Position numbers and translations under genes: made by a program
Source: a virus
Length of the DNA stretch: 59,445 bases
Virus record (IMG/VR): IMGVR_UViG_3300023435_000002
Coordinates: 1 to 59,445 of that record
Strand: one strand, 5' to 3'
Notes under the pieces: model-generated
Told to the model about the DNA's origin: nothing
Databases searched by the model: none
What the model saw: only the letters and a program-made list of their open reading frames with translations
In this document: positions 1-59,445 of the stretch, in pieces
Layout: each line of letters starts with the position of its first letter
Numbering within the stretch: position 1 is the stretch's first letter

Positions 1-99
1 TAGAATAAACTCTCCTATAAATGCAGAATCATTAAGAGGTTATAATGTTCAAAGATTATGGTTTTTTAAAGAATTAGACAAACTAGCAGGGGAGAAATT
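1..99. repeat. Direct terminal repeat, copy 1 (identical to 59347..59445)
   Basis: The first 99 nt (tagaataaactctcc...caggggagaaatt) recur exactly as the last 99 nt. An ORF starting at 59228 continues in frame across the junction. Confidence 0.95.
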
Positions 100-106
100 G
101 ATATGA
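1..106 (+). CDS. 3' end of the wrap-around ORF that starts at 59228 (MTLSDKI...ELAGEKLI family, member 3)
   Basis: The frame continues from 59444/45 plus nt 100 (ttg ata tga). It ends ...DKLAGEKLI*, and its stop overlaps the next ATG (ATGA). Confidence 0.6.
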
Positions 107-183
107 AAACTGAAACACAACCAGAAGATTTAATTGATGAAGCAGAATATATTTTCGGAAGAGAGGGAGAGAGAGGACTATGA
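103..183 (+). CDS. Small ORF, 26 aa ([26 protein letters not shown]), hypothetical
   Basis: ATGA overlaps at both ends link it to its neighbours. It is below the ORF-track size cut-off. Confidence 0.3.
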
Positions 184-467
184 ATAACTTCTGTAACTTC
201 TGTAACTCCTGTTACTCCTGTGACTACTGTAACTCCTGTTACTCCTGTGACTCCTGTTACTCCTGTAACTCCTGTTACTTCTGTGACTCCTGTAACTCCT
301 GTGACTCCTGTGACTCCTGTGAAAATCTTGTTAATGGATTTATGTGTATCAATCTAAAGCTAAACAAGAAAGATAAATCTAGATATTGGATATTTAATAA
401 AGAAGTTTCTAAAAAAGAATGGGATACGCGTTATAGAATAGGGGAGGAATTAGATGATGAAGACTAA
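180..467 (+). CDS. Cysteine-repeat protein with Cys at every third residue over about 45 aa, followed by a basic/acidic tail
   Basis: ORF track. The N-terminal part reads (C-[NDY]-[SFY])n with 16 Cys. Its start overlaps the upstream ORF as ATGA. Confidence 0.6.
192..320. repeat. About 14 tandem 9-bp units TGTNACTCC
   Basis: tgtaacttc tgtaactcc tgttactcc tgtgactac ... read directly. Most variation sits at the first base of the NAC codon (A/T/G). Confidence 0.9.
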
Positions 468-564
468 AGAAATAAGACGTGTAATTAATATAATGAGAGA
501 CCTTATAGCTCACTCAATTTCACTACAAGACGCTTATAAAGAATTACTGGAGATGGAAGAATGA
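454..564 (+). CDS. Small ORF, 36 aa ([17 protein letters not shown]...), hypothetical
   Basis: GGGGAGG lies 7 nt upstream. The stop overlaps the next ATG (ATGA). Confidence 0.35.
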   Translation: MMKTKEIRRVINIMRDLIAHSISLQDAYKELLEMEE

Positions 565-740
565 AAACATTAAGTGATAAAATAATAAGTCACAATCCAA
601 ATAAAGATGATAGACTTATCTACGTTAAAGACGTTAAAGAATTTATTAAGGAGTTGAAAAAAGGAATTAACAATGGTTTAAGAGCAGGAAAATTAATACG
701 CAAAGACATCGACGAACTAGCAGGGGAGAAATTAATATGA
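561..740 (+). CDS. MTLSDKI...ELAGEKLI family, member 1 (59 aa)
   Basis: MKTLSDKIISHN...VKDVKEFIKELK...DELAGEKLI*. It shares N-terminal, central and C-terminal motifs with the ORF at 59228 (wrap), and the N-terminus with the ORF at 58080. Confidence 0.5.
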   Translation: MKTLSDKIISHNPNKDDRLIYVKDVKEFIKELKKGINNGLRAGKLIRKDIDELAGEKLI

Positions 741-1111
741 ACTCACTAGACAAATACGGAAATTGTCCGGTATGTAACGAAAGTTGGGATGGTGGGGATA
801 TTCATAAAGATATAAGAAAACACTATTCAGAGCCATTTAAATGGTCAAAACTTATAGGAATTGAAATTAGAGAAAGGTATGACGGAATATCTATTTGGGA
901 ATGTCCATTTTGTAAATCACAATGGGATAGATTCACAAAAGAATTAATAACTAATAGTCAGCAGATAAAAAAGGATGATGAGGTTACACTTACAACCGAA
1001 AATATTCATCTGGAAACCCGAAGCAAAGCAGAGGAAGATAATAAAAAAAGTGATAAGACTGCGGATGTGGATAATCAGTCTGCTGACAATCAACCAAATA
1101 TACATAAATAA
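737..1111 (+). CDS. Zinc-ribbon protein, hypothetical
   Basis: ORF track. Contains CPVC...CPFC pairs and has an ATGA overlap upstream. Confidence 0.65.
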   Translation: MNSLDKYGNCPVCNESWDGGDIHKDIRKHYSEPFKWSKLIGIEIRERYDGISIWECPFCKSQWDRFTKELITNSQQIKKDDEVTLTTENIHLETRSKAEEDNKKSDKTADVDNQSADNQPNIHK

Positions 1112-1138
1112 TATAATATATTTAAAACAAACAATATA

Positions 1139-1146
1139 TTTATATA
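1139..1146 (+). promoter_or_regulatory. TATA-box candidate (TTTATATA)
   Basis: Sits in the intergenic AT-rich stretch. The downstream gene at 1204 has GAGG 9 nt before its ATG. Confidence 0.35.
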
Positions 1147-1203
1147 AGATAAACAATTTAATATATTGTTCTCAAAATATATTTAGTTCAGAGGCAAAAA
1201 AGA

Positions 1204-1719
1204 ATGGTAGAAACAAAGACTGATTATAAACTGCAAGGAAAGAAAAATAGAAAGTCTGGAGCAGACTTTGAAAGAAGAGTTCGTGCAGACTTGAATTCTA
1301 AAGGTTGGATTGTGGATAAGTGGGGGAATAATGTTGAGTTTGGTGGAAGTATATTAGTTCCATCCAAAGATAAACTTATTGGTGTTGATTTTGCAAAAGA
1401 CCACGGAAGACTAATCCAAGCTAAAAATAAATGGGCAGGTCCAAATAGACCAATGATGATGGGTGCTGGATTCCCTGACTTTATAGCATTTAAATTAGTA
1501 CCAGACGTTTTAATAAATACACCAACAACACCAACTTATAAAGTTAATCATTTATACGAAGTAATAGGAGTAGAATGTAAAGTGAACGGCTACCTCAAAC
1601 CAGAAGAAAAAGAAAAGTGTCAATGGCTTCTGGATAATCATATCTTCAGCAAAATCCTCATAGCTAGCAAGACAAAAGAAGGTCGAAAGATTATAGTTAA
1701 ATATAAGGAGTTTAAATGA
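1204..1719 (+). CDS. Holliday-junction-resolvase-like PD-(D/E)xK nuclease (Hjc-like)
   Basis: GADFERRVRADLNSKGW, then PDFIAFK, then GVECK. This matches the E...D...ExK layout of archaeal Hjc-type resolvases. Confidence 0.6.
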   Translation: MVETKTDYKLQGKKNRKSGADFERRVRADLNSKGWIVDKWGNNVEFGGSILVPSKDKLIGVDFAKDHGRLIQAKNKWAGPNRPMMMGAGFPDFIAFKLVPDVLINTPTTPTYKVNHLYEVIGVECKVNGYLKPEEKEKCQWLLDNHIFSKILIASKTKEGRKIIVKYKEFK

Positions 1720-1949
1720 CAGACATAATATCAATTTTATTAAATGAAGAAAGTGCACAATTATTCCCACAAGAGATAAATATAGATGTAGAAGGGGAAC
1801 AATTAAAATTCTATTTATCATACACCGCACATATGGGAGTCAATGATGGACCAACCCACTTAATGATTGAATACAGAGATATCAGACAAGAAATGGGAGA
1901 ATTATTAGAGTATGAAAGAGGTTATGAGGAACCAGAGCAATGCAAATAA
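1716..1949 (+). CDS. Hypothetical protein
   Basis: ORF track. Co-oriented with its neighbours, with an ATGA overlap. Confidence 0.6.
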   Translation: MTDIISILLNEESAQLFPQEINIDVEGEQLKFYLSYTAHMGVNDGPTHLMIEYRDIRQEMGELLEYERGYEEPEQCK

Positions 1950-2203
1950 TTGTAACAACTGACCAGAAGTTAATAGTAGCAACCGGACCTCATGTCAACA
2001 CTACCAATACTCTAGCAAGAAGTATTAATGGTACATTTGCCTGGACTCATGGATGTATTAAGAGACTTGTAGATGAAAATATATTTGAGATTGATACAGA
2101 ACAAAGAAAGGATAATAAAAGAAGCAAACCAGTCAAACTTACAGAAAAAGGTATAAAAATTAGAGATTTATTACTTGAGCTTGAGAAGGTGACAAATGGC
2201 TGA
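1940..2203 (+). CDS. Putative winged-helix DNA-binding protein
   Basis: ...KPVKLTEKGIKIRDLLLELE resembles the wing and C-terminal helix of MarR/PadR-type wHTH proteins. It overlaps both neighbours. Confidence 0.45.
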   Translation: MQIIVTTDQKLIVATGPHVNTTNTLARSINGTFAWTHGCIKRLVDENIFEIDTEQRKDNKRSKPVKLTEKGIKIRDLLLELEKVTNG

Positions 2204-4346
2204 TAAGCAATTATTCCTTCAACACATTCAAGAAAAATATAAAGATATAAAAGTACACTTCATAGACCAACCTAATCATAACATTTGGAAGGCAGAAAAG
2301 ATGTTATCCCAATTAAGTATGAAAGAAATAAATGAAGTTAATCTCCGTAAGATTTTCTCTGATGAAATAGTTTTAGATATTGAAGAACCAGCTGAACTTG
2401 TTAAAATAAGAACCAAGCTCGATGATAAGAATTGGAGTTATTCCGTTTGGTCAACCGGCAGTAGAGGTTATCATATTTCTCTTATATTTGAAGACCTAGC
2501 ACAATATGATATTAAGGAACGAAATATGTTTAGGTCATACATTATAAAAGAATTTGGAACTGATGAAACCAAATCTAGTGAAAGAACATGGTTGGCTTTA
2601 GAACATGCAAAACATTTTAAGACCGGAAATGAAAAGAGATTAATTATAAAAAAGAATGGTAAAATTAATTTACTTCCTAATGCAGTAATAGATTATGTTA
2701 AGAAACTTTCAAAGATGTATGAGGAGAATAAATTAGAACAAGACGAAGACTTCACAGACTTTCTTAGTAATCCCTACTTAAAATGGGTATTAGAAAGAGA
2801 GGAACCATTGATGAATGGAAACAGAAATAGTGTTCTATTCAAGAATCTTGCCGTTGGATTAGTTCGGCATGGTTTGAATGAGCAAGAGATAAAAGATTAT
2901 GCAGAAAAGATAATATTAAAATGTCCTGGAAAATCTATTAGTGAATTTATGGGGTGGGTTCAAAAGGCAATAGTAGGGGAATTTACGGACTATAATATAT
3001 ATGAAATGGTTAAGTGGGCTGAAGAATATGACCATCCAATATTACATAAGCTTGTTGGTGGGGAGGATGATATTAAGAAATTAATGACTACGAAAGATAT
3101 GTGGGATATGATTTGGAATCATGAAATTGTATCACAACCTTTTTGGAAAGATTTATGTTTTTATTCAATGTTATCAGCAGTACTTCAAGAGAAAGAAAAG
3201 GATTATAGAATACATGGTATATTTTCATCATTCACTTCAACTGGAAAGGATGAGGGAATTAATTTAACACAAAAAGTTATTGAAGATTTTGGGTTAAGTA
3301 CATTAACATTAAGTGAGGCAACTGATAAAACTCTTGTAGGTGGAATCAATGAAACTTTAAAAGAATTTAATAGTAAAAATGGATTGGCTGAGGATGAAAC
3401 TAAAATAATTAGAGGTAATGAAGTTTCATATCAAACTCCTATTGAAAAAGGAGTATTGTCAACTTGTCAGTGGTTGGCTTTTCCAGAAGCGGAAAGTATA
3501 TTTAAACCAGGAGCGGCAAATATGAGAGTGCAAAGTATATTACGACAAGCTATGGATAAAAAAAGAAGAGTTGAAAAAGGAGTTGGAGGATTTATAATTA
3601 AAGCAGAAACTAATACTTCAATATTATTAGCATCTTATCCTCTTGATGATGTCATTGGTAAAATATTAGATAATGGATTATTTCAAAGAGTTATATTTTT
3701 TGATGCAAAAATATCTGAGGAGATGAGTGAAATTATTGAGAATCATCAAATAAAAAAAATGTTTAATCCTGATGATATTGATAAATATAATAAGGATATT
3801 TATATATTTCATTTAGTTGAAAAATTAAAGGAGACAAAGATGTGGTACGAAGAAAATAAAAACGAAATAAAATATAAAAATAATGAAATAGGAAATCATT
3901 TAACAATATTAAAAGATAAATTTAAAAAATCATATAGTATGCTACCAAAACATGATAAACATATTTTAGATGCAGTATTACGTAGAGGTATAGTTAATAT
4001 AAATAAGTTATGTATGTTAAATGCTGTTTGGAATCATAAAAAAGTGCTAACAAAAGATACAGTTGAGGAGATGTTTAATTTTTATATTCAGTCATTAAAT
4101 TGTATTAAATACTTACTACTTAAAAAAGATAATAATCAAAAGTTAATGATATCATTACGATATATGTTAAAGGATGGAAAAAGGACTTCGACATTTATAT
4201 ATGAGGAAATGAAAAAACACATGGGTATAACATCAACAAGTGTCTTCGCTAATTTTAAAAAGAAAGCATTGGCACAAAAAGTTGTTGAAGAGATTAAGGA
4301 AGGAAACTTTAGATATTTACAGTTAAATAAGGATTGTATAATGTAA
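2196..4346 (+). CDS. Primase-polymerase (AEP-like) with a large C-terminal domain, possibly a helicase/ATPase
   Basis: VLDIEEP and WSTGSRGYHISLIF resemble prim-pol motifs I and II. The C-terminal roughly 450 aa has only a deviant P-loop-like STGKDEG. Confidence 0.55.
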   Translation: MADKQLFLQHIQEKYKDIKVHFIDQPNHNIWKAEKMLSQLSMKEINEVNLRKIFSDEIVLDIEEPAELVKIRTKLDDKNWSYSVWSTGSRGYHISLIFEDLAQYDIKERNMFRSYIIKEFGTDETKSSERTWLALEHAKHFKTGNEKRLIIKKNGKINLLPNAVIDYVKKLSKMYEENKLEQDEDFTDFLSNPYLKWVLEREEPLMNGNRNSVLFKNLAVGLVRHGLNEQEIKDYAEKIILKCPGKSISEFMGWVQKAIVGEFTDYNIYEMVKWAEEYDHPILHKLVGGEDDIKKLMTTKDMWDMIWNHEIVSQPFWKDLCFYSMLSAVLQEKEKDYRIHGIFSSFTSTGKDEGINLTQKVIEDFGLSTLTLSEATDKTLVGGINETLKEFNSKNGLAEDETKIIRGNEVSYQTPIEKGVLSTCQWLAFPEAESIFKPGAANMRVQSILRQAMDKKRRVEKGVGGFIIKAETNTSILLASYPLDDVIGKILDNGLFQRVIFFDAKISEEMSEIIENHQIKKMFNPDDIDKYNKDIYIFHLVEKLKETKMWYEENKNEIKYKNNEIGNHLTILKDKFKKSYSMLPKHDKHILDAVLRRGIVNINKLCMLNAVWNHKKVLTKDTVEEMFNFYIQSLNCIKYLLLKKDNNQKLMISLRYMLKDGKRTSTFIYEEMKKHMGITSTSVFANFKKKALAQKVVEEIKEGNFRYLQLNKDCIM

Positions 4347-4374
4347 ATAACCTATATGATAGACTATAACAATG

Positions 4375-4382
4375 TTTATATA
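4375..4382 (+). promoter_or_regulatory. TATA-box candidate (TTTATATA)
   Basis: Intergenic, about 40 nt upstream of the ATG at 4423. Confidence 0.35.
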
Positions 4383-4422
4383 CTCTGAATATAATAATAT
4401 TATATAGAAAGGATAAAATAAA

Positions 4423-4692
4423 ATGATAAAAATAAAAGAAAAAACAAAAGACGAACAACAATACATTGGTATTATGAAAAGTGTTTATAAGACCAAACGT
4501 CAACTTGCAATAGTAGCAGGTGTTGGATTAGTATTGGTAGGAGTAGCAACTTTACCAGTTCCATGTGGAAGTATTCAGATGATAGTAGCTGGAGGGATGT
4601 TAATCTTTATTCCAGGTACAAGTCTTAAAAAAGCAAGTAAACAAATAAAGTGGCACATTAAAACTAAAATTAAAATGAGGCAAAACAAATGA
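4423..4692 (+). CDS. Small membrane protein
   Basis: ORF track. Two hydrophobic segments (LAIVAGVGLVLVGVATL and MIVAGGMLIFIPG). Confidence 0.6.
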   Translation: MIKIKEKTKDEQQYIGIMKSVYKTKRQLAIVAGVGLVLVGVATLPVPCGSIQMIVAGGMLIFIPGTSLKKASKQIKWHIKTKIKMRQNK

Positions 4693-4817
4693 AAATATAT
4701 AATTCAGTAGGATGTACAATTGATGGAATTACAGAAAGTGAACTTGAGAAATTCAAGAAAGCTGGATGGATGACAGAAGAAGAATATAAAAAAGCTAATC
4801 CGGAGGAGTTTAAATGA
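4689..4817 (+). CDS. Small ORF, 42 aa, hypothetical
   Basis: MKIYNSVGCTIDG...PEEFK*. ATGA overlaps on both sides, and GGAGG lies before the next gene. Confidence 0.4.
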   Translation: MKIYNSVGCTIDGITESELEKFKKAGWMTEEEYKKANPEEFK

Positions 4818-5275
4818 AAGTAGTAGTTAATAAATGTTATGGAGGATTCGGATTATCAGTAAAAGCTCTTATGAAACTTATAGAAATGAAGTCTGATATT
4901 ATTGAAAAAACTACCGTTCAACATTATTATTGTGGTTCTGATGATTATAAAAAGAGGAACGCTCCATGTTATAACCCTAATTGGAAAGAAAAGTTTGAAA
5001 AAGATTCAAAAGACAAGAAAAGTGATGTAGGAAATGGATTTTATACTTTTGGTTGGGGAGAAACACTAACCGATGATAAATTTATATATGATATAGATAT
5101 ATATAGGTTGGATAGGTCAAACAAGGACTTGATAAAAGTTGTAGAAGATATGGGGGAAGAAGCAAGTGATAGACATGCAAACCTTAAGGTAATAGAAATA
5201 CCAGATGGAGTTGAGTATGAAATTGATGAGTATGATGGAATTGAATCAATACACGAGGTGCATAGGTCATGGTAA
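4814..5275 (+). CDS. Conserved phage protein of unknown function (CYGGFGLS...EYDGxE motifs)
   Basis: NKCYGGFGLS at the N-terminus and IEIPDGVEYEIDEYDGIE near the C-terminus. I recognise this only as a recurrent phage family. Confidence 0.6.
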   Translation: MKVVVNKCYGGFGLSVKALMKLIEMKSDIIEKTTVQHYYCGSDDYKKRNAPCYNPNWKEKFEKDSKDKKSDVGNGFYTFGWGETLTDDKFIYDIDIYRLDRSNKDLIKVVEDMGEEASDRHANLKVIEIPDGVEYEIDEYDGIESIHEVHRSW

Positions 5276-5583
5276 GTAAATTTAATAATTCAGTGAAAAG
5301 AACAAAAAGACCAACAGGTGAAGCGGCGGCATTAAAGTCAACTGGAACCATGTTTGTTGTAGGTGGAGGAGTTATATGTTTAATATCATTACCTCTAGTA
5401 TTAATATTAATAGGAATATTTCCTCTTATAGGTGGACTTATGATGATTATATCTGGAGTTCGTATTCTTAATAGCTCAACATATAATCCGATTCCATGTC
5501 CAAAATGTCATACTAAACTTAATCCATTTAAAGATAGAGTGATATGTACAAAGTGTAAAAATGTTATGGAGGTGACATTATGA
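5269..5583 (+). CDS. Membrane protein with a C-terminal zinc ribbon
   Basis: Two transmembrane-like stretches, then CPKC...CTKC. Confidence 0.6.
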   Translation: MVSKFNNSVKRTKRPTGEAAALKSTGTMFVVGGGVICLISLPLVLILIGIFPLIGGLMMIISGVRILNSSTYNPIPCPKCHTKLNPFKDRVICTKCKNVMEVTL

Positions 5584-5774
5584 TATTTGGAAGATGCCCA
5601 GATTGTAAGGAGATTAAATTCCTAACAAAACATAGTGAAAGTGGAAATCACCAACCTCCATATATTCGTGTATGTAGAAAATGCCATGATGATAGGCACG
5701 GTATAGTAACTAAACCATTAAAAACTAATAAAAAATATGCAAGAGGAACTAAAAGGCAACATAAAAGAAAGTAA
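5580..5774 (+). CDS. Zinc-ribbon protein with a basic tail
   Basis: CPDC...CRKCHDDRH, then KKYARGTKRQHKRK. ATGA overlap. Confidence 0.55.
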   Translation: MIFGRCPDCKEIKFLTKHSESGNHQPPYIRVCRKCHDDRHGIVTKPLKTNKKYARGTKRQHKRK

Positions 5775-5796
5775 TATATGTTACAAAACAATAACA

Positions 5797-5804
5797 TTTA
5801 TAAA
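5797..5804 (+). promoter_or_regulatory. TATA-box candidate (TTTATAAA); the transcript would be nearly leaderless
   Basis: 26 nt separate the box from the ATG at 5831, and there is no Shine-Dalgarno sequence between them. Confidence 0.45.
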
Positions 5805-5830
5805 TATAATAATATTAAATAATATATACA

Positions 5831-6106
5831 ATGGAAAACAAAAATAAAAAATTAAACAGAATAGATAATGTTCAAAGAAACGTGCGGAAAATCGGAGATA
5901 GCTTTTATGTAATAGTTGGAGCCGATGAAATGCGATGGCTAGGGAATCCAGAAATGTTACTGGTAACCTTTGAAAATCTCTTTGAGGAATATACTGAGAT
6001 AGAATGTCCAGTATGTAAAACAAAAGTCGTCCTAAATAATATAGGAGAGGTTTCAGATACTGAGCCTGATGCGGCAAGAGAATTAAATGATGGAGGTAAT
6101 AAATAA
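5831..6106 (+). CDS. Putative AbrB/SpoVT-like DNA-binding protein with a zinc ribbon
   Basis: RKIGDSFYVIVGADEM resembles the swapped-hairpin AbrB motif. CPVCKTK lies downstream. Confidence 0.4.
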   Translation: MENKNKKLNRIDNVQRNVRKIGDSFYVIVGADEMRWLGNPEMLLVTFENLFEEYTEIECPVCKTKVVLNNIGEVSDTEPDAARELNDGGNK

Positions 6107-6531
6107 TGGAAGGTACTAATGATTTAGGATTAGAAGTGATGCCTAACAATTCTGTTGATACTGAAAAGTACAATGGTGTTAGAAGTAAGATTGCAAAGGT
6201 GTATAAGGGTACAAAGTTATCAGATTACGATGAGAATAGTGTCTACAAAGAAGGTTTGCAAAGAGAGCAACCAATAGTTACTGTAGAGACAGACGTAATT
6301 GGAGAAACTGACGCAGGTGAACCAATTACAGTTAAGAATGATATTAACTTAAAGGTTAATCCAAAGACTGGAAACTTGGCGTTCTCTACACATCCAAAAA
6401 GTAACTCAGCGAAAATATTTGCTAAGTTTAATGTAACAACATTTGAAGAGCTTATTGGAAAAGAGTGTTTAGTGGTAGAAAAATGCAATCCGGAAAAGCC
6501 AGACCGAAAATGGTTAACAATTCAATATTAA
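6106..6531 (+). CDS. Hypothetical protein
   Basis: ORF track. TAATG junction with the upstream gene. Confidence 0.6.
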   Translation: MEGTNDLGLEVMPNNSVDTEKYNGVRSKIAKVYKGTKLSDYDENSVYKEGLQREQPIVTVETDVIGETDAGEPITVKNDINLKVNPKTGNLAFSTHPKSNSAKIFAKFNVTTFEELIGKECLVVEKCNPEKPDRKWLTIQY

Positions 6532-6559
6532 GTTAATATTGAAATCACAATAAATGTAT

Positions 6560-6646
6560 TACCTTGCGGGGAATTAAGGTACCCGTTCACAATCACAGCT
6601 CACGAGGGAGTCGACAAGAGCGAGAGTTGCTCCCTCTTCATACTCA
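6560..6646 (+). other. GC-rich structured intergenic element E1 (two hairpins plus a CTCCCTCTTCATACTCA tail)
   Basis: TACCTT/AAGGTA stem (6560-6581) and GGGAG/CTCCC stem (6606-6634). The tail motif is shared with 17072-17090. Confidence 0.4.
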
Positions 6647-6659
6647 AAAAAAAGAAAAA

Positions 6660-6788
6660 ATGATAAAAAATATAAAAAAAGAAACGGTAGAAGAAATAAG
6701 AGCTTTTTTAAAGTTTATTTCTGAAACATATGTCTTTGACCAAATGGCTATAACAGTGGCAAATAGATTAAGGAGAGAAATAAAATGA
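6660..6788 (+). CDS. Small ORF, 42 aa, first gene of the que operon
   Basis: Internal ATG of track ORF 6564..6788. The upstream part of that ORF runs through the structured element E1. ATGA overlap with queD. Confidence 0.4.
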   Translation: MIKNIKKETVEEIRAFLKFISETYVFDQMAITVANRLRREIK

Positions 6789-7204
6789 TAATAAAAGAAC
6801 AAACAAAATTCGATTTCGACTCAGCCCACAGGTTAGTTGGATATAAAGGATTGTGTAATAATTTACATGGTCATATTTGGACAGTTATAATTGATATTGA
6901 AGGAACAGAAAAAGATTTGGATGAGGTTGGAATACTTTGGGATTTTACTAATGTAAAAAAGATAAAGACAATCTTTGACCATAAAACTATTCTAAAGAAT
7001 TGTGATGAGAATCTAGCATTAATTAAAGAAATTAAAAGAACATGTGGAGCAGATGCAGTATTTGTAATGCATGATAATCCAACAGCTGAACATTTAGCTA
7101 TGTTAATTTTACAAACATTAGAACTTGAAAATGATAAGTTAAAGTTTAAAGTAAAAGTTTACGAGACCCCTAAAAGTTATGCGGAGGTGACTTCAAAATT
7201 ATAG
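6785..7204 (+). CDS. queD: 6-carboxy-5,6,7,8-tetrahydropterin synthase
   Basis: FDFDSAHRL...GLCNNLHGHIW (catalytic Cys plus HGH zinc motif). The size of about 139 aa fits. Confidence 0.85.
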   Translation: MIIKEQTKFDFDSAHRLVGYKGLCNNLHGHIWTVIIDIEGTEKDLDEVGILWDFTNVKKIKTIFDHKTILKNCDENLALIKEIKRTCGADAVFVMHDNPTAEHLAMLILQTLELENDKLKFKVKVYETPKSYAEVTSKL

Positions 7205-8616
7205 TGCACGAAATCTTCCGGTCAATTCAAGGGGAATCTACATACTCAGGTAAACCATGTATATTTGTAAGACTTGCTGGTTGCAATCTAAATTGTAGTT
7301 ATTGTCTTGTTGGTAATACTAAAATATTAACACCATTTAATAAATGTAGAAAGGGTATAAAAATAAAAGACTTAAAAAAAGGTGATAAAGTATTTTCTTT
7401 TAATGAAAAAAATAAAAAAATAGAAATAGATACAATAAAAAAAACTTTTTGTCGAGAAGTAAATGAGGTTCTTAAAATAACATTTAAGGATGGATGTAAT
7501 CAAAACGATAGAATATATACAACAAGTGAACATCCTTTTTATGTAGAAGGTAAGTGGATTACAGCTGGAAATTTAAAAATTAATGATGAACTTTGGTTTG
7601 CTGAATCTGTGAAAATTGAAAAAATAAAAAAAGGAAGAGCAAGATTATTTGGAAAAGATAATCCCAACTGGCGAGGAGGTATAGAACAAGCAAAATATAC
7701 TCATTGTCATAAAGAATGGAAACTAATGAGACAAAAAATACTAAAACGAGATGAATATACTTGTAAAAAATGTAAGTCAAAGGAAGACTTAGTGGTACAC
7801 CATATTGATTTTAATACAAGCCATAATACTGAAGATAATCTATGTGTATTATGTAGAAAATGTAATAGTAGTATAAATCATGGAAGATATGATTTTAAAA
7901 TACATAATGGAAAACAAATCATTAAGATAGAAAAAATATCAATAGATTCAAATAAAAAAGCATATATAAGACTATCAGGAAGTCAGAATAAAAAAATAAA
8001 AGTTTATAATATTGAAACTGAAAAAAATAATAATTATTTTGCTCCACGGGTTTTAGTACATAATTGTGATACAAAATATTCAGTTAGAACCTCACAAGGA
8101 AAGATAAAAAGTGTTCGTCAAGTATTTAGTGAAGTAAAAGCATTATATAAAGATGGAGATATAGTTGAGATTACAGGTGGAGAACCAATGTTACAAAAGA
8201 AAGAAGTGTTGGAACTTTCAAGAAAAATAATAAATAAATTGCAAGCTACAGTTTTAATAGAAACAAATGGTAGTATTTTATTAGAAAGAATATCCGAAGA
8301 ACCATATAATATTATTTACATAATGGATTGGAAATGTCCTAGTAGTGGAATGAATGATAAAATGGAATATGTTAATTTAGAAAGACTTACAGAATTTGAT
8401 GAGTTAAAATTTGTAATCGGAACACAAGAAGATTATGATGAAATGAAAAGAATAATTACTAAGTATAATCCAAGGTGTACAATACTAGCGAGTACAGTTT
8501 GGAATAAAATAAAGAGAGAAGATGTAGTAAAACAAATATTAGCAGACGGACTAAATGTTACATTTCAAGTCCAGATACATAAAATAATTTGGGATAAGAA
8601 TAAGAGGGGTGTTTAA
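7204..8616 (+). CDS. queE: 7-carboxy-7-deazaguanine synthase (radical SAM), interrupted by an intein
   Basis: GTG start. EIFRSIQGES...RLAGCNLNCSY-[254 aa]-CDTKY. Removing the insert restores CNLNCSYCDTKY. Confidence 0.85.
   Translation: MHEIFRSIQGESTYSGKPCIFVRLAGCNLNCSYCLVGNTKILTPFNKCRKGIKIKDLKKGDKVFSFNEKNKKIEIDTIKKTFCREVNEVLKITFKDGCNQNDRIYTTSEHPFYVEGKWITAGNLKINDELWFAESVKIEKIKKGRARLFGKDNPNWRGGIEQAKYTHCHKEWKLMRQKILKRDEYTCKKCKSKEDLVVHHIDFNTSHNTEDNLCVLCRKCNSSINHGRYDFKIHNGKQIIKIEKISIDSNKKAYIRLSGSQNKKIKVYNIETEKNNNYFAPRVLVHNCDTKYSVRTSQGKIKSVRQVFSEVKALYKDGDIVEITGGEPMLQKKEVLELSRKIINKLQATVLIETNGSILLERISEEPYNIIYIMDWKCPSSGMNDKMEYVNLERLTEFDELKFVIGTQEDYDEMKRIITKYNPRCTILASTVWNKIKREDVVKQILADGLNVTFQVQIHKIIWDKNKRGV
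7303..8064 (+). mobile_element. Intein (254 aa) with an HNH endonuclease domain
   Basis: Starts CLVGNTKILT. Has block-B-like TSEHPFY. Ends KVYNIETEKNNNYFAPRVLVHN, followed by Cys+1. The internal domain reads CKKC...HHIDFN...EDNLCVLCRKCN (HNH). Confidence 0.8.
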
Positions 8617-8617
8617 G

Positions 8618-8746
8618 ATGAAAAAGGAAAAAAATATAAATACTATAGAAGAGTTATTAAGAAGTAGAAGAAAATACCCACTAGCTACATTATCATTAAT
8701 TAAAGATATTGCAAGAAGAGTTAAAACATTGGAGAAGAAAAAATGA
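8618..8746 (+). CDS. Small ORF, 42 aa, hypothetical
   Basis: The ATG lies 2 nt after the queE stop. ATGA overlap with the next gene. Confidence 0.35.
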   Translation: MKKEKNINTIEELLRSRRKYPLATLSLIKDIARRVKTLEKKK

Positions 8747-9144
8747 AAAATAAAATATACATGAGTTGGGAAGATTTTGGATTAGCTCTTGATGAGTTAG
8801 TTGAAGAGATTGATGATAATTCTTTTGTAGATTATGATGGAGTATTTGGAATGCCAAGAGGTGGACTTCCCGTTGCAGTAGCTCTTTCTCATAAGTTAAA
8901 TTTACCATTAGTATATAATGCAGAAGATATTACAAATAATACATTAGTTGCTGATGATATAAATGATACTGGTAATACTCTTAATGAAATTTCTAAATGT
9001 AATGATATTGCTACAATATATCAAGCTCCGTGGTCGAGTTTCACTTCAAACTTTTTTGTAAGACATAAAGTATCAAAAGATACTTGGATTATATTTCCTT
9101 GGGAAGATTGGGAAACAGAATTAAATACGGAGGATTCGGAATAA
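8743..9144 (+). CDS. Type I phosphoribosyltransferase, Gpt-like (xanthine/guanine PRTase family)
   Basis: YMSWEDF..., PRGGL, VADDINDTGNT (PRPP loop) and KDTWIIFPWE parallel the E. coli Gpt layout as I recall it. Confidence 0.7.
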   Translation: MKNKIYMSWEDFGLALDELVEEIDDNSFVDYDGVFGMPRGGLPVAVALSHKLNLPLVYNAEDITNNTLVADDINDTGNTLNEISKCNDIATIYQAPWSSFTSNFFVRHKVSKDTWIIFPWEDWETELNTEDSE

Positions 9145-9187
9145 TGGAAGAAGTACAAACTACTATACCAGATTTTGAATAATCATA

Positions 9188-9853
9188 ATGTTAGATAAAA
9201 GTAAGTGTGATGTAAAACTTGGAAAGAAGGTGAATAAATATTTAATTAAAAAAAGGGTACAAACTCCTATGAGTCACGATATTTTTTGTGAGGATGATAA
9301 GTTATCAGTAATTGAAGGTGAGATGAGATGTATAATGGAAATGCTTGGATTAGACTTAGAGGATGACAGTCTAAAAGAAACTCCTAAAAGAGTTGCTAAG
9401 ATGTTTGTTAATGAATTATTTTGGGGATTAGAAGAATGTAATTTTCCTAAATGTACAGTTGTGGATAATAAAATGAAATATGATGAGATGGTTTTAGAAA
9501 AGAATATTAAAAGTATGAGTAATTGTGAGCATCATTTTGTAACTATTGATGGAGTGGCTCATATTGCATATATACCAAATAAAAAGGTTCTTGGATTAAG
9601 CAAATTAAATAGAATAGTAGAATACTTTAGTAGACGACCACAAATACAAGAACGATTAACCGAACAAATATTTTATGCTTTAGAGTGTATTTTAGGAACT
9701 TCCGATATTGCAATAGTAATGGAAGGAGAGCATTATTGTGTAAAAAGTAGAGGGGTGGAAGATATTAATAGTAGTACAATCACGAGTAAATTAGGAGGAG
9801 TATTCAAAACAAAGCCAACAGTAAGAGCTGAGTTTATGAGTTTAATAAAATGA
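9188..9853 (+). CDS. folE: GTP cyclohydrolase I
   Basis: ETPKRVAKMF, SNCEHHF, SRRPQIQERLT, EGEHYCVKSRG. Confidence 0.9.
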   Translation: MLDKSKCDVKLGKKVNKYLIKKRVQTPMSHDIFCEDDKLSVIEGEMRCIMEMLGLDLEDDSLKETPKRVAKMFVNELFWGLEECNFPKCTVVDNKMKYDEMVLEKNIKSMSNCEHHFVTIDGVAHIAYIPNKKVLGLSKLNRIVEYFSRRPQIQERLTEQIFYALECILGTSDIAIVMEGEHYCVKSRGVEDINSSTITSKLGGVFKTKPTVRAEFMSLIK

Positions 9854-10569
9854 TTACAATAAAAAAGAATATTAAAGAATTTATTTCTCTTTTAGATATT
9901 ATAAAAAATGTTGCTGCAGAAACTAATTTTGAATTTAGAGAAGAAGGATTGTTTGTAAGGTTTGCTCATTTGTCTGGTTTTTCATTAGGACTTCTAACAT
10001 TAAAGAAAAGTTTCTTTGATGAATATACCATGCCAAAAGAAACTATAATTGCAATTGATACTCTTTTATTTTATAAGATTATTAAAAAATTAGGAAAGAA
10101 AGAATTAAAAATTGAGATTACAGAGAATGGATGTGAAATAAAGGTTGTTTCAGGTAAGTCTTTTTTTGCATTGAAAACTTATACAGTTCCAAAGGATGAG
10201 CGGGATATTCCAAAACCAAACTATGAATCTTCATGGACAATTGATTGTATGGATTTTTTTAATTTAATAACAGAACATTTAGAATTTACTACTGTAGCAA
10301 GATTTGAAAGTAAAGATGATACGTTAAAAACTACAATAAAATCAAATATGATTTCAGGAGAAGTATTTACTACAGCTGTGCCAATATTAAAATGTGACAC
10401 TTTTGCTTTTTATGACATTAGTTATTTAGTTACAGTATTGGGTATAAAATCAATGGTTGATAAAATTGAATTTTCTTTTGGAAAAGATGTACCTTGTAAA
10501 GTTGGATGTCACAATGAAGATATTACATTTGAATGGTATTTGGCTCCTAGAGTGGGGGACGAGGATTAA
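9850..10569 (+). CDS. PCNA-like sliding clamp
   Basis: 239 aa. The N-terminus FISLLDIIKNVAAETNFEFREEGLFVRFAHLSGFSLGLLTL follows the PCNA pattern, and size and position fit. ATGA overlap with folE. Confidence 0.6.
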   Translation: MITIKKNIKEFISLLDIIKNVAAETNFEFREEGLFVRFAHLSGFSLGLLTLKKSFFDEYTMPKETIIAIDTLLFYKIIKKLGKKELKIEITENGCEIKVVSGKSFFALKTYTVPKDERDIPKPNYESSWTIDCMDFFNLITEHLEFTTVARFESKDDTLKTTIKSNMISGEVFTTAVPILKCDTFAFYDISYLVTVLGIKSMVDKIEFSFGKDVPCKVGCHNEDITFEWYLAPRVGDED

Positions 10570-10902
10570 ATGTCAAGCTTTATTTGGATTACTACACAAT
10601 TTGAAGGATTTCACAAATATCCAGACGCACCTGATGAAGTTAAATTTTTAAAATTAACTCATAGACATATATTTAAATTAAAAGTATGGATTGAAGTTTT
10701 TCATGATGATAGAGATATTGAATTCTTTATTTTTAAAAAATATGTAAATACTTTAATTAGTGAATCCAACTTGGATTATATGAGTTGTGAAATGATTAGT
10801 GATAAATTACAAGGGATAATAACTAAAAAATATCCTGATAGAAAAATAAAAATTGAAGTATCAGAAGATGGTGAAAATGGGAGTTATATAGAATATGAAT
10901 GA
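10570..10902 (+). CDS. QueD/PTPS-like T-fold paralog lacking the catalytic Cys
   Basis: TTQFEGFHKYPDAPDEVKFLKLTHRHIFKLKVWIEV aligns by eye to the QueD FxxAHxL...C..LHGHxF segment. It has HRH in place of HGH and no Cys. Confidence 0.45.
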   Translation: MSSFIWITTQFEGFHKYPDAPDEVKFLKLTHRHIFKLKVWIEVFHDDRDIEFFIFKKYVNTLISESNLDYMSCEMISDKLQGIITKKYPDRKIKIEVSEDGENGSYIEYE

Positions 10903-11329
10903 TTTTTGGATTGGTACTGAGATGGAAGGTAGATTCACTGGATTAAGAACATTATTTATTAAGGGTGACCAAAATTTATCTGATATAGTTAAAATATTGA
11001 ATTCTTATAAAGTAATTTCTCATTTATATTTTGGTGCTGGACATCAATATCCTGTTTTTAGATATAATAGAATGATGGAGTTAGTTGATAAAGGATATGT
11101 AATAACATTTGAAATATCAAATGAATGTTTACAATTTGTACCACATCATATTATTAAATGTAAACAAATTCATATGATAGTTACATTTAAAAATAAGAAT
11201 GTTGCTTTATTAAAACCAACAGACACAATCAAAGTTGAGGATAGAACTAATGTTTATGCAACATCATTATGCACTATGTACCATACTGATAAAAATGTGG
11301 CATATGAAGGGGATGTGGTTATAAAATGA
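10895..11329 (+). CDS. Hypothetical protein (144 aa) inside the deazaguanine island
   Basis: ORF track. Overlaps both neighbours. I recognise no motif. Confidence 0.6.
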   Translation: MNDFWIGTEMEGRFTGLRTLFIKGDQNLSDIVKILNSYKVISHLYFGAGHQYPVFRYNRMMELVDKGYVITFEISNECLQFVPHHIIKCKQIHMIVTFKNKNVALLKPTDTIKVEDRTNVYATSLCTMYHTDKNVAYEGDVVIK

Positions 11330-12477
11330 GTACTGTATGGTATTTACCTTTGGAAATTGTAAGTAGTAGGTATACTCAACAACTTTGTGGAAAATGGATA
11401 CCTGACGGTATTAAACAATATATTAAATCAGAGGATACTTTTAAAGTAATAGAAGGTACTTCAATTGATACAGAAATTAAAGTTGGTTGTGTATTGGATG
11501 CAACTGGTAGAGGAATTTATAGTTTAACACAAGTTGCAAAGTTTTTAGAAGAAATAAGAAATGGTAATGTTAAGGATAATGATATTGTTTATATTCAGGA
11601 TATGTGGACACCAGGAATAGAGGCAATTCAATATGCAATTGATTTATATAAAATGAAATTAAAAATATATACAATGTGTCACGCACAATCTGTTGATACA
11701 TATGATTTTACATATACAATGAAGGAATGGATGCGACCAATAGAATTAGGTTATGACAAAATGTTTAAATATGGTGGAATTTTTGTTGGTTCTAGTATTC
11801 ATAAAAAACAATTAAGAAAAGCTGGATTTAAAGCACCAATTTTTATAGTGAGTTTACCTTTTTGTTATAATGAAGTTAAAGAAAGAATAAAAGATTTTCC
11901 TAAAAATAATGAAAACGCAATTGTATTTTCTTCAAGATTGGATTGGGAAAAGAAACCATTATTTATGTTAAGTGTGGTAAAAAAGTTTTTAAAGAAATAT
12001 CCTGATTGGAAAATATATGTTACAACTTCAGGGAAAGAAATAAGAAGTAATCAGGAAGGTGTTGTTAAAAAATTAAGGGATTATGCAAATAAAAATAGTA
12101 GATTTATATTAAAAGAGGGAATAACAAAAGACGAATATTATAGGCTGTTGTGTTCCTCAAAAATACAATTAAATACTTCATTGCAGGATTATGTTAGTTG
12201 GACAGTAATTGAATCTACCATATGTGAATGTGATATTTGTTTTCCAGACTTTAGAAGTTTTCCTGAGTTTATTCCAAATGATAGACTTTATAAAACTTGG
12301 AAAGTAAATAGTGTACTAGAAATATTAGACAAATGTATTACTAATCCTAAAAATCATGATTGGATAGCTAAAATATCTGACTTTGGTCGTTTAACAGAAT
12401 GTAATATTATGTGTAATGATATAAAGCATGAAGTAAATGTATGGGATTCAATTCCTGATTTTATAGATGCAAATTAA
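11326..12477 (+). CDS. Putative GT-B fold glycosyltransferase
   Basis: The C-terminal half (AIVFSSRLDWEKKPLFML...KIYVTTSG...) looks like a GT-B Rossmann domain. The call is weak and based on motifs only. Confidence 0.4.
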   Translation: MSTVWYLPLEIVSSRYTQQLCGKWIPDGIKQYIKSEDTFKVIEGTSIDTEIKVGCVLDATGRGIYSLTQVAKFLEEIRNGNVKDNDIVYIQDMWTPGIEAIQYAIDLYKMKLKIYTMCHAQSVDTYDFTYTMKEWMRPIELGYDKMFKYGGIFVGSSIHKKQLRKAGFKAPIFIVSLPFCYNEVKERIKDFPKNNENAIVFSSRLDWEKKPLFMLSVVKKFLKKYPDWKIYVTTSGKEIRSNQEGVVKKLRDYANKNSRFILKEGITKDEYYRLLCSSKIQLNTSLQDYVSWTVIESTICECDICFPDFRSFPEFIPNDRLYKTWKVNSVLEILDKCITNPKNHDWIAKISDFGRLTECNIMCNDIKHEVNVWDSIPDFIDAN

Positions 12478-13612
12478 AATTCCTGAATTGAATAGTAGAT
12501 ACATTCCTGTTCATGGTGGTTATGGTCATGTAGAAAAACATATGAATTGGTGGAGTGCTGATTCTCCTTATTTATATGAATTTGGATTATTTAATTTATT
12601 ACACTTTAAAAAAGAACAGATGAATATTATTAGAGGTCAATCTCCTAATATGTTTATTTTAACTGATAGTGGAGGTTTCCAGGTTGTTTCAGGTACTTGT
12701 AATTTGAATTGGGAAACTTCAATTTTACAACAAATTAGATTAAAAGCATCAAAAATATTTTCGTTAGATAAACCAACAGTACACCAAAAGGCATCAGAGG
12801 GTTCATTAACAAATTTTGTTTACATGAATGATACGGAGGCATTTGCAACTATTAAAGATAATTTTGATGTTGCTTTAAAACAATCAAAATATTTAAAAGA
12901 AAAATACCCTGAGGAATTTAAAAAATTTTGTTATATTATGCAAGGTAAATCAATTAATCAAATTGACTATAATATGAACCTATTTAAAGAGGAATTAGGT
13001 GGTGTTGATAAGTATTTGGAATATTTTCCTGGTGGAATAGTATATGCCTCAAAGGGTGGTGATAACTTATTTATTTCTATGGCAGCAAGACATGCCTATG
13101 ATAATTTTGTTTCTAAAGGAATTTATGTACATTTTTTAGGTATGGGTTCATTTTATAGAATGATTATTTTAATTAGAAATATGATTTCAACTTTTGATAG
13201 TTCAACATTATTACAAGGTGTACGAGTAAATGAATTTATTAATCCTTTAAATTTAAATAACACATTACAATTATCATCAGAAAATTTATCTGGTTTTACG
13301 AAGGAGTTTTGTGTATGTCCTGTTTGTAGTGTAACAGATTATCATGATTTAATGAAAAATGATAAACAAGAAATTGGAAGAAAATGTACAATGCACAACC
13401 TATGGCATTTATTAAAAATGAATATATTTTTGGATTCAATTCCTAAGGACAATTACACAACTATTATAATTAAAAATTTTAAAATAAGTGATGATGTTAA
13501 ACGTTCTTTAGAATTTTTAGATTGTTGCGACCAATATGGGTTTAACATTGCCTATAATAAGTATAAACACTATCTTAAAAAAGATATAACTAAACAAACA
13601 AGTTTATTTTAA
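12467..13612 (+). CDS. dpdA: DpdA-like DNA 7-deazaguanine transglycosylase (TGT superfamily)
   Basis: LTDSGGFQV catalytic motif and CVCPVCS...TMHNLWH zinc site. At 381 aa it has no PUA or C-terminal ArcTGT domains. Confidence 0.8.
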   Translation: MQIKIPELNSRYIPVHGGYGHVEKHMNWWSADSPYLYEFGLFNLLHFKKEQMNIIRGQSPNMFILTDSGGFQVVSGTCNLNWETSILQQIRLKASKIFSLDKPTVHQKASEGSLTNFVYMNDTEAFATIKDNFDVALKQSKYLKEKYPEEFKKFCYIMQGKSINQIDYNMNLFKEELGGVDKYLEYFPGGIVYASKGGDNLFISMAARHAYDNFVSKGIYVHFLGMGSFYRMIILIRNMISTFDSSTLLQGVRVNEFINPLNLNNTLQLSSENLSGFTKEFCVCPVCSVTDYHDLMKNDKQEIGRKCTMHNLWHLLKMNIFLDSIPKDNYTTIIIKNFKISDDVKRSLEFLDCCDQYGFNIAYNKYKHYLKKDITKQTSLF

Positions 13613-13613
13613 A

Positions 13614-15512
13614 ATGATAACTAACAAAATACCTAAAAATACTCTAATTTATGATATAGAATGTGCTACTTATGGTTATGATGTTAGTGATACTAAAAAT
13701 CATAAAATGAAATTCTTTGGTGCTTATAGTTATAAAACAAAACAATATTATGTTTATCAAAATTTATCTGATATACAAAAAATAATAAATCAACATAAAT
13801 TTATTGTTGGGTTTAATACAAAAAATTATGATAATCCAATTATAGAACAATCTGGAATAGATATTACATATAAAATAAAAATAGATTTATATAAGATAAT
13901 TCAACAACGAATGAGTTCAATAAAATTTAAAGATTCAGTTTTGGCATATCATTTACCAAGTTTAAGTTTAGATGTTATTACGCAAGTCTTAGGTTTGACA
14001 GATGATAGTAGTAAGAAATTAGATTTTGATTATACTCTTTTAAATAAAGAAGAATTTATGGATGAAGAAATTACTTTAATTGAAACCTATACTAAACGAG
14101 ATATTGAAATCACTAAGAAGTTGTGGGAATATGTGGTGAACACATTTGATAGTTGGAAACATCATTTACATCCCGATGATGCTAAAAAATTAAAACATTT
14201 AAGTTGTGCTCCTAGTGTTTATGCTTATAAAGTAATATGTGATAAAGTTGGTCTTGAAGAAATTTATGATGACGATGCAGAATATACTTCAAGTTTGCGA
14301 GAAGGTGGTTATGTTGCTTATCCAGCTTGTGAAAAACTAGAAGGTAATATCTATTGCTTAGATTTTGCATCGTTGTATCCACATATAATGATTCAATGTA
14401 ATTTGTATGGTAGAAATAAACAAGTGGATTATGGTTGGCACGGTAATGATAAATTTAAAATAAATGGATATTATGAAAATAAAGATATAAATAAAATTAG
14501 TTGGGCCCTACTTCAAATTTATAAAGAAAGAAAGGAACTAAAAAAGAAAAAGGATAAAAAAGAATATGGACTGAAAATTGTAATGAATACTATTTATGGT
14601 CTACTTAGGAATCCAGTTTTTAAAAGTGTATTTGATGATGTAGCAGGAAATGATTGTTGTTTGTTAGCACAACAATGGATTAAACTAGCAATGCAAAAAT
14701 ATAAAGATGAAGGATATAATGTTTTTTATGGAGATACTGATAGTGTTTATTTGGAGGATGTTTTTAATGATGAAGAAAAAATGTTAAGACATAAGGAAGA
14801 AGTTATTGCAGACATAAAAAATAACATTCCTTTTCCACAAGATACTTTTGATATGGATATAGATTATAAAATAGATTTTATTCATTTTTTTAAAGGTGGA
14901 CATAAAAAAGAAGATTCAGAAGTTGAAGGAGATGATATAAAAAATAAGGAATTAGGTCTTATGAAAAAGAATTATATTTTTGTATATGATGATAAAGGAG
15001 AGAAAAAAGTATTTATTAAAAATTTAGGTATTGTTAAAAGAAGTAATTCTAAATTAAGTAAGAAAATATTTTGGGAAAAAATGACACCATATATTTTAAA
15101 GTCACATGTTGCAAAGTTCCCAGACCAACAAATAAAAGAATGGATACATGAGGAATTAAATAAGGATATATATCAATTATCTAAAAGAGTATCTGTTAAA
15201 AAGTTAAGTTCATATAAAAGTAAAAATTGTATGAATGCACAAGCACACGAATATATTCCAAAGGGTGAAACTTCAAAACTTGGTCCAGGATTTCATTTTT
15301 TAATTCCAAATAAAAAATTTGGTATTGGAAAAAGTATGGCGAAATATTGTACAATTCAAGAATATAAAAAATATCTTACATATAATGATTTAAATTTGAA
15401 TCCTATTTTGAAAGAATTGAAATATTTTAATTCAGAGTTTGAATTGGAAATATTAAGAAAGAAAAAATATATCCCGATTGAAAAAAGAATGGAACAAAAA
15501 GGATTATGGTAA
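13614..15512 (+). CDS. polB: Family B DNA polymerase
   Basis: Exonuclease motifs YDIECAT, FNTKNYDNPII and YTKRDIEIT. Polymerase motifs LDFASLYPHIM, KIVMNTIYG and YGDTDSVY. Confidence 0.93.
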   Translation: MITNKIPKNTLIYDIECATYGYDVSDTKNHKMKFFGAYSYKTKQYYVYQNLSDIQKIINQHKFIVGFNTKNYDNPIIEQSGIDITYKIKIDLYKIIQQRMSSIKFKDSVLAYHLPSLSLDVITQVLGLTDDSSKKLDFDYTLLNKEEFMDEEITLIETYTKRDIEITKKLWEYVVNTFDSWKHHLHPDDAKKLKHLSCAPSVYAYKVICDKVGLEEIYDDDAEYTSSLREGGYVAYPACEKLEGNIYCLDFASLYPHIMIQCNLYGRNKQVDYGWHGNDKFKINGYYENKDINKISWALLQIYKERKELKKKKDKKEYGLKIVMNTIYGLLRNPVFKSVFDDVAGNDCCLLAQQWIKLAMQKYKDEGYNVFYGDTDSVYLEDVFNDEEKMLRHKEEVIADIKNNIPFPQDTFDMDIDYKIDFIHFFKGGHKKEDSEVEGDDIKNKELGLMKKNYIFVYDDKGEKKVFIKNLGIVKRSNSKLSKKIFWEKMTPYILKSHVAKFPDQQIKEWIHEELNKDIYQLSKRVSVKKLSSYKSKNCMNAQAHEYIPKGETSKLGPGFHFLIPNKKFGIGKSMAKYCTIQEYKKYLTYNDLNLNPILKELKYFNSEFELEILRKKKYIPIEKRMEQKGLW

Positions 15513-15520
15513 AAATAACC

Positions 15521-15567
15521 CTTTATAAACATTGTTATGTTGTAGTATATATGTAAAGGTTTATAAA
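15521..15567 (+). promoter_or_regulatory. Two TATA-box candidates (TTTATAAA at 15521 and at 15560)
   Basis: Lie in the intergenic region after polB. AAAGG precedes the second box. Confidence 0.4.
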
Positions 15568-15635
15568 GTAACTAATATAATAATATATATAAGAAAACAT
15601 AATGGATAACACCATTAAAAAAAATACAAAATAAA

Positions 15636-15827
15636 ATGGAAACAAAAATAAATAAAAACAAAACGAAAACAGAAATGCTTTCGGAGTTGATGGAAGTTCA
15701 ACATAGAATAGGTGGGTATAATGGATTAGGATACCTAAAAAGTAGAAGTGTTGCAGAAGTAAAAGAGTGTTACAATGGTGCAATAGAACTTGGGATAATA
15801 AAGTCTCAAATGGAGGAAGGCAAATGA
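15636..15827 (+). CDS. Hypothetical protein
   Basis: ORF track. Ends ...QMEEGK* with the junction GGAGGAAGGCAAATGA. Confidence 0.55.
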   Translation: METKINKNKTKTEMLSELMEVQHRIGGYNGLGYLKSRSVAEVKECYNGAIELGIIKSQMEEGK

Positions 15828-16048
15828 GAATAGAAGAAGAATCAGACAATGTTGGAGACATTGTTGCTGAAGCTGAAGTAAATTTAGGGTTTGAAAAACC
15901 TTGTATTACAGAAGAAGAATTAGATGAGCAAGAAGCAGAAGAAGCACAAAACAAATGTAAGTTTTGTAATAGAGTGATTGGCGACTATGTAAGCAACTAC
16001 CATATAGGTTGCTACAGACAAATGAAAAAGTTGGAGGAAAGCAAATGA
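15824..16048 (+). CDS. Acidic protein with a CxxC...C motif
   Basis: Internal ATG of track ORF 15767, with an ATGA junction. Ends ...KLEESK*, and the junction is nearly identical to the previous one. Confidence 0.5.
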   Translation: MRIEEESDNVGDIVAEAEVNLGFEKPCITEEELDEQEAEEAQNKCKFCNRVIGDYVSNYHIGCYRQMKKLEESK

Positions 16049-16269
16049 GATTTGATGAAGCAGAAAAGATGTTCGCAGAAGAACAAAGAGTAGAAGAACA
16101 AGAAGAACAAACACCATTCCAAAGAATGGATGGTTTGATAAAGATATCAGATGGAGAGAAAATTAAATCTGGAATTAAGTCTATTATTGAAGACTTGAAA
16201 GAAGAAGGATTTAGTATAGAAGAAATTTACGAGTTCATTTCTGAAATCGTAATGGGAGCAATAAAATGA
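16045..16269 (+). CDS. Acidic hypothetical protein
   Basis: Internal ATG of track ORF 16009, at the junction GGAGGAAAGCAAATGA. Confidence 0.5.
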   Translation: MRFDEAEKMFAEEQRVEEQEEQTPFQRMDGLIKISDGEKIKSGIKSIIEDLKEEGFSIEEIYEFISEIVMGAIK

Positions 16270-16448
16270 GTTTAGAAATAACTAAAGAAGAATTTATGGC
16301 TTATGAAACAGTAAGACAATCAGGCATAACAAATATGTTTATGGTTTCAACCGTATGCGATTTGTCTGAATTAGATAAAGATGTAGTTATGGAGATAATG
16401 AAGAACTACGAAGAACTGAAAAATAAATACATGGAGGATAAAAAATAA
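16266..16448 (+). CDS. Small conserved phage/plasmid-type protein (YETVRQSGITNMF motif)
   Basis: ORF track. The motif is familiar to me from a family of unknown function; this rests on recollection only. Confidence 0.55.
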   Translation: MSLEITKEEFMAYETVRQSGITNMFMVSTVCDLSELDKDVVMEIMKNYEELKNKYMEDKK

Positions 16449-16449
16449 A

Positions 16450-16629
16450 ATGGAAAATATAGAACAACAAGCAGTTACTATTGAACAGAAAGACTCAATT
16501 AAGTTGACAAAAAACAGCAAAGGTTACAATTGGGAAATAAGGATTGTGGCTAGAGAAGGAATTGATTTGCTTGAACAGATTGAATTTGTTGATAAGAAGC
16601 TACGAGAAAAGTACGGAGAGGGACAATGA
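16450..16629 (+). CDS. Small ORF, 59 aa (...TKNSKGYNWEIRIV...)
   Basis: The ATG lies 1 nt after the previous stop. ATGA junction downstream. Confidence 0.45.
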   Translation: MENIEQQAVTIEQKDSIKLTKNSKGYNWEIRIVAREGIDLLEQIEFVDKKLREKYGEGQ

Positions 16630-16748
16630 GTATTGTCTATTGTCCAAAGTGTTGCCGGAATGTAGATAGTGACTACGTAGAAATGTCCGAAGATGGAACT
16701 ACTTGTTTTGAGTGTTCCATTGAAACTAAAGCGGAGGTTGTAAAATGA
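16626..16748 (+). CDS. Small zinc-ribbon ORF, 40 aa
   Basis: CPKCC...CFEC. ATGA junctions on both sides. Confidence 0.4.
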   Translation: MSIVYCPKCCRNVDSDYVEMSEDGTTCFECSIETKAEVVK

Positions 16749-16888
16749 AACTATGGGTATGCCCAAACTGCTACAGACGGTCAATGAAAAGTGATAATAT
16801 TACAATGTCACTTTGTTCATGTGGTGAGTATATGGAACAAGGTGAATGTAAAAAACAAGCACAAGAATTAATTAATGAGATTGATTAA
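16745..16888 (+). CDS. Small zinc-ribbon ORF, 47 aa
   Basis: CPNC...CSCG. ATGA junction upstream. Confidence 0.4.
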   Translation: MKLWVCPNCYRRSMKSDNITMSLCSCGEYMEQGECKKQAQELINEID

Positions 16889-16896
16889 TTAAACAA

Positions 16897-16982
16897 GCCC
16901 CAGTAGTTTAATGGTAGAACTCGGAAGGAGGTCGCTTCGGTGGACATGGAAGGAGACACAGGTTCGAATCCTGTCTGGGGCA
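16897..16982 (+). tRNA. tRNA-like gene (86 nt) with an aberrant central region; anticodon not assignable
   Basis: Canonical acceptor stem (GCCCCAG/CTGGGGC), D arm (GTTT-AATGGTA-GAAC) and T arm (ACAGG-TTCGAAT-CCTGT). The 37 nt between them contain a duplicated GGAAGGAG and no canonical anticodon arm. Confidence 0.45.
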
Positions 16983-17147
16983 TTGGGAACTAATACAGAA
17001 GCTAGGTAAAGTCACGTGAAAATCGTGTGAAGCCCAAATTGGGAGAGTGTAGTTAAGTCTTAGGACACTAGCTCTCCCTTTTCATACTCATGGGCAATGG
17101 GGAAATGTTCAGTTACCATAAAACAAGCAGACGAACCTAAGCCCATG
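16983..17147 (+). ncRNA. Structured RNA candidate E2 (three helices) directly 3' of the tRNA-like gene
   Basis: TTGGG/CCCAA (16983-17037, enclosing CACG/CGTG), GGGAGAG/CTCTCCC (17041-17078) and CATGGGC/GCCCATG (17089-17147). It is GC-richer than its surroundings and has no ORF. Confidence 0.4.
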
Positions 17148-17190
17148 TCATAATTATATTTTGTAACATATATATTATAACATAAAAGGT

Positions 17191-17198
17191 TTTATATA
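17191..17198 (+). promoter_or_regulatory. TATA-box candidate (AAAAGG-TTTATATA)
   Basis: A purine-rich BRE-like AAAAGG lies immediately upstream. It precedes the glycosylation island. Confidence 0.45.
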
Positions 17199-17255
17199 TA
17201 GATTACACTTTAATATAATATAAAATAAAATTGGAGATATTAAAAAATAGAATTT

Positions 17256-17795
17256 GTGGTATATTTTAATAAAGATAACAAGTGGGAAAAAAGAGTGATA
17301 GTGTCACCAAGTGGTGCAGATGAAAATTTCTTTAGAACATTAAAAATCAGAACTCAACAAGAAATAAATGATATAAGAGCTAGACTCAAGAAACTTATAA
17401 AAATAGAAAGTTATAAACCTACAGCATTAAATATTGATGACCAACCACTTGTAGATTCCCTTGTACGAATAAGAAAACTTAATCAATTTACATTAGATAA
17501 ATTAAAATGTATTCTTTTAAAAGATGAATATATTATTTGTCCACATTGTAATGGACTAATGTATAAAAAACCATTGGATGTATCATTTAAAAAAATAGGA
17601 AATAATATTATTCTAACAGAAAAACATAAATATACTAATATTGAATATATTTATAGTTGTCCAAATTGTGTATTTTTTATAAGAGAATGTGATTATTTAA
17701 ATGAAATAAGATATAAAGAATTAAGAGAATCTTTAATAACAAGTGGAGAAGTATTTGTACCAAATAAATTCGGAACGTATTATTATATCAAATGA
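17256..17795 (+). CDS. Zinc-ribbon protein, hypothetical
   Basis: ORF track (GTG start). CPHCNG...CPNC. Confidence 0.55.
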   Translation: MVYFNKDNKWEKRVIVSPSGADENFFRTLKIRTQQEINDIRARLKKLIKIESYKPTALNIDDQPLVDSLVRIRKLNQFTLDKLKCILLKDEYIICPHCNGLMYKKPLDVSFKKIGNNIILTEKHKYTNIEYIYSCPNCVFFIRECDYLNEIRYKELRESLITSGEVFVPNKFGTYYYIK

Positions 17796-18037
17796 GAAAA
17801 AAAGGGTCAGTAAATTATCAATATAAAATAAGACAAGTTGCTCAAAATCAACAAGGTACTCTTATACATGCTATTACAATCCCAAATTTTATTGCAGAAA
17901 AATTTAAAAATACAAAATTTATTTTAAAATTAGAAAATAATTGTATGATATTTAGTTCTGGATGTGATATAAAAGTTATGTCTAAAGATGATTCCTTTTT
18001 TGATAAATATACAAAAGAAAAGGAGATTGTACAATGA
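17792..18037 (+). CDS. Hypothetical protein, possibly AbrB-like
   Basis: GTLIHAITIPNFIAEKF weakly resembles a SpoVT/AbrB hairpin. ATGA overlaps. Confidence 0.5.
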   Translation: MRKKGSVNYQYKIRQVAQNQQGTLIHAITIPNFIAEKFKNTKFILKLENNCMIFSSGCDIKVMSKDDSFFDKYTKEKEIVQ

Positions 18038-19281
18038 CAAAAAATATAACTTGGCTTTCCGATAGTGCATTCTTACCAACTGGGTATGCCACTATGACTC
18101 TACATATTTTAAATGGATTATCAGAATTAAAAAATGAAGATGGAACTCCAAAATATAATTGTCATCAATTAGCTCATAATTATGTAGGACAAACTCAAAT
18201 TCCAGGAACTACTTTTGAAGATGGAACTAAAACTAACTTTACAATTCATGGAAATGGATTAAGACCATATTGTCAAGATATTATTACCCATAAATTACAA
18301 GAATTAGATACAGATGTATTTGTTACGTTATTAGATACTTTCATGGTGGCACCATTCTATCCACAACATGATTTTGGTAAAGCAAAAACAGTGTTCTATT
18401 ATCCAAGTGATGGTGGTTCAGGGTTACCTTTTGGATGTGAAACTACATTACAAAAAATGGATAAATCTATTTCAATGAGTAGATATGGAAAAGAACAAGT
18501 GGAAAGTATGCATAAAATTTCAAGTGGATTTATTCCACATGGTATTAATATAGATATGTTTCATCCATTAGAACCAGAACAAAAAATTGAAATTAAAAGA
18601 ATAATGGGAATTAAAGATAAGTTTGTTATTGGAACAGTCGCAAGAAATCAAGGTAGAAAAATGTTAGATAGAACAATTAAAGCCTTTGCATTATTTGCAG
18701 AGGGTAGAGATGATGTAGTTTTAGTTATGCATTGTGACCCTCAAGACCCAGCGGCAGTATCTTCTTTACCACAATTGATTGAAAGATATGGAGTACAGAA
18801 TAAAGTAATTTTTACTGGTATGAGATATTTTAAAGGATTTACATATGACCAAATGAATGACGTGTTTAATTGTATGAATATGTTTATACTCACCACTTCT
18901 GGAGAAGGTTTTGGAATGCCTATATTAGAAGCCATGGCATGTGGAGTTCCAGCTTTAGTAACTAACTATACAACCACTCAAGAGTTAGTTTTGGATAATG
19001 ATGCCGGATTGGGAATAAATTTAGTAGGAACAGAAGAAGACGAAAATCCAAAGGTCCATGAAAATGAAATAGTTAATGGAACAATAACTGGTGGATTTGC
19101 TGTTGAAAGAGGAATTTGTTGTTTAAAGGATGCAGCACTAAAAATGAAATTCTTTTATGATAATAGAGAAGAAGGAATACGAATGGGAAAAAATGGTAGA
19201 AAAGCAGTATTAAAACAATATGATTGGAAATTAATTATAAATCAGTGGGATGAAGTTATGGAGGAACTAACTAGATTATGA
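18034..19281 (+). CDS. Glycosyltransferase, GT-B (family 4-like)
   Basis: FVIGTVARNQGRK... and TTSGEGFGMPILEAMACGVPALVTNYTTTQELV (EX7E region). Confidence 0.8.
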   Translation: MTKNITWLSDSAFLPTGYATMTLHILNGLSELKNEDGTPKYNCHQLAHNYVGQTQIPGTTFEDGTKTNFTIHGNGLRPYCQDIITHKLQELDTDVFVTLLDTFMVAPFYPQHDFGKAKTVFYYPSDGGSGLPFGCETTLQKMDKSISMSRYGKEQVESMHKISSGFIPHGINIDMFHPLEPEQKIEIKRIMGIKDKFVIGTVARNQGRKMLDRTIKAFALFAEGRDDVVLVMHCDPQDPAAVSSLPQLIERYGVQNKVIFTGMRYFKGFTYDQMNDVFNCMNMFILTTSGEGFGMPILEAMACGVPALVTNYTTTQELVLDNDAGLGINLVGTEEDENPKVHENEIVNGTITGGFAVERGICCLKDAALKMKFFYDNREEGIRMGKNGRKAVLKQYDWKLIINQWDEVMEELTRL

Positions 19282-20465
19282 GTCAGGTAGATTTAGTTAA
19301 CTTAAATGAAAGAGGAATACTTGACCATGCGGGTGATAGAGTTCCAACAGGATTATTAAGTATAGCTAGTTCAATGAGAGCTAAAGGACATCCCACAGAT
19401 ATATATGATTTAAATAAATTTTCTGAGGAGGCTTTTGTTGAACATGTTAATTATAGTGAACCTGATGCAGTGGGAATATCAGTTTACACAAGTCCAATGT
19501 TAGAGAGAGCCAAAGAGTTAGCCGGAAGATTAAAAGGAAAAACTAGATTAGTAGCAGGTGGATATCATGCAACAGCAATGCCGGAAAGCCTATTACCATA
19601 TTTTGATGCAGTAGTAGTTGGAGAAGGAGAGAATGCACTTGAAAGAGCATTAAGAGAAGATGGAGTAATTCCAAGAGATACTCCAGACTTAAATGAAACT
19701 CCTAATATAAACTTAAATGAATTAGGGGAATATACAATTGATGGAAGACAAGGAACAATGATAACAAGTAGAGGATGTCCTTATTCGTGTTCATTCTGTG
19801 GTAATTTTTCAAGTAAAGTAAGAGATGAACCACTTTGGAAAATGCAAGAACAAATAAGACAATTAGAAAAAAATGGAGTAGAGTCAGTTTATTTTTTAGA
19901 TGACATGTTTACCTTACGAGAAGATAGAATGGATGAAATAGGAATGATGGCACAGAATGCTGGGTTGGCATTTAGAGCTACAACTAGAGCAGACTCTCTA
20001 AATGATAGTAAGTTAGATAAATTAAAATCAAGAGGATGTGAAGTATTAAGTTTGGGAGTAGAGAGTGGGAATGAAGAAATACTAAAGAGAATTAATAAAA
20101 GGGAAACACCAGAACAAATATATGAAGCAGTAAGAAAGGCTGGAGAGAGAGGAATAGATACTAAAGGTTTCTTTATAATGGGACTTCCAGGAGAGACAGA
20201 AGATACAGCTAGGGATACAATGAACTTTTCAAGAAAACTTAAAAAAGCAGGAATGAAGCAAGCAGACTTTTACTATCTTTGTCCCTTCCCTGGAACTCCA
20301 ATATGGAATTACCCAGAGAAATTCGGAATAACTATAAAAGATAGAGATTTTACTAAATATTTACAAGCCGGTCAAAGTGCAAGATGTGTAATAGATACTG
20401 AAGAATTAAGTGCACAAAGAATCGAGGAACTAACAGAGGAGGCTAGAAGACAATGGAAAAATTAA
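19278..20465 (+). CDS. B12-binding-domain radical SAM enzyme
   Basis: N-terminal Rossmann-like LLSIASSMRAKGH...AVGISVYTS...LVAGGYHAT, then ITSRGCPYSCSFCGN (CX3CX2C). Confidence 0.8.
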   Translation: MSQVDLVNLNERGILDHAGDRVPTGLLSIASSMRAKGHPTDIYDLNKFSEEAFVEHVNYSEPDAVGISVYTSPMLERAKELAGRLKGKTRLVAGGYHATAMPESLLPYFDAVVVGEGENALERALREDGVIPRDTPDLNETPNINLNELGEYTIDGRQGTMITSRGCPYSCSFCGNFSSKVRDEPLWKMQEQIRQLEKNGVESVYFLDDMFTLREDRMDEIGMMAQNAGLAFRATTRADSLNDSKLDKLKSRGCEVLSLGVESGNEEILKRINKRETPEQIYEAVRKAGERGIDTKGFFIMGLPGETEDTARDTMNFSRKLKKAGMKQADFYYLCPFPGTPIWNYPEKFGITIKDRDFTKYLQAGQSARCVIDTEELSAQRIEELTEEARRQWKN

Positions 20466-21697
20466 TAGTAATGATTATGGGACAGAATTGTGAAAAATTT
20501 ATTAAGATGTGTTTAGATAGTACTGAAGATGCAGATGCAAGAATATATTGTGATGGTGGTAGTACGGATTCAACTCTTGATATAGTAGAGAATAGAATAG
20601 GAAAGAAGTCAATAATAAGCAATAAGTATGACCAAGAGGATAAAAAGATGAATGGAAAGCAAAGGAACTTTTATTTAAAATATTTGAAAGAAAACTATCC
20701 AGACCATTGGGCACTTTGTTTAGATGCTGACGAAGTAGTAGAAGACTTGAGTAAGATTAAAGAGTTTATTAACGACCCATTAGGAGAAGGTTTGTTTTCT
20801 GTAAAGATGAGACATTTGATTCAGGATTTAGCGCATGAGGATGCAACTGCTGAAACTCATTATGTTCTAAACAGATTGTTTAAAATAAATAAAGCCGATA
20901 AATATCCAGAAGTTGAACATCCAGTGTTACAAGGTGAAGTAGTGGGAGGAACAGCTTGTACGACAATCTGGCATCTTGCGTACATTCCAAACTTATGGGA
21001 CATCAAGAAACGTTATGATAGCCACATGAAAAAGTCACAAATGCACACACCAGAGTATTTAGCAAGTTGGTACAAAGCACATTTGTTTGGTCAATATCCA
21101 ACTAAACAATTCAACCCTGTGGAGTTACCAAAAGTAATATTAGATGAATTTGGGCTTGATAAGGATGAACTTTATTTTATGAATAGAGGATTGGAGACTA
21201 AACATTTTATAATGGCTAAGCAATGGCACAACTTTTTTGATGATGATGATAAAATGTTTGAAGTATTAGAATTTGGTTGTGGTAGAGCACCGTACGGATA
21301 TGCATTTGATATGATTGATGAAGAATGTTATATGGGAATAGAATTAAGTAAATATGCAGTAGACAATTCATTACTTCGTCACGATGTTTTGCAAGGTAAT
21401 GTAATTGATTGTTACCTTGAAACAGAAGTTAAATTAGTGATAGCATTTGATTTATTAGAACATCTAAAATATAAAGACTTAGATAAAGCTATTAACAATA
21501 TAATAAACCATTCAAGTAAATACATTCTAATAAGTGTTCCAGTACTAGGAGACCCAAACCTAGAAGCAGACCCAACACATATAATCAAAGAAACTAAAGA
21601 ATGGTGGATTAAACAATTCACAGACAAAGATTTAAAATTAATTAAAACACCAGAACATTTTCTGTTTAAGGAGCAGATTATGATATTTGAAAAATGA
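20453..21697 (+). CDS. Fusion of a GT-A (family 2-like) glycosyltransferase and a class I SAM methyltransferase
   Basis: N-terminal part: IMGQNCEKFIKMCLDS...YCDGGSTDSTLDIV...LDADE. C-terminal part: VLEFGCGRAPYG...AFDLLEHL. Confidence 0.65.
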   Translation: MEKLIVMIMGQNCEKFIKMCLDSTEDADARIYCDGGSTDSTLDIVENRIGKKSIISNKYDQEDKKMNGKQRNFYLKYLKENYPDHWALCLDADEVVEDLSKIKEFINDPLGEGLFSVKMRHLIQDLAHEDATAETHYVLNRLFKINKADKYPEVEHPVLQGEVVGGTACTTIWHLAYIPNLWDIKKRYDSHMKKSQMHTPEYLASWYKAHLFGQYPTKQFNPVELPKVILDEFGLDKDELYFMNRGLETKHFIMAKQWHNFFDDDDKMFEVLEFGCGRAPYGYAFDMIDEECYMGIELSKYAVDNSLLRHDVLQGNVIDCYLETEVKLVIAFDLLEHLKYKDLDKAINNIINHSSKYILISVPVLGDPNLEADPTHIIKETKEWWIKQFTDKDLKLIKTPEHFLFKEQIMIFEK

Positions 21698-21846
21698 AAC
21701 TACAAGAATACTTAAAAAAATCACTAGAAGAAATATCTAAACAATGTATAACCACTGCAGAAATAGAATTAATATTAGACGATAAATTAAACGTAACTGA
21801 AAAAGGCCATCAAAGAATTTCTTTAACATTATACACAATAAAATGA
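21694..21846 (+). CDS. Small ORF, 50 aa, hypothetical
   Basis: ATGA junctions on both sides fill the 146-nt gap in the track. Confidence 0.4.
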   Translation: MKLQEYLKKSLEEISKQCITTAEIELILDDKLNVTEKGHQRISLTLYTIK

Positions 21847-22358
21847 ACTACACACATAGAGATTTAGCAATGGAAGAAGTTGAAAAGTTTAGAGAAGAGA
21901 ACTTCCCACAAAGAGTTTTGGAAATAGGCGCAGGGCATAATTCTTTTGAATATATTTTTAATGCTAATAGATATACTTGTATTGATAATCAATCTCAATA
22001 CAAAGGGAAATCAATAAAGATGGATGTTCATAATATGACATTTGAAGATGATGAATTTGATTGTGTATTTATGTGTCACGTTGCAGAACATTTTATTAAT
22101 CTAGCACAAGCATTTTCAGAAATAAAAAGAGTACTAAAAGATGGTGGAAAAGTATTTAGTATTACACCTAATAATTGTGAACATCAGATTTTAAAAGGTG
22201 ACGGAGACCATATATTTGTATTAGGACCAATGCAATGGATTAGATTATTAGCTAATTTAGGATTTAAAAATATTAAAAGTTATAAACAAATGACATGGAA
22301 AGAAGGACAGATTCTAAAGGAACAAGATTATAATATAATAACGGTGGCTGAAAAATGA
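21843..22358 (+). CDS. Class I SAM-dependent methyltransferase
   Basis: VLEIGAGHNS, FDCVFMCHVAEHF, LKDGGKVF. Confidence 0.75.
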   Translation: MNYTHRDLAMEEVEKFREENFPQRVLEIGAGHNSFEYIFNANRYTCIDNQSQYKGKSIKMDVHNMTFEDDEFDCVFMCHVAEHFINLAQAFSEIKRVLKDGGKVFSITPNNCEHQILKGDGDHIFVLGPMQWIRLLANLGFKNIKSYKQMTWKEGQILKEQDYNIITVAEK

Positions 22359-23212
22359 AAAGAATAGATGGACTAATTGATGTAATGATTTGTACAAGAG
22401 ATAGGCCCACAGAACTTGCACTATTACTTCAAAGTTTAAGAACTCAAACATATCAGAAGTTTGATTTGTATATAGTGGATGATTGTAGTGGTACACCACT
22501 GAATAACTTCCATTTTTTAGGTTGTATGATTAATAGATTAAAATTAGAAGGTCATAAAGTAAAGGTAGTTAGAAATGATTTTACATTAGGAGTAAGTAAG
22601 AATAGACAAAAGGCAGTTGATTTAGTTATGAAAGAAGGTTATGGAGAATTATGTGCTAGGTTGGATGATGATGTTATTGTGGAACCTGATTATTTTGAGA
22701 AGTTGCTAATAGTTTTAGATAAAGGATATGATTTTGCTTCTGGAATCACCTCCCCTTTTATGAATGAAAATCCAAAAAGAAAAACAGAATTTGTTAAACC
22801 TATAATCAACGAAGTCGTATTAGGGGAGGCTGGTGATATCATTAAGAATGGTGATGATTGTGGATATGAATACCTAGATACAGCAATCATACCCACTCAC
22901 CACTTTAGAAGTTGTGGAATATATAAAAAGACTATTCATGATGCAGGAGTAGATTATTTTAATCATTTTGGTAAACATGGATATAGAGAAGAACAAATTC
23001 TTAGTTTTAGAATGATACTTGCCGGATTTAAGATTGGTGTTCACACTACAGCAAATGCTAGGCATCTATTAACACCAAGTGGTGGAGAGAGATTTGCTAC
23101 TCAAAATGAAATGGTTCAAGAGAATGAAAAAGAATTACATAGATGGACAAAAGAACAATTTGAAAAGAATGGAGATTTTATTAGTAAATATACTGAGGAG
23201 GTTTTGAAATGA
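22355..23212 (+). CDS. Glycosyltransferase, GT-A (family 2)
   Basis: DVMICTRDRPTELALLLQSLRTQTYQKFDLYIVDDCS and RLDDD. Confidence 0.8.
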   Translation: MKRIDGLIDVMICTRDRPTELALLLQSLRTQTYQKFDLYIVDDCSGTPLNNFHFLGCMINRLKLEGHKVKVVRNDFTLGVSKNRQKAVDLVMKEGYGELCARLDDDVIVEPDYFEKLLIVLDKGYDFASGITSPFMNENPKRKTEFVKPIINEVVLGEAGDIIKNGDDCGYEYLDTAIIPTHHFRSCGIYKKTIHDAGVDYFNHFGKHGYREEQILSFRMILAGFKIGVHTTANARHLLTPSGGERFATQNEMVQENEKELHRWTKEQFEKNGDFISKYTEEVLK

Positions 23213-23508
23213 AAATAATTAATATTCCAAGACAATCTGGAAAAACAACTACTATAATAAAAGAAATGTTAAACACTAAAAATGACGTAATGGTTGTATT
23301 TTCTCAAATGTCAAAAGAACTTATAGTAAAAGATAATCCTACTTTAAAAAATAGAGTATTGACAATAGATGAATGTAGAGAAATTAATAGACTTAGAGGA
23401 TTTAGAAAAATACACATTGATAATTTAAATGAATGTTTAGGTATATTTGGAGAAGTAGGAATAGTCACAATGACTAACTATCCAGTAAAAGGAGAATTTG
23501 AAATATGA
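23209..23508 (+). CDS. Small P-loop NTPase
   Basis: PRQSGKTTTI Walker A motif. 99 aa. Confidence 0.5.
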   Translation: MKIINIPRQSGKTTTIIKEMLNTKNDVMVVFSQMSKELIVKDNPTLKNRVLTIDECREINRLRGFRKIHIDNLNECLGIFGEVGIVTMTNYPVKGEFEI

Positions 23509-23741
23509 AATTGCAATTAGAACTTTGGAAAGTAAATGGGATAGATGGAGGGACTAGGATTCGTTATAATAGAAGTGCTGAGTGGGAGCATATGAGTGAA
23601 GAATTGATGATTGGAGGATTTGCCCAAGGATTAACTACATTACCAGAATTGTGTAAATATGAACCCGAAAATGCTCCGCCATATATTGATGTATTAGTCA
23701 ATTTTATAATAGAAGGTAAAGTGGCGGTGTTGATACAATGA
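23505..23741 (+). CDS. Hypothetical protein
   Basis: ORF track. ATGA overlaps. Confidence 0.55.
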   Translation: MKLQLELWKVNGIDGGTRIRYNRSAEWEHMSEELMIGGFAQGLTTLPELCKYEPENAPPYIDVLVNFIIEGKVAVLIQ

Positions 23742-24874
23742 AAGTAAATTTGTATGGTTCAATCTGGGGCTGCTCAGGATATGCAAATCATACTAAACAT
23801 TTAGTTAATGCATTATGTGATATTGGTGTAGACGTTTCTCTACAATCACAAGTTCCTCAAGGATGGGAAAGGGTTGTTAATGATAATGAATTAAAGATGA
23901 TTACTAAACCAATTCACATGGATGGAATAGATTTAATGATTGACCTACCTACAAATTGGAAAATGGTATCTAGTGAGAGACAACCATTTATTGGATTCTT
24001 AGTTTGGGAGGGAGATAAAATTCCTGAGTATTGGATTGATTATTTATTAGATGATGCAGTTACACAGATTTGGGTTCCTAGTCAGCATACAAAGAAGGCT
24101 ATTGAGAATACTATAGCTAATATGAAAAATGACGAATTTCCAATATTATCTACAAACGAAATTAATATACTAAATAAAATAAAAATAGTACCTCACGGAG
24201 TAGATAAAGAAATATTCAAACCGGAAGAACCTAAAAAAGAGAAAGAAGTATTCACATTCATAGCTACTAAAGGCTGGAGGCACAACTTAGATAGAGGAGG
24301 TTTACAATATCTAATAAAAGCATACTCAGAAGAATTTACATCTAAGGATAAAGTGGAGATGTTGATTAAACTAAATACTGCTTATGGTATTCCAGATATT
24401 CAACAATTACTAACAGAATTAGATATTAAAAACGTGGATAAACCCAAGTTGTCATTTATTACTCAAGAGATGACTCTTAAAGACCTTAATAATTTTTATA
24501 ATTATGGGGATGTATTTGTTTCTACAACAATGGCAGAAGCATTTAATCTCGGAGGAATAGAAGCAATGGCTTGTGGTAAACCTACTCTACAAACTAACTT
24601 CGGTGGACAAACGGATTATATGACAAGGGATAATAGTTTTAAAATAAATAAAGGTGAAATGATTCCAGTTACTTGGGAAACAATGTATGAGGAAGTTTGT
24701 TGGTTTAAACCGGATATAGATGATATTAAGAAACAACTAAGATATTGTTTTGAGAATAAAGATATAGTAAAAGCAAAAGGAAAGAATGCAAAACTAACTA
24801 CTGATAAATGGACATGGATAGAGAGTGCGAAGAAAGCAAAAGTATGTTTAGAGGAGATTAATAATGACAAATAA
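23738..24874 (+). CDS. Glycosyltransferase, GT-B (family 4-like)
   Basis: VFVSTTMAEAFNLGGIEAMACGKPTLQTNFGGQTDYM. Confidence 0.75.
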   Translation: MKVNLYGSIWGCSGYANHTKHLVNALCDIGVDVSLQSQVPQGWERVVNDNELKMITKPIHMDGIDLMIDLPTNWKMVSSERQPFIGFLVWEGDKIPEYWIDYLLDDAVTQIWVPSQHTKKAIENTIANMKNDEFPILSTNEINILNKIKIVPHGVDKEIFKPEEPKKEKEVFTFIATKGWRHNLDRGGLQYLIKAYSEEFTSKDKVEMLIKLNTAYGIPDIQQLLTELDIKNVDKPKLSFITQEMTLKDLNNFYNYGDVFVSTTMAEAFNLGGIEAMACGKPTLQTNFGGQTDYMTRDNSFKINKGEMIPVTWETMYEEVCWFKPDIDDIKKQLRYCFENKDIVKAKGKNAKLTTDKWTWIESAKKAKVCLEEINNDK

Positions 24875-25013
24875 ACTAACACCACTGAAAGCAATTAAGG
24901 AATATTGTAAGGAACAATGTTGTGCCGGAGATAAACCATCCTGGAAGGGATGTTTAGATACGGATTGTCCACTTTATAGGTTCAGAACAGGCGTAAAACA
25001 AAAAGCTGAGTAA
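24864..25013 (+). CDS. Small Cys-rich phage protein, 49 aa (CCxG...CxxxDCPLYxFR motif)
   Basis: MTNKLTPLKAIKEYCKEQCCAGDKPSWKGCLDTDCPLYRFRTG. The motif is familiar to me from small phage proteins. Confidence 0.5.
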   Translation: MTNKLTPLKAIKEYCKEQCCAGDKPSWKGCLDTDCPLYRFRTGVKQKAE

Positions 25014-25109
25014 ATATACCACTATTTCTTTTTATAGTCTAAAACAGGCACTATTTATATATAGAAAATAACAAATAACGTAGTTCTATGACTAATCATG
25101 CATACAAAG

Positions 25110-25180
25110 TAGCACCACCAGGAATCGAACCTGGAGAGGAGGGTCATGAGCCCAACATGTTATCATTACATCATGGAGCT
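25110..25180 (-). tRNA. tRNA-Met(CAU)-like with initiator-type features; imperfect
   Basis: AGCTCCA..TTGGG-CTCATGA-CCCTC..CCAGG-TTCGATT-CCTGG-TGGTGCT-A. It has A1:U72 and three G:C pairs closing the anticodon stem. Against it: a U4:U69 mismatch, two mismatches at the top of the anticodon stem, and no GG in the D loop. Confidence 0.5.
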
Positions 25181-25183
25181 ATA

Positions 25184-25254
25184 CGCCTTAACTGAGAATT
25201 GAACTCAGGTCTCCTGCTCGACAAACAGGTATATTGCCACTATACTATTAAGGC
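25184..25254 (-). tRNA. tRNA-Asp(GUC)
   Basis: GCCTTAA-TA-GTAT-AGTGGCA-ATAT-A-CCTGT-TTGTCGA-GCAGG-AGAC-CTGAG-TTCAATT-CTCAG-TTAAGGC-G. All arms pair. No encoded CCA. Confidence 0.85.
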
Positions 25255-25288
25255 AAAATAATAAAAAATAAAAATAAAAATAAAAATT
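25255..25288 (-). terminator. Oligo-T tract array (minus-strand sense)
   Basis: T5-6 runs separated by single A residues, immediately downstream of the stop of 25302..25940. Confidence 0.45.
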
Positions 25289-25301
25289 AAGAAAAGCTTA
25301 T

Positions 25302-25940
25302 TTAAGCCTCTCTTGAATATTCTACAGTTAGACCAGTTAAGTATGATTCGTCAACTTCTGCGTCTTCAAAATCATCATCAAAGTCTAAATCGTCTATAGT
25401 AACCTTAAATACATCAAGCCTTGATTTGTATTCTTCACTTTCATCATCCTCGATGAAGTAGAATACCTTTACGTCAAACTTAACCTTTAAGTTATTTTTA
25501 ACTTCTACATCTAAAACCTTGATTTCTGTAATATCCTTATAGCTATCTATATCAACACCGTATAAAACTAATGCATCATAAACTGCTCGCTTAAAATCTT
25601 TTGATTCAACTGACTCAGTTGCTAGTTCTAAAGCCATAGCTTCAGTAGATTCATCTTCGAACTCTGCTTTTGTAAGAATATATTCCCCAGAATAATCAGC
25701 CGACTGTCTATCAGTAGTATCATTAACATTATTGTTATTAACCACTGTATTAGTGCTTGCTGGTATTACTATATTACTAACTGCTTGACTTACGATTGCC
25801 ACAACTTCATCAGTTGTTGCTAATCCTGATAGGTCTACTTCTGGTGCATCTACTTTTATGTTATTTACTAACACAAACATTCCGAGTCCCAAAAGAACAA
25901 CCAAAACAATTGCTGTAATTATTAATCCTTTTTCTTCCAT
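25302..25940 (-). CDS. N-terminally anchored acidic protein
   Basis: ORF track. LIITAIVLVVLLGLGMFVLV transmembrane segment, and an acidic C-terminus. Confidence 0.65.
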   Translation of the reverse strand: MEEKGLIITAIVLVVLLGLGMFVLVNNIKVDAPEVDLSGLATTDEVVAIVSQAVSNIVIPASTNTVVNNNNVNDTTDRQSADYSGEYILTKAEFEDESTEAMALELATESVESKDFKRAVYDALVLYGVDIDSYKDITEIKVLDVEVKNNLKVKFDVKVFYFIEDDESEEYKSRLDVFKVTIDDLDFDDDFEDAEVDESYLTGLTVEYSREA

Positions 25941-26095
25941 TTATTTTTCCTCCTTGAATTTAATTAAGAACCTTGTCAAAGACAATGGGTATCGCGATAC
26001 CGTTGCGATTGTGAATATCCTCTCCATACTATTATCTATATTTTTTACCATATATAAATGTTTTTGTTGTGTACTTTTATGTGTATTTTCTATTA

Positions 26096-27811
26096 TCAAC
26101 TTATTTTCCCTCCAGAATTAACTACAAAGGAACATCCTGAACCTTGATATATTATTTGACCTGTGGAATTAAAATCTAATGTAGAATTTATCTTAACGGT
26201 TCCACTACCAAGTAATGATAGATTTCCATTGATACTTATTGATGAATTTATGAAACAATTATCTGAACAATCTATATCCCAATTTCCTGAACCATCATAA
26301 TTACAAGTGTTTCCTACTGGTGCTGAAATGTACGTTACAGTTAGTTTAGGACCTTCTGCTGTTGGATGTTCTTTGGAAGCAAATTCTGAATAAAAATGAC
26401 TTGTTGAATTAAGCCAAAACCCTATATCGTTTTTTGAATTATCTATTACATATTGAAAAGAAGTATTTGTAACTGTAAAATTATAAATCGTTCCGATTGA
26501 AGATGTGGTGATTGTATCTTCTGGAGTAGTATTGCAATTTGTATAATTATCAAGAGAATTTCCACATGGCTGGTTATTCCATGTCAAATCGTTCTCATCT
26601 AGTGTATTTGTTCCAGTTGAATTTATCCAACCATTATAAAGATTATGCAAATTGATATTTCCAGATCCATCAATAGATGTTGTCTCTAACGATAATGTAG
26701 CATTTAATATTGTTGTTCCGGCAAGAGAAGATATATTAAAAGATAAATATGAGCTATAACTTTCATCATAATATTCATGTGCACATAGTAAAACCTCGTC
26801 GTCTGTACCACTATTCATTACTGAGTCTGGTGTTTCGCTATATACCCATCCGTCATTCAAATTCTCACTATCGGCATCTTGTAATATTACAATAGTTGAA
26901 TTTGCTCCAATATGTAATTCTTTTCCTAAATCAATTTTTATTATTTCTACGCCAATTCCTTTTTCAGATAATGACTCTTCTAACACCATATTCTTTGATA
27001 AATCTTTTTCAGATATATTTTTTGAAAATATTTTTATTTGATGACTTTCTCCATCCTTAATATCAATTTTAATCGAAGTATAATTATAGTCTAAACATTC
27101 AACGTCTGGATCATCTTTTGAATCTTTCTTGACAATACATTTTATTCCACTATTTTTTAGACTTTTAGCTTCTTCTATCTTTTTCCATGTGCTATCCTCT
27201 TCTACAAATCTAATTCCTGAATAAAGCGTCAAAGTTTTAGTCCCATCCTGATTGCTTATGGTTTCAGTTGTTGGAGTTCTTATAGATTTTATCTTAGCAT
27301 CCCAAACTGGGTCCAAGTATTCATCGTTTGCCCCGAATCCCCATTTGACTACATCATTTGGATTTTTCTTAATTTCAACTAGTCTAAATTCTTTTGTCGA
27401 GTATCTTGGAAATCTAAAAACATAAACTTTGTCTTGTATAGGTTTGGTGTCTTCAGTAAAATCTATACAACGCCAACCTTTGAATCCTATCCTCTGACCA
27501 TTCTTAAGAGTACATGCACATGAACCCGTGGCCGAACATCTACCATCCTTTGTAAATAAAGCATAGTCTTCTATATTGGGACTAAAATCTAATTGAATCT
27601 CATCTTGATTAAAAATATCCACATCATACCTTGTTGGATTTCTTACACTAAATTCAGAAATACATGGATTCTCATATGAACCTTCACAACTAAAATTACC
27701 AGTCTGGTCTGTTATTATAAATCCAAAGTTTGATTGAAGTAGAAAAAATAAACCTAGAATAGTTGTAACTGATGCAGCAACCCCAGCTCCAATCTTTGTC
27801 CAACGTCTCAT
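26096..27811 (-). CDS. N-terminally anchored or secreted sequon-rich protein (possible receptor-binding or surface protein)
   Basis: GAGVAASVTTILGLFFLL hydrophobic N-terminus. At least 15 N-x-S/T sequons read by eye, and many Cys. Confidence 0.65.
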   Translation of the reverse strand: MRRWTKIGAGVAASVTTILGLFFLLQSNFGFIITDQTGNFSCEGSYENPCISEFSVRNPTRYDVDIFNQDEIQLDFSPNIEDYALFTKDGRCSATGSCACTLKNGQRIGFKGWRCIDFTEDTKPIQDKVYVFRFPRYSTKEFRLVEIKKNPNDVVKWGFGANDEYLDPVWDAKIKSIRTPTTETISNQDGTKTLTLYSGIRFVEEDSTWKKIEEAKSLKNSGIKCIVKKDSKDDPDVECLDYNYTSIKIDIKDGESHQIKIFSKNISEKDLSKNMVLEESLSEKGIGVEIIKIDLGKELHIGANSTIVILQDADSENLNDGWVYSETPDSVMNSGTDDEVLLCAHEYYDESYSSYLSFNISSLAGTTILNATLSLETTSIDGSGNINLHNLYNGWINSTGTNTLDENDLTWNNQPCGNSLDNYTNCNTTPEDTITTSSIGTIYNFTVTNTSFQYVIDNSKNDIGFWLNSTSHFYSEFASKEHPTAEGPKLTVTYISAPVGNTCNYDGSGNWDIDCSDNCFINSSISINGNLSLLGSGTVKINSTLDFNSTGQIIYQGSGCSFVVNSGGKIS

Positions 27812-30800
27812 TATGAAACCTCTATTACTAAATCTGTTCCATTAAAATATATACTTGATTCTTGTGCATCACCATAATATGTTCTTGAATCTTCTGCAAT
27901 ATAAACATTCTCTATTTCATCAGAAGTACTTCCAATATTCTCTCCATTAGTATCTAAATATCCTCCTAGTTGTGGAGTTGTATCCGTCATTATACTTTGA
28001 AGAGCTGTACTTAAACAAGCCCCAGTATTTAAACAAAATTCTGTAGAATTAACTTGCGCATCAAAAGTATAAAGACTTGCATCTGTAAATTGTAGAATGT
28101 CGTTTGTACTATCAAATTCTATTTGAGAATTTTCATCTAAAGCAGAATTAACAAATACTAGAATAGAATCAGCATTAACACCAACAATTCCTATTTTATC
28201 TTTTACACCAAAAAGATTGCTACCTAATGCAGAAGAATATCCATCAACCATTGGGAATCCCGCACCAAGATAGTTTATGAAATTAAAATATGATGAGCCA
28301 TCTCCTATATATGAATCAAAAGATAAATTAGTATAACCCAATGCTGTAAAATTAGTTGTTACTAAATTACTATCTATAGTCAATTCGCTAACTCCAGACC
28401 TGTAAAGAGTTGTATCTGATGACAATCCAAATGAAATCCCATTTGCACTATCTGTTGTATCTACTAATGAACTTAACCATAAAGCACTTGTATCTGCACC
28501 TTCAACTACAATTCCATAATCAATTAATGCTCCAGTTTGGTCTCTAATCATTACTCCAGCATTAGCCAATCCACCTACACTATCAGCAACATTAACACCG
28601 AAAGACAGTCCTTCATTTCTAGGAGTAACTCCATCATAATCAGTTATCTCTCTAGTTATATCTAATCCATATAATGAACCTCCAAATGAAGTTGTATCAC
28701 CTGCATTTGAATCTGTCCATGTTACATAAGCTTTTAATCCTTCATAAATAACTCCAGAAACTCCAGACACACCATCAGCTCTACCCTCTACACCTATTAA
28801 TGCAAAAGCACTTGCAATGTTATCTTCTGCTAGTCCTAACACACCTAATCCATGACCAGAGTTTGTGTTTCCTTCACTTTTTATATATCCATATAAACTA
28901 ATAGGAACAGCACCATTTGCAAACTCTCCAGTATAAGAATTTCTTGTGGCATAATTTATTCCAGCAACTCCATCTTTTTCATATAACAATGACATATTCC
29001 CAACAATATCTACTTTCGATTGTGGTGTTGCAGTTCCTATTCCTAAATCACTTGTAGTATTATAAATTGAAGTTGCAGTAGAAACCCAAGGAGAACTCCC
29101 ACCACTCTCAAAAGCGTCATACGTAGCGTTATATGTTGAAAGATAACTTGCATTATTCAAAGAGCCAGCATAGCTTTCATTATAAGTTGTTGTCCAACTT
29201 GCATTATTAGCAGTCACTATTCCATCAGTATAATCATTGGCTTCTGTTAAATTTCCATCTATCATTCCAGTAATTTCTTCTTTAGTAAACATATCAGCAA
29301 TTTTTAGGAAAACGGAATTTATCCAACTACTCTGACTAAAATTGACATCATCTGTATAAGTATTCGCTGGAGTTGTTTGGTTATACATCCATTTATCATA
29401 ATCTAATGCAGACCAGTTTGAATTAAAACTTGCCTGAAAATCCACAAAACTAAAATCCCCACCACCGGCAACGGCAGAACACTGGATAGTTCCATTTGGA
29501 TATACTCCAATCATTTTATCATTTCCTGCACAATTTGTTTCTACAATATTATTAAATCTTGCACTTTCATTAGTATCTATTGTGTGTGCACCAGTGATAA
29601 ACCCTAATCCTTCCACATAAGTTTGGTCTACTCCGAGAGTTTGATTATAACCCCATAAATAACTCGCATAAAGTGTATCTGCATAAGTTTGATTCCAACT
29701 AGAATTATCTCCTGCAGCAGAAGCATAAGTTGCGTTGTATGTTGAACTCCAAATGTCATTATATAAATTATAAGTTGCAGTTGTTTGATTATAATCCCAC
29801 TCAATTCCTGAATAAAGTAGATTTGCTCTAGTTTCATTCCAACTTAAATTCCCTCCAGTTGTTCCAATCGGAGCATATAATGTGTTAGCAAATGTCTGAT
29901 TCCAAGAAGAATTGTCTCCAGTTGATGCTGCATATGTCGCATTGTATGTTGAGCTCCAAATATCATTGTATAGAGTATAAGTAGAGGTTGTTTGATTATA
30001 ATCCCACTCAATTCCTGCATACAATAAATTTGCTCTAGTTTCATTCCAACTCAAATTTCCTCCTGTGGAACCTATTGCCGCATAAAGTGTATTTGCAAAA
30101 GTTTGATTCCAAGAAGAATTATCTCCTGTCCCACCTGCTGCATAGGTTGCATTATAAGTAGAGTAGTCACCAATCAAGTTTCCAGTAAAGTTTAAATCTC
30201 CGTTTACTACAAGTTTTTGATTCGGAGAAACTTCATCTATTCCTACATTTCCACCCATAATTGCCATTGAATTTGGTTGTTCAAAATTGTATTCGCTTGA
30301 GTTTAATCCTATTCCGAATGAACTTGTACCTGATACATTAATCCTGTTTCCCATTGCTGTTGAAATTCCACCAGACGCTATAGTGTTTACTCCAGTTGCA
30401 AAGTCAAAAGCCTTTTCTGCTTTAACTCCAGAGCCTATTGCAAAAGAATTTATTCCGGAGGCATTCGCATTGTCACCTATTGCTACGGCAAAATCACCAG
30501 TTGCACTTGCACCTACACCACCTACAACTAATCCACCACCATTTATAAGTCTTATATCTAGCTTAGCTGTTGGTTCTGTTGTACCTATTCCAATATTACC
30601 ACTATCATAAGAAATATTTGCTCCGTCTGATGTCCATTGGCTAGAAATTTTATTATCATAAGTTGTGTTGAAGGTTGAGCCACTCATATCACTTAAACAA
30701 TTTCCACCAGTTATACAAAAGTCTAGGGACGAATTAACTTGTGCATCAAAACTATATCCCCCACTTGCATCTTCAAACTTCATAATATCATTTGTTCTAT

Positions 30801-33750
30801 CAAAGTCTATTAAAGCATCTTCGTCTAATCCAGCATTGCCAAATAATAAAGAAGGATCCCCATTCACTCCAATTATGCCAAAAGAATCTTTAGCTGTTAG
30901 CATATATCCTTCAAGGGCATTAGAATAAGAGTCTATCATTGGAAGCCCCATTCCTCCATAATTAATAATTCCTAGATATGATGTTCCATCTCCAACATAT
31001 GTTTCAAAAGATAAATTTGTATTTCCTGTTACAATTAACCCACTTGTTAAATTCATTGGTATAGTGGTATTATATGCTAGTAATTGGTTATTCGATATAT
31101 TCCAATACTTTGTATCTGTCATGTTATATCCCCACTTAATATCAGAGTAAAGTGTATTTGCAAAAGTTTGATTCCAGCTTAAATTTCCAGTATTTATATT
31201 TCCTAAACAATCCCCTCCATCTATACAGAAATCTGTTGCATTAACTATGGCATCAAAAGAATAATAACTAGCATCTGTAAAATATCCTTTTTCTATACTT
31301 CCATTAAATCCTATATTCATACTTGCAAGAGTTACAGAATCAGTAAATAATAATGTTGGGTCTTTATCACCTGCTACTGATGTTTCTTCTTGGCTACCAA
31401 TAATTGCTAAAACATTTTTTACAGCTGTAGCATTTCCCAAAGCTCCATCACTAACACCTTTAATCATAGCATATTTTCCTACACCAAACCCAGAGAAATC
31501 TAATTCTTCAAAGGTTAAATATTGATTATCGTTTCCAAATTTACTTCCAATTTCAGTAGTTATGTTTCCACTAAATAATCCATTACCATCAACATAAAGA
31601 TTTCCTCCTCCTGGAGTTACATTAAATTCTCCTTCAACCATATTTCCTCTTGTAATATTTAAATAATTTACACTAGAATTATAACTTATTTTATAAGCTG
31701 TTTCATTTTCTGAATCTTCTAAAATTATGCTTGGTTCACCTTTCGCTATTTTTAGATTCTCTTCTAAGTCATCTCCAGGAGTATATTTATTATTCCAAAA
31801 GTCTAACTTTCCAGCTGGCATTATTCCACTTAAAGCATTTGTTGCTATCCTTGTAGCTTGTGCAAAGAAAGAATCTGATAAATGATTACAATTTCCATTA
31901 TCATCACAATTATCAAGTCCTCCAAGGTTATTATGATTTATTGGTGCATCCAAACCAGTCCAATCTGAACCATTCCATGTATAACCAACTGCTTCATCTT
32001 CTACAATAACTGCCCATCCAAGCATAGGAGTATCAAAAGTCCAATTTGTTGAATTATAAGTTGTTATATTATTTTCACTTCCAGTCCATTCTGTTGCAGT
32101 TGCAGCCGATATTTCTACTGTTCCAAAAGTTAGGAAAGTATCCATGTTTGCAATATTTTCATACTCAGTATTAATCCATTCATCACTTCTTTGAATGGTT
32201 GAAATTCTTACTTCATCCATAGTACCACTGCAAAGATATTGTGTTAATGTTCCTACACCACTTGACATAAGTTTTACAGAAGTTACTGTAGATTGTATGG
32301 AAGGAGTTGCTGTACCTGATTGGACTTCTCCATCTAATAAAAGATGGGCTGTAGTTCCATCTGAACTAAATACCGTCTGATGCCATTCCCCATCACTAAA
32401 AATATTTCCACCATAAACTGTCTTACCATTAAACCATAATCCATTATTTCCATAACCTAAAATAAAAGCAGAACTATAACTTGAAACAGAATCAGCCTGA
32501 GTTACTATATACTTGCTTCCAGATGGAATATTTTTAGCCCAAACTGAAATAGTAAAAGGACCAGAAGGTAAATCTGTATTTATATTGGTATCTGCATAAT
32601 CATTAATACCATCGAAAGATTGTGCTGAAGATAATATACCAGTTGTTTCTGAAACTCCGTTCTTTAAATCACCAATATAAGAACCAGTTGAATCATTTAT
32701 TGCTGTTGCATTTAAATTCTCCATATGGAATACTGCTTCATAATCTGAATCCCATGTGCCTAAACTATCTTCTTGAGAAGTTGCAACACTATTTCCATAA
32801 TACATATAAATTATTGTATCAGTTAAATTTGCAATTACTGGAACTTCAACATGAGCCTCTAAATATTTTGTACCAGTTCCATCATCATAATAAACTAATT
32901 CGTGAGAAAGTTTGGTTGTTTTATCTGAACTTGTAAATAATATATCATCCCCATCTGTTTGTGCTTTTCCAAATATACTATTTCCACTATCATCAATTAT
33001 TATTGTTACTGGAAAATTAGTTTGATTAGCTTCTACTTGGTCTGATTCTATTGTTACGGATTGTCTATAATCCCATGCACCAGCTGCTCCATACCAATCT
33101 CCTCCAACTGTAAAAGGAATTATATATCTATCTCCTGTATCTGGAGTTAGAGGTGGTGATAAAACTGATTTACTTAAAACTGACTTCTTCCAAGTTGAAG
33201 AAGAATTACCTAGATTTATAGAACCAGCAATTTCTTGTAGTTGTCCTTCAACTGATGTTTCTACAAAAAAAGCTCCTTCGTCTAATGTCGTTACATATTG
33301 AGCTCGTACAAATTCATTCTGGTATAATTCATTTGTTATATCATAAACTAAAGCCTGTCCTTCTTGTGATGCTATAATTGCAATAGTTTCATTGTCAGTA
33401 AAGTTCATAAATATTGGTGTTATTTCATTCCAAAATTCCAAACAAATAGTCTCATTTTGTAAACATAATTTTGAAGCATTTACTGTCCCATCAAAATTAA
33501 ATAATCCAGTAGTATTTGAACCAGTTAGACTTACATATCTTGTATCTAATGTAGTATTTAAATGAGTTTCATTAAATTCTAAATCCCCACTATTACTATA
33601 AAACCATGTGGTAGCAAAGTCTCTTATATCCTCACCAAATCCATAAAAATCTAATTTACCAGTAAATGGACTATAAGTTGTAGGTAATGCACTTGCTACA
33701 CCTAACATAACTATACACATAAACGCAATAACTAATATTTTTTTATCCAT
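27811..33750 (-). CDS. Giant (1979 aa) adhesin or tail-fibre-like protein with a signal peptide, a ConA/LamG-like domain and internal repeats
   Basis: I chose the start at MDKKILVIAFMCIVMLGVASA (ATGGATAA overlap with the upstream stop). SFDGINDYADT...FTISVWAKN resembles LamG/ConA. Contains 69-aa tandem repeats and a roughly 110-aa domain present three times. Confidence 0.75.
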   Translation of the reverse strand: MDKKILVIAFMCIVMLGVASALPTTYSPFTGKLDFYGFGEDIRDFATTWFYSNSGDLEFNETHLNTTLDTRYVSLTGSNTTGLFNFDGTVNASKLCLQNETICLEFWNEITPIFMNFTDNETIAIIASQEGQALVYDITNELYQNEFVRAQYVTTLDEGAFFVETSVEGQLQEIAGSINLGNSSSTWKKSVLSKSVLSPPLTPDTGDRYIIPFTVGGDWYGAAGAWDYRQSVTIESDQVEANQTNFPVTIIIDDSGNSIFGKAQTDGDDILFTSSDKTTKLSHELVYYDDGTGTKYLEAHVEVPVIANLTDTIIYMYYGNSVATSQEDSLGTWDSDYEAVFHMENLNATAINDSTGSYIGDLKNGVSETTGILSSAQSFDGINDYADTNINTDLPSGPFTISVWAKNIPSGSKYIVTQADSVSSYSSAFILGYGNNGLWFNGKTVYGGNIFSDGEWHQTVFSSDGTTAHLLLDGEVQSGTATPSIQSTVTSVKLMSSGVGTLTQYLCSGTMDEVRISTIQRSDEWINTEYENIANMDTFLTFGTVEISAATATEWTGSENNITTYNSTNWTFDTPMLGWAVIVEDEAVGYTWNGSDWTGLDAPINHNNLGGLDNCDDNGNCNHLSDSFFAQATRIATNALSGIMPAGKLDFWNNKYTPGDDLEENLKIAKGEPSIILEDSENETAYKISYNSSVNYLNITRGNMVEGEFNVTPGGGNLYVDGNGLFSGNITTEIGSKFGNDNQYLTFEELDFSGFGVGKYAMIKGVSDGALGNATAVKNVLAIIGSQEETSVAGDKDPTLLFTDSVTLASMNIGFNGSIEKGYFTDASYYSFDAIVNATDFCIDGGDCLGNINTGNLSWNQTFANTLYSDIKWGYNMTDTKYWNISNNQLLAYNTTIPMNLTSGLIVTGNTNLSFETYVGDGTSYLGIINYGGMGLPMIDSYSNALEGYMLTAKDSFGIIGVNGDPSLLFGNAGLDEDALIDFDRTNDIMKFEDASGGYSFDAQVNSSLDFCITGGNCLSDMSGSTFNTTYDNKISSQWTSDGANISYDSGNIGIGTTEPTAKLDIRLINGGGLVVGGVGASATGDFAVAIGDNANASGINSFAIGSGVKAEKAFDFATGVNTIASGGISTAMGNRINVSGTSSFGIGLNSSEYNFEQPNSMAIMGGNVGIDEVSPNQKLVVNGDLNFTGNLIGDYSTYNATYAAGGTGDNSSWNQTFANTLYAAIGSTGGNLSWNETRANLLYAGIEWDYNQTTSTYTLYNDIWSSTYNATYAASTGDNSSWNQTFANTLYAPIGTTGGNLSWNETRANLLYSGIEWDYNQTTATYNLYNDIWSSTYNATYASAAGDNSSWNQTYADTLYASYLWGYNQTLGVDQTYVEGLGFITGAHTIDTNESARFNNIVETNCAGNDKMIGVYPNGTIQCSAVAGGGDFSFVDFQASFNSNWSALDYDKWMYNQTTPANTYTDDVNFSQSSWINSVFLKIADMFTKEEITGMIDGNLTEANDYTDGIVTANNASWTTTYNESYAGSLNNASYLSTYNATYDAFESGGSSPWVSTATSIYNTTSDLGIGTATPQSKVDIVGNMSLLYEKDGVAGINYATRNSYTGEFANGAVPISLYGYIKSEGNTNSGHGLGVLGLAEDNIASAFALIGVEGRADGVSGVSGVIYEGLKAYVTWTDSNAGDTTSFGGSLYGLDITREITDYDGVTPRNEGLSFGVNVADSVGGLANAGVMIRDQTGALIDYGIVVEGADTSALWLSSLVDTTDSANGISFGLSSDTTLYRSGVSELTIDSNLVTTNFTALGYTNLSFDSYIGDGSSYFNFINYLGAGFPMVDGYSSALGSNLFGVKDKIGIVGVNADSILVFVNSALDENSQIEFDSTNDILQFTDASLYTFDAQVNSTEFCLNTGACLSTALQSIMTDTTPQLGGYLDTNGENIGSTSDEIENVYIAEDSRTYYGDAQESSIYFNGTDLVIEVS
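29637..30165. repeat. About 2.5 tandem copies of a 207-bp (69-aa) unit inside the giant gene
   Basis: The unit GDNSSWNQTFANTLYA.IG.TGGNLSWNETRANLLY.GIEWDYNQTT.TY.LYNDIWSSTYNATYA starts at 30126, 29919 and 29712 in minus-strand sense. Confidence 0.85.
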
Positions 33751-34159
33751 AAACAAATGTTCCCCTATCATTCCATACTTTATCAAATACAGTGCTACTT
33801 CCAGCGAACTCTATATCAGTAACATTATATCCATCATAAGTTAATTTTTGAATCTGCCACGAAGCCCCAGATTTATTTGCTCCTGGAACTGCCTTTCCTA
33901 TATATTCTTGAACTGCTCCCGAATAAGCTATTGTGGTTTTATATTGTTCTTCTGAATGAACTCCACCACTTATAAATAAAGAAGAATTAGTTATTGCAAC
34001 ACTTCCTGTTATATTAGAACCTAAATCACTAAAGTTTTGTATCCACGATTGCGAACCAGTTGTTGCACTTATACCTTCTGTTTGAACTAAAAGTCTGTTA
34101 CCACTATTAACACTTGCTAAATATCCTGCACCGTTTCCGTCTACTATTGTTTCCGCCAT
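33743..34159 (-). CDS. Hypothetical tail-associated protein
   Basis: ORF track. Position lies between membrane-protein genes and the giant gene. Confidence 0.6.
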   Translation of the reverse strand: MAETIVDGNGAGYLASVNSGNRLLVQTEGISATTGSQSWIQNFSDLGSNITGSVAITNSSLFISGGVHSEEQYKTTIAYSGAVQEYIGKAVPGANKSGASWQIQKLTYDGYNVTDIEFAGSSTVFDKVWNDRGTFVYG

Positions 34160-34164
34160 TGTAA

Positions 34165-34392
34165 TTACTTACTTTCGTAAGTTCCTAATAACTTGTATAA
34201 AAAATTAACTATAAAAGGTAAAATAGTTGCTACTAAAGTTTCTGCACTACCAAAGTCTATTACTCCGGCTAAGTTACCGATGTAACCTATTGCTGCAGCA
34301 CCCAACGTAATCAAAAGAGATTTTCCAATCTTTTTCAATCCAGTCATGTCTAACTTACCTGCTGTCATTAATTTAATTTTTTGTTTTGCCAT
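34165..34392 (-). CDS. Small membrane protein (holin-like size)
   Basis: Start taken at MAKQKIK (TAATG junction with the upstream stop). Two hydrophobic helices. Confidence 0.5.
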   Translation of the reverse strand: MAKQKIKLMTAGKLDMTGLKKIGKSLLITLGAAAIGYIGNLAGVIDFGSAETLVATILPFIVNFLYKLLGTYESK

Positions 34393-34664
34393 TATAATGT
34401 GATTATGCATACCCCTGCTATTGATATTGCTGTACAAACAACACCAGTGAGTACTGTTATTATTTTCCATTGTGTTTTAATTTCTGTTATGATTGATTGT
34501 GGAACATGAGTTGACTGATGATTAAATAGTTCTGTCATACGACCATTTAGATTATCTCCCAAATTGCTTACTGCTATTTTTATTTCGTTTGTTGCTTTTT
34601 CCATATTATTTACTTTTTGTTCTAACACTAATCCAAAGGTACACGAACCATCTTTTTTTGTCAT
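34392..34664 (-). CDS. Tail-anchored small membrane protein
   Basis: ORF track. C-terminal IITVLTGVVCTAISIAGVCIITL. Confidence 0.55.
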   Translation of the reverse strand: MTKKDGSCTFGLVLEQKVNNMEKATNEIKIAVSNLGDNLNGRMTELFNHQSTHVPQSIITEIKTQWKIITVLTGVVCTAISIAGVCIITL

Positions 34665-35009
34665 TTATTTTTTGAATACGTATTTTAATTTTTGGATTGC
34701 ATATTGATATGGAGTTGGGTTTCCTGGCTCCTTAAAGTAAAATGAAATGTTAATAATGAATGCTACTAATATTATAATACTTGAAAGAGAAAATCCGAAT
34801 CCTATCAAACAAAGTATCAAACCAAACCACTCATGTCCTAAGAAATCATAAAAGGAAAAATGTCCATATGAATATAAATGTTCTATCATTAAAATAACTC
34901 CAGCCAATGCAATAAGTTCTAGGATTGGTGAACGAATACTTATATAAAAAGCTCCAGCTATTAAAATAAATCCTAATAGTTTTTTTACTTCTTGTTTTAT
35001 GTATTCCAT
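34665..35009 (-). CDS. Polytopic small membrane protein
   Basis: ORF track. Three to four hydrophobic segments. Confidence 0.6.
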   Translation of the reverse strand: MEYIKQEVKKLLGFILIAGAFYISIRSPILELIALAGVILMIEHLYSYGHFSFYDFLGHEWFGLILCLIGFGFSLSSIIILVAFIINISFYFKEPGNPTPYQYAIQKLKYVFKK

Positions 35010-35011
35010 TT

Positions 35012-36253
35012 TTAATATAAGTTGTACTTAACCGCTTGTTCAGTCACATTATCTGTTTTACTTAAGTCTGTTCGTGTGATTACTATCCTTCTCCAAAGCG
35101 CAGTGCCTGCCGTTGGTCTAGCAATTTCTCCGTTGTTTACATCTGTATAATTTGACCCACCATCAGCAGAAATGCTTATTTGTTCACTACTTGTTGCATC
35201 TATTGTTGAATTAATTGAGACAATGGCGTTATCAGTTGAAGCAACTGTATCTTTAAAGATTAAAGTACCATTTCCTGCGCCCTCATTGGCAAGAGTATCT
35301 GCTGCAGTAAAAAGTGGAATTGAATCATCTCCAAAATAATCAACCAAAGTAGTTGTATCTCCAGTAACATTATCAACCCAAGTTATATCTCCCTTACAAA
35401 TAATTATTCCGACAACATGAGAAGCATTTGCAGCTGGACCTCCTGCAGATAATTGGACTTGCACTGTAGCTGGATTAGACTTATCATCTGCACTTGTGTC
35501 AGTTTCAGTTTCATCGCTAACTGCACCTCCAGCTCCAGACGATGCTGTATTCAAAACTGTCGCACTTGGCATTTCCCAATTACAAGTAGTAGTTTGAGAA
35601 TCTGCGTTAACAGTACAATAAGACCAAGAATTTGTATTTGTATTAGTTGACGTATCATCAAAGGTCCCATCATAAGTTCCTGCAGCAACAGTACCACCAA
35701 CTTTAGAATCAATCATATGTGCTTGCTTTCCAACATCTCCAGCATCACTAACTTTAACAGCAGTAACAGAAGTAAACATATCAATCATAGGCGTTTCTGA
35801 TTTAGTGATAATTCCTGCGCCTCCAGTTCCGTCTCCCCACCAAAGAGACTTATGAACTTTAGCTTTTTGAACTTCAGATGTTCCAGTTGTTGCATAAACC
35901 AACCATGCACCAGAATTAATTTGTATTACTTCAACATCATTTGTTTTCTGTGTCCAAGCATCGCTAAAGCTTGTTGCTTCAATGATGGCATAATTGAGAA
36001 CCCCACTCAAATCAGTCAATTTATATATATCATCAGTAGAATCATAAACAAACCCATAATTTACATCTGCATCATCAGAAGCAAAAACTGAATATTTTAC
36101 ATTATCTAAATTAGGGGTAGTGGAATTATAAAGTTTTGAATCAAACCCAATATAAGCAGCATTAAAAAGTAGTTGGGAAGTATCTAAGAAATTTAAACCT
36201 ATGGCATTCATTACTTCATCTGCATCTGCTACTTGTCCATTTATTATTGTCAT
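35012..36253 (-). CDS. Tail fibre or baseplate-associated protein, hypothetical
   Basis: ORF track. Thr/Ser/Gly/Asp-rich. AAGGAGAT lies 8 nt before the ATG. Confidence 0.6.
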   Translation of the reverse strand: MTIINGQVADADEVMNAIGLNFLDTSQLLFNAAYIGFDSKLYNSTTPNLDNVKYSVFASDDADVNYGFVYDSTDDIYKLTDLSGVLNYAIIEATSFSDAWTQKTNDVEVIQINSGAWLVYATTGTSEVQKAKVHKSLWWGDGTGGAGIITKSETPMIDMFTSVTAVKVSDAGDVGKQAHMIDSKVGGTVAAGTYDGTFDDTSTNTNTNSWSYCTVNADSQTTTCNWEMPSATVLNTASSGAGGAVSDETETDTSADDKSNPATVQVQLSAGGPAANASHVVGIIICKGDITWVDNVTGDTTTLVDYFGDDSIPLFTAADTLANEGAGNGTLIFKDTVASTDNAIVSINSTIDATSSEQISISADGGSNYTDVNNGEIARPTAGTALWRRIVITRTDLSKTDNVTEQAVKYNLY

Positions 36254-36321
36254 TAGATTTTAATCTCCTTCATTTTGTTAAATTTTAGAATATAAAGTGT
36301 CATACTTATATATTAAATTAT

Positions 36322-36361
36322 GGTAAGTTATTTAAAAAGGTAATAATAAATATTATATTAT
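36322..36361 (-). promoter_or_regulatory. Late-module conserved intergenic element R1 (TATA-like TTTAAATAA plus an upstream AT-rich box, in minus-strand sense)
   Basis: ggtaagttatttaaaaaggtaataataaatattatattat. It matches 42152..42191 at 39 of 40 positions and shares 34 nt with 50891..50924. Confidence 0.55.
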
Positions 36362-36727
36362 TTAAAATATCTCAATTGTGTTCTCAATCTGCAGCTCATT
36401 TGTACCATCAAACTCAACTGCTGTGAAACCATTGTGAGTTAATATACTTCCAACACCTGCTGCACCCGAAGCAACTAAACCAACTTCTGTTAAAGATATT
36501 CCGCTCATCTCAATACTATTCCAATTTGACTGAGTAGTTATCTTTTTAGATACCGTAAAATCTATACTGCCACCAGTGAATGCTTGTCTATCAACTTCAT
36601 TAAATAATGTTGTATCCGAAATTGCAACTGCGCCACTACCACTACCTATTGCAGTGTACTCTAATACTGGAATATTACTTCCCATTCTTATTGCATTATA
36701 TTCTTTACCATATGTTGTTATTACCAT
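36362..36727 (-). CDS. Hypothetical tail/baseplate protein
   Basis: ORF track. Confidence 0.6.
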   Translation of the reverse strand: MVITTYGKEYNAIRMGSNIPVLEYTAIGSGSGAVAISDTTLFNEVDRQAFTGGSIDFTVSKKITTQSNWNSIEMSGISLTEVGLVASGAAGVGSILTHNGFTAVEFDGTNELQIENTIEIF

Positions 36728-36747
36728 TTTTATCCTCCTGTATTTAA

Positions 36748-38292
36748 TTAAAAATATCCTCCACTATGAACTACACTATATGGTCCAAAAGCACTTCCAG
36801 TAGTTCCCCATTTATCTGTTTCCCATATACCAAATGCAGGACTATTCCAAATCATTACACTGCCAGTTATGGTTCGAGTTTTAACTAATAACCCACTTTG
36901 CCTTACTCCAATACTTCCGGTGAATTGTTCTAGTCTAGTTATAATATCAGTATCCTGAATATCACCACCCTTTAAAGCATTTACATCTTTTATTAAATTT
37001 CCAATCTTATCTGTTATGTCTTGAATTTTTTTATTAAGAGTCAAAGTGATTGCTGATGAACCAAAAGATGTTTCTGGAGTTAATTTATATTTAACATTTA
37101 AAATAGTAAACTCACTTGAGGATATTCCATACGAAGGTAAGTCAACAATAACTGTATTCCCAACTATATATCTTGTTGTTGTTTTTAGTGTAACTGTAAT
37201 TCTTGTTGGCGGATTATTACTAAGTGATAATTCAGTTTTTAATCTATCTGCGGCTGTAGTTGGGTCTTTAATATCATTATCCACTATTACTTTTGATATT
37301 GGTCCATATAAATTAATTGAATCTCTATTTAATCCAAATTTAACAATAGGAATATCTTTTTGATAATCAACTGTTATACTTCCTCCAGAAGTCGGAATAC
37401 TATCACCAATATTTGTGCCTGAAATAAATACTATTTGTTGGTCGAAAAAGTCTACTAAGTAATTTGTTCCAGAACCTTCTTGTGAAAGATTATTATAGAT
37501 TCCACCAGTTTGTACACTACCCAAATAACTTACAGAAGTATTATGGGGTCTATTATTTAATGTAAAAACACTTCCACCAAGAGGACTTCCAACATTAAAA
37601 GTTTCAACTGGTGCATTTACTAATGTTCTATCTCCATATACCCATACTTTATTTACAACTCCTTCTCGTGTGCTTTTAGCTCTGGCTGAAAGAGTATTTG
37701 TATTATTTAATGTATCACCTGAAGATATTGCTTCTTTCTTTTTAAAATTTAAGTCAAAATTAACATCTACATAAAACATATATCCAGATTCTTCAGCAAG
37801 TCTTTTTATTCCCTCATATACATTAACATGATTAAAAGCAATTCGTTGAATAGTTGTTGTAGTTGTATCCACATTAGTTGTTGTAATACCTTCAACATAT
37901 TTACTAATAATATCTTTAATTATTACCGATACTTCTTGATTAGTATATACCTCTGGTTCAATAGTTACATCCTGTAATCTAGAAGTCAAATCTCTTCCGG
38001 TTAAAGTTATTCTTTCATTATTGGACTTAAATTTATGACCAAAATCTACATTCTCAATTATACCACTAAAGACTTTTGTTGTTGCTGGGGATGAATCATC
38101 TACATAAATCTCTATTGTTTGACCAACCGAGAATGTTGTATTATAAATATCATTTATATTTAATAAAGATACACTGAAATTACTACTAATACCATACTCA
38201 GAAGTTGAGTTAGTTAAATCTAATGAACTGAAATCTGTATAATCAACTGAATTAATAACCAGTCGTGTATAAAGAGTCATCTTATATACCAA
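36748..38292 (-). CDS. Distal tail / baseplate hub-like protein
   Basis: Assigned because it lies immediately after the tape measure gene and overlaps it by 11 nt. 514 aa. Confidence 0.5.
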   Translation of the reverse strand: MVYKMTLYTRLVINSVDYTDFSSLDLTNSTSEYGISSNFSVSLLNINDIYNTTFSVGQTIEIYVDDSSPATTKVFSGIIENVDFGHKFKSNNERITLTGRDLTSRLQDVTIEPEVYTNQEVSVIIKDIISKYVEGITTTNVDTTTTTIQRIAFNHVNVYEGIKRLAEESGYMFYVDVNFDLNFKKKEAISSGDTLNNTNTLSARAKSTREGVVNKVWVYGDRTLVNAPVETFNVGSPLGGSVFTLNNRPHNTSVSYLGSVQTGGIYNNLSQEGSGTNYLVDFFDQQIVFISGTNIGDSIPTSGGSITVDYQKDIPIVKFGLNRDSINLYGPISKVIVDNDIKDPTTAADRLKTELSLSNNPPTRITVTLKTTTRYIVGNTVIVDLPSYGISSSEFTILNVKYKLTPETSFGSSAITLTLNKKIQDITDKIGNLIKDVNALKGGDIQDTDIITRLEQFTGSIGVRQSGLLVKTRTITGSVMIWNSPAFGIWETDKWGTTGSAFGPYSVVHSGGYF

Positions 38293-40153
38293 TAGTATTA
38301 TTTAATTTTTCGTTCAATGCTTCAGATATATTATCTGGGTCTACTCCATTAACATTTTCAATATTTATGGTAGTAGTTGACTTCTGTTGTTCTTCTGCAT
38401 CAAATCCTATTTTATCTTTTACTGAATCAAGTAACAGTTGTCCTTCTAAATCTAATTTGTTACTTAGCATTTTTTGTTCAGCTTCTAAATTTAATTTTAA
38501 TGCACCAATATCTGTTAGTTCACCTTTTATACTACTTAGGTCAACATTTGGAACTAATGGAATACTAATTTTTGTTACTCTGTTTGCTATTCGTATTAAT
38601 GTATTAATAAAGTCTATTGCCTTTTGAATTTTTTTACCTATATAATCTACAATTGCATTCCAAACATTAAATGCAACATTTTTCATAGTTGCCATTGCTA
38701 TTTCAAAACTATCTTTTACTTTTTGCCAAGCCATTTGTAAGGCTTTTGATACATATATCATAACACTTAGTAATGAAACTAATATATTTTTCCAATTTTT
38801 AATTAATGCAATTATCCATATAATCGGTCCACCTAATAATAATAACGCAACTTTTAGCTTTGTAGACATTTCTTCCCATTGTCTAAAAATAATAATTGCC
38901 GCGGTTATTCCTATAATAATTGCTGCAATAATTAATAACCAAGGAGAAGCCACAAGAGTTAAAATTCCTATTGCTACTGATAATGCACCAACTGCTATTG
39001 TAACTAATCCAAATATAACAATGGCTTCTCGGACTGCTGGATTTGCGTTCTCCCATTTGTCCGTTACCCACGCTATTGCTGTTGATAATGCCTCTACTAT
39101 TGGTAAAAGAACTTCTTTAATAACATTGCCAAGTTCCTCCTGAGCATTTTGAGCATTACTCATAGCCTGTCCCCATTTATAATCCATAGTATCTGAAACA
39201 TCTGCTAATTGTTTGTTCGCCAATCCTGCTGAGTCTGTAACAATATCAATTGAATTGGCAACATTTTCAGCACCCAATCCTACTAATGGCATAATACCTT
39301 TTAATGCCCGTTTATTAGCAAACAATGTCGCTATCGCTTCTGAATCATTATCAACAGAACCAGTTAGCATTTTTATAGAAGCATTTAATCCTTCCTGTTC
39401 CACCATTGAAGCGGCACTTTCATATCCTAATATCTTAACAGCATCTTTCATAGCATCTGTAGGTTTCAAAAACGACATCATAATCTGTGACAAGGATGTA
39501 CCAGTTTCTGCACTACTTGACATAAATTTAGTCAATCCGGCAAATGTTCCTGCCGCTTCTTCTAAGGATATTCCCATTTGTCCGGCCATTGTTGCTACTT
39601 CTGGAAAAGCCACTGCTAATTCTCCCATAGTAGTTTGACCAGCTTTTACTGTACCCGCAAATATATCTGTAATCTTGGCTGCATCCTCTGCGCCCATATC
39701 ATATGCGGCCATAGTTTTTGTTAAAGCATTAATAACTTGTTCTTGGTCTGCCATACCACCAACACTTGAAACTATTGCGGCATCCATAACTAATTGTGCA
39801 TCAGCAACATCTGTAATTCCTGCTGATATTGTTTGATACAACCCATCTAATACATCTAGTTGGTCACCTTGATTACCTAACTTTACATTTGAATCTTTTA
39901 CATATTCTGCAAATATTTTTTGTGCATCCTGACCTTCATCTAGTAATGTATTTACTCTAGCAAATCCTGTTTCCACTTCATTTGCAGATTTTACTGCACC
40001 CATCATACCTTTTGCTAGTACAACACTTACTCCACCTGCTACAATTGCTGCAGTTCTAAAATTACTTAATGAAGTTTTTGCTTTATTAAAAACTGTACTA
40101 AATTTATCTTTAGCACTTATAATAATCTCAACCGCATTTCCACCTAATACCAT
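38282..40153 (-). CDS. Tail tape measure protein
   Basis: 623 aa, Ala/Gly-rich helical. LGNQGDQLDVLDGLYQTISAGI... is a TMP-core-like segment. It has a central hydrophobic block and follows the chaperone gene. Confidence 0.8.
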   Translation of the reverse strand: MVLGGNAVEIIISAKDKFSTVFNKAKTSLSNFRTAAIVAGGVSVVLAKGMMGAVKSANEVETGFARVNTLLDEGQDAQKIFAEYVKDSNVKLGNQGDQLDVLDGLYQTISAGITDVADAQLVMDAAIVSSVGGMADQEQVINALTKTMAAYDMGAEDAAKITDIFAGTVKAGQTTMGELAVAFPEVATMAGQMGISLEEAAGTFAGLTKFMSSSAETGTSLSQIMMSFLKPTDAMKDAVKILGYESAASMVEQEGLNASIKMLTGSVDNDSEAIATLFANKRALKGIMPLVGLGAENVANSIDIVTDSAGLANKQLADVSDTMDYKWGQAMSNAQNAQEELGNVIKEVLLPIVEALSTAIAWVTDKWENANPAVREAIVIFGLVTIAVGALSVAIGILTLVASPWLLIIAAIIIGITAAIIIFRQWEEMSTKLKVALLLLGGPIIWIIALIKNWKNILVSLLSVMIYVSKALQMAWQKVKDSFEIAMATMKNVAFNVWNAIVDYIGKKIQKAIDFINTLIRIANRVTKISIPLVPNVDLSSIKGELTDIGALKLNLEAEQKMLSNKLDLEGQLLLDSVKDKIGFDAEEQQKSTTTINIENVNGVDPDNISEALNEKLNNTIGI

Positions 40154-40154
40154 T

Positions 40155-40322
40155 TTATCTCCTTTTTTGTTTTGCTTTACGCATTGCCTTTTCTCTATCC
40201 TTATTAACTTTCTTTATATATACACAAGCTTGCTTATGTTCTCGTAAAGTTAATTCCTTGACATCTCGTAAAGACCATTTAAAATAATCACAAAGAGCCA
40301 GTTCTGACCTTATTCTTTTGTC
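40155..40322 (-). CDS. -1 frame extension of the tail assembly chaperone (candidate G-T type frameshift product)
   Basis: The -1 frame reads RIRSELALCDYFKWSLRDVKELTLREHKQACVYIKKVNKDREKAMRKAKQKRR* from ACAAAAG at the end of 40310..40558 up to 1 nt before the TMP ATG. Confidence 0.4.
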   Translation of the reverse strand, partial: DKRIRSELALCDYFKWSLRDVKELTLREHKQACVYIKKVNKDREKAMRKAKQKRR

Positions 40323-40558
40323 TGAACTGGATTCGGAAAATCCTGTTTATCAAGTCCATTGAACTTGGTAATCTCCTTAGTTAGCTTAATTCCTGCTTGC
40401 ATTGTTAACTCATCATAATCAGCATCTGACATTTCTGTTGAAAGTTGAACTAATTGTTTTGCGGCTTCACTCTTGTTATCACTAAATGATGTTGCATCTT
40501 TATACTTTAACTCTTTCAAAGTATATGATTTTTCTCCTACTGTAATTGTTTGTTCCAT
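40310..40558 (-). CDS. Tail assembly chaperone (G-like)
   Basis: 82 aa and acidic. Lies between the tail tube and tape measure genes. Confidence 0.55.
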   Translation of the reverse strand: MEQTITVGEKSYTLKELKYKDATSFSDNKSEAAKQLVQLSTEMSDADYDELTMQAGIKLTKEITKFNGLDKQDFPNPVQTKE

Positions 40559-40598
40559 TGTTTTTTAACCTCCTGTTTGTTTACTTACTATCTAATTT

Positions 40599-40624
40599 AA
40601 AAAAATAAAAAAAAAATAAAAAAA
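40599..40624 (-). terminator. Oligo-T terminator after the tail tube gene
   Basis: In minus-strand sense: TTTTTTTATTTTTTTTTTATTTTTTT, 6 nt after the stop of 40631..41629. No hairpin is needed under the archaeal model. Confidence 0.55.
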
Positions 40625-40630
40625 GCTTGT

Positions 40631-41629
40631 TTACCAAGCGTTGTACTTCTCTACTAAATCATTAACTACTACAATACAATTCGACGGTCGAATTGTTGCA
40701 CCATATTCAATAACTCCTTCCGCTGGTGTTGGTGTTGACATTTCTGTAATGTTACATCCACTCATTATGAAGAATGCTTCTTCACTTCCAGTAGTTTGAG
40801 AAACTTCTAACATACAATTAAATGTACTACCACCTTGATAGTATGTATCGTATAGCGTTCTAGCCCATTCCGAAGTTGCATCTAAAGTTAATTCAAAAGA
40901 ATAATCTCTATTCTCTGGAATTTGTCCAGCTGCTACTTTACTTCCATTCAAATAATGTTTAGTTGCTAAATTGTTATTAATAGTCCATGTGAAATCTTTT
41001 ACTTCATCTAAAGTTGTACCACTTGGTACGTGTATTTGACAATCACTAAAGATGTACGGTCGTGTAGAATCTTTATCTTTGATATTACTAATATCTGTTG
41101 TTTTACTTCCAACACTTACACTTTGACCTTTATAACTTACTTCACAATTTACTGGCTCACCTTCTGTAGCACTTATACTAACACTATCAACGGTACAACC
41201 ACCGTATGTTCTTACTAAATTATTTCCATCACTTAGTTTCTGTGCATCTTGTACAGTAAAGCTAGCAAACGGATTTAATGTTCCTGATGTTGCTACATAA
41301 GAATCATCACTATTTGCTTCAACTAAATTATGTAAATAAGGACTTGGACTTCCTGAGTCTACCATTGAACCCATAGCGAATCCAACCATCTTCCAATCTT
41401 GAGGATGGAAAGTTAATGTACCTTCATAGTCTTTTGTTGAATTAATATACTGACCAACGTTCCTATCACCTACACCAACATATCTTTCTTCGATGTAATT
41501 AACAGATTCTCCGGGGTCATGTGTTTGTACTAATCCAATCCAGTTACCACTCGTTCCTGTTTTAGTTGCGTATGTTCCTGATTCGTAGAAAAATGTTACT
41601 TGCGCATCATTCCCTACATATATACCCAT
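40631..41629 (-). CDS. Major tail (tube) protein
   Basis: Assigned from its position upstream of the chaperone and tape measure genes. It is followed by a strong oligo-T tract, and GGAGGT precedes the ATG. Confidence 0.55.
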   Translation of the reverse strand: MGIYVGNDAQVTFFYESGTYATKTGTSGNWIGLVQTHDPGESVNYIEERYVGVGDRNVGQYINSTKDYEGTLTFHPQDWKMVGFAMGSMVDSGSPSPYLHNLVEANSDDSYVATSGTLNPFASFTVQDAQKLSDGNNLVRTYGGCTVDSVSISATEGEPVNCEVSYKGQSVSVGSKTTDISNIKDKDSTRPYIFSDCQIHVPSGTTLDEVKDFTWTINNNLATKHYLNGSKVAAGQIPENRDYSFELTLDATSEWARTLYDTYYQGGSTFNCMLEVSQTTGSEEAFFIMSGCNITEMSTPTPAEGVIEYGATIRPSNCIVVVNDLVEKYNAW

Positions 41630-41655
41630 ATTTTTTTACCTCCATATTAATTTAA

Positions 41656-42093
41656 TTATGACAATATCGTAGAGTATTCAAAATTCATTACCATTGACTT
41701 TGGTTTTTTTGAACCCTCCTCTTCAATCGGAACTGCAGAAGTTAATCTAAATCCATAGATTTTTTCTTCATTTGTACCATTTGCACCATATTGAATTTGT
41801 CGTAATCTGTCAACTACTAAGCTAGTTAAACCATCTTTTTCTTTTTCATTTCTAGCCCACACTCTAATCTCTACCATTAATGTAGCCCATTGTTGTTCAG
41901 ATGCCATTCCTAGACTTCTTGTATCTATATCAACTGCTTTAAGTGTTATAATTGGATATCTTACATCTACTTCTGGATAAGATGTCATAACAAAACCACT
42001 TCCTCTACTAAGAGGGTCTGTTATATTTGTACGTAAGTCATTACGTAAGAATAGGATAATATCCTTAATAAATGTGGTGCTACTTATAGTCAT
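41656..42093 (-). CDS. Tail terminator / tail completion-like protein
   Basis: Assigned from gene order only. Confidence 0.4.
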   Translation of the reverse strand: MTISSTTFIKDIILFLRNDLRTNITDPLSRGSGFVMTSYPEVDVRYPIITLKAVDIDTRSLGMASEQQWATLMVEIRVWARNEKEKDGLTSLVVDRLRQIQYGANGTNEEKIYGFRLTSAVPIEEEGSKKPKSMVMNFEYSTILS

Positions 42094-42151
42094 TTTTGGT
42101 TTCCTCGCTTGGATTATACTAAACTCGCTTGCTTAATATAATAAAAATAAG

Positions 42152-42191
42152 GGTAAGTTATTTAAAAAGGTTATAATAAATATTATATTAT
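42152..42191 (-). promoter_or_regulatory. Late-module conserved intergenic element R2
   Basis: ggtaagttatttaaaaaggttataataaatattatattat. It abuts the stop of 42192..42560. Confidence 0.55.
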
Positions 42192-42560
42192 TTATAGTTT
42201 ATTTAAATCGGCTTGTATAAAGGAATTTACTTTAGATTTATTCCTATTAAGTGAATTCTGAAAATGTCGTCTTGGTGATATTCTTGAAGTTCCATACTCT
42301 AAATATTTTGCATAATCAACATCACTGAATATAGTAGCAGATTCTTTACTTGATTTACTTTTAACACTTCCAAGAAATTTTCCTGTATCAACACTTGTTG
42401 GTTCTGCATTTCTTCCTGCAACAGATTGTTTAACTTCACTTTCAATAAATAAAGCAACCTTATTCATTGCTGATGCAATTAACATTTCTGATTGCTTATT
42501 TTTTGCTGCTAAATATAAAGTAGTTTTAGGTATTCCCTTAATTTTAAAAGAAATTGTCAT
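42192..42560 (-). CDS. HK97 gp10-like head-tail joining protein
   Basis: ...VDYAKYLEYGTSRISPRRHF... is typical of the gp10 family, and the size fits. Confidence 0.6.
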   Translation of the reverse strand: MTISFKIKGIPKTTLYLAAKNKQSEMLIASAMNKVALFIESEVKQSVAGRNAEPTSVDTGKFLGSVKSKSSKESATIFSDVDYAKYLEYGTSRISPRRHFQNSLNRNKSKVNSFIQADLNKL

Positions 42561-42982
42561 TAATACACACTTCCGTTTTGATGATATCTAATATATATTT
42601 TCTTATAAACATCTTCATTAGAAAGATTTAAGAGTTTTACCCCGTCCGGAATGATACTATAATATTCTGATGCCGGACTTCCTAGTCCAATTAATACATT
42701 GCCACTAACATCTACTGAGCCATTAATATAAAGTTTTTTATCCTTAGTTAGGAGTTTCCCTTGCTCCATTAATACAGCATCCTCACTCCCAAACTTATTT
42801 TTTATAGGTAAAAGAATCCCAGAAGTAAATGTAGTTCCGGATACTTGTGTATAAGTATATTCATCATCATAATCAGATGAACCAGCTGAACCAGTAAAAG
42901 AAGTAACTGTGATTTGTCTTCCGTATGGCATCAATGTATTCATACCATCTGTAAAAATATCTAAAGAAGTCATTTTATACAC
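42560..42982 (-). CDS. Head closure / head-tail adaptor-like protein
   Basis: Assigned from gene order. TAATG-type junctions. Confidence 0.4.
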   Translation of the reverse strand: MYKMTSLDIFTDGMNTLMPYGRQITVTSFTGSAGSSDYDDEYTYTQVSGTTFTSGILLPIKNKFGSEDAVLMEQGKLLTKDKKLYINGSVDVSGNVLIGLGSPASEYYSIIPDGVKLLNLSNEDVYKKIYIRYHQNGSVY

Positions 42983-43271
42983 CCCATACTTTCTTGAATG
43001 CCATTGTATTTGTTAAGTCCTCTAACATGACCATTCCAATCTGTTTAAAAGAATCAGAAGCATCTTTATAATTTTGCTTACTGTTAGTAATTTTTAAATC
43101 ATCAATCTGAGCCGATTGCACACTAATAGTTGCACCTATTATATCATATATTTGAGCTGTAGAAAGATTAGTAATAACTGGTTGATATTTTTCAGGCACT
43201 GCTGAATCATCAATATTAGTCCCAGTAAAGTTTTCAACAACTGCTGTTTGTTGAAATATAATATTATTCAT
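42975..43271 (-). CDS. Head-tail connector-like protein
   Basis: Assigned from gene order only. Confidence 0.4.
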   Translation of the reverse strand: MNNIIFQQTAVVENFTGTNIDDSAVPEKYQPVITNLSTAQIYDIIGATISVQSAQIDDLKITNSKQNYKDASDSFKQIGMVMLEDLTNTMAFKKVWGV

Positions 43272-43357
43272 GGTAGTACCACTTATAGATGTTGGAACAT
43301 TTGTTGGTCCAACTATATTTGTAATATGCTCTGCAAACGACCCAATTGACCAAAGAG

Positions 43358-43951
43358 CTATTTTAATTTACCTCCAAAATAATTTTTCCAATCATTTCTT
43401 TTAAAATTTGTTTGCATATAACAACTAATACATAAACTTATTAAATTATCTTCATTATTATTTTTCTTGTTATAATCTATATGGTGTATTGATAGTTTTC
43501 GTACTAATTTCTTTTCAGAATAATTACATTCTTTACATTTAAATCCATCTCTTTTTCTTATTTTATGTTTAAGTGTTTTATTAAATTCTTGAGGGTATTC
43601 TTCGAATGATTTTCCACCTTTCCAATTTGAACCTTTTTTACCTTTTTGTCTTTTACTCATTAATTGTTTATATTGTGATGAATATTTTTTTCCTGTTGTT
43701 GGATTAATATATCCTTCATTATATTTTTTCTCCCATGTTTGTTTCATTTTTATTTTTGTTTCTTTTGGCAGAATATTACCTTTATGTTTATTACTATTTT
43801 TTAATAATATTTCATTTCCTTTTATAGTACCATATTCTTCTATTACAGAAATACCTTTACGATGACTTTTTTTACCTAATCGTTTTTTAATTTGATTGTT
43901 TCTATAATTACAATCTTTCCAAAGACTTTTTGTCTTTTCTCCGCGGGGCAT
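43358..43951 (-). CDS. Free-standing HNH homing endonuclease
   Basis: GSNWKGG...RKRDGFKCKEC...SIHHIDYNKKNNNEDNLISLCISC. Its ATG abuts the stop of the upstream gene (TAAATG). Confidence 0.8.
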   Translation of the reverse strand: MPRGEKTKSLWKDCNYRNNQIKKRLGKKSHRKGISVIEEYGTIKGNEILLKNSNKHKGNILPKETKIKMKQTWEKKYNEGYINPTTGKKYSSQYKQLMSKRQKGKKGSNWKGGKSFEEYPQEFNKTLKHKIRKRDGFKCKECNYSEKKLVRKLSIHHIDYNKKNNNEDNLISLCISCYMQTNFKRNDWKNYFGGKLK

Positions 43952-44275
43952 TTAAACTCCTCTCCCTGTTACGGTTGTTGAATAAGTTGCTGCACCCGAT
44001 ACATAAGCTACTGATGTTCTTATATATGGAATATGTTGTTCATAATTAAATACATCCGATTGTATACTTGTGCCTGAAGTATATAATTTACTACCGAGTG
44101 TACTCCAAACTGTACTATCAGCACTTTGTTCGATTGTTACAATCCCACTAGTATTTGCAAGAGCTTGTGTGTATACACTTTTTCTTGTAATCCTTGAAAT
44201 ATCAATTGCACTTCCAGTAGTACTAACCACTACACTTCCTAAATTAATTTCATTAACTATATCTGCTATTACCAT
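43952..44275 (-). CDS. Hypothetical structural protein (Ser/Thr/Val-rich)
   Basis: ORF track. Confidence 0.55.
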   Translation of the reverse strand: MVIADIVNEINLGSVVVSTTGSAIDISRITRKSVYTQALANTSGIVTIEQSADSTVWSTLGSKLYTSGTSIQSDVFNYEQHIPYIRTSVAYVSGAATYSTTVTGRGV

Positions 44276-44298
44276 GTTGTCCTCCTTGTGTTATTTAA

Positions 44299-44829
44299 TT
44301 ATAATCCAACTGCAATCCAACTGAATTCGTCTGAAGCGTTTGCACCTTCTGTGTAAAAACTTCCTGCGTTAACGCTTCCTGCTGGAACCATTATTCCGTC
44401 TGTTGCTGTCAAATTAGTAACTGTGACTATTGGGGTACTTGTTGTACCAGATGTAAAAGCCGTTGAGAAAACTTTCCATAAGTTAGAACCTGCTGTTAGC
44501 GTTGAAGAACCTGCTTGTATACTCGCTCCATATACTGATGTCTTTGAACCTACACCAACTGAATGTAATGCACCTTCTGAATTTAAGTGAAAAGCATTTC
44601 CACTTGCTGCAACATCTACATAAAGATTTTGAGCAACCATTACTTGTCCATATATTGCATTACCTACACCACTTACATATGTACTATATACACTTTCTGC
44701 GTTTACAGTTTTCTCTGCATATATATCTGTACCACTAATGCTTATTCCAATTATGTTTTCAGTTGAAGATGCTGGTTGATTAACTTCTTCAAAACCTAGT
44801 CCATCTGTTGTACTATTATTTGCTGTCAT
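44299..44829 (-). CDS. Hypothetical structural protein (Gly/Ser/Thr/Ala-rich)
   Basis: ORF track. GGAGGT precedes the ATG. Confidence 0.6.
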   Translation of the reverse strand: MTANNSTTDGLGFEEVNQPASSTENIIGISISGTDIYAEKTVNAESVYSTYVSGVGNAIYGQVMVAQNLYVDVAASGNAFHLNSEGALHSVGVGSKTSVYGASIQAGSSTLTAGSNLWKVFSTAFTSGTTSTPIVTVTNLTATDGIMVPAGSVNAGSFYTEGANASDEFSWIAVGL

Positions 44830-44850
44830 TATTTTTTAACCTCCTAAAAT

Positions 44851-45060
44851 TTAAATTAAATCTGCTGTCCATTCTGAACCTGCTCCACCATTTGGACTAT
44901 TGTTTCGATACAATGTTCCATTAGTTGCATCCCACAATAATGTGCCGGATGTTGCAAGAACAATTTCGTCTGGTGCACCCACTCCTTGCATTACCTCTGG
45001 TAAACCAAAACCTGCTGCCAAACTTTGTTGTGCTGGACCTGTTATACTTCCTGTTGTCAT
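44851..45060 (-). CDS. Small hypothetical structural protein
   Basis: ORF track. AGGAGG precedes the ATG. Confidence 0.5.
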   Translation of the reverse strand: MTTGSITGPAQQSLAAGFGLPEVMQGVGAPDEIVLATSGTLLWDATNGTLYRNNSPNGGAGSEWTADLI

Positions 45061-45082
45061 TTATATTTTCCTCCTAATTATT

Positions 45083-45385
45083 TTAATTTATCCTACCGCA
45101 GTGTGGACATATTCCATACGTATTTTCTTTGGGTAGTGTTAAATTACAACTATTACATCTTACATTAAATAAGTCTTTTTCAACAACTTCTTCAGCCATT
45201 GTATTTAACTTTTTATCATCGTAATACTCAATGAGTTTTGCAACTATATCATTTTGCAAGCCTACCTTATTAATCTTTAAGGCATCCACTAACTCTTGTT
45301 CTGTATCGAACATTCTAAAAATATCTTTAGATGTTTCTTTACCTATTCCGTTTATCTGTTGTAGTTTTTTATAATTCCATTCCAT
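45083..45385 (-). CDS. Helix-hairpin-helix plus zinc-ribbon protein
   Basis: INGIGKETSKDIF (HhH) and CNSC...CPHCG. Confidence 0.55.
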   Translation of the reverse strand: MEWNYKKLQQINGIGKETSKDIFRMFDTEQELVDALKINKVGLQNDIVAKLIEYYDDKKLNTMAEEVVEKDLFNVRCNSCNLTLPKENTYGICPHCGRIN

Positions 45386-45413
45386 GGATTGTTTCTCCTG
45401 TGTTTGATTGATT

Positions 45414-45444
45414 AAAAAAAATAAAAAAAAATAAAAAAAATAAA
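45414..45444 (-). terminator. Oligo-T terminator after the major capsid gene
   Basis: In minus-strand sense: T8-A-T9-A-T8, about 17 nt after the stop of 45461..46324. Confidence 0.55.
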
Positions 45445-45460
45445 TTTATTCTTAATCTGC

Positions 45461-46324
45461 TTAAGCTGTAGTGATTTTTGCAACTGCTGATGAACGTAGT
45501 ATCTGAGCAACAATTCTCTGTGTTACTGATGCTGCGGACATATCGCAATTTGGTAAATCGAATCTATCTATCATTACTGGTCTCTTCTCTGCAATAGCGT
45601 AAGCTTGCGCCTTGTCGTATATATAAGCATATTTGCTATATGTAGAACTTGGAGCTGCATTTGTTGAAAACCGAATAACATTTAGTCCGTATACTCTTCC
45701 AATGAATCCTGTAGCTAACATTTCCCTTGAGCCTAGCTTATCTGCTTCAACGAATGTATCAATATTTCTCATATCGTTTATTACTTCGTTTCCTGCTGCA
45801 AGAGTTGTTGCGTTAAAGTCGCTATCGTCTAGATACTGAATTGCTCGTGTAATGTTTGCTATTGTTATAGCAGCACCACCGGCAACTGTATTAGCTGCAC
45901 TATCTAATGCAGTAATAACTAAGTTTGTTTCATTCTCAGCAAATCTTTTACCTGCAATCTTAATGTTGTGTTCTAGTAAATTCCACTTCGCATCTTCCAT
46001 TAATTCTTTAGTAATTCTAATTGCAACACCGTACTTTACGGGTTTCAAATTAGTTGATGTATAATCAGCATTGTCTAAAGGTATCTCTGCACCTTCTGCA
46101 ACTACTCGAACATCCATTGTATTAGCTGTTGCTAAATCAATGTCTATTGAACTTCCTGGAATTTGAGCTGGACCGAATACTATTGCGGCTTCACTTCTTG
46201 GTAATAGTGCTTTCTCAGTTTCTTCTATTAAAGTATCATAAATTTTCTTTACGATTAATAGAGAGCCCTCTGTAGCAATACCAGTGTTTAATAGTTCTTG
46301 TATTGTTTCCATTTTAAAAAGCAT
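45461..46324 (-). CDS. Major capsid protein, HK97-fold-like
   Basis: Assigned from gene order (protease-scaffold, small protein, then this gene), from ...VKYGVAIRITKELMEDAKWNLLEHNIKIAGKRFAENETNLV..., and from the strong terminator downstream. An alternative start is METIQ at 46312. Confidence 0.75.
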   Translation of the reverse strand: MLFKMETIQELLNTGIATEGSLLIVKKIYDTLIEETEKALLPRSEAAIVFGPAQIPGSSIDIDLATANTMDVRVVAEGAEIPLDNADYTSTNLKPVKYGVAIRITKELMEDAKWNLLEHNIKIAGKRFAENETNLVITALDSAANTVAGGAAITIANITRAIQYLDDSDFNATTLAAGNEVINDMRNIDTFVEADKLGSREMLATGFIGRVYGLNVIRFSTNAAPSSTYSKYAYIYDKAQAYAIAEKRPVMIDRFDLPNCDMSAASVTQRIVAQILRSSAVAKITTA

Positions 46325-46781
46325 TAAAACCGACTAAAGCATATTCACCTGCGATTGCACCTGTTAGAGCACGACCAATTTTCTTTCCTGCTGTACCTGC
46401 ACTATCTTTATCAGATGTTACAATGAACGAACCTAAATTCGCCACTAAACTTGAACCACCTGTTAGTACTGGTTGACTTGAATAAACTGAACCAGCGCAT
46501 CCTACTATGAATACACCATCAACAGCTACTGAACATGCTGCACCTGAAGCAGTATCTTGTAGAGCCATTCCTAAGAATTGAGCACCACTTGCACCACCTG
46601 CAATTGTTACATCACTTGAAACAAACGTATTTAGACCTGAACTTACTACATCTGGGACACCACTAGCATAAACCAAAGCACCGCCTGAGATGATTTCTCT
46701 TGCGTATGCTGTTATTACTTTTGGAGCACCGAAATCTAGGACTTGTATAGCACCTAATGGGTTACTTAATTGTGTAGCCAT
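46314..46781 (-). CDS. Possible head decoration / capsid accessory protein
   Basis: Gly/Ala/Ser-rich, 155 aa, directly upstream of the capsid gene. Confidence 0.4.
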   Translation of the reverse strand: MATQLSNPLGAIQVLDFGAPKVITAYAREIISGGALVYASGVPDVVSSGLNTFVSSDVTIAGGASGAQFLGMALQDTASGAACSVAVDGVFIVGCAGSVYSSQPVLTGGSSLVANLGSFIVTSDKDSAGTAGKKIGRALTGAIAGEYALVGFNAF

Positions 46782-46782
46782 T

Positions 46783-47835
46783 TTATTTCTTGTAGAATGA
46801 CATTCCTACCTTATCTGCTGATTCTATTGTGTACTTAGAGTCAAGTGACTCTTCTGCATCCTCAACAGCAACTTCAGACTTCGTGTCGGGTTCGTTATCT
46901 TCTGATTCCTCTGCTTCTTTTGATTCCTCTTCAGCTTCTGGTTCTTCTGCTTCTGCCTCTTTCGAAACTTCTTCAGCTTCCTCAGCAACTTCTTCCTCTT
47001 TAACCTCTTCAGCTGGTTGTTCATCAACTTCTTCTAGTGATTCAGTAATAACCTTTAGTGCGTCAAATGCTAATCCTTTCTTTTCAGTAATTTTTAGCTT
47101 CTCACATAACTTTGAGTATTTGCTGGCTAGTTCGTTGAATCGTTCCTCTTTCAAAGTCTTAAATTCTGTTTTAAGTGCATCGAATTCTTCTTGAGTTACA
47201 TTAGATTCAGCAACGTTTTCTTTTCCTTCTGTCATATTTTTTAACCTCCTATAATTTAATTCCTTATCTGAATAGTCAGATGATTGTGATTTGGATTCTT
47301 CTTTTTTAGAATCCTCTTGTGTAATGTCTAAAATATCTTCTTCTATTTCTGCATCTACTGATTTAAATGCTTCAATTATAGTATTTTTTTGTATTTGTTT
47401 TCCTGTTGATTCATCAATCTTAAATGATTGAGCAATAGAAGTACCTTTTACTCCAGGAGTTGGGGTTAAACTTAATTCCATTGCATGAATATCTTTTGCT
47501 ATCATAACATCACTATCTTCGCTTTCTTTTACTAATCTACCAACAATTGCTCCAATAGATACTTCCTTAATTCTTCCATCTTCTATTTTCTCTACGACTT
47601 TAGTAACATCCTCTTTTACCCAGCCAGAATAACTTACAGAAGACCCGTTATCTAACGTTTCAGAAGTAGTAACTAAACCAACAGTTGAATCAACTTCACT
47701 TTTATGGTCTTTAAGAATTGGTTTGTCAGTAAGTGTATTTGCAAATTTTGAAAGCTCTTCCTTAGAATATAAAACTCCATTTAAACTTACACCTTCTCTT
47801 ATTGCAATACCATTTACATTAATTTTTTTACTCAT
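46783..47835 (-). CDS. Prohead protease fused to an acidic scaffold-like C-terminus
   Basis: Start moved to the first ATG (MSKKINVNG); the track start is TTG. GIAIREGVSLNGVLYSKEEL...PILKDHKS resembles HK97-type prohead proteases. The C-terminal half is an E/K-rich coiled coil. Confidence 0.6.
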   Translation of the reverse strand: MSKKINVNGIAIREGVSLNGVLYSKEELSKFANTLTDKPILKDHKSEVDSTVGLVTTSETLDNGSSVSYSGWVKEDVTKVVEKIEDGRIKEVSIGAIVGRLVKESEDSDVMIAKDIHAMELSLTPTPGVKGTSIAQSFKIDESTGKQIQKNTIIEAFKSVDAEIEEDILDITQEDSKKEESKSQSSDYSDKELNYRRLKNMTEGKENVAESNVTQEEFDALKTEFKTLKEERFNELASKYSKLCEKLKITEKKGLAFDALKVITESLEEVDEQPAEEVKEEEVAEEAEEVSKEAEAEEPEAEEESKEAEESEDNEPDTKSEVAVEDAEESLDSKYTIESADKVGMSFYKK

Positions 47836-47956
47836 TGTCTTTAAACTCAATAGAACTCAATGGTTGTATTTCTGCATTAAAAATAACTTTAACATTTTCG
47901 GCTATAATTATATTGCCGTCTTCATCAAGTTTATTTTTTTGTATTTTTGTTTCCAT
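47828..47956 (-). CDS. Small ORF, 42 aa (METKIQKNKLDEDGNIIIAENV...)
   Basis: Its ATG lies about 21 nt downstream of the TATA-like box of element R3. Its stop overlaps the next ATG. Confidence 0.4.
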   Translation of the reverse strand: METKIQKNKLDEDGNIIIAENVKVIFNAEIQPLSSIEFKDNE

Positions 47957-47973
47957 TATATAGATTTTAATTA

Positions 47974-48010
47974 GAGTTTATTTATAAACATAATAATAAA
48001 TATTATATTA
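47974..48010 (-). promoter_or_regulatory. Late-module conserved intergenic element R3
   Basis: gagtttatttataaacataataataaatattatatta shares the ataataaatattatatta core and a TTTATAAATAA box. Confidence 0.5.
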
Positions 48011-48316
48011 TTTAATCTCAAAGTATTCCTCACGTTGTCGCAGTCTATTAGTTGATTTATTGTCTCCCATTATATTTTTTTCTCCTAAATGTAATCTTGC
48101 TTGTATTGATTCTAAGCTATCCTGTAATATATTTGCCTGTCCTGCTTGCAATGGAGTTTTTACTGTTCCACTTCCTGTATAATCCTCCCAATTACCAGTA
48201 ACAACCACACTTTCATTGTCTAACGATTCTTCTCCTGTTTTACAAGTACAAACAAAGTCGGTAGTTTGATTACTAACAATATGTTCTTGACCACAATGAG
48301 GACACCTGATTATCAT
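48008..48316 (-). CDS. Zinc-ribbon protein, hypothetical
   Basis: CPHCGQ...CTCK. Confidence 0.55.
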   Translation of the reverse strand: MIIRCPHCGQEHIVSNQTTDFVCTCKTGEESLDNESVVVTGNWEDYTGSGTVKTPLQAGQANILQDSLESIQARLHLGEKNIMGDNKSTNRLRQREEYFEIK

Positions 48317-48768
48317 TTCTTATATCTCACTATAAACTTAACAGAACTTTCTTTTGCTCCATTAATGTAAAAGTATAATGGTCCATTCATACAATAACGT
48401 GCGACATTATATTCTGAAACACCTTTAGCTGTTTTATATACAGTTTCTATTCTAACTGGTAAGTATTTTGTTTTTATAAATTGTGGAATATCTAAAATTT
48501 CAATACCCTCGTTAACCATTCCAACTTTTATTTGTAGTGGGTCAACAATAGTAGTATCTACTCTTTGTATTATAACACATTCAAGCATTCCACTAATTTT
48601 AGGTGAAATAAATTCTGCTTCTCCAGAGGTAAGTGTGTTTAAACTAATTTCTATTTCTTTATAACTTGAAGTTATACTTGTTTTAGAAGTAACACGCTCT
48701 TCAATAAGTTCAGCTTTATTTGCTATATCTTGAACTTCTATATCATCTATTGTATTAAGCTCTTCCAT
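48313..48768 (-). CDS. Hypothetical protein
   Basis: ORF track. ATGA overlap. Confidence 0.6.
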   Translation of the reverse strand: MEELNTIDDIEVQDIANKAELIEERVTSKTSITSSYKEIEISLNTLTSGEAEFISPKISGMLECVIIQRVDTTIVDPLQIKVGMVNEGIEILDIPQFIKTKYLPVRIETVYKTAKGVSEYNVARYCMNGPLYFYINGAKESSVKFIVRYKK

Positions 48769-48769
48769 A

Positions 48770-48913
48770 TTAATCCTTTAATAATTCTAATGCAGAATTA
48801 TTTATTTTATTTTGAATTTTCATAAAGCATGTACCACACATAAGTTTTCCATATGCTTGAACTAATGCACCTTCTACGCATCCTTCATTCTGACATTCCG
48901 GTCTTTCTCCCAT
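48770..48913 (-). CDS. Small Cys-rich ORF, 47 aa
   Basis: MGERPECQNEGCVEG...CGTC. TAATG junction with the portal stop. Confidence 0.4.
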   Translation of the reverse strand: MGERPECQNEGCVEGALVQAYGKLMCGTCFMKIQNKINNSALELLKD

Positions 48914-50865
48914 TATAATGCCACCACCGGAGATGTAGTACACCTACAATTTACATGAAAAGGAATTATTCCATAAGCCTCATCAATTGGATATATATTT
49001 CCATTCTCTGCTTCACATATTGCACATGTTCTATCTGAAAGAGCGGCAACAACTCGTACATTTTCTACTTGTTTATTTTTATAACTATCCAATGCTCCAA
49101 TATTTGCTAATCTAACAGTTTCTGTTCTAGCAATAGCATTTGTCCTAGCTTTTTTCCCTATTATTATTTTTTCTTTATCAACGGATGTTTTAGTATGAGC
49201 ATATAAATCTCTTATCTTTACATCTTCAGTTAATTTCTTTTCAATTTGCTTAATTGATAAGTTCTTTGAAAAGCCTTCTGACATTACTTCTCTTAATTTC
49301 TCAATATCTCGCTTATTTAAATAACCTGCAGCAATTTCAGTTTGTGTAATAGCTCTTAATTGTTTAAATTCATCTCTAGCAATTACCGAAACAATATTTT
49401 CCTCTAAATCATCAAGATTAAAATCAACCCACTCTTTAATTGTTATATCCGCACCCTCTTTTATATTATTTGTATTACAATGATTACAAGTATTACCTAC
49501 AACTAACTCTTTATATGCACCCTTAACTGATTCCCTAGAATCTTGTCCTGGAACTTTTGGTAAAGGCTCGGCTTCCTCTCTTTCTCTTTCTGCTTTCTGC
49601 ATTTCCTCTTTCATTTTTGCTTCATCTTCTAATTGTTTCTCAATCTCTAGCCCCATAATACCTGACATTTGTTTTTCCAATTCAAGTCTTAATACATTAC
49701 TTAATAATGGATTCTTAATCATCTCTGATAACTTAGTTATGAGTTCTAATTTGTTATCAAAGCTTTGTTCCCCCCATTTAATATTAAATTTAACATCTTT
49801 TTTATTTTTCTTTAAAACTTGTATTAATACTTTTGTTTCTAATAAGGTATCAATATCATCCTGTAAAGATTTAATCATTCTTTCAAATCCATCCATCTGA
49901 ACTTCTGCTAATCCTTCAGGTACAGAGCCTTTTCCTAATAATACTTCTGGAACTTGGAATGCTGTTGATAATAATTGATAGTCATTGTCTAAAACAGTAT
50001 CAAATTTATCTCCGAAATTACCAAAATCAACTCCTTTTATATCTATATTTGGACCAGTTACCCACTCAGTTCTATCATCCATAAATTGTAAAGACTTACT
50101 AAAGGCATCAATATCCGCTTGTTTTGGGTAGTCTTTAGTAGCAATATCACCCATTTTAACATGAACTGGATTAGAACTCTTTCTTTTTACTAATCTATGT
50201 AAAGATTTTTGAGTACTTAAAAAATTCATAATAATTTGTTTAGCTGGAAATATTCTTCCAAGCCCATAAGAGCAATCTGCACCTTTATTCAGTGGATAGT
50301 GCATTATTTCGTCGGGTGTAAATGTTATAATATCATCCTCTCTTATTGAAGATTTATTTCCAAGGTATTGATTATATTCTTTTATTTTACCTTTATCATT
50401 TCGCTTGACATACATAGTATTTGCATTTATATTCTTTAATCGTATTCCAACATTCTCTTTATTAACTCCTGCAACTTCCATAAATCCATTACCTTTTACT
50501 ATTGCTTCTCTAAGCCATGGTTTAAGAGTAGTGGTTAAATCTGTATCCTCAATCCAATCATTTAATATCTTTTTACCAGCCGCATCTTCACACTCTATAA
50601 AGATTCCTGGACCAATAACAAAATCTATAATCTTATCAGTAATTGCAGACACGACACCAAAATTATCATTTATCAATGCCATCTCTGCAAAGTCGAATGG
50701 ATGAACATCACCTAATTTTTTAGTAATATTAGTTTTATATTTTTCGTCTAACTGAGAAGTAGATGAACTTTTAAAAGATATATCATTACCTTCAGTACTT
50801 TGCTCAAAAACAAAAACTGACTCTTTAATCTGTGGGGATTGTTTGAAGGGGTTAGAGAACTTCAT
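48913..50865 (-). CDS. Portal protein fused to a MuF / SPP1 gp7-like minor head domain
   Basis: 650 aa, downstream of the terminase genes. The C-terminus ARTETVRLANIGALDSY...CAICEAENG...PFHVNCRCT carries the MuF-type signature. Confidence 0.7.
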   Translation of the reverse strand: MKFSNPFKQSPQIKESVFVFEQSTEGNDISFKSSSTSQLDEKYKTNITKKLGDVHPFDFAEMALINDNFGVVSAITDKIIDFVIGPGIFIECEDAAGKKILNDWIEDTDLTTTLKPWLREAIVKGNGFMEVAGVNKENVGIRLKNINANTMYVKRNDKGKIKEYNQYLGNKSSIREDDIITFTPDEIMHYPLNKGADCSYGLGRIFPAKQIIMNFLSTQKSLHRLVKRKSSNPVHVKMGDIATKDYPKQADIDAFSKSLQFMDDRTEWVTGPNIDIKGVDFGNFGDKFDTVLDNDYQLLSTAFQVPEVLLGKGSVPEGLAEVQMDGFERMIKSLQDDIDTLLETKVLIQVLKKNKKDVKFNIKWGEQSFDNKLELITKLSEMIKNPLLSNVLRLELEKQMSGIMGLEIEKQLEDEAKMKEEMQKAEREREEAEPLPKVPGQDSRESVKGAYKELVVGNTCNHCNTNNIKEGADITIKEWVDFNLDDLEENIVSVIARDEFKQLRAITQTEIAAGYLNKRDIEKLREVMSEGFSKNLSIKQIEKKLTEDVKIRDLYAHTKTSVDKEKIIIGKKARTNAIARTETVRLANIGALDSYKNKQVENVRVVAALSDRTCAICEAENGNIYPIDEAYGIIPFHVNCRCTTSPVVAL

Positions 50866-50884
50866 TTTATATATTATAAATTAT

Positions 50885-50924
50885 GGTTGTTTATTTAAAA
50901 AGGTAATAATAAATATTATATTAT
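50885..50924 (-). promoter_or_regulatory. Late-module conserved intergenic element R4
   Basis: ggttgtttatttaaaaaggtaataataaatattatattat. The TATA-like box lies about 25 nt upstream of the portal ATG, so the transcript would be nearly leaderless. Confidence 0.55.
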
Positions 50925-51521
50925 CTATCTTCCTATTGTATACCCTCTGGCAGTAGGCATTTCCCTTCTACTAAAGAATAAAGCAGATAATGCAAGGGCA
51001 CAAACCAAGTCATCATGCTCTCTTGAATCATGAAATATCCTTTTCTTTTGAACATTTTCTATTCTTGAACTCCTTTGTCCTGTAAATTCAAATTTGATTG
51101 ATAATAATTGTTTTATAAGCTTCCTATCTAAATCAGAATAAATTAATTTCTTCTCTTGCATAAGAAGTCTTAAATTTTCAAACATTTCTGTTTTACTTTC
51201 TTGTGTAAACTTAATTGGCTCTACTATATTACCTAATTCTTCAACTAACATATCACCAACACCCTCACCCAGTCCGGTAACGTCAGGATATATCTTATCA
51301 AAGTTAAATTTAGAGTGTAGATATAAAGCAAACTGAGTTAGTTCAATAGTATTACACTTATCAATGGTATGAGTATAAACAACTTTTATTTGCCCGTCTC
51401 CTGTCATCTTCTTTTGGAGTATTACAAATCCGGCTTCATCATTTCCACTCGTGGCGGGGTCAATTCCAAGAGTATAAATTGCTTTTGGAATTTTATCTGG
51501 ATGGTAATTAAATTGTATCAT
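50925..51521 (-). CDS. terL: Terminase large subunit, nuclease (RNase H-like) domain, as a separate ORF
   Basis: LGIDPATSGNDEAGFVIL, ...HDDLVCALALS. Confidence 0.7.
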   Translation of the reverse strand: MIQFNYHPDKIPKAIYTLGIDPATSGNDEAGFVILQKKMTGDGQIKVVYTHTIDKCNTIELTQFALYLHSKFNFDKIYPDVTGLGEGVGDMLVEELGNIVEPIKFTQESKTEMFENLRLLMQEKKLIYSDLDRKLIKQLLSIKFEFTGQRSSRIENVQKKRIFHDSREHDDLVCALALSALFFSRREMPTARGYTIGR

Positions 51522-52288
51522 ATTATAAGGTACTGATAGCCCTCCTGTGATTGCTTAACTAAACTATATTCAAAGAAAGCATTCTCATCCTCAACAAACT
51601 CGGCTTCATACTCCTGTCTAAATTCTATATCTAACAAATCACGTTTCTGTTCTTTAATAAACTCTTTACTATATTGTCCAACCTCAACAACCTCTCTCCA
51701 ATCCACCTTAACTAATACATACTCGGATTCTTTATCATAACAACTCCTATAAAAATGATTCTTCCCTAATGGTGTACCTATTTTAATTACTTGACCATTT
51801 GGCTTTGATGCAATCATTGGAATAACTACTTGACTAACAACCTTATCCCCAATAACACCAGCTTCCTCTAATACTACAATGTCGGCTGTATATCCTCTCA
51901 TACTTCTACCCTCATTACCTTCCGGTAAACTTAATATTCTACTACCAGTTGCAAGTTTAAGTTCTCTAGCAGTATCCTTTATTATAAGGTCATGTAATAA
52001 TGGATTACCAACAACAAACTCTCTTATCTTCTCATATAATTCATCAGACTGATTCTGTGTTGGTGATGCAATAACAATAGTTATACATTCTGTAATTGCT
52101 CTAAAAGTTAAATATGCAGATAGGTTAAATGACTTACCGCTCTGTCTACACCATAATCCTGTAACTCGTTTATTAGTCATACAAGCATTAAGAAATTTCT
52201 CTTGATAAGGATAAGGAGTAAAATTAAACCAACATTGACAAAAGTCTACAATCTCACTCTTCCTTTTTAAGTTCGATTTGTTTGTCAT
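51518..52288 (-). CDS. terL: Terminase large subunit, ATPase domain, as a separate ORF
   Basis: YPYQEKF, WCRQSGKS (Walker A), ADIVVLEEAG (Walker B). It ends at the usual inter-domain position with an ATGA overlap. Confidence 0.75.
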   Translation of the reverse strand: MTNKSNLKRKSEIVDFCQCWFNFTPYPYQEKFLNACMTNKRVTGLWCRQSGKSFNLSAYLTFRAITECITIVIASPTQNQSDELYEKIREFVVGNPLLHDLIIKDTARELKLATGSRILSLPEGNEGRSMRGYTADIVVLEEAGVIGDKVVSQVVIPMIASKPNGQVIKIGTPLGKNHFYRSCYDKESEYVLVKVDWREVVEVGQYSKEFIKEQKRDLLDIEFRQEYEAEFVEDENAFFEYSLVKQSQEGYQYLII

Positions 52289-52820
52289 TATTATCAGCGC
52301 CTACTAACATATACATTTTCTCTCTTTCTTGACGCCAAGTATTTATTTTATCTTTAAACACTTCAACATTAACATTAAGATTTCTTTGAGTAGCTGGATA
52401 GAATGATTTCTTTAAGTCAGCTAACTTTCCTATAAATCTTTCAGCAACTTTAATCTTCTTATCATCATCCAAATCTGGATTATCTAAATATCCCATTATC
52501 ATATTCATTAATTTGTTTGTATTAATTGATATATCCTCTTCAGTAAGTGTATGTATATCAGTGTCTGTTATTTCTGTATTAATAACATTCATAATTTGTT
52601 TAGGGGTCATATCTTGTGCAAGAGCTTCTTGTATTTTAGGATTATTCCTTATTATTCTACGAAGTCTTTCTGATGAGATTGATTCGTTTAATTTATCATC
52701 TACCGTCTTTCCAATATTATCTTTTACTTTATCTATAATCTCGTCAGTTACATTAAGTTCTAGTAATTCGTCCATTTCAGATGGTCTTAATCCTTTACTC
52801 TCTTCCTTTTTATTTACCAT
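52254..52820 (-). CDS. Possible terminase small subunit
   Basis: Assigned only because it lies upstream of terL. Acidic, 188 aa. Confidence 0.35.
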   Translation of the reverse strand: MVNKKEESKGLRPSEMDELLELNVTDEIIDKVKDNIGKTVDDKLNESISSERLRRIIRNNPKIQEALAQDMTPKQIMNVINTEITDTDIHTLTEEDISINTNKLMNMIMGYLDNPDLDDDKKIKVAERFIGKLADLKKSFYPATQRNLNVNVEVFKDKINTWRQEREKMYMLVGADNNDKQIELKKEE

Positions 52821-53109
52821 GATGTTTTTCCTCTTCGGCCATTAATTCTAAATTAGCTTTTCTTTTTCTTGTAAACTCTTTTGATTCTTCTCTTAATTTC
52901 TCGGCTTGTGCTTGTTGTTTATCTACATATGCAGAAATTAATCTAGTAATAAAATCATCTGGAATTATTCTTCCTTCAACTACACAAAATCTATTCTTAT
53001 ATATGGCTATTTCATTTGAGAAACCACTAAATCTATCTTCGTTAGCTAATACTATTGGTAATGCATATGATAATTTTACTCTGTAGTCGTCTCTTTCTCT
53101 TTCATTCAT
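52810..53109 (-). CDS. Hypothetical protein
   Basis: ORF track. Confidence 0.55.
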   Translation of the reverse strand: MNERERDDYRVKLSYALPIVLANEDRFSGFSNEIAIYKNRFCVVEGRIIPDDFITRLISAYVDKQQAQAEKLREESKEFTRKRKANLELMAEEEKHHGK

Positions 53110-53112
53110 TTA

Positions 53113-53183
53113 TGGACCAAACGAGAATCGAACTCGTGGCTCTTCCGTGCAAGGGAAGTATATTCCCACTATACTATTGGCCC
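53113..53183 (-). tRNA. tRNA-Ala(UGC)
   Basis: GGGCCAA-TA-GTAT-AGTGGGA-ATAT-A-CTTCC-CTTGCAC-GGAAG-AGCC-ACGAG-TTCGATT-CTCGT-TTGGTCC-A. Carries the G3:U70 identity pair. Confidence 0.85.
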
Positions 53184-53226
53184 TCACCATTCCTTTAAGC
53201 CGAATGGTTCTGCGTAAAATAAAAAG

Positions 53227-53688
53227 TTATTCTTTCTTAACGGGTTTAGCTTCTTCTTTTTTATTCATCTCTTCGATTGGAACGAATATACTAAATCCAT
53301 GACCTCTCTTCTTACATTTATAATTTCTATAAACACCAACCTTTACACTTTGTCGCATATTGTCGATTAGTTTATCTTCTACAACTGGTGTTTCATCTAT
53401 AAAGTCAAATATATCATCTTCTCCATATTTATCTAAGTTTATTTTATTAAATATACTTACCTTTGAATCTGGATTAAATCTCATCTCGTCCGATACTCTA
53501 TCTAACTCTAATTCAAAATCATTTCTTGCACAAGCTGCATCATACGGCTTGAATAGTTTTTGAAATTGTTGTTGTTTCTTTGAAACTTCTTTTAAGAACA
53601 TATTCAGAGTTCCAGGTGTACCTATCTCTACAAAATCCTTCTTCTCATCAGCTGTTGCTTTTCTTATTATTCCTATTTGGTCTGCCAT
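53227..53688 (-). CDS. Hypothetical protein
   Basis: ORF track. GGAGGT precedes the ATG. Confidence 0.6.
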   Translation of the reverse strand: MADQIGIIRKATADEKKDFVEIGTPGTLNMFLKEVSKKQQQFQKLFKPYDAACARNDFELELDRVSDEMRFNPDSKVSIFNKINLDKYGEDDIFDFIDETPVVEDKLIDNMRQSVKVGVYRNYKCKKRGHGFSIFVPIEEMNKKEEAKPVKKE

Positions 53689-53728
53689 TTTTGTTTTACC
53701 TCCTATAATTTAATTCCTCTTTATATTT

Positions 53729-54013
53729 CTACTCAGCGTCTTCATCTACTACCTCTTTAACTTCTACGCCATTCTCTATCTGCTTATTCAATTCAACTAT
53801 TGTATTCTTGTTTAATTCAATAGCATTTACTGCTTCTGTCTTTTGTGCTTCAAACTCTTTCCTCTGCCTATCAAAGTTTACTTGTAAACCTTCATCTAAC
53901 ATTAAGTCACAATATTTAATCATATACATTGCTCCTTTTGTTTCAAAGTCCATTCTAGCTATTTGCTTCTCCATGAAGCTCTTTTCTTCTTTTGTTAGTT
54001 CTCTTGTTGTCAT
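53729..54013 (-). CDS. Coiled-coil hypothetical protein
   Basis: ORF track. AGGAGG precedes the ATG. Confidence 0.55.
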   Translation of the reverse strand: MTTRELTKEEKSFMEKQIARMDFETKGAMYMIKYCDLMLDEGLQVNFDRQRKEFEAQKTEAVNAIELNKNTIVELNKQIENGVEVKEVVDEDAE

Positions 54014-54056
54014 TATTTTATCCTCCTATTATTTAATTTATTAATATACAAGAGGA

Positions 54057-54317
54057 TTATTCCTCTTGTTCTCGTTCTGCCTTAACCTCTGGATTTCTAC
54101 AGTCATCTGTTTGATTCTGTCTTAGTCCACCGGCTAACTTACCTTTTTTACTTCCGTCTTTTTGTCCGTGTTCTTTTTTCATCTCTTTTACCTCCTTTGA
54201 ATCTTTACTAAATACCTTTCTATCTTTCCACTCTTCTTGCTTTCCTTCATTCCATGTGTTTACTGGTCTTAAATAACCACACACTCTGGAATATACTTCA
54301 CATTTTGTTTTTACCAT
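54057..54317 (-). CDS. Stand-alone NrdD C-terminal glycyl-radical-domain-like protein (86 aa)
   Basis: Start taken at MVKTKCEVYSRVCGYLRPVNTWNEGKQEEWKDRKVF (ATGGTAA overlap with the upstream stop). This matches the RVCGYLG...FNAGKQEEVKRR C-terminus of class III ribonucleotide reductases as I recall it. Confidence 0.6.
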   Translation of the reverse strand: MVKTKCEVYSRVCGYLRPVNTWNEGKQEEWKDRKVFSKDSKEVKEMKKEHGQKDGSKKGKLAGGLRQNQTDDCRNPEVKAEREQEE

Positions 54318-54523
54318 CTTGATTCTATTAGTGAAATGATTGCAGCAACTATTATCACTACTATAATCACCGCTATAATTATAGCCCACGGTATTAGTAT
54401 AGGACTCAATACCCACCACCAAGACCAGTCAATAACACTTGTTATTTTAAATGCTATAAATAAAAGAGTAAGAAATCCGAAGAATCCTATACCACCATTA
54501 TAATTTATTTTACTTTCACTCAT
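54311..54523 (-). CDS. Small membrane protein
   Basis: ORF track. Two hydrophobic helices. Confidence 0.55.
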   Translation of the reverse strand: MSESKINYNGGIGFFGFLTLLFIAFKITSVIDWSWWWVLSPILIPWAIIIAVIIVVIIVAAIISLIESRW

Positions 54524-54690
54524 TGTTTTACCTCCATTTTATTTATTTGATTGATTGTTCCGTCTAATGCCACTTGTAACCATTTACTCAAATTAAACCA
54601 TTCTCGGTTTCTCCTTATCCATGTTATCTGGTCCGGTCGTAAGCTTACACTCATTCCTTCTCTTTTTTGACAAACTCTATTTCTTGTCAT
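54520..54690 (-). CDS. Ribbon-helix-helix-like DNA-binding protein (56 aa)
   Basis: MSVSLRPDQITWIRRNREWFNLSKWLQVALD fits the RHH strand-helix-helix pattern. ATGA junction downstream. Confidence 0.45.
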   Translation of the reverse strand: MTRNRVCQKREGMSVSLRPDQITWIRRNREWFNLSKWLQVALDGTINQINKMEVKQ

Positions 54691-54811
54691 CCTCTACCTC
54701 CAGTTTATCAATACACTTCACACATAATCCCATATCTATACCAAAATAGGCATAATCATTACCACATTCACATATACCTCGTTTAAATCCTTTAGGAATA
54801 TCTCTAGTCAT
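54677..54811 (-). CDS. Small zinc-finger ORF (44 aa)
   Basis: Start taken at MTRDIPKGF (ATGACTAG overlap with the upstream stop). CECG...CVKC. Confidence 0.4.
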   Translation of the reverse strand: MTRDIPKGFKRGICECGNDYAYFGIDMGLCVKCIDKLEVEDDKK

Positions 54812-55478
54812 AATCCACCAACCTACTTTTATCCATACTCCTACTTTTAGCTCCACATATCTCACACCATGAATCTCCACAAGAACATTCTTTTGGTGGC
54901 TCTATATTATTAACTATCTTCTCTTTTAACTCTTTGAAGTCTTTAATCTTAGATTCAACAAATACAACATCTAACTCGTAATTAAATTGTTTAAGGTTAC
55001 AATTGTCTTTATTCATATATAAAATCATTCCTCGCGGTATCCCAAGATAATACATATAAAATTGTAATTGGGATTGATATTCAGCACTAGCATCCTTCAA
55101 AGAATTAAATACCCATTGACTACAACTCTTTATCTCTAGTACGTAGAGGTTTCCTTCTTTCGGGTCTGCATCCGGACATTTAATTATACAATCTGCTCTT
55201 CCATGAAACAACTCATTCTCTACAGCTGTTATCTCTGAGGATATGAGGATTCCCATTTCAACTAAATATTTGTTAAGCAACTCGTGAACAGAATTACCTA
55301 AATCCAGAACTCTCTTAACTCTCGGAGTGAATTTCTTTGCCTTTGGATTCTTAATATTATTATAGATTATCCAAGGTGCTTTACCTAATTCAGAAACATG
55401 AAAGTAATCTCGCTCTTTACTTACCCACTCTTTCTTTTCAAGGTGTTCATCAATTTGTTTTATTATATCAAACTCCAT
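54804..55478 (-). CDS. PD-(D/E)xK nuclease, Cas4/RecB-like
   Basis: GRADCII, YVLEIKS, QLQFYMYY, and a C-terminal Cys cluster CSCGDSWCEIC. Confidence 0.6.
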   Translation of the reverse strand: MEFDIIKQIDEHLEKKEWVSKERDYFHVSELGKAPWIIYNNIKNPKAKKFTPRVKRVLDLGNSVHELLNKYLVEMGILISSEITAVENELFHGRADCIIKCPDADPKEGNLYVLEIKSCSQWVFNSLKDASAEYQSQLQFYMYYLGIPRGMILYMNKDNCNLKQFNYELDVVFVESKIKDFKELKEKIVNNIEPPKECSCGDSWCEICGAKSRSMDKSRLVDYD

Positions 55479-55502
55479 TATATTAATAATTAATAATGTT
55501 TA

Positions 55503-55539
55503 GAGTTTATAAAGGTAGTAAAATAAATAATATTATTTA
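55503..55539 (-). promoter_or_regulatory. Conserved intergenic element R5 (first minus-strand promoter candidate)
   Basis: gagtttataaaggtagtaaaataaataatattattta. The TTTATAAA box lies 27 nt upstream of the ATG at 55478. Confidence 0.5.
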
Positions 55540-55894
55540 TCAATTGTAAGCCCTTCTAAGCGCTTTTTAGCGAGTGGACTGATGTTTGTATCAGTCACTA
55601 TTCATCTGTTGTTATTGTAGTGTATTAATAAAAAATCAAAAAAAAAATAAAAAAAATAAATACATATTCTTATAGTTTTTTCTACCATAAAATATTCCAT
55701 TTTTCCTCTTAAAAAATTCTGTCATTAATTTTAAATGAAAAAAACCATATCTATTTTTTATTTTTAAAAAATCGTTTCCTCCAAAAAAATTTTTACCCCA
55801 AGCAAAATTCACGAATCTAAAAATAGGTTTTTAAAAACCATAGATTTAATGGTCTTACGGGTTAATAAGGTTAATTCCCTATTTTTAAATCGTT

Positions 55895-55917
55895 AAAAAT
55901 AGACTAAAAATAGATAT
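55895..55917. repeat. Left arm of a perfect 23-bp inverted repeat
   Basis: aaaaatagactaaaaatagatat is the reverse complement of 56000..56022. Confidence 0.9.
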
Positions 55918-55999
55918 GGTAAAAACCACACATTCCTGTCATAATATATAATTTCATTTAATAATATATAATAATATATAATAATTGCTTATTTTTTCA

Positions 56000-56022
56000 A
56001 TATCTATTTTTAGTCTATTTTT
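56000..56022. repeat. Right arm of a perfect 23-bp inverted repeat
   Basis: atatctatttttagtctattttt. An 82-bp AT-rich spacer separates the arms. Confidence 0.9.
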
Positions 56023-56120
56023 ATAAAATAAAAAATAGATATTGTCTGTTTCATTAAATCATAATGACAACTCACACCATAATTCACACCAATAAACCTA
56101 TATACTACAACACCTATAAG

Positions 56121-56128
56121 TATATAAA
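56121..56128 (+). promoter_or_regulatory. TATA-box candidate (TATATAAA) for the rightward early genes
   Basis: 21 nt upstream of the ATG at 56150. Confidence 0.4.
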
Positions 56129-56149
56129 GAAGCTAATATAATTTTATAT

Positions 56150-56314
56150 ATGAAAAACAAAAAAGATGATATTAACCAAACACAAAGTTTAATTAAATGT
56201 CCAAATTGCGATGAACAAATGAATCTAAGCGATACTTGTGATAATTGTAATTACAAAGATTTAAGTTCACAAAATGGCGTGAAACAGGGAAATGACGCCG
56301 AGGTGAAAGAATGA
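56150..56314 (+). CDS. Small zinc-ribbon ORF, 54 aa
   Basis: CPNC...CDNC. Ends at the junction GAGGTGAAAGAATGA. Confidence 0.45.
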   Translation: MKNKKDDINQTQSLIKCPNCDEQMNLSDTCDNCNYKDLSSQNGVKQGNDAEVKE

Positions 56315-56487
56315 AAAAAGAAATAATGATTAAAGAAATGATGAAGTTAACAAGAGAGTTTATTCTTTTAACAAGCCTTAAGAGAAATTATGAAGATATA
56401 AGGAGTTCTTTAGTTCAAATGAGAGAAGAGGTTATACAATTAAAGCAAGACGCTCTTTCAGAATCAAACGAGGTGAAGAAAGAATGA
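56311..56487 (+). CDS. Small coiled-coil ORF, 58 aa
   Basis: ATGA junctions at both ends. Ends GAGGTGAAGAAAGAATGA. Confidence 0.45.
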   Translation: MKKEIMIKEMMKLTREFILLTSLKRNYEDIRSSLVQMREEVIQLKQDALSESNEVKKE

Positions 56488-56627
56488 ATTATTATTATAT
56501 GGAACTTGGTGCAATAACTTTAACAGTATTGATATTAGTAATATCACAAGTTTTTTTACAAACAAAAGAATTTATCAAACACAACGCATTAGAGGGGTAC
56601 TCGCTGTTGGATGTGGAAAATGAGTAA
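56484..56627 (+). CDS. Small membrane ORF, 47 aa
   Basis: LGAITLTVLILVISQVFL. Ends ...KHNALEGYSLLDVENE*. Confidence 0.4.
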   Translation: MNYYYMELGAITLTVLILVISQVFLQTKEFIKHNALEGYSLLDVENE

Positions 56628-56850
56628 TTGGGTAGGAAAAAGAATGATGAATCCTAGGGGGGATATTGGAATAGTTATGAATGATGACAACGGGTTTTCT
56701 AGAATATTAGAAGTTAAATTTGAGGATGGGTTAAAGCAAGACTTATGGTTATCAAATACTGGTGATAATCCAGAAGAGAGTCGTAATTGGAGTTGGGAAT
56801 ATAAGGACAGAGATACAAATAAAATGAAGTGGGTAAAATGGGGAAAATGA
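56611..56850 (+). CDS. Hypothetical protein
   Basis: ORF track. An alternative ATG is at 56620. Confidence 0.55.
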   Translation: MWKMSNWVGKRMMNPRGDIGIVMNDDNGFSRILEVKFEDGLKQDLWLSNTGDNPEESRNWSWEYKDRDTNKMKWVKWGK

Positions 56851-56996
56851 AAGGTTGTGGAAAAATAATTAACAAAAGATTCTTTAGCAATAGAGATAAT
56901 CAAATTTGTGGAAGAAGAGGTTATCTATGTCTACCATGTTCAGATAAAGAAGACGCAGTGCAGGGAAATCACGCTGTTGGGAGTAAAAATGGGTAA
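56847..56996 (+). CDS. Small Cys-rich ORF, 49 aa
   Basis: MKGCGKIINKRFF...CGRRGYLCLPC. ATGA junction upstream, and it overlaps the methyltransferase start. Confidence 0.4.
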   Translation: MKGCGKIINKRFFSNRDNQICGRRGYLCLPCSDKEDAVQGNHAVGSKNG

Positions 56997-57486
56997 ACAA
57001 TTAATACCAAAAGGTGGAAATGATTGTGTGCAAACACCATTAGAAGATTGTAAAAAATTAGTTAATTATTTTAAACCACATGGGAGAGTGTTAGAGCCAT
57101 GTAAAGGTGATGGTAATTTTTTACAGGCATTTAAAGAATTTGGATTAATAGATACTTACTGGTGTGAAATAAAAGAAGATTTAGATTTTTTCGATTGTGA
57201 TGATAAGTTTGATTGGATAATTACTAATCCACCTTTTAGTAAATTTAGAAAGTTTTTACAACACTCAATGAAACTAGCAGATAATGTAGTATTTTTGGCG
57301 ACAGTAAATCATATATGGCTTAAAGCAAGAATGAGAGATATAAAAGAACATGGATTTGAAATTAAAGAAATAGTTCCGATAGAAACACCAAACACTTTTC
57401 CACAAAGTGGTTTTCAAGTTGGTTGGATTTATTTAAAGAAAAACAACGCCTTTGCCACAGATTCGGTAACGGGGGATGGAAAATGA
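56989..57486 (+). CDS. DNA N6-adenine methyltransferase (NPPF motif)
   Basis: Start moved to MGKQLIPKGG. VLEPCKGDGNF (motif I) and WIITNPPFSKF (motif IV). Confidence 0.7.
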   Translation: MGKQLIPKGGNDCVQTPLEDCKKLVNYFKPHGRVLEPCKGDGNFLQAFKEFGLIDTYWCEIKEDLDFFDCDDKFDWIITNPPFSKFRKFLQHSMKLADNVVFLATVNHIWLKARMRDIKEHGFEIKEIVPIETPNTFPQSGFQVGWIYLKKNNAFATDSVTGDGK

Positions 57487-57608
57487 TAGGAGACAAAGAT
57501 GATTTTCAAACATATGATGAAATGTTTAAAGCATTTGAAGGACTTGATAATAGATTAGAGAAATTAGAAAACAAAATATTAAACTTAGATGTCGAGGTTG
57601 AAGTATAA
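57483..57608 (+). CDS. Small ORF, 41 aa
   Basis: Internal ATG of track ORF 57423, at an ATGA junction. Confidence 0.4.
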   Translation: MIGDKDDFQTYDEMFKAFEGLDNRLEKLENKILNLDVEVEV

Positions 57609-57766
57609 TGGAAGAACGTCAAGCAGAAATAGAAGGAATAATAAGTTGGATGTCTGGTTATATTTTTATAATGTCTGGACATCCAACATTAAAAGAAGAA
57701 ATAAAAAGATTAGAGGAGTTGGTATTCGAAGCACATAGGAAGTCAGCACTGGAGGAGAAATCATAA
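57608..57766 (+). CDS. Small ORF, 52 aa
   Basis: TAATG junctions on both sides. Confidence 0.4.
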   Translation: MEERQAEIEGIISWMSGYIFIMSGHPTLKEEIKRLEELVFEAHRKSALEEKS

Positions 57767-58083
57767 TGGGAATTAAGATAATTGGTGTTAAAATTGTAGG
57801 ACTATGTAGTAAATGCAGAAAAGATGGTGATGAAACACCAAAAAATAAATATGGGTTTATTTATGATGATGAAGATATTTCTTGTGTTGGGTGTGCATTT
57901 GGAGATTGTGTAAATGACATTATAAATAAAGAAGTAAAAGATAGAACAGAAGAAGAGCATATGCAATTAGTAACCCACTACGGTGGAGTTAGAGAATACC
58001 TTTTATCAATGGGGAAGTTTAAAGATGTACCGATAAACAACGCACTCTCTACGAAAGGGGAAACTCAAGGGGGAAAGAAATGA
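57766..58083 (+). CDS. Cys-rich hypothetical protein
   Basis: ORF track. CSKC...CVGCAFGDC. Confidence 0.55.
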   Translation: MGIKIIGVKIVGLCSKCRKDGDETPKNKYGFIYDDEDISCVGCAFGDCVNDIINKEVKDRTEEEHMQLVTHYGGVREYLLSMGKFKDVPINNALSTKGETQGGKK

Positions 58084-58304
58084 CACTAAGTGATAAGATA
58101 ATTCAAAGTTGTGAATATCCTCAAAGTGAATATCCATCTATTGATGTTGAAGATGTTAAACAATCTATTAATAGAGTTAAAGAAAGAATAAAAGATAGTG
58201 AATTTAAATTAGACCCTAAGAATTTAATGTGGGAAGATGTTTGTATGATTATGGATGAAGAGTTTGGAGACGCATTTGCCACAGAAAGTGAGGAAAAATC
58301 ATAA
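58080..58304 (+). CDS. MTLSDKI family, member 2 (N-terminus only)
   Basis: MTLSDKIIQS... shares its N-terminus with the ORFs at 561 and 59228. Confidence 0.55.
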   Translation: MTLSDKIIQSCEYPQSEYPSIDVEDVKQSINRVKERIKDSEFKLDPKNLMWEDVCMIMDEEFGDAFATESEEKS

Positions 58305-58438
58305 TGGGATATTTTATAGGGTTACTTATTGGAATAGTAATGGGATTTTATTGGGGTTATATTTTTAGAGGTCATAATGAAATAAAAATAATTAACAACG
58401 CACTTGCCACAGATTCAGTAACGGAGGAGAAATTATAA
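58304..58438 (+). CDS. Small membrane ORF, 44 aa
   Basis: MGYFIGLLIGIVMGFYWGYIF...NNALATDSVTEEKL*. TAATG junctions. Confidence 0.4.
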   Translation: MGYFIGLLIGIVMGFYWGYIFRGHNEIKIINNALATDSVTEEKL

Positions 58439-59241
58439 TGCAATACTCAATAAACGAATTTATAAAAATATGCAGCAATACTCTACCAATAAAAGGACCA
58501 ATATATGAATTTGGTTCCTTTCAAGTTAAGGGACAAGAGCACATTGCAGATTTAAGGTCGATGTTTGAAGGAATAAAATATGTTGGAACTGATATGCGGA
58601 AAGGAATTGGCGTTGACAAAGTTATGAACTACCAAAAGATTCCTCTAAAAAACAAAAGCATCAGTACATCAATTTGTTGTGACACATTAGAACATACAGA
58701 ATATCCAAGAAAAGCAATGAAAGAATTGCATAGAGTTTTAAAAGATAAGGGAATTTGCATAATTACTTCGGTCTTTAAATTTCCAATTCATGATTATCCT
58801 TATGATTATTTTAGGTACACAGAGAAGGCATTTGAAAGTTTGTTAAAAGATTTCGATTCAATATATGTTACCTCTTATGGTGCTGACGAATTTAATCCAA
58901 TAACAGTAGTTGGAATCGGAGTAAAAGATAAGAATTTTTTCAAAAATAAAAATAACTTTAAAACCAAAATAAATCAATGGAAAGAAAAATATGATGAATC
59001 AGCCCTAAGAGAAAAGATATATAACCTTTACGTACCATTGATTATTAGAGCCATGTTTAAATTAACAAAGTTTATAATTAGAGAAATTATTGTAAGGATG
59101 TTTCCGTCAGTTCATAAAAGGATAGTTGGCATGAAAGTTAATAAAGATACAGAAATGAATATAGACACATTAGATATTCACATGGCAACTAGACAAAATC
59201 AATTTAAAAGTTTACTGGAGGATAAAAATGACATTAAGTGA
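58438..59241 (+). CDS. Class I SAM-dependent methyltransferase-like protein
   Basis: KYVGTDMRKGIGVD, CCDTLEHTEYPRKAMKELHRVLKDKGICII. Confidence 0.6.
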   Translation: MQYSINEFIKICSNTLPIKGPIYEFGSFQVKGQEHIADLRSMFEGIKYVGTDMRKGIGVDKVMNYQKIPLKNKSISTSICCDTLEHTEYPRKAMKELHRVLKDKGICIITSVFKFPIHDYPYDYFRYTEKAFESLLKDFDSIYVTSYGADEFNPITVVGIGVKDKNFFKNKNNFKTKINQWKEKYDESALREKIYNLYVPLIIRAMFKLTKFIIREIIVRMFPSVHKRIVGMKVNKDTEMNIDTLDIHMATRQNQFKSLLEDKNDIK

Positions 59242-59445
59242 TAAAATACAACATAAAAAGATTTCTATCGGGTGGGATGCAAATAAAAAGAATAATGATT
59301 ATTTAGACTTAAATGACGTCAAAGAATTTATTAAGGAATTGAAAGATAGAATAAACTCTCCTATAAATGCAGAATCATTAAGAGGTTATAATGTTCAAAG
59401 ATTATGGTTTTTTAAAGAATTAGACAAACTAGCAGGGGAGAAATT
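59228..59445 (+). CDS. MTLSDKI...ELAGEKLI family, member 3 (5' part; continues at nt 100 via the circular junction)
   Basis: MTLSDKIQHKK...[47 protein letters not shown]. The frame is kept across 59445 to 100. Confidence 0.6.
   Translation, partial: MTLSDKIQHKKISIGWDANKKNNDYLDLNDVKEFIKELKDRINSPINAESLRGYNVQRLWFFKELDKLAGEK
59347..59445. repeat. Direct terminal repeat, copy 2 (identical to 1..99)
   Basis: Exact 99-nt identity, read directly. Confidence 0.95.

Follow-up and report, generated by a model that had tools for sequence, protein, structure and literature searches.

The systems most similar in design to the locus analysed here are small stand-alone proteins that carry a glycyl-radical domain (GRD) and are encoded apart from the barrel enzyme that they serve, namely the Escherichia coli protein GrcA/YfiD and phage T4's Y06I. 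Their parent enzyme is pyruvate formate-lyase, on whose activase they rely, and Y06I is described as a phage-encoded autonomous glycyl radical cofactor that acts as a spare part for that enzyme. A review of June 2026 presents the formate lyases as the sole class of glycyl radical enzymes with known spare-part proteins (PMC13450708). For NrdD, the class III ribonucleotide reductase (RNR), no description of a specific spare part or of a split between barrel and GRD was found in open-access papers and bioRxiv; an earlier note on this DNA, whose author was aware of no such protein, is correct within that literature. In full-length NrdD, as known from phage T4, Thermotoga maritima (4COI/4U3E) and Prevotella copri (8P23), the GRD lies at the extreme C-terminus of a chain with an ATP cone, a 10-stranded barrel with a thiyl-radical cysteine loop, and a Zn ribbon. 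The split class II RNR NrdJa/NrdJb of Pseudomonas aeruginosa and Thermus phage phiYS40 has its catalytic chain in two consecutive ORFs separated by a short gap. Finally, the archaeal virus ANMV-1, which is tailed, encodes a 144-aa protein (AJP62049.1) consisting of a stand-alone NrdD C-terminal domain, and neither a barrel nor NrdG was found in its deposited 38.5-kb record.

The window, by which we mean the whole stretch of 59,445 nucleotides of viral DNA analysed here, encodes an 86-aa protein that shares features with each of these systems. Like GrcA/YfiD and Y06I, it is a small stand-alone GRD encoded apart from any barrel, and it is predicted by analogy to rely on the activase of the barrel enzyme; the parent enzyme is in this case NrdD instead of pyruvate formate-lyase. 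It differs from GrcA/YfiD in that the unit shared by its homologues, a hairpin and one helix, is far smaller, at about 35 residues, and in that its relatives in cells include obligate subunits of split enzymes in addition to extra copies. It has the GRD motif of full-length NrdD, at the same extreme C-terminal position of the profile, but lacks the ATP cone, the barrel with its cysteine loop, and the Zn ribbon. The division differs from that of class II, where the cut separates the barrel from a C-terminal redox/Zn-finger region, whereas in class III it sets apart the radical-bearing domain itself. The ANMV-1 protein is 66% identical to the window protein over the core, but in AJP62049.1 a Zn ribbon precedes the GRD, whereas the window protein has none.

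The ORF and its domain identity

The protein is encoded on the minus strand at 54057..54317 by a complete ORF with an ATG start and a TAA stop at 54057-54059. Its full product is MVKTKCEVYSRVCGYLRPVNTWNEGKQEEWKDRKVFSKDSKEVKEMKKEHGQKDGSKKGKLAGGLRQNQTDDCRNPEVKAEREQEE, with the N-terminal sequence MVKTKCEVYSRVCGY; coordinates, start and sequence are as the earlier note had quoted them. The GRD core comprises residues 4-36 (TKCEVYSRVCGYLRPVNTWNEGKQEEWKDRKVF; 54210..54308, minus strand), as delimited by the Pfam NRDD alignment and by alignment with cellular small subunits, and includes the predicted radical glycine, Gly14, whose GGT codon is read at 54276..54278 (minus strand) within an RVCGY motif (SRVCGY). 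The class III motif given in the earlier note needs one correction: the window reads RVCGYLRPV...WNEGKQEEWKDRKVF. The last 50 residues (37-86; 54060..54209, minus strand) form a Lys/Glu-rich tail with one Cys (NQTDDCRNPEVK) and match no family. AlphaFold2, run on the family alignment, predicts a beta-hairpin at residues 7-18 (54264..54299, minus strand), whose strands, 7-10 and 15-18, are joined by a turn that contains Gly14; residues 19-31 come next and form a helix. The confidence of this model is moderate (mean pLDDT 68.9, with 74-83 over residues 1-30), and a Foldseek comparison of it with the PDB rendered only chance Zn-finger-like matches with E>1.

A TTG-started version of 121 aa listed by the ORF finder is not supported, the extension being absent in the orthologue in L014, and genes called independently on contigs of many different samples have exactly the 86-aa product. 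The virus is carried by samples of the ERZ273157xx-ERZ273161xx series, by SRR7528855 and by IMG 3300022871. The orthologue found in L014/P0002 has 69% identity and keeps both the core and the Lys/Glu-rich tail. Against the L014 orthologue, dN/dS is about 0.28 in the core, which by this estimate is under purifying selection, and about 0.54 in the tail. The tail, which is conserved in the orthologues P0002 and L014 and is specific to this virus lineage, has no counterpart in the cellular small subunits and might alter the function.

That this ORF encodes a stand-alone NrdD-type glycyl-radical peptide, as first suggested from the letters alone, is confirmed by several profile comparisons. The Pfam family NRDD (PF13597) matches with E=3.1e-10 and 39.8 bits, above its gathering cut-off of 26.2, and residues 4-36 align only to the last 32 positions of the model (531-562 of 562); alignment to NrdD C-termini, the check that the earlier note had proposed, thus yields significant similarity. 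Positions 549-579 of the 581 of the NrdD model TIGR02487 are aligned as well (E=7.9e-10), with a whole-protein score of 37.9 against a cut-off of 326, and the alignment to the NrdD-like PHROG 487 is also at its C-terminal end. The family profile matches the C-terminus of T. maritima NrdD (4COI residues 604-645 of 651); a PDB search with the single sequence rendered nothing relevant, NrdD being reached by profile search only. Residues C6, E7, V8, Y9, S10, R11, G14, Y15, R17, P18, K26, E29 and R33 are invariant or nearly so in the family.

Of the features that define NrdD, the ORF has the C-terminal glycyl-radical loop RVxGY and the conserved helix after it. The 10-stranded alpha/beta barrel with its catalytic cysteine finger loop, which takes about 550-700 aa, has no place in 86 aa; there is no Zn ribbon (CxxC/H ... 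CxxC) directly upstream of the GRD, the sole upstream Cys being C6; and NrdG is not co-encoded, an NrdG HMM reaching only a QueE protein of the genome, with 26 bits. The ORF belongs to the NrdD Pfam domain at the level of a fragment and lacks every other defining feature of NrdD, and its product cannot reduce nucleotides by itself.

The parallel with GrcA/YfiD drawn in the earlier note stands for the layout, a GRD encoded apart from its barrel enzyme, and does not extend to a sequence relationship. Searches of the ORF with the Pfam Gly_radical (PF01228) and NCBIfam GrcA models rendered zero matches at E up to 10, so that membership of the pyruvate formate-lyase type of Gly_radical sequences is not found. 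No GrcA chain appeared among the PDB matches of the single-sequence and profile searches, and BLASTP against a manually entered E. coli GrcA sequence gave E=0.64 in an irrelevant segment. As judged by these searches, the 86-aa protein is not a GrcA homologue, and the analogy is functional only.

The start codon of the GRD gene overlaps the end of the upstream gene in an ATGGTAA sequence (54311..54317, minus strand), in which the ATG is shared with the TGG-TAA end of a gene for a 70-aa membrane protein (54311-54523; phrog_1374 match). This overlap suggests that the GRD gene is translationally coupled to the membrane-protein gene within one transcript. No terminator-like site was found on the minus strand between 53000 and 56200, and a promoter scan gave a signal no higher than the shuffled background. 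From the overlap and the absence of such terminator-like sites, the GRD gene looks like one cistron of a leftward transcript running from a Cas4-like nuclease gene (54804-55478) to the packaging genes. Homologues of the two genes downstream of it, of 94 aa and 153 aa, adjoin a mini-GRD gene in another viral contig, L089.

The viral genome

An exact terminal repeat of 99 bp (1-99 = 59347-59445) indicates that the genome, of about 59.3 kb, is complete in the window, and hence any absence of a barrel or an activase holds genome-wide. The G+C content is 31.0%. The virus is tailed, with a terminase (two ORFs), a portal-MuF fusion, a capsid protein, a tail tube and a tape-measure protein; no lysin was recognised in the genome. 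Its replication genes encode a family-B polymerase (PolB), a PCNA-type clamp and a PrimPol-like protein, a set that suggests that the host is probably archaeal, and the genome contains in addition a deazaguanine cluster and a glycosyltransferase cluster. Comparison of the window with the phage collection rendered no nucleotide match, and its protein matches were short, weak and to unrelated phages. Two relatives of the portal, only about 34% identical to it, belong to MAG bins of CPR and Bacteroidota.

The earlier note had stated that the window encodes no RNR barrel and no activase, which holds throughout the complete genome. A tblastn search with full-length viral NrdD gave no match beyond ORF 54057-54317, and HMMs made for the barrel (from 56 barrels of NrdD) and for the activase (from 31 NrdG proteins) recovered this ORF and a weak 26-bit match to QueE only. 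The QueE protein, an intein-bearing radical-SAM protein of 470 aa (7204-8616), was considered as an overlooked NrdG and rejected, since it matches TIGR03963 (QueE) with 2e-52 versus 4.9e-09 for NrdG2 and is located in a QueD/FolE/TGT cluster. An ORF of 716 aa (2196-4346) with a PrimPol-like N-terminus and no Pfam or PHROG matches was likewise rejected as a hidden barrel, its hhalign probability against the barrel alignment being 0.2%.

The genome encodes a second radical-SAM protein, B12-binding, at 19278-20465. It is conceivable, therefore, that the GRD serves a non-RNR enzyme, or acts as a substrate or decoy of another radical-SAM protein, be it one of these two or a radical-SAM defence enzyme of the host, all the more as QueE is the closest thing to NrdG in the genome. 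The substrate of QueE is, however, a small molecule, and its gene belongs to a complete deazaguanine cluster; neither radical-SAM family recurs beside viral mini-GRD genes in the neighbour clustering; and the sequence affinity of the peptide is all to NrdD and none to other glycyl radical enzymes. We consider such a partner very improbable.

The complete sequence also bears on whether the ORF is simply the still-open 3' end of a decayed viral nrdD, devoid of function. In some phages nrdD is present in fragmented form (Dwivedi et al. 2013, PMC3653736), which makes such a remnant thinkable; yet no other nrdD fragment is present in this genome, the gene has its own ATG and appears coupled to the upstream gene, it is identical on contigs from many samples, and both the orthologues at 69% identity and the dN/dS of the core speak of maintenance. 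Since the intact unit recurs, moreover, in many unrelated viral contexts, a non-functional remnant is scarcely credible.

Relatives in viruses and cells

By sequence similarity, the ORF belongs to a family of stand-alone NrdD GRDs that is very large. All of the homologues found by word search (26/26) are 47-112 aa long, one of them in a MAG labelled Oscillospiraceae. The earlier note had proposed to look for orthologous mini-ORFs in other viruses; in a scan of IMG/VR, relatives are encoded on at least 541 viral contigs. Among the best 80 of these loci, classified from stop-to-stop frames and HMMs for partner genes, 69 are orphan mini-ORFs of about 40-170 aa, where 'orphan' refers for most loci to a view of +/-6 kb and is proven only for the window and, as far as its deposited record extends, for ANMV-1. 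The other loci of this best 80 comprise six full-length NrdD genes, two that the motif filter left unclassified, two (L047, a 203-kb contig, and L058) in which barrel, NrdG and mini-GRD occur together, and one (L027) that is probably the end of a full-length NrdD, because its frame is cut by the contig end and adjoins an NrdG gene. In the phage collection, MT835493 was rejected as a mini-GRD because it carries full-length NrdD and NrdG.

The collection scans used patterns that include the GY motif and are biased to intact motifs; an HMM search of a representative library, free of that bias, covered 1.84 billion cluster representatives (50% identity) and rendered 4971 proteins at E<=1e-3. Among the best 150 of these matches are 147 newly fetched sequences, of which 146 have fewer than 200 aa; the radical glycine is retained in all 147 of these fetched family representatives. 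Three library proteins with an apparent double GRD (P0155, P0157, P0160) look like assembly repeats and were rejected as such. The closest relatives of the window protein are found in unrelated viral contexts, beside tail genes, YopX genes and terminases, and behave like morons, that is, add-on genes between phage modules.

Similar short frames are present in cells. Scanning one genome per GTDB species, the best 80 loci include 29 short frames and 46 full-length NrdD genes, the other five being intermediate or cut by a contig end. Three families recur when the neighbours of all mini loci are clustered: NrdG at 31 loci, NrdR at 13 and, at 25, an RNR barrel protein about 680 aa long. The succession barrel ORF, mini-GRD, nrdG is found in 25 genomes, often with nrdR in front. 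The order (nrdR) - barrel - mini-GRD - nrdG occurs among archaea in Woese-, Pace- and Micr-archaeota and Nanobdellota, and among bacteria in Saccharibacteria, Dojkabacteria, other Patescibacteria, Anaerolineae, Victivallaceae and Hippea; Halanaerobiales and a Bacillota MAG have nrdG in the middle, as barrel - nrdG - mini-GRD. The Zn ribbon (...TPTFSICPxHGYxxGEHxxCPxC...) remains on the barrel ORF, which stops directly after it, and the mini-GRD starts a few residues ahead of CEVYSRVVGY. Small subunits of this kind are here taken to be separate cistrons of 38-90 aa, the shortest cellular ones being of 38 aa.

It was considered whether this split could be an artefact of recoding, selenocysteine, an intron or a frameshift. 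The stop codons of the barrel ORFs are mixed (TAA 9, TGA 8, TAG 1), the three relative frames of barrel and mini-GRD are used 5, 6 and 7 times, the gaps vary from -19 to +58 nt, and many of the mini start codons are preceded by ribosome-binding sites of the GGAGG type. An artefact was rejected on these grounds, and barrel and mini-GRD are therefore separate cistrons; as read from the genomes, these operons encode a naturally split class III RNR. In Victivallaceae the cut lies inside the second CxxC, and the last Zn ligand, which would thereby belong to the small subunit, would be a plausible tether between the subunits. In a rough neighbour-joining tree built on barrel columns without bootstraps, split barrels appear on at least five branches.

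The viral mini-GRDs resemble the small subunits of these split enzymes (a grouping defined in this analysis) more than they do the C-termini of full-length NrdD, to judge from the sequences available. The nearest cellular sequence of the 69 viral minis is a split-type small subunit in 52 cases and a full-length C-terminus in 14, in a comparison over about 40 residues with 24 split and 42 full-length sequences picked for similarity to the query, and this preference lies about 7-8 standard deviations above expectation. Viral and split-cell minis have a lead-in signature in common, (R/K)-(T/Q)-(K/R)-C-E-V-Y-S-R, of which R/K at -3 is found in 67% of the viral minis, 83% of the split-cell minis and 28% of the full-length C-termini, and K/R at -1 in 63%, 83% and 28%, respectively. 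Over 40 residues, identity reaches 85-90% in some virus-cell pairs, which are of the Bacillota, Dojkabacteria and Lentisphaeria types.

The best genome match of the window protein is itself the small subunit of a split operon, that of an uncultured archaeon (L094), with 74% identity; both proteins have the same MVKTKCEVYSRV start, and the GC content is 30.4% in L094 versus 31.0% in the window. In L094 the barrel ORF has 686 aa and the small subunit 45 aa. Residues 1-37 of the window protein are the counterpart of an entire cellular small subunit. Like the cellular small subunits, the window protein is encoded by a short cistron of its own, with a basic lead-in and a start slightly ahead of C-E-V-Y-S-R-V-[VC]-G-Y; the position between or beside a GRD-less barrel ORF and nrdG is not found, the gene being an orphan in a complete genome.

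Four CPR genomes (L161-L163 and L170) show a different arrangement, in which an extra ORF of 81-94 aa with Zn ribbon and GRD is placed between the gene for a full-length NrdD with its own GRD and nrdG, following the logic of pflB and grcA. These genomes are an argument for a spare part of the GrcA type, by which the viral peptide, activated by the host NrdG, would replace the oxygen-cleaved or inactive GRD of a full-length host NrdD. For pyruvate formate-lyase, it is established that GrcA complements in trans, and the 14 viral minis closest to full-length C-termini, as well as the one in the Oscillospiraceae MAG, are in line with such a role. The extra CPR copies, however, carry a Zn ribbon, whereas the window protein has none and corresponds to the small subunits of split enzymes, which consist of the GRD only, and a sequence relationship to GrcA was not detected. 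For the window protein we regard this explanation as rather unlikely.

In a Lentisphaeria chromosome assembled from long reads, a unit of 206 bp is repeated 2.7 times, giving three tandem mini genes, each with a ribosome-binding site. Together with the extra copies in CPR genomes, this triple array suggests that more GRD than barrel may be wanted by the cell, which would fit a GRD that is a consumable part.

Proposed function and its implications

The function that we favour, with a confidence slightly short of even, is that the window protein is a functional trans-acting glycyl-radical subunit of class III RNR, most likely acquired from a lineage with a naturally split NrdD, which is activated by the host NrdG and docks in the host barrel. 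In the donor, to judge from the cellular operons, the enzyme was most likely divided into a barrel subunit of about 680 aa that lacks the GRD and a GRD subunit about 40-60 aa long. Upon infection of an anaerobic, probably archaeal, host, the peptide would be made from the polycistronic transcript, and the host radical-SAM activase NrdG would abstract a hydrogen from Gly14. The hairpin would then dock into the barrel of the host NrdD, where the glycyl radical would generate the catalytic thiyl radical, so that the pool of active reductase would be raised or maintained and dNTPs supplied for viral DNA synthesis. If the host enzyme is split, as the similarity suggests, its barrel would natively be devoid of a GRD. 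The virus brings its own polymerase without an RNR; for about 260 bp of sequence it would gain a reductase that is active in larger amounts or for longer, the GRD being the part that oxygen would destroy. The sequences show the identity of the domain, the conservation of its radical motif, the lack of barrel and activase in the whole genome, the split operons in cells and the likeness of viral and split-type minis, whereas activation, docking, viral benefit and host identity are inferred.

Because its closest cellular relatives are small subunits of split class III RNRs, a viral copy of a detachable radical subunit seems the most economical reading, a GrcA-style patch of an oxygen-cleaved full-length enzyme being less direct. 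The proposal of the earlier note that the ORF may be a spare part for the host NrdD is in this respect partly sustained: it is a stand-alone NrdD GRD in a genome with neither barrel nor activase, but its nearest relatives in cells are small subunits of split enzymes and not severed ends of full-length NrdD. The direction was right and the context of the split enzyme has to be added; the stand-alone NrdD GRD is a real and conserved variant of the known spare-part principle.

The same activation step could in principle be turned against the host. The activase of pyruvate formate-lyase accepts short mimics of the glycine loop as substrates, and a GRD mimic might likewise titrate the host NrdG, or block the barrel, and thus shut down or re-time host dNTP synthesis, for takeover or for superinfection exclusion. 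An orphan peptide whose partner genes are absent from the genome, with a lineage-specific tail not found on cellular subunits, would be compatible with such a decoy or inhibitor. For a DNA virus with PolB and PCNA and without its own RNR, though, a cut in dNTPs would be self-defeating; all residues of the catalytic motif, including the glycine, are kept across the family; and the homologous minis are integral to cellular nrd operons and even amplified in tandem arrays, where an inhibitor would be implausible. A decoy is disfavoured by the need of the virus for dNTPs and by these homologues, and we hold it to be distinctly improbable, the preferred reading being still that of a working subunit of the reductase.

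Taken more broadly, and with about the same reserve as for the window protein, class III RNR could be a two-piece enzyme in many CPR bacteria, DPANN archaea and other anaerobes, whose cartridge of about 40 residues would have been captured alone, repeatedly, by bacterial and archaeal viruses to reload the host reductase. If this is true, the spare-part principle would extend from pyruvate formate-lyase to the maker of DNA precursors in strict anaerobes, and the peptide would be, beyond the formate-lyases, the first radical subunit that is exchangeable or a spare part. It would also be the smallest virus-encoded metabolic subunit known, a minimal auxiliary metabolic gene, and the reduced genomes of CPR and DPANN would have a two-subunit architecture of class III RNR that is unreported. 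The system could then serve as a cheap, testable model for the oxygen-lability of glycyl radicals in anaerobes and their viruses, and a natural substrate of 40 residues would be a handy tool for the study of NrdG.

AJP62049.1 and similar ORFs are annotated as 'anaerobic ribonucleoside-triphosphate reductase'. Short ORFs with this label, which are counted as viral RNR auxiliary genes, are not reductases, and their re-annotation is due.

Cysteine ends, extra copies and read-on of glycyl-radical domain genes

Many of the small subunits of the split type, that is, mini-GRDs (glycyl-radical domains encoded as separate short ORFs) in cellular operons with a GRD-less NrdD barrel and nrdG, carry one cysteine or a pair of cysteines at the C-terminus (loci L094, L101, L128, L135, L145, L154 and L158), with ends such as …CKC, …CGC, …CGCKN, …CACESQ and …CDCE. 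These ends are reminiscent of the redox-shuttle cysteines at the C-termini of class I and II ribonucleotide reductases (RNRs). The tail of the window protein, the 86-aa stand-alone NrdD-type GRD, has only one Cys.

Extra copies of the domain were also found in cellular genomes. In four loci from Moranbacteria, Parcubacteria and Paceibacterota (L161, L162, L163 and L170), a full-length NrdD with its GRD intact precedes an additional ORF of 81-94 aa that encodes a stand-alone Zn-ribbon-GRD and that in L161, L162 and L170 is in turn followed by the gene for NrdG, the activase of the class III RNR; two of these extra copies carry a C-terminal CC. A full-length NrdD accompanied by an extra GRD ORF within the nrd operon represents an arrangement like that of GrcA, the autonomous glycyl radical cofactor that serves as a spare part for pyruvate formate-lyase. 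Tandem copies are found in a Lentisphaeria chromosome (CP091727.1; locus L146, 4941-5520), where a 206-bp unit present in 2.7 copies at 98% identity yields three tandem mini-GRD genes, each preceded by an AAGGAG ribosome-binding site and all located 3' of NrdD barrel sequence.

Among the viral genes, the mini-GRD frame of contigs L037 (5971-6477) and L041 (5980-6489) runs on with no stop into a sequence that has a lipoprotein-type signal with the lipobox LSGC. This is a fusion, or else a stop codon has been lost. In ANMV-1, what was published as nrdD (KP703175.1, 25525-25959) encodes only a Zn-ribbon-GRD of 144 aa.

Genome ends, packaging and replication genes

An exact direct terminal repeat of 99 bp (1-99 and 59347-59445) shows that the window is a complete genome, either assembled as a circle or redundant at its termini. 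On the minus strand, two ORFs overlapping by 4 nt make up the gene for the large terminase, one for the ATPase part (256 aa, Terminase_6N; 51518-52288) and one for the nuclease part (198 aa, Terminase_6C; 50925-51521), and the same split appears in the gene calls on L006-L009, independent contigs of the same virus.

The replication genes comprise, on the plus strand, a 716-aa PrimPol-like protein (2196-4346), in which a regular-expression search found no Walker A motif, a PCNA-type sliding clamp (9850-10569) and a family-B DNA polymerase (13614-15512), and, on the minus strand, a Cas4-like PD-(D/E)XK nuclease (54804-55478). This set is of the archaeal-virus type.

A tRNA-like element and putative modification genes

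The plus-strand element at 16897-16982 matches the Rfam tRNA model (50.7 bits). Its acceptor, D and T arms are perfect; where a tRNA would carry the anticodon arm and variable loop, it has a 35-nt purine-rich stretch that includes a C(UUCG)G hairpin. ARAGORN rejected it whether or not introns were allowed, and neither an anticodon nor a clear archaeal-type intron could be derived.

A QueD-QueE-FolE-TGT/DpdA-like cluster (QueE, the 7-carboxy-7-deazaguanine synthase, at 7204-8616 on the plus strand; the others at 6785-7204, 9188-9853 and 12467-13612) suggests that the viral DNA carries a 7-deazaguanine modification. QueE contains an intein, with domain matches to HINT/intein splicing domains at about residues 34-288 and an HNH-like insert inside. 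Four glycosyltransferases of the GT1/GT4 and GT2 types, clustered on the plus strand (18034-24874) with a B12-binding radical-SAM enzyme (19278-20465), may serve in glycosylation of DNA or the virion, or in host-surface modification.
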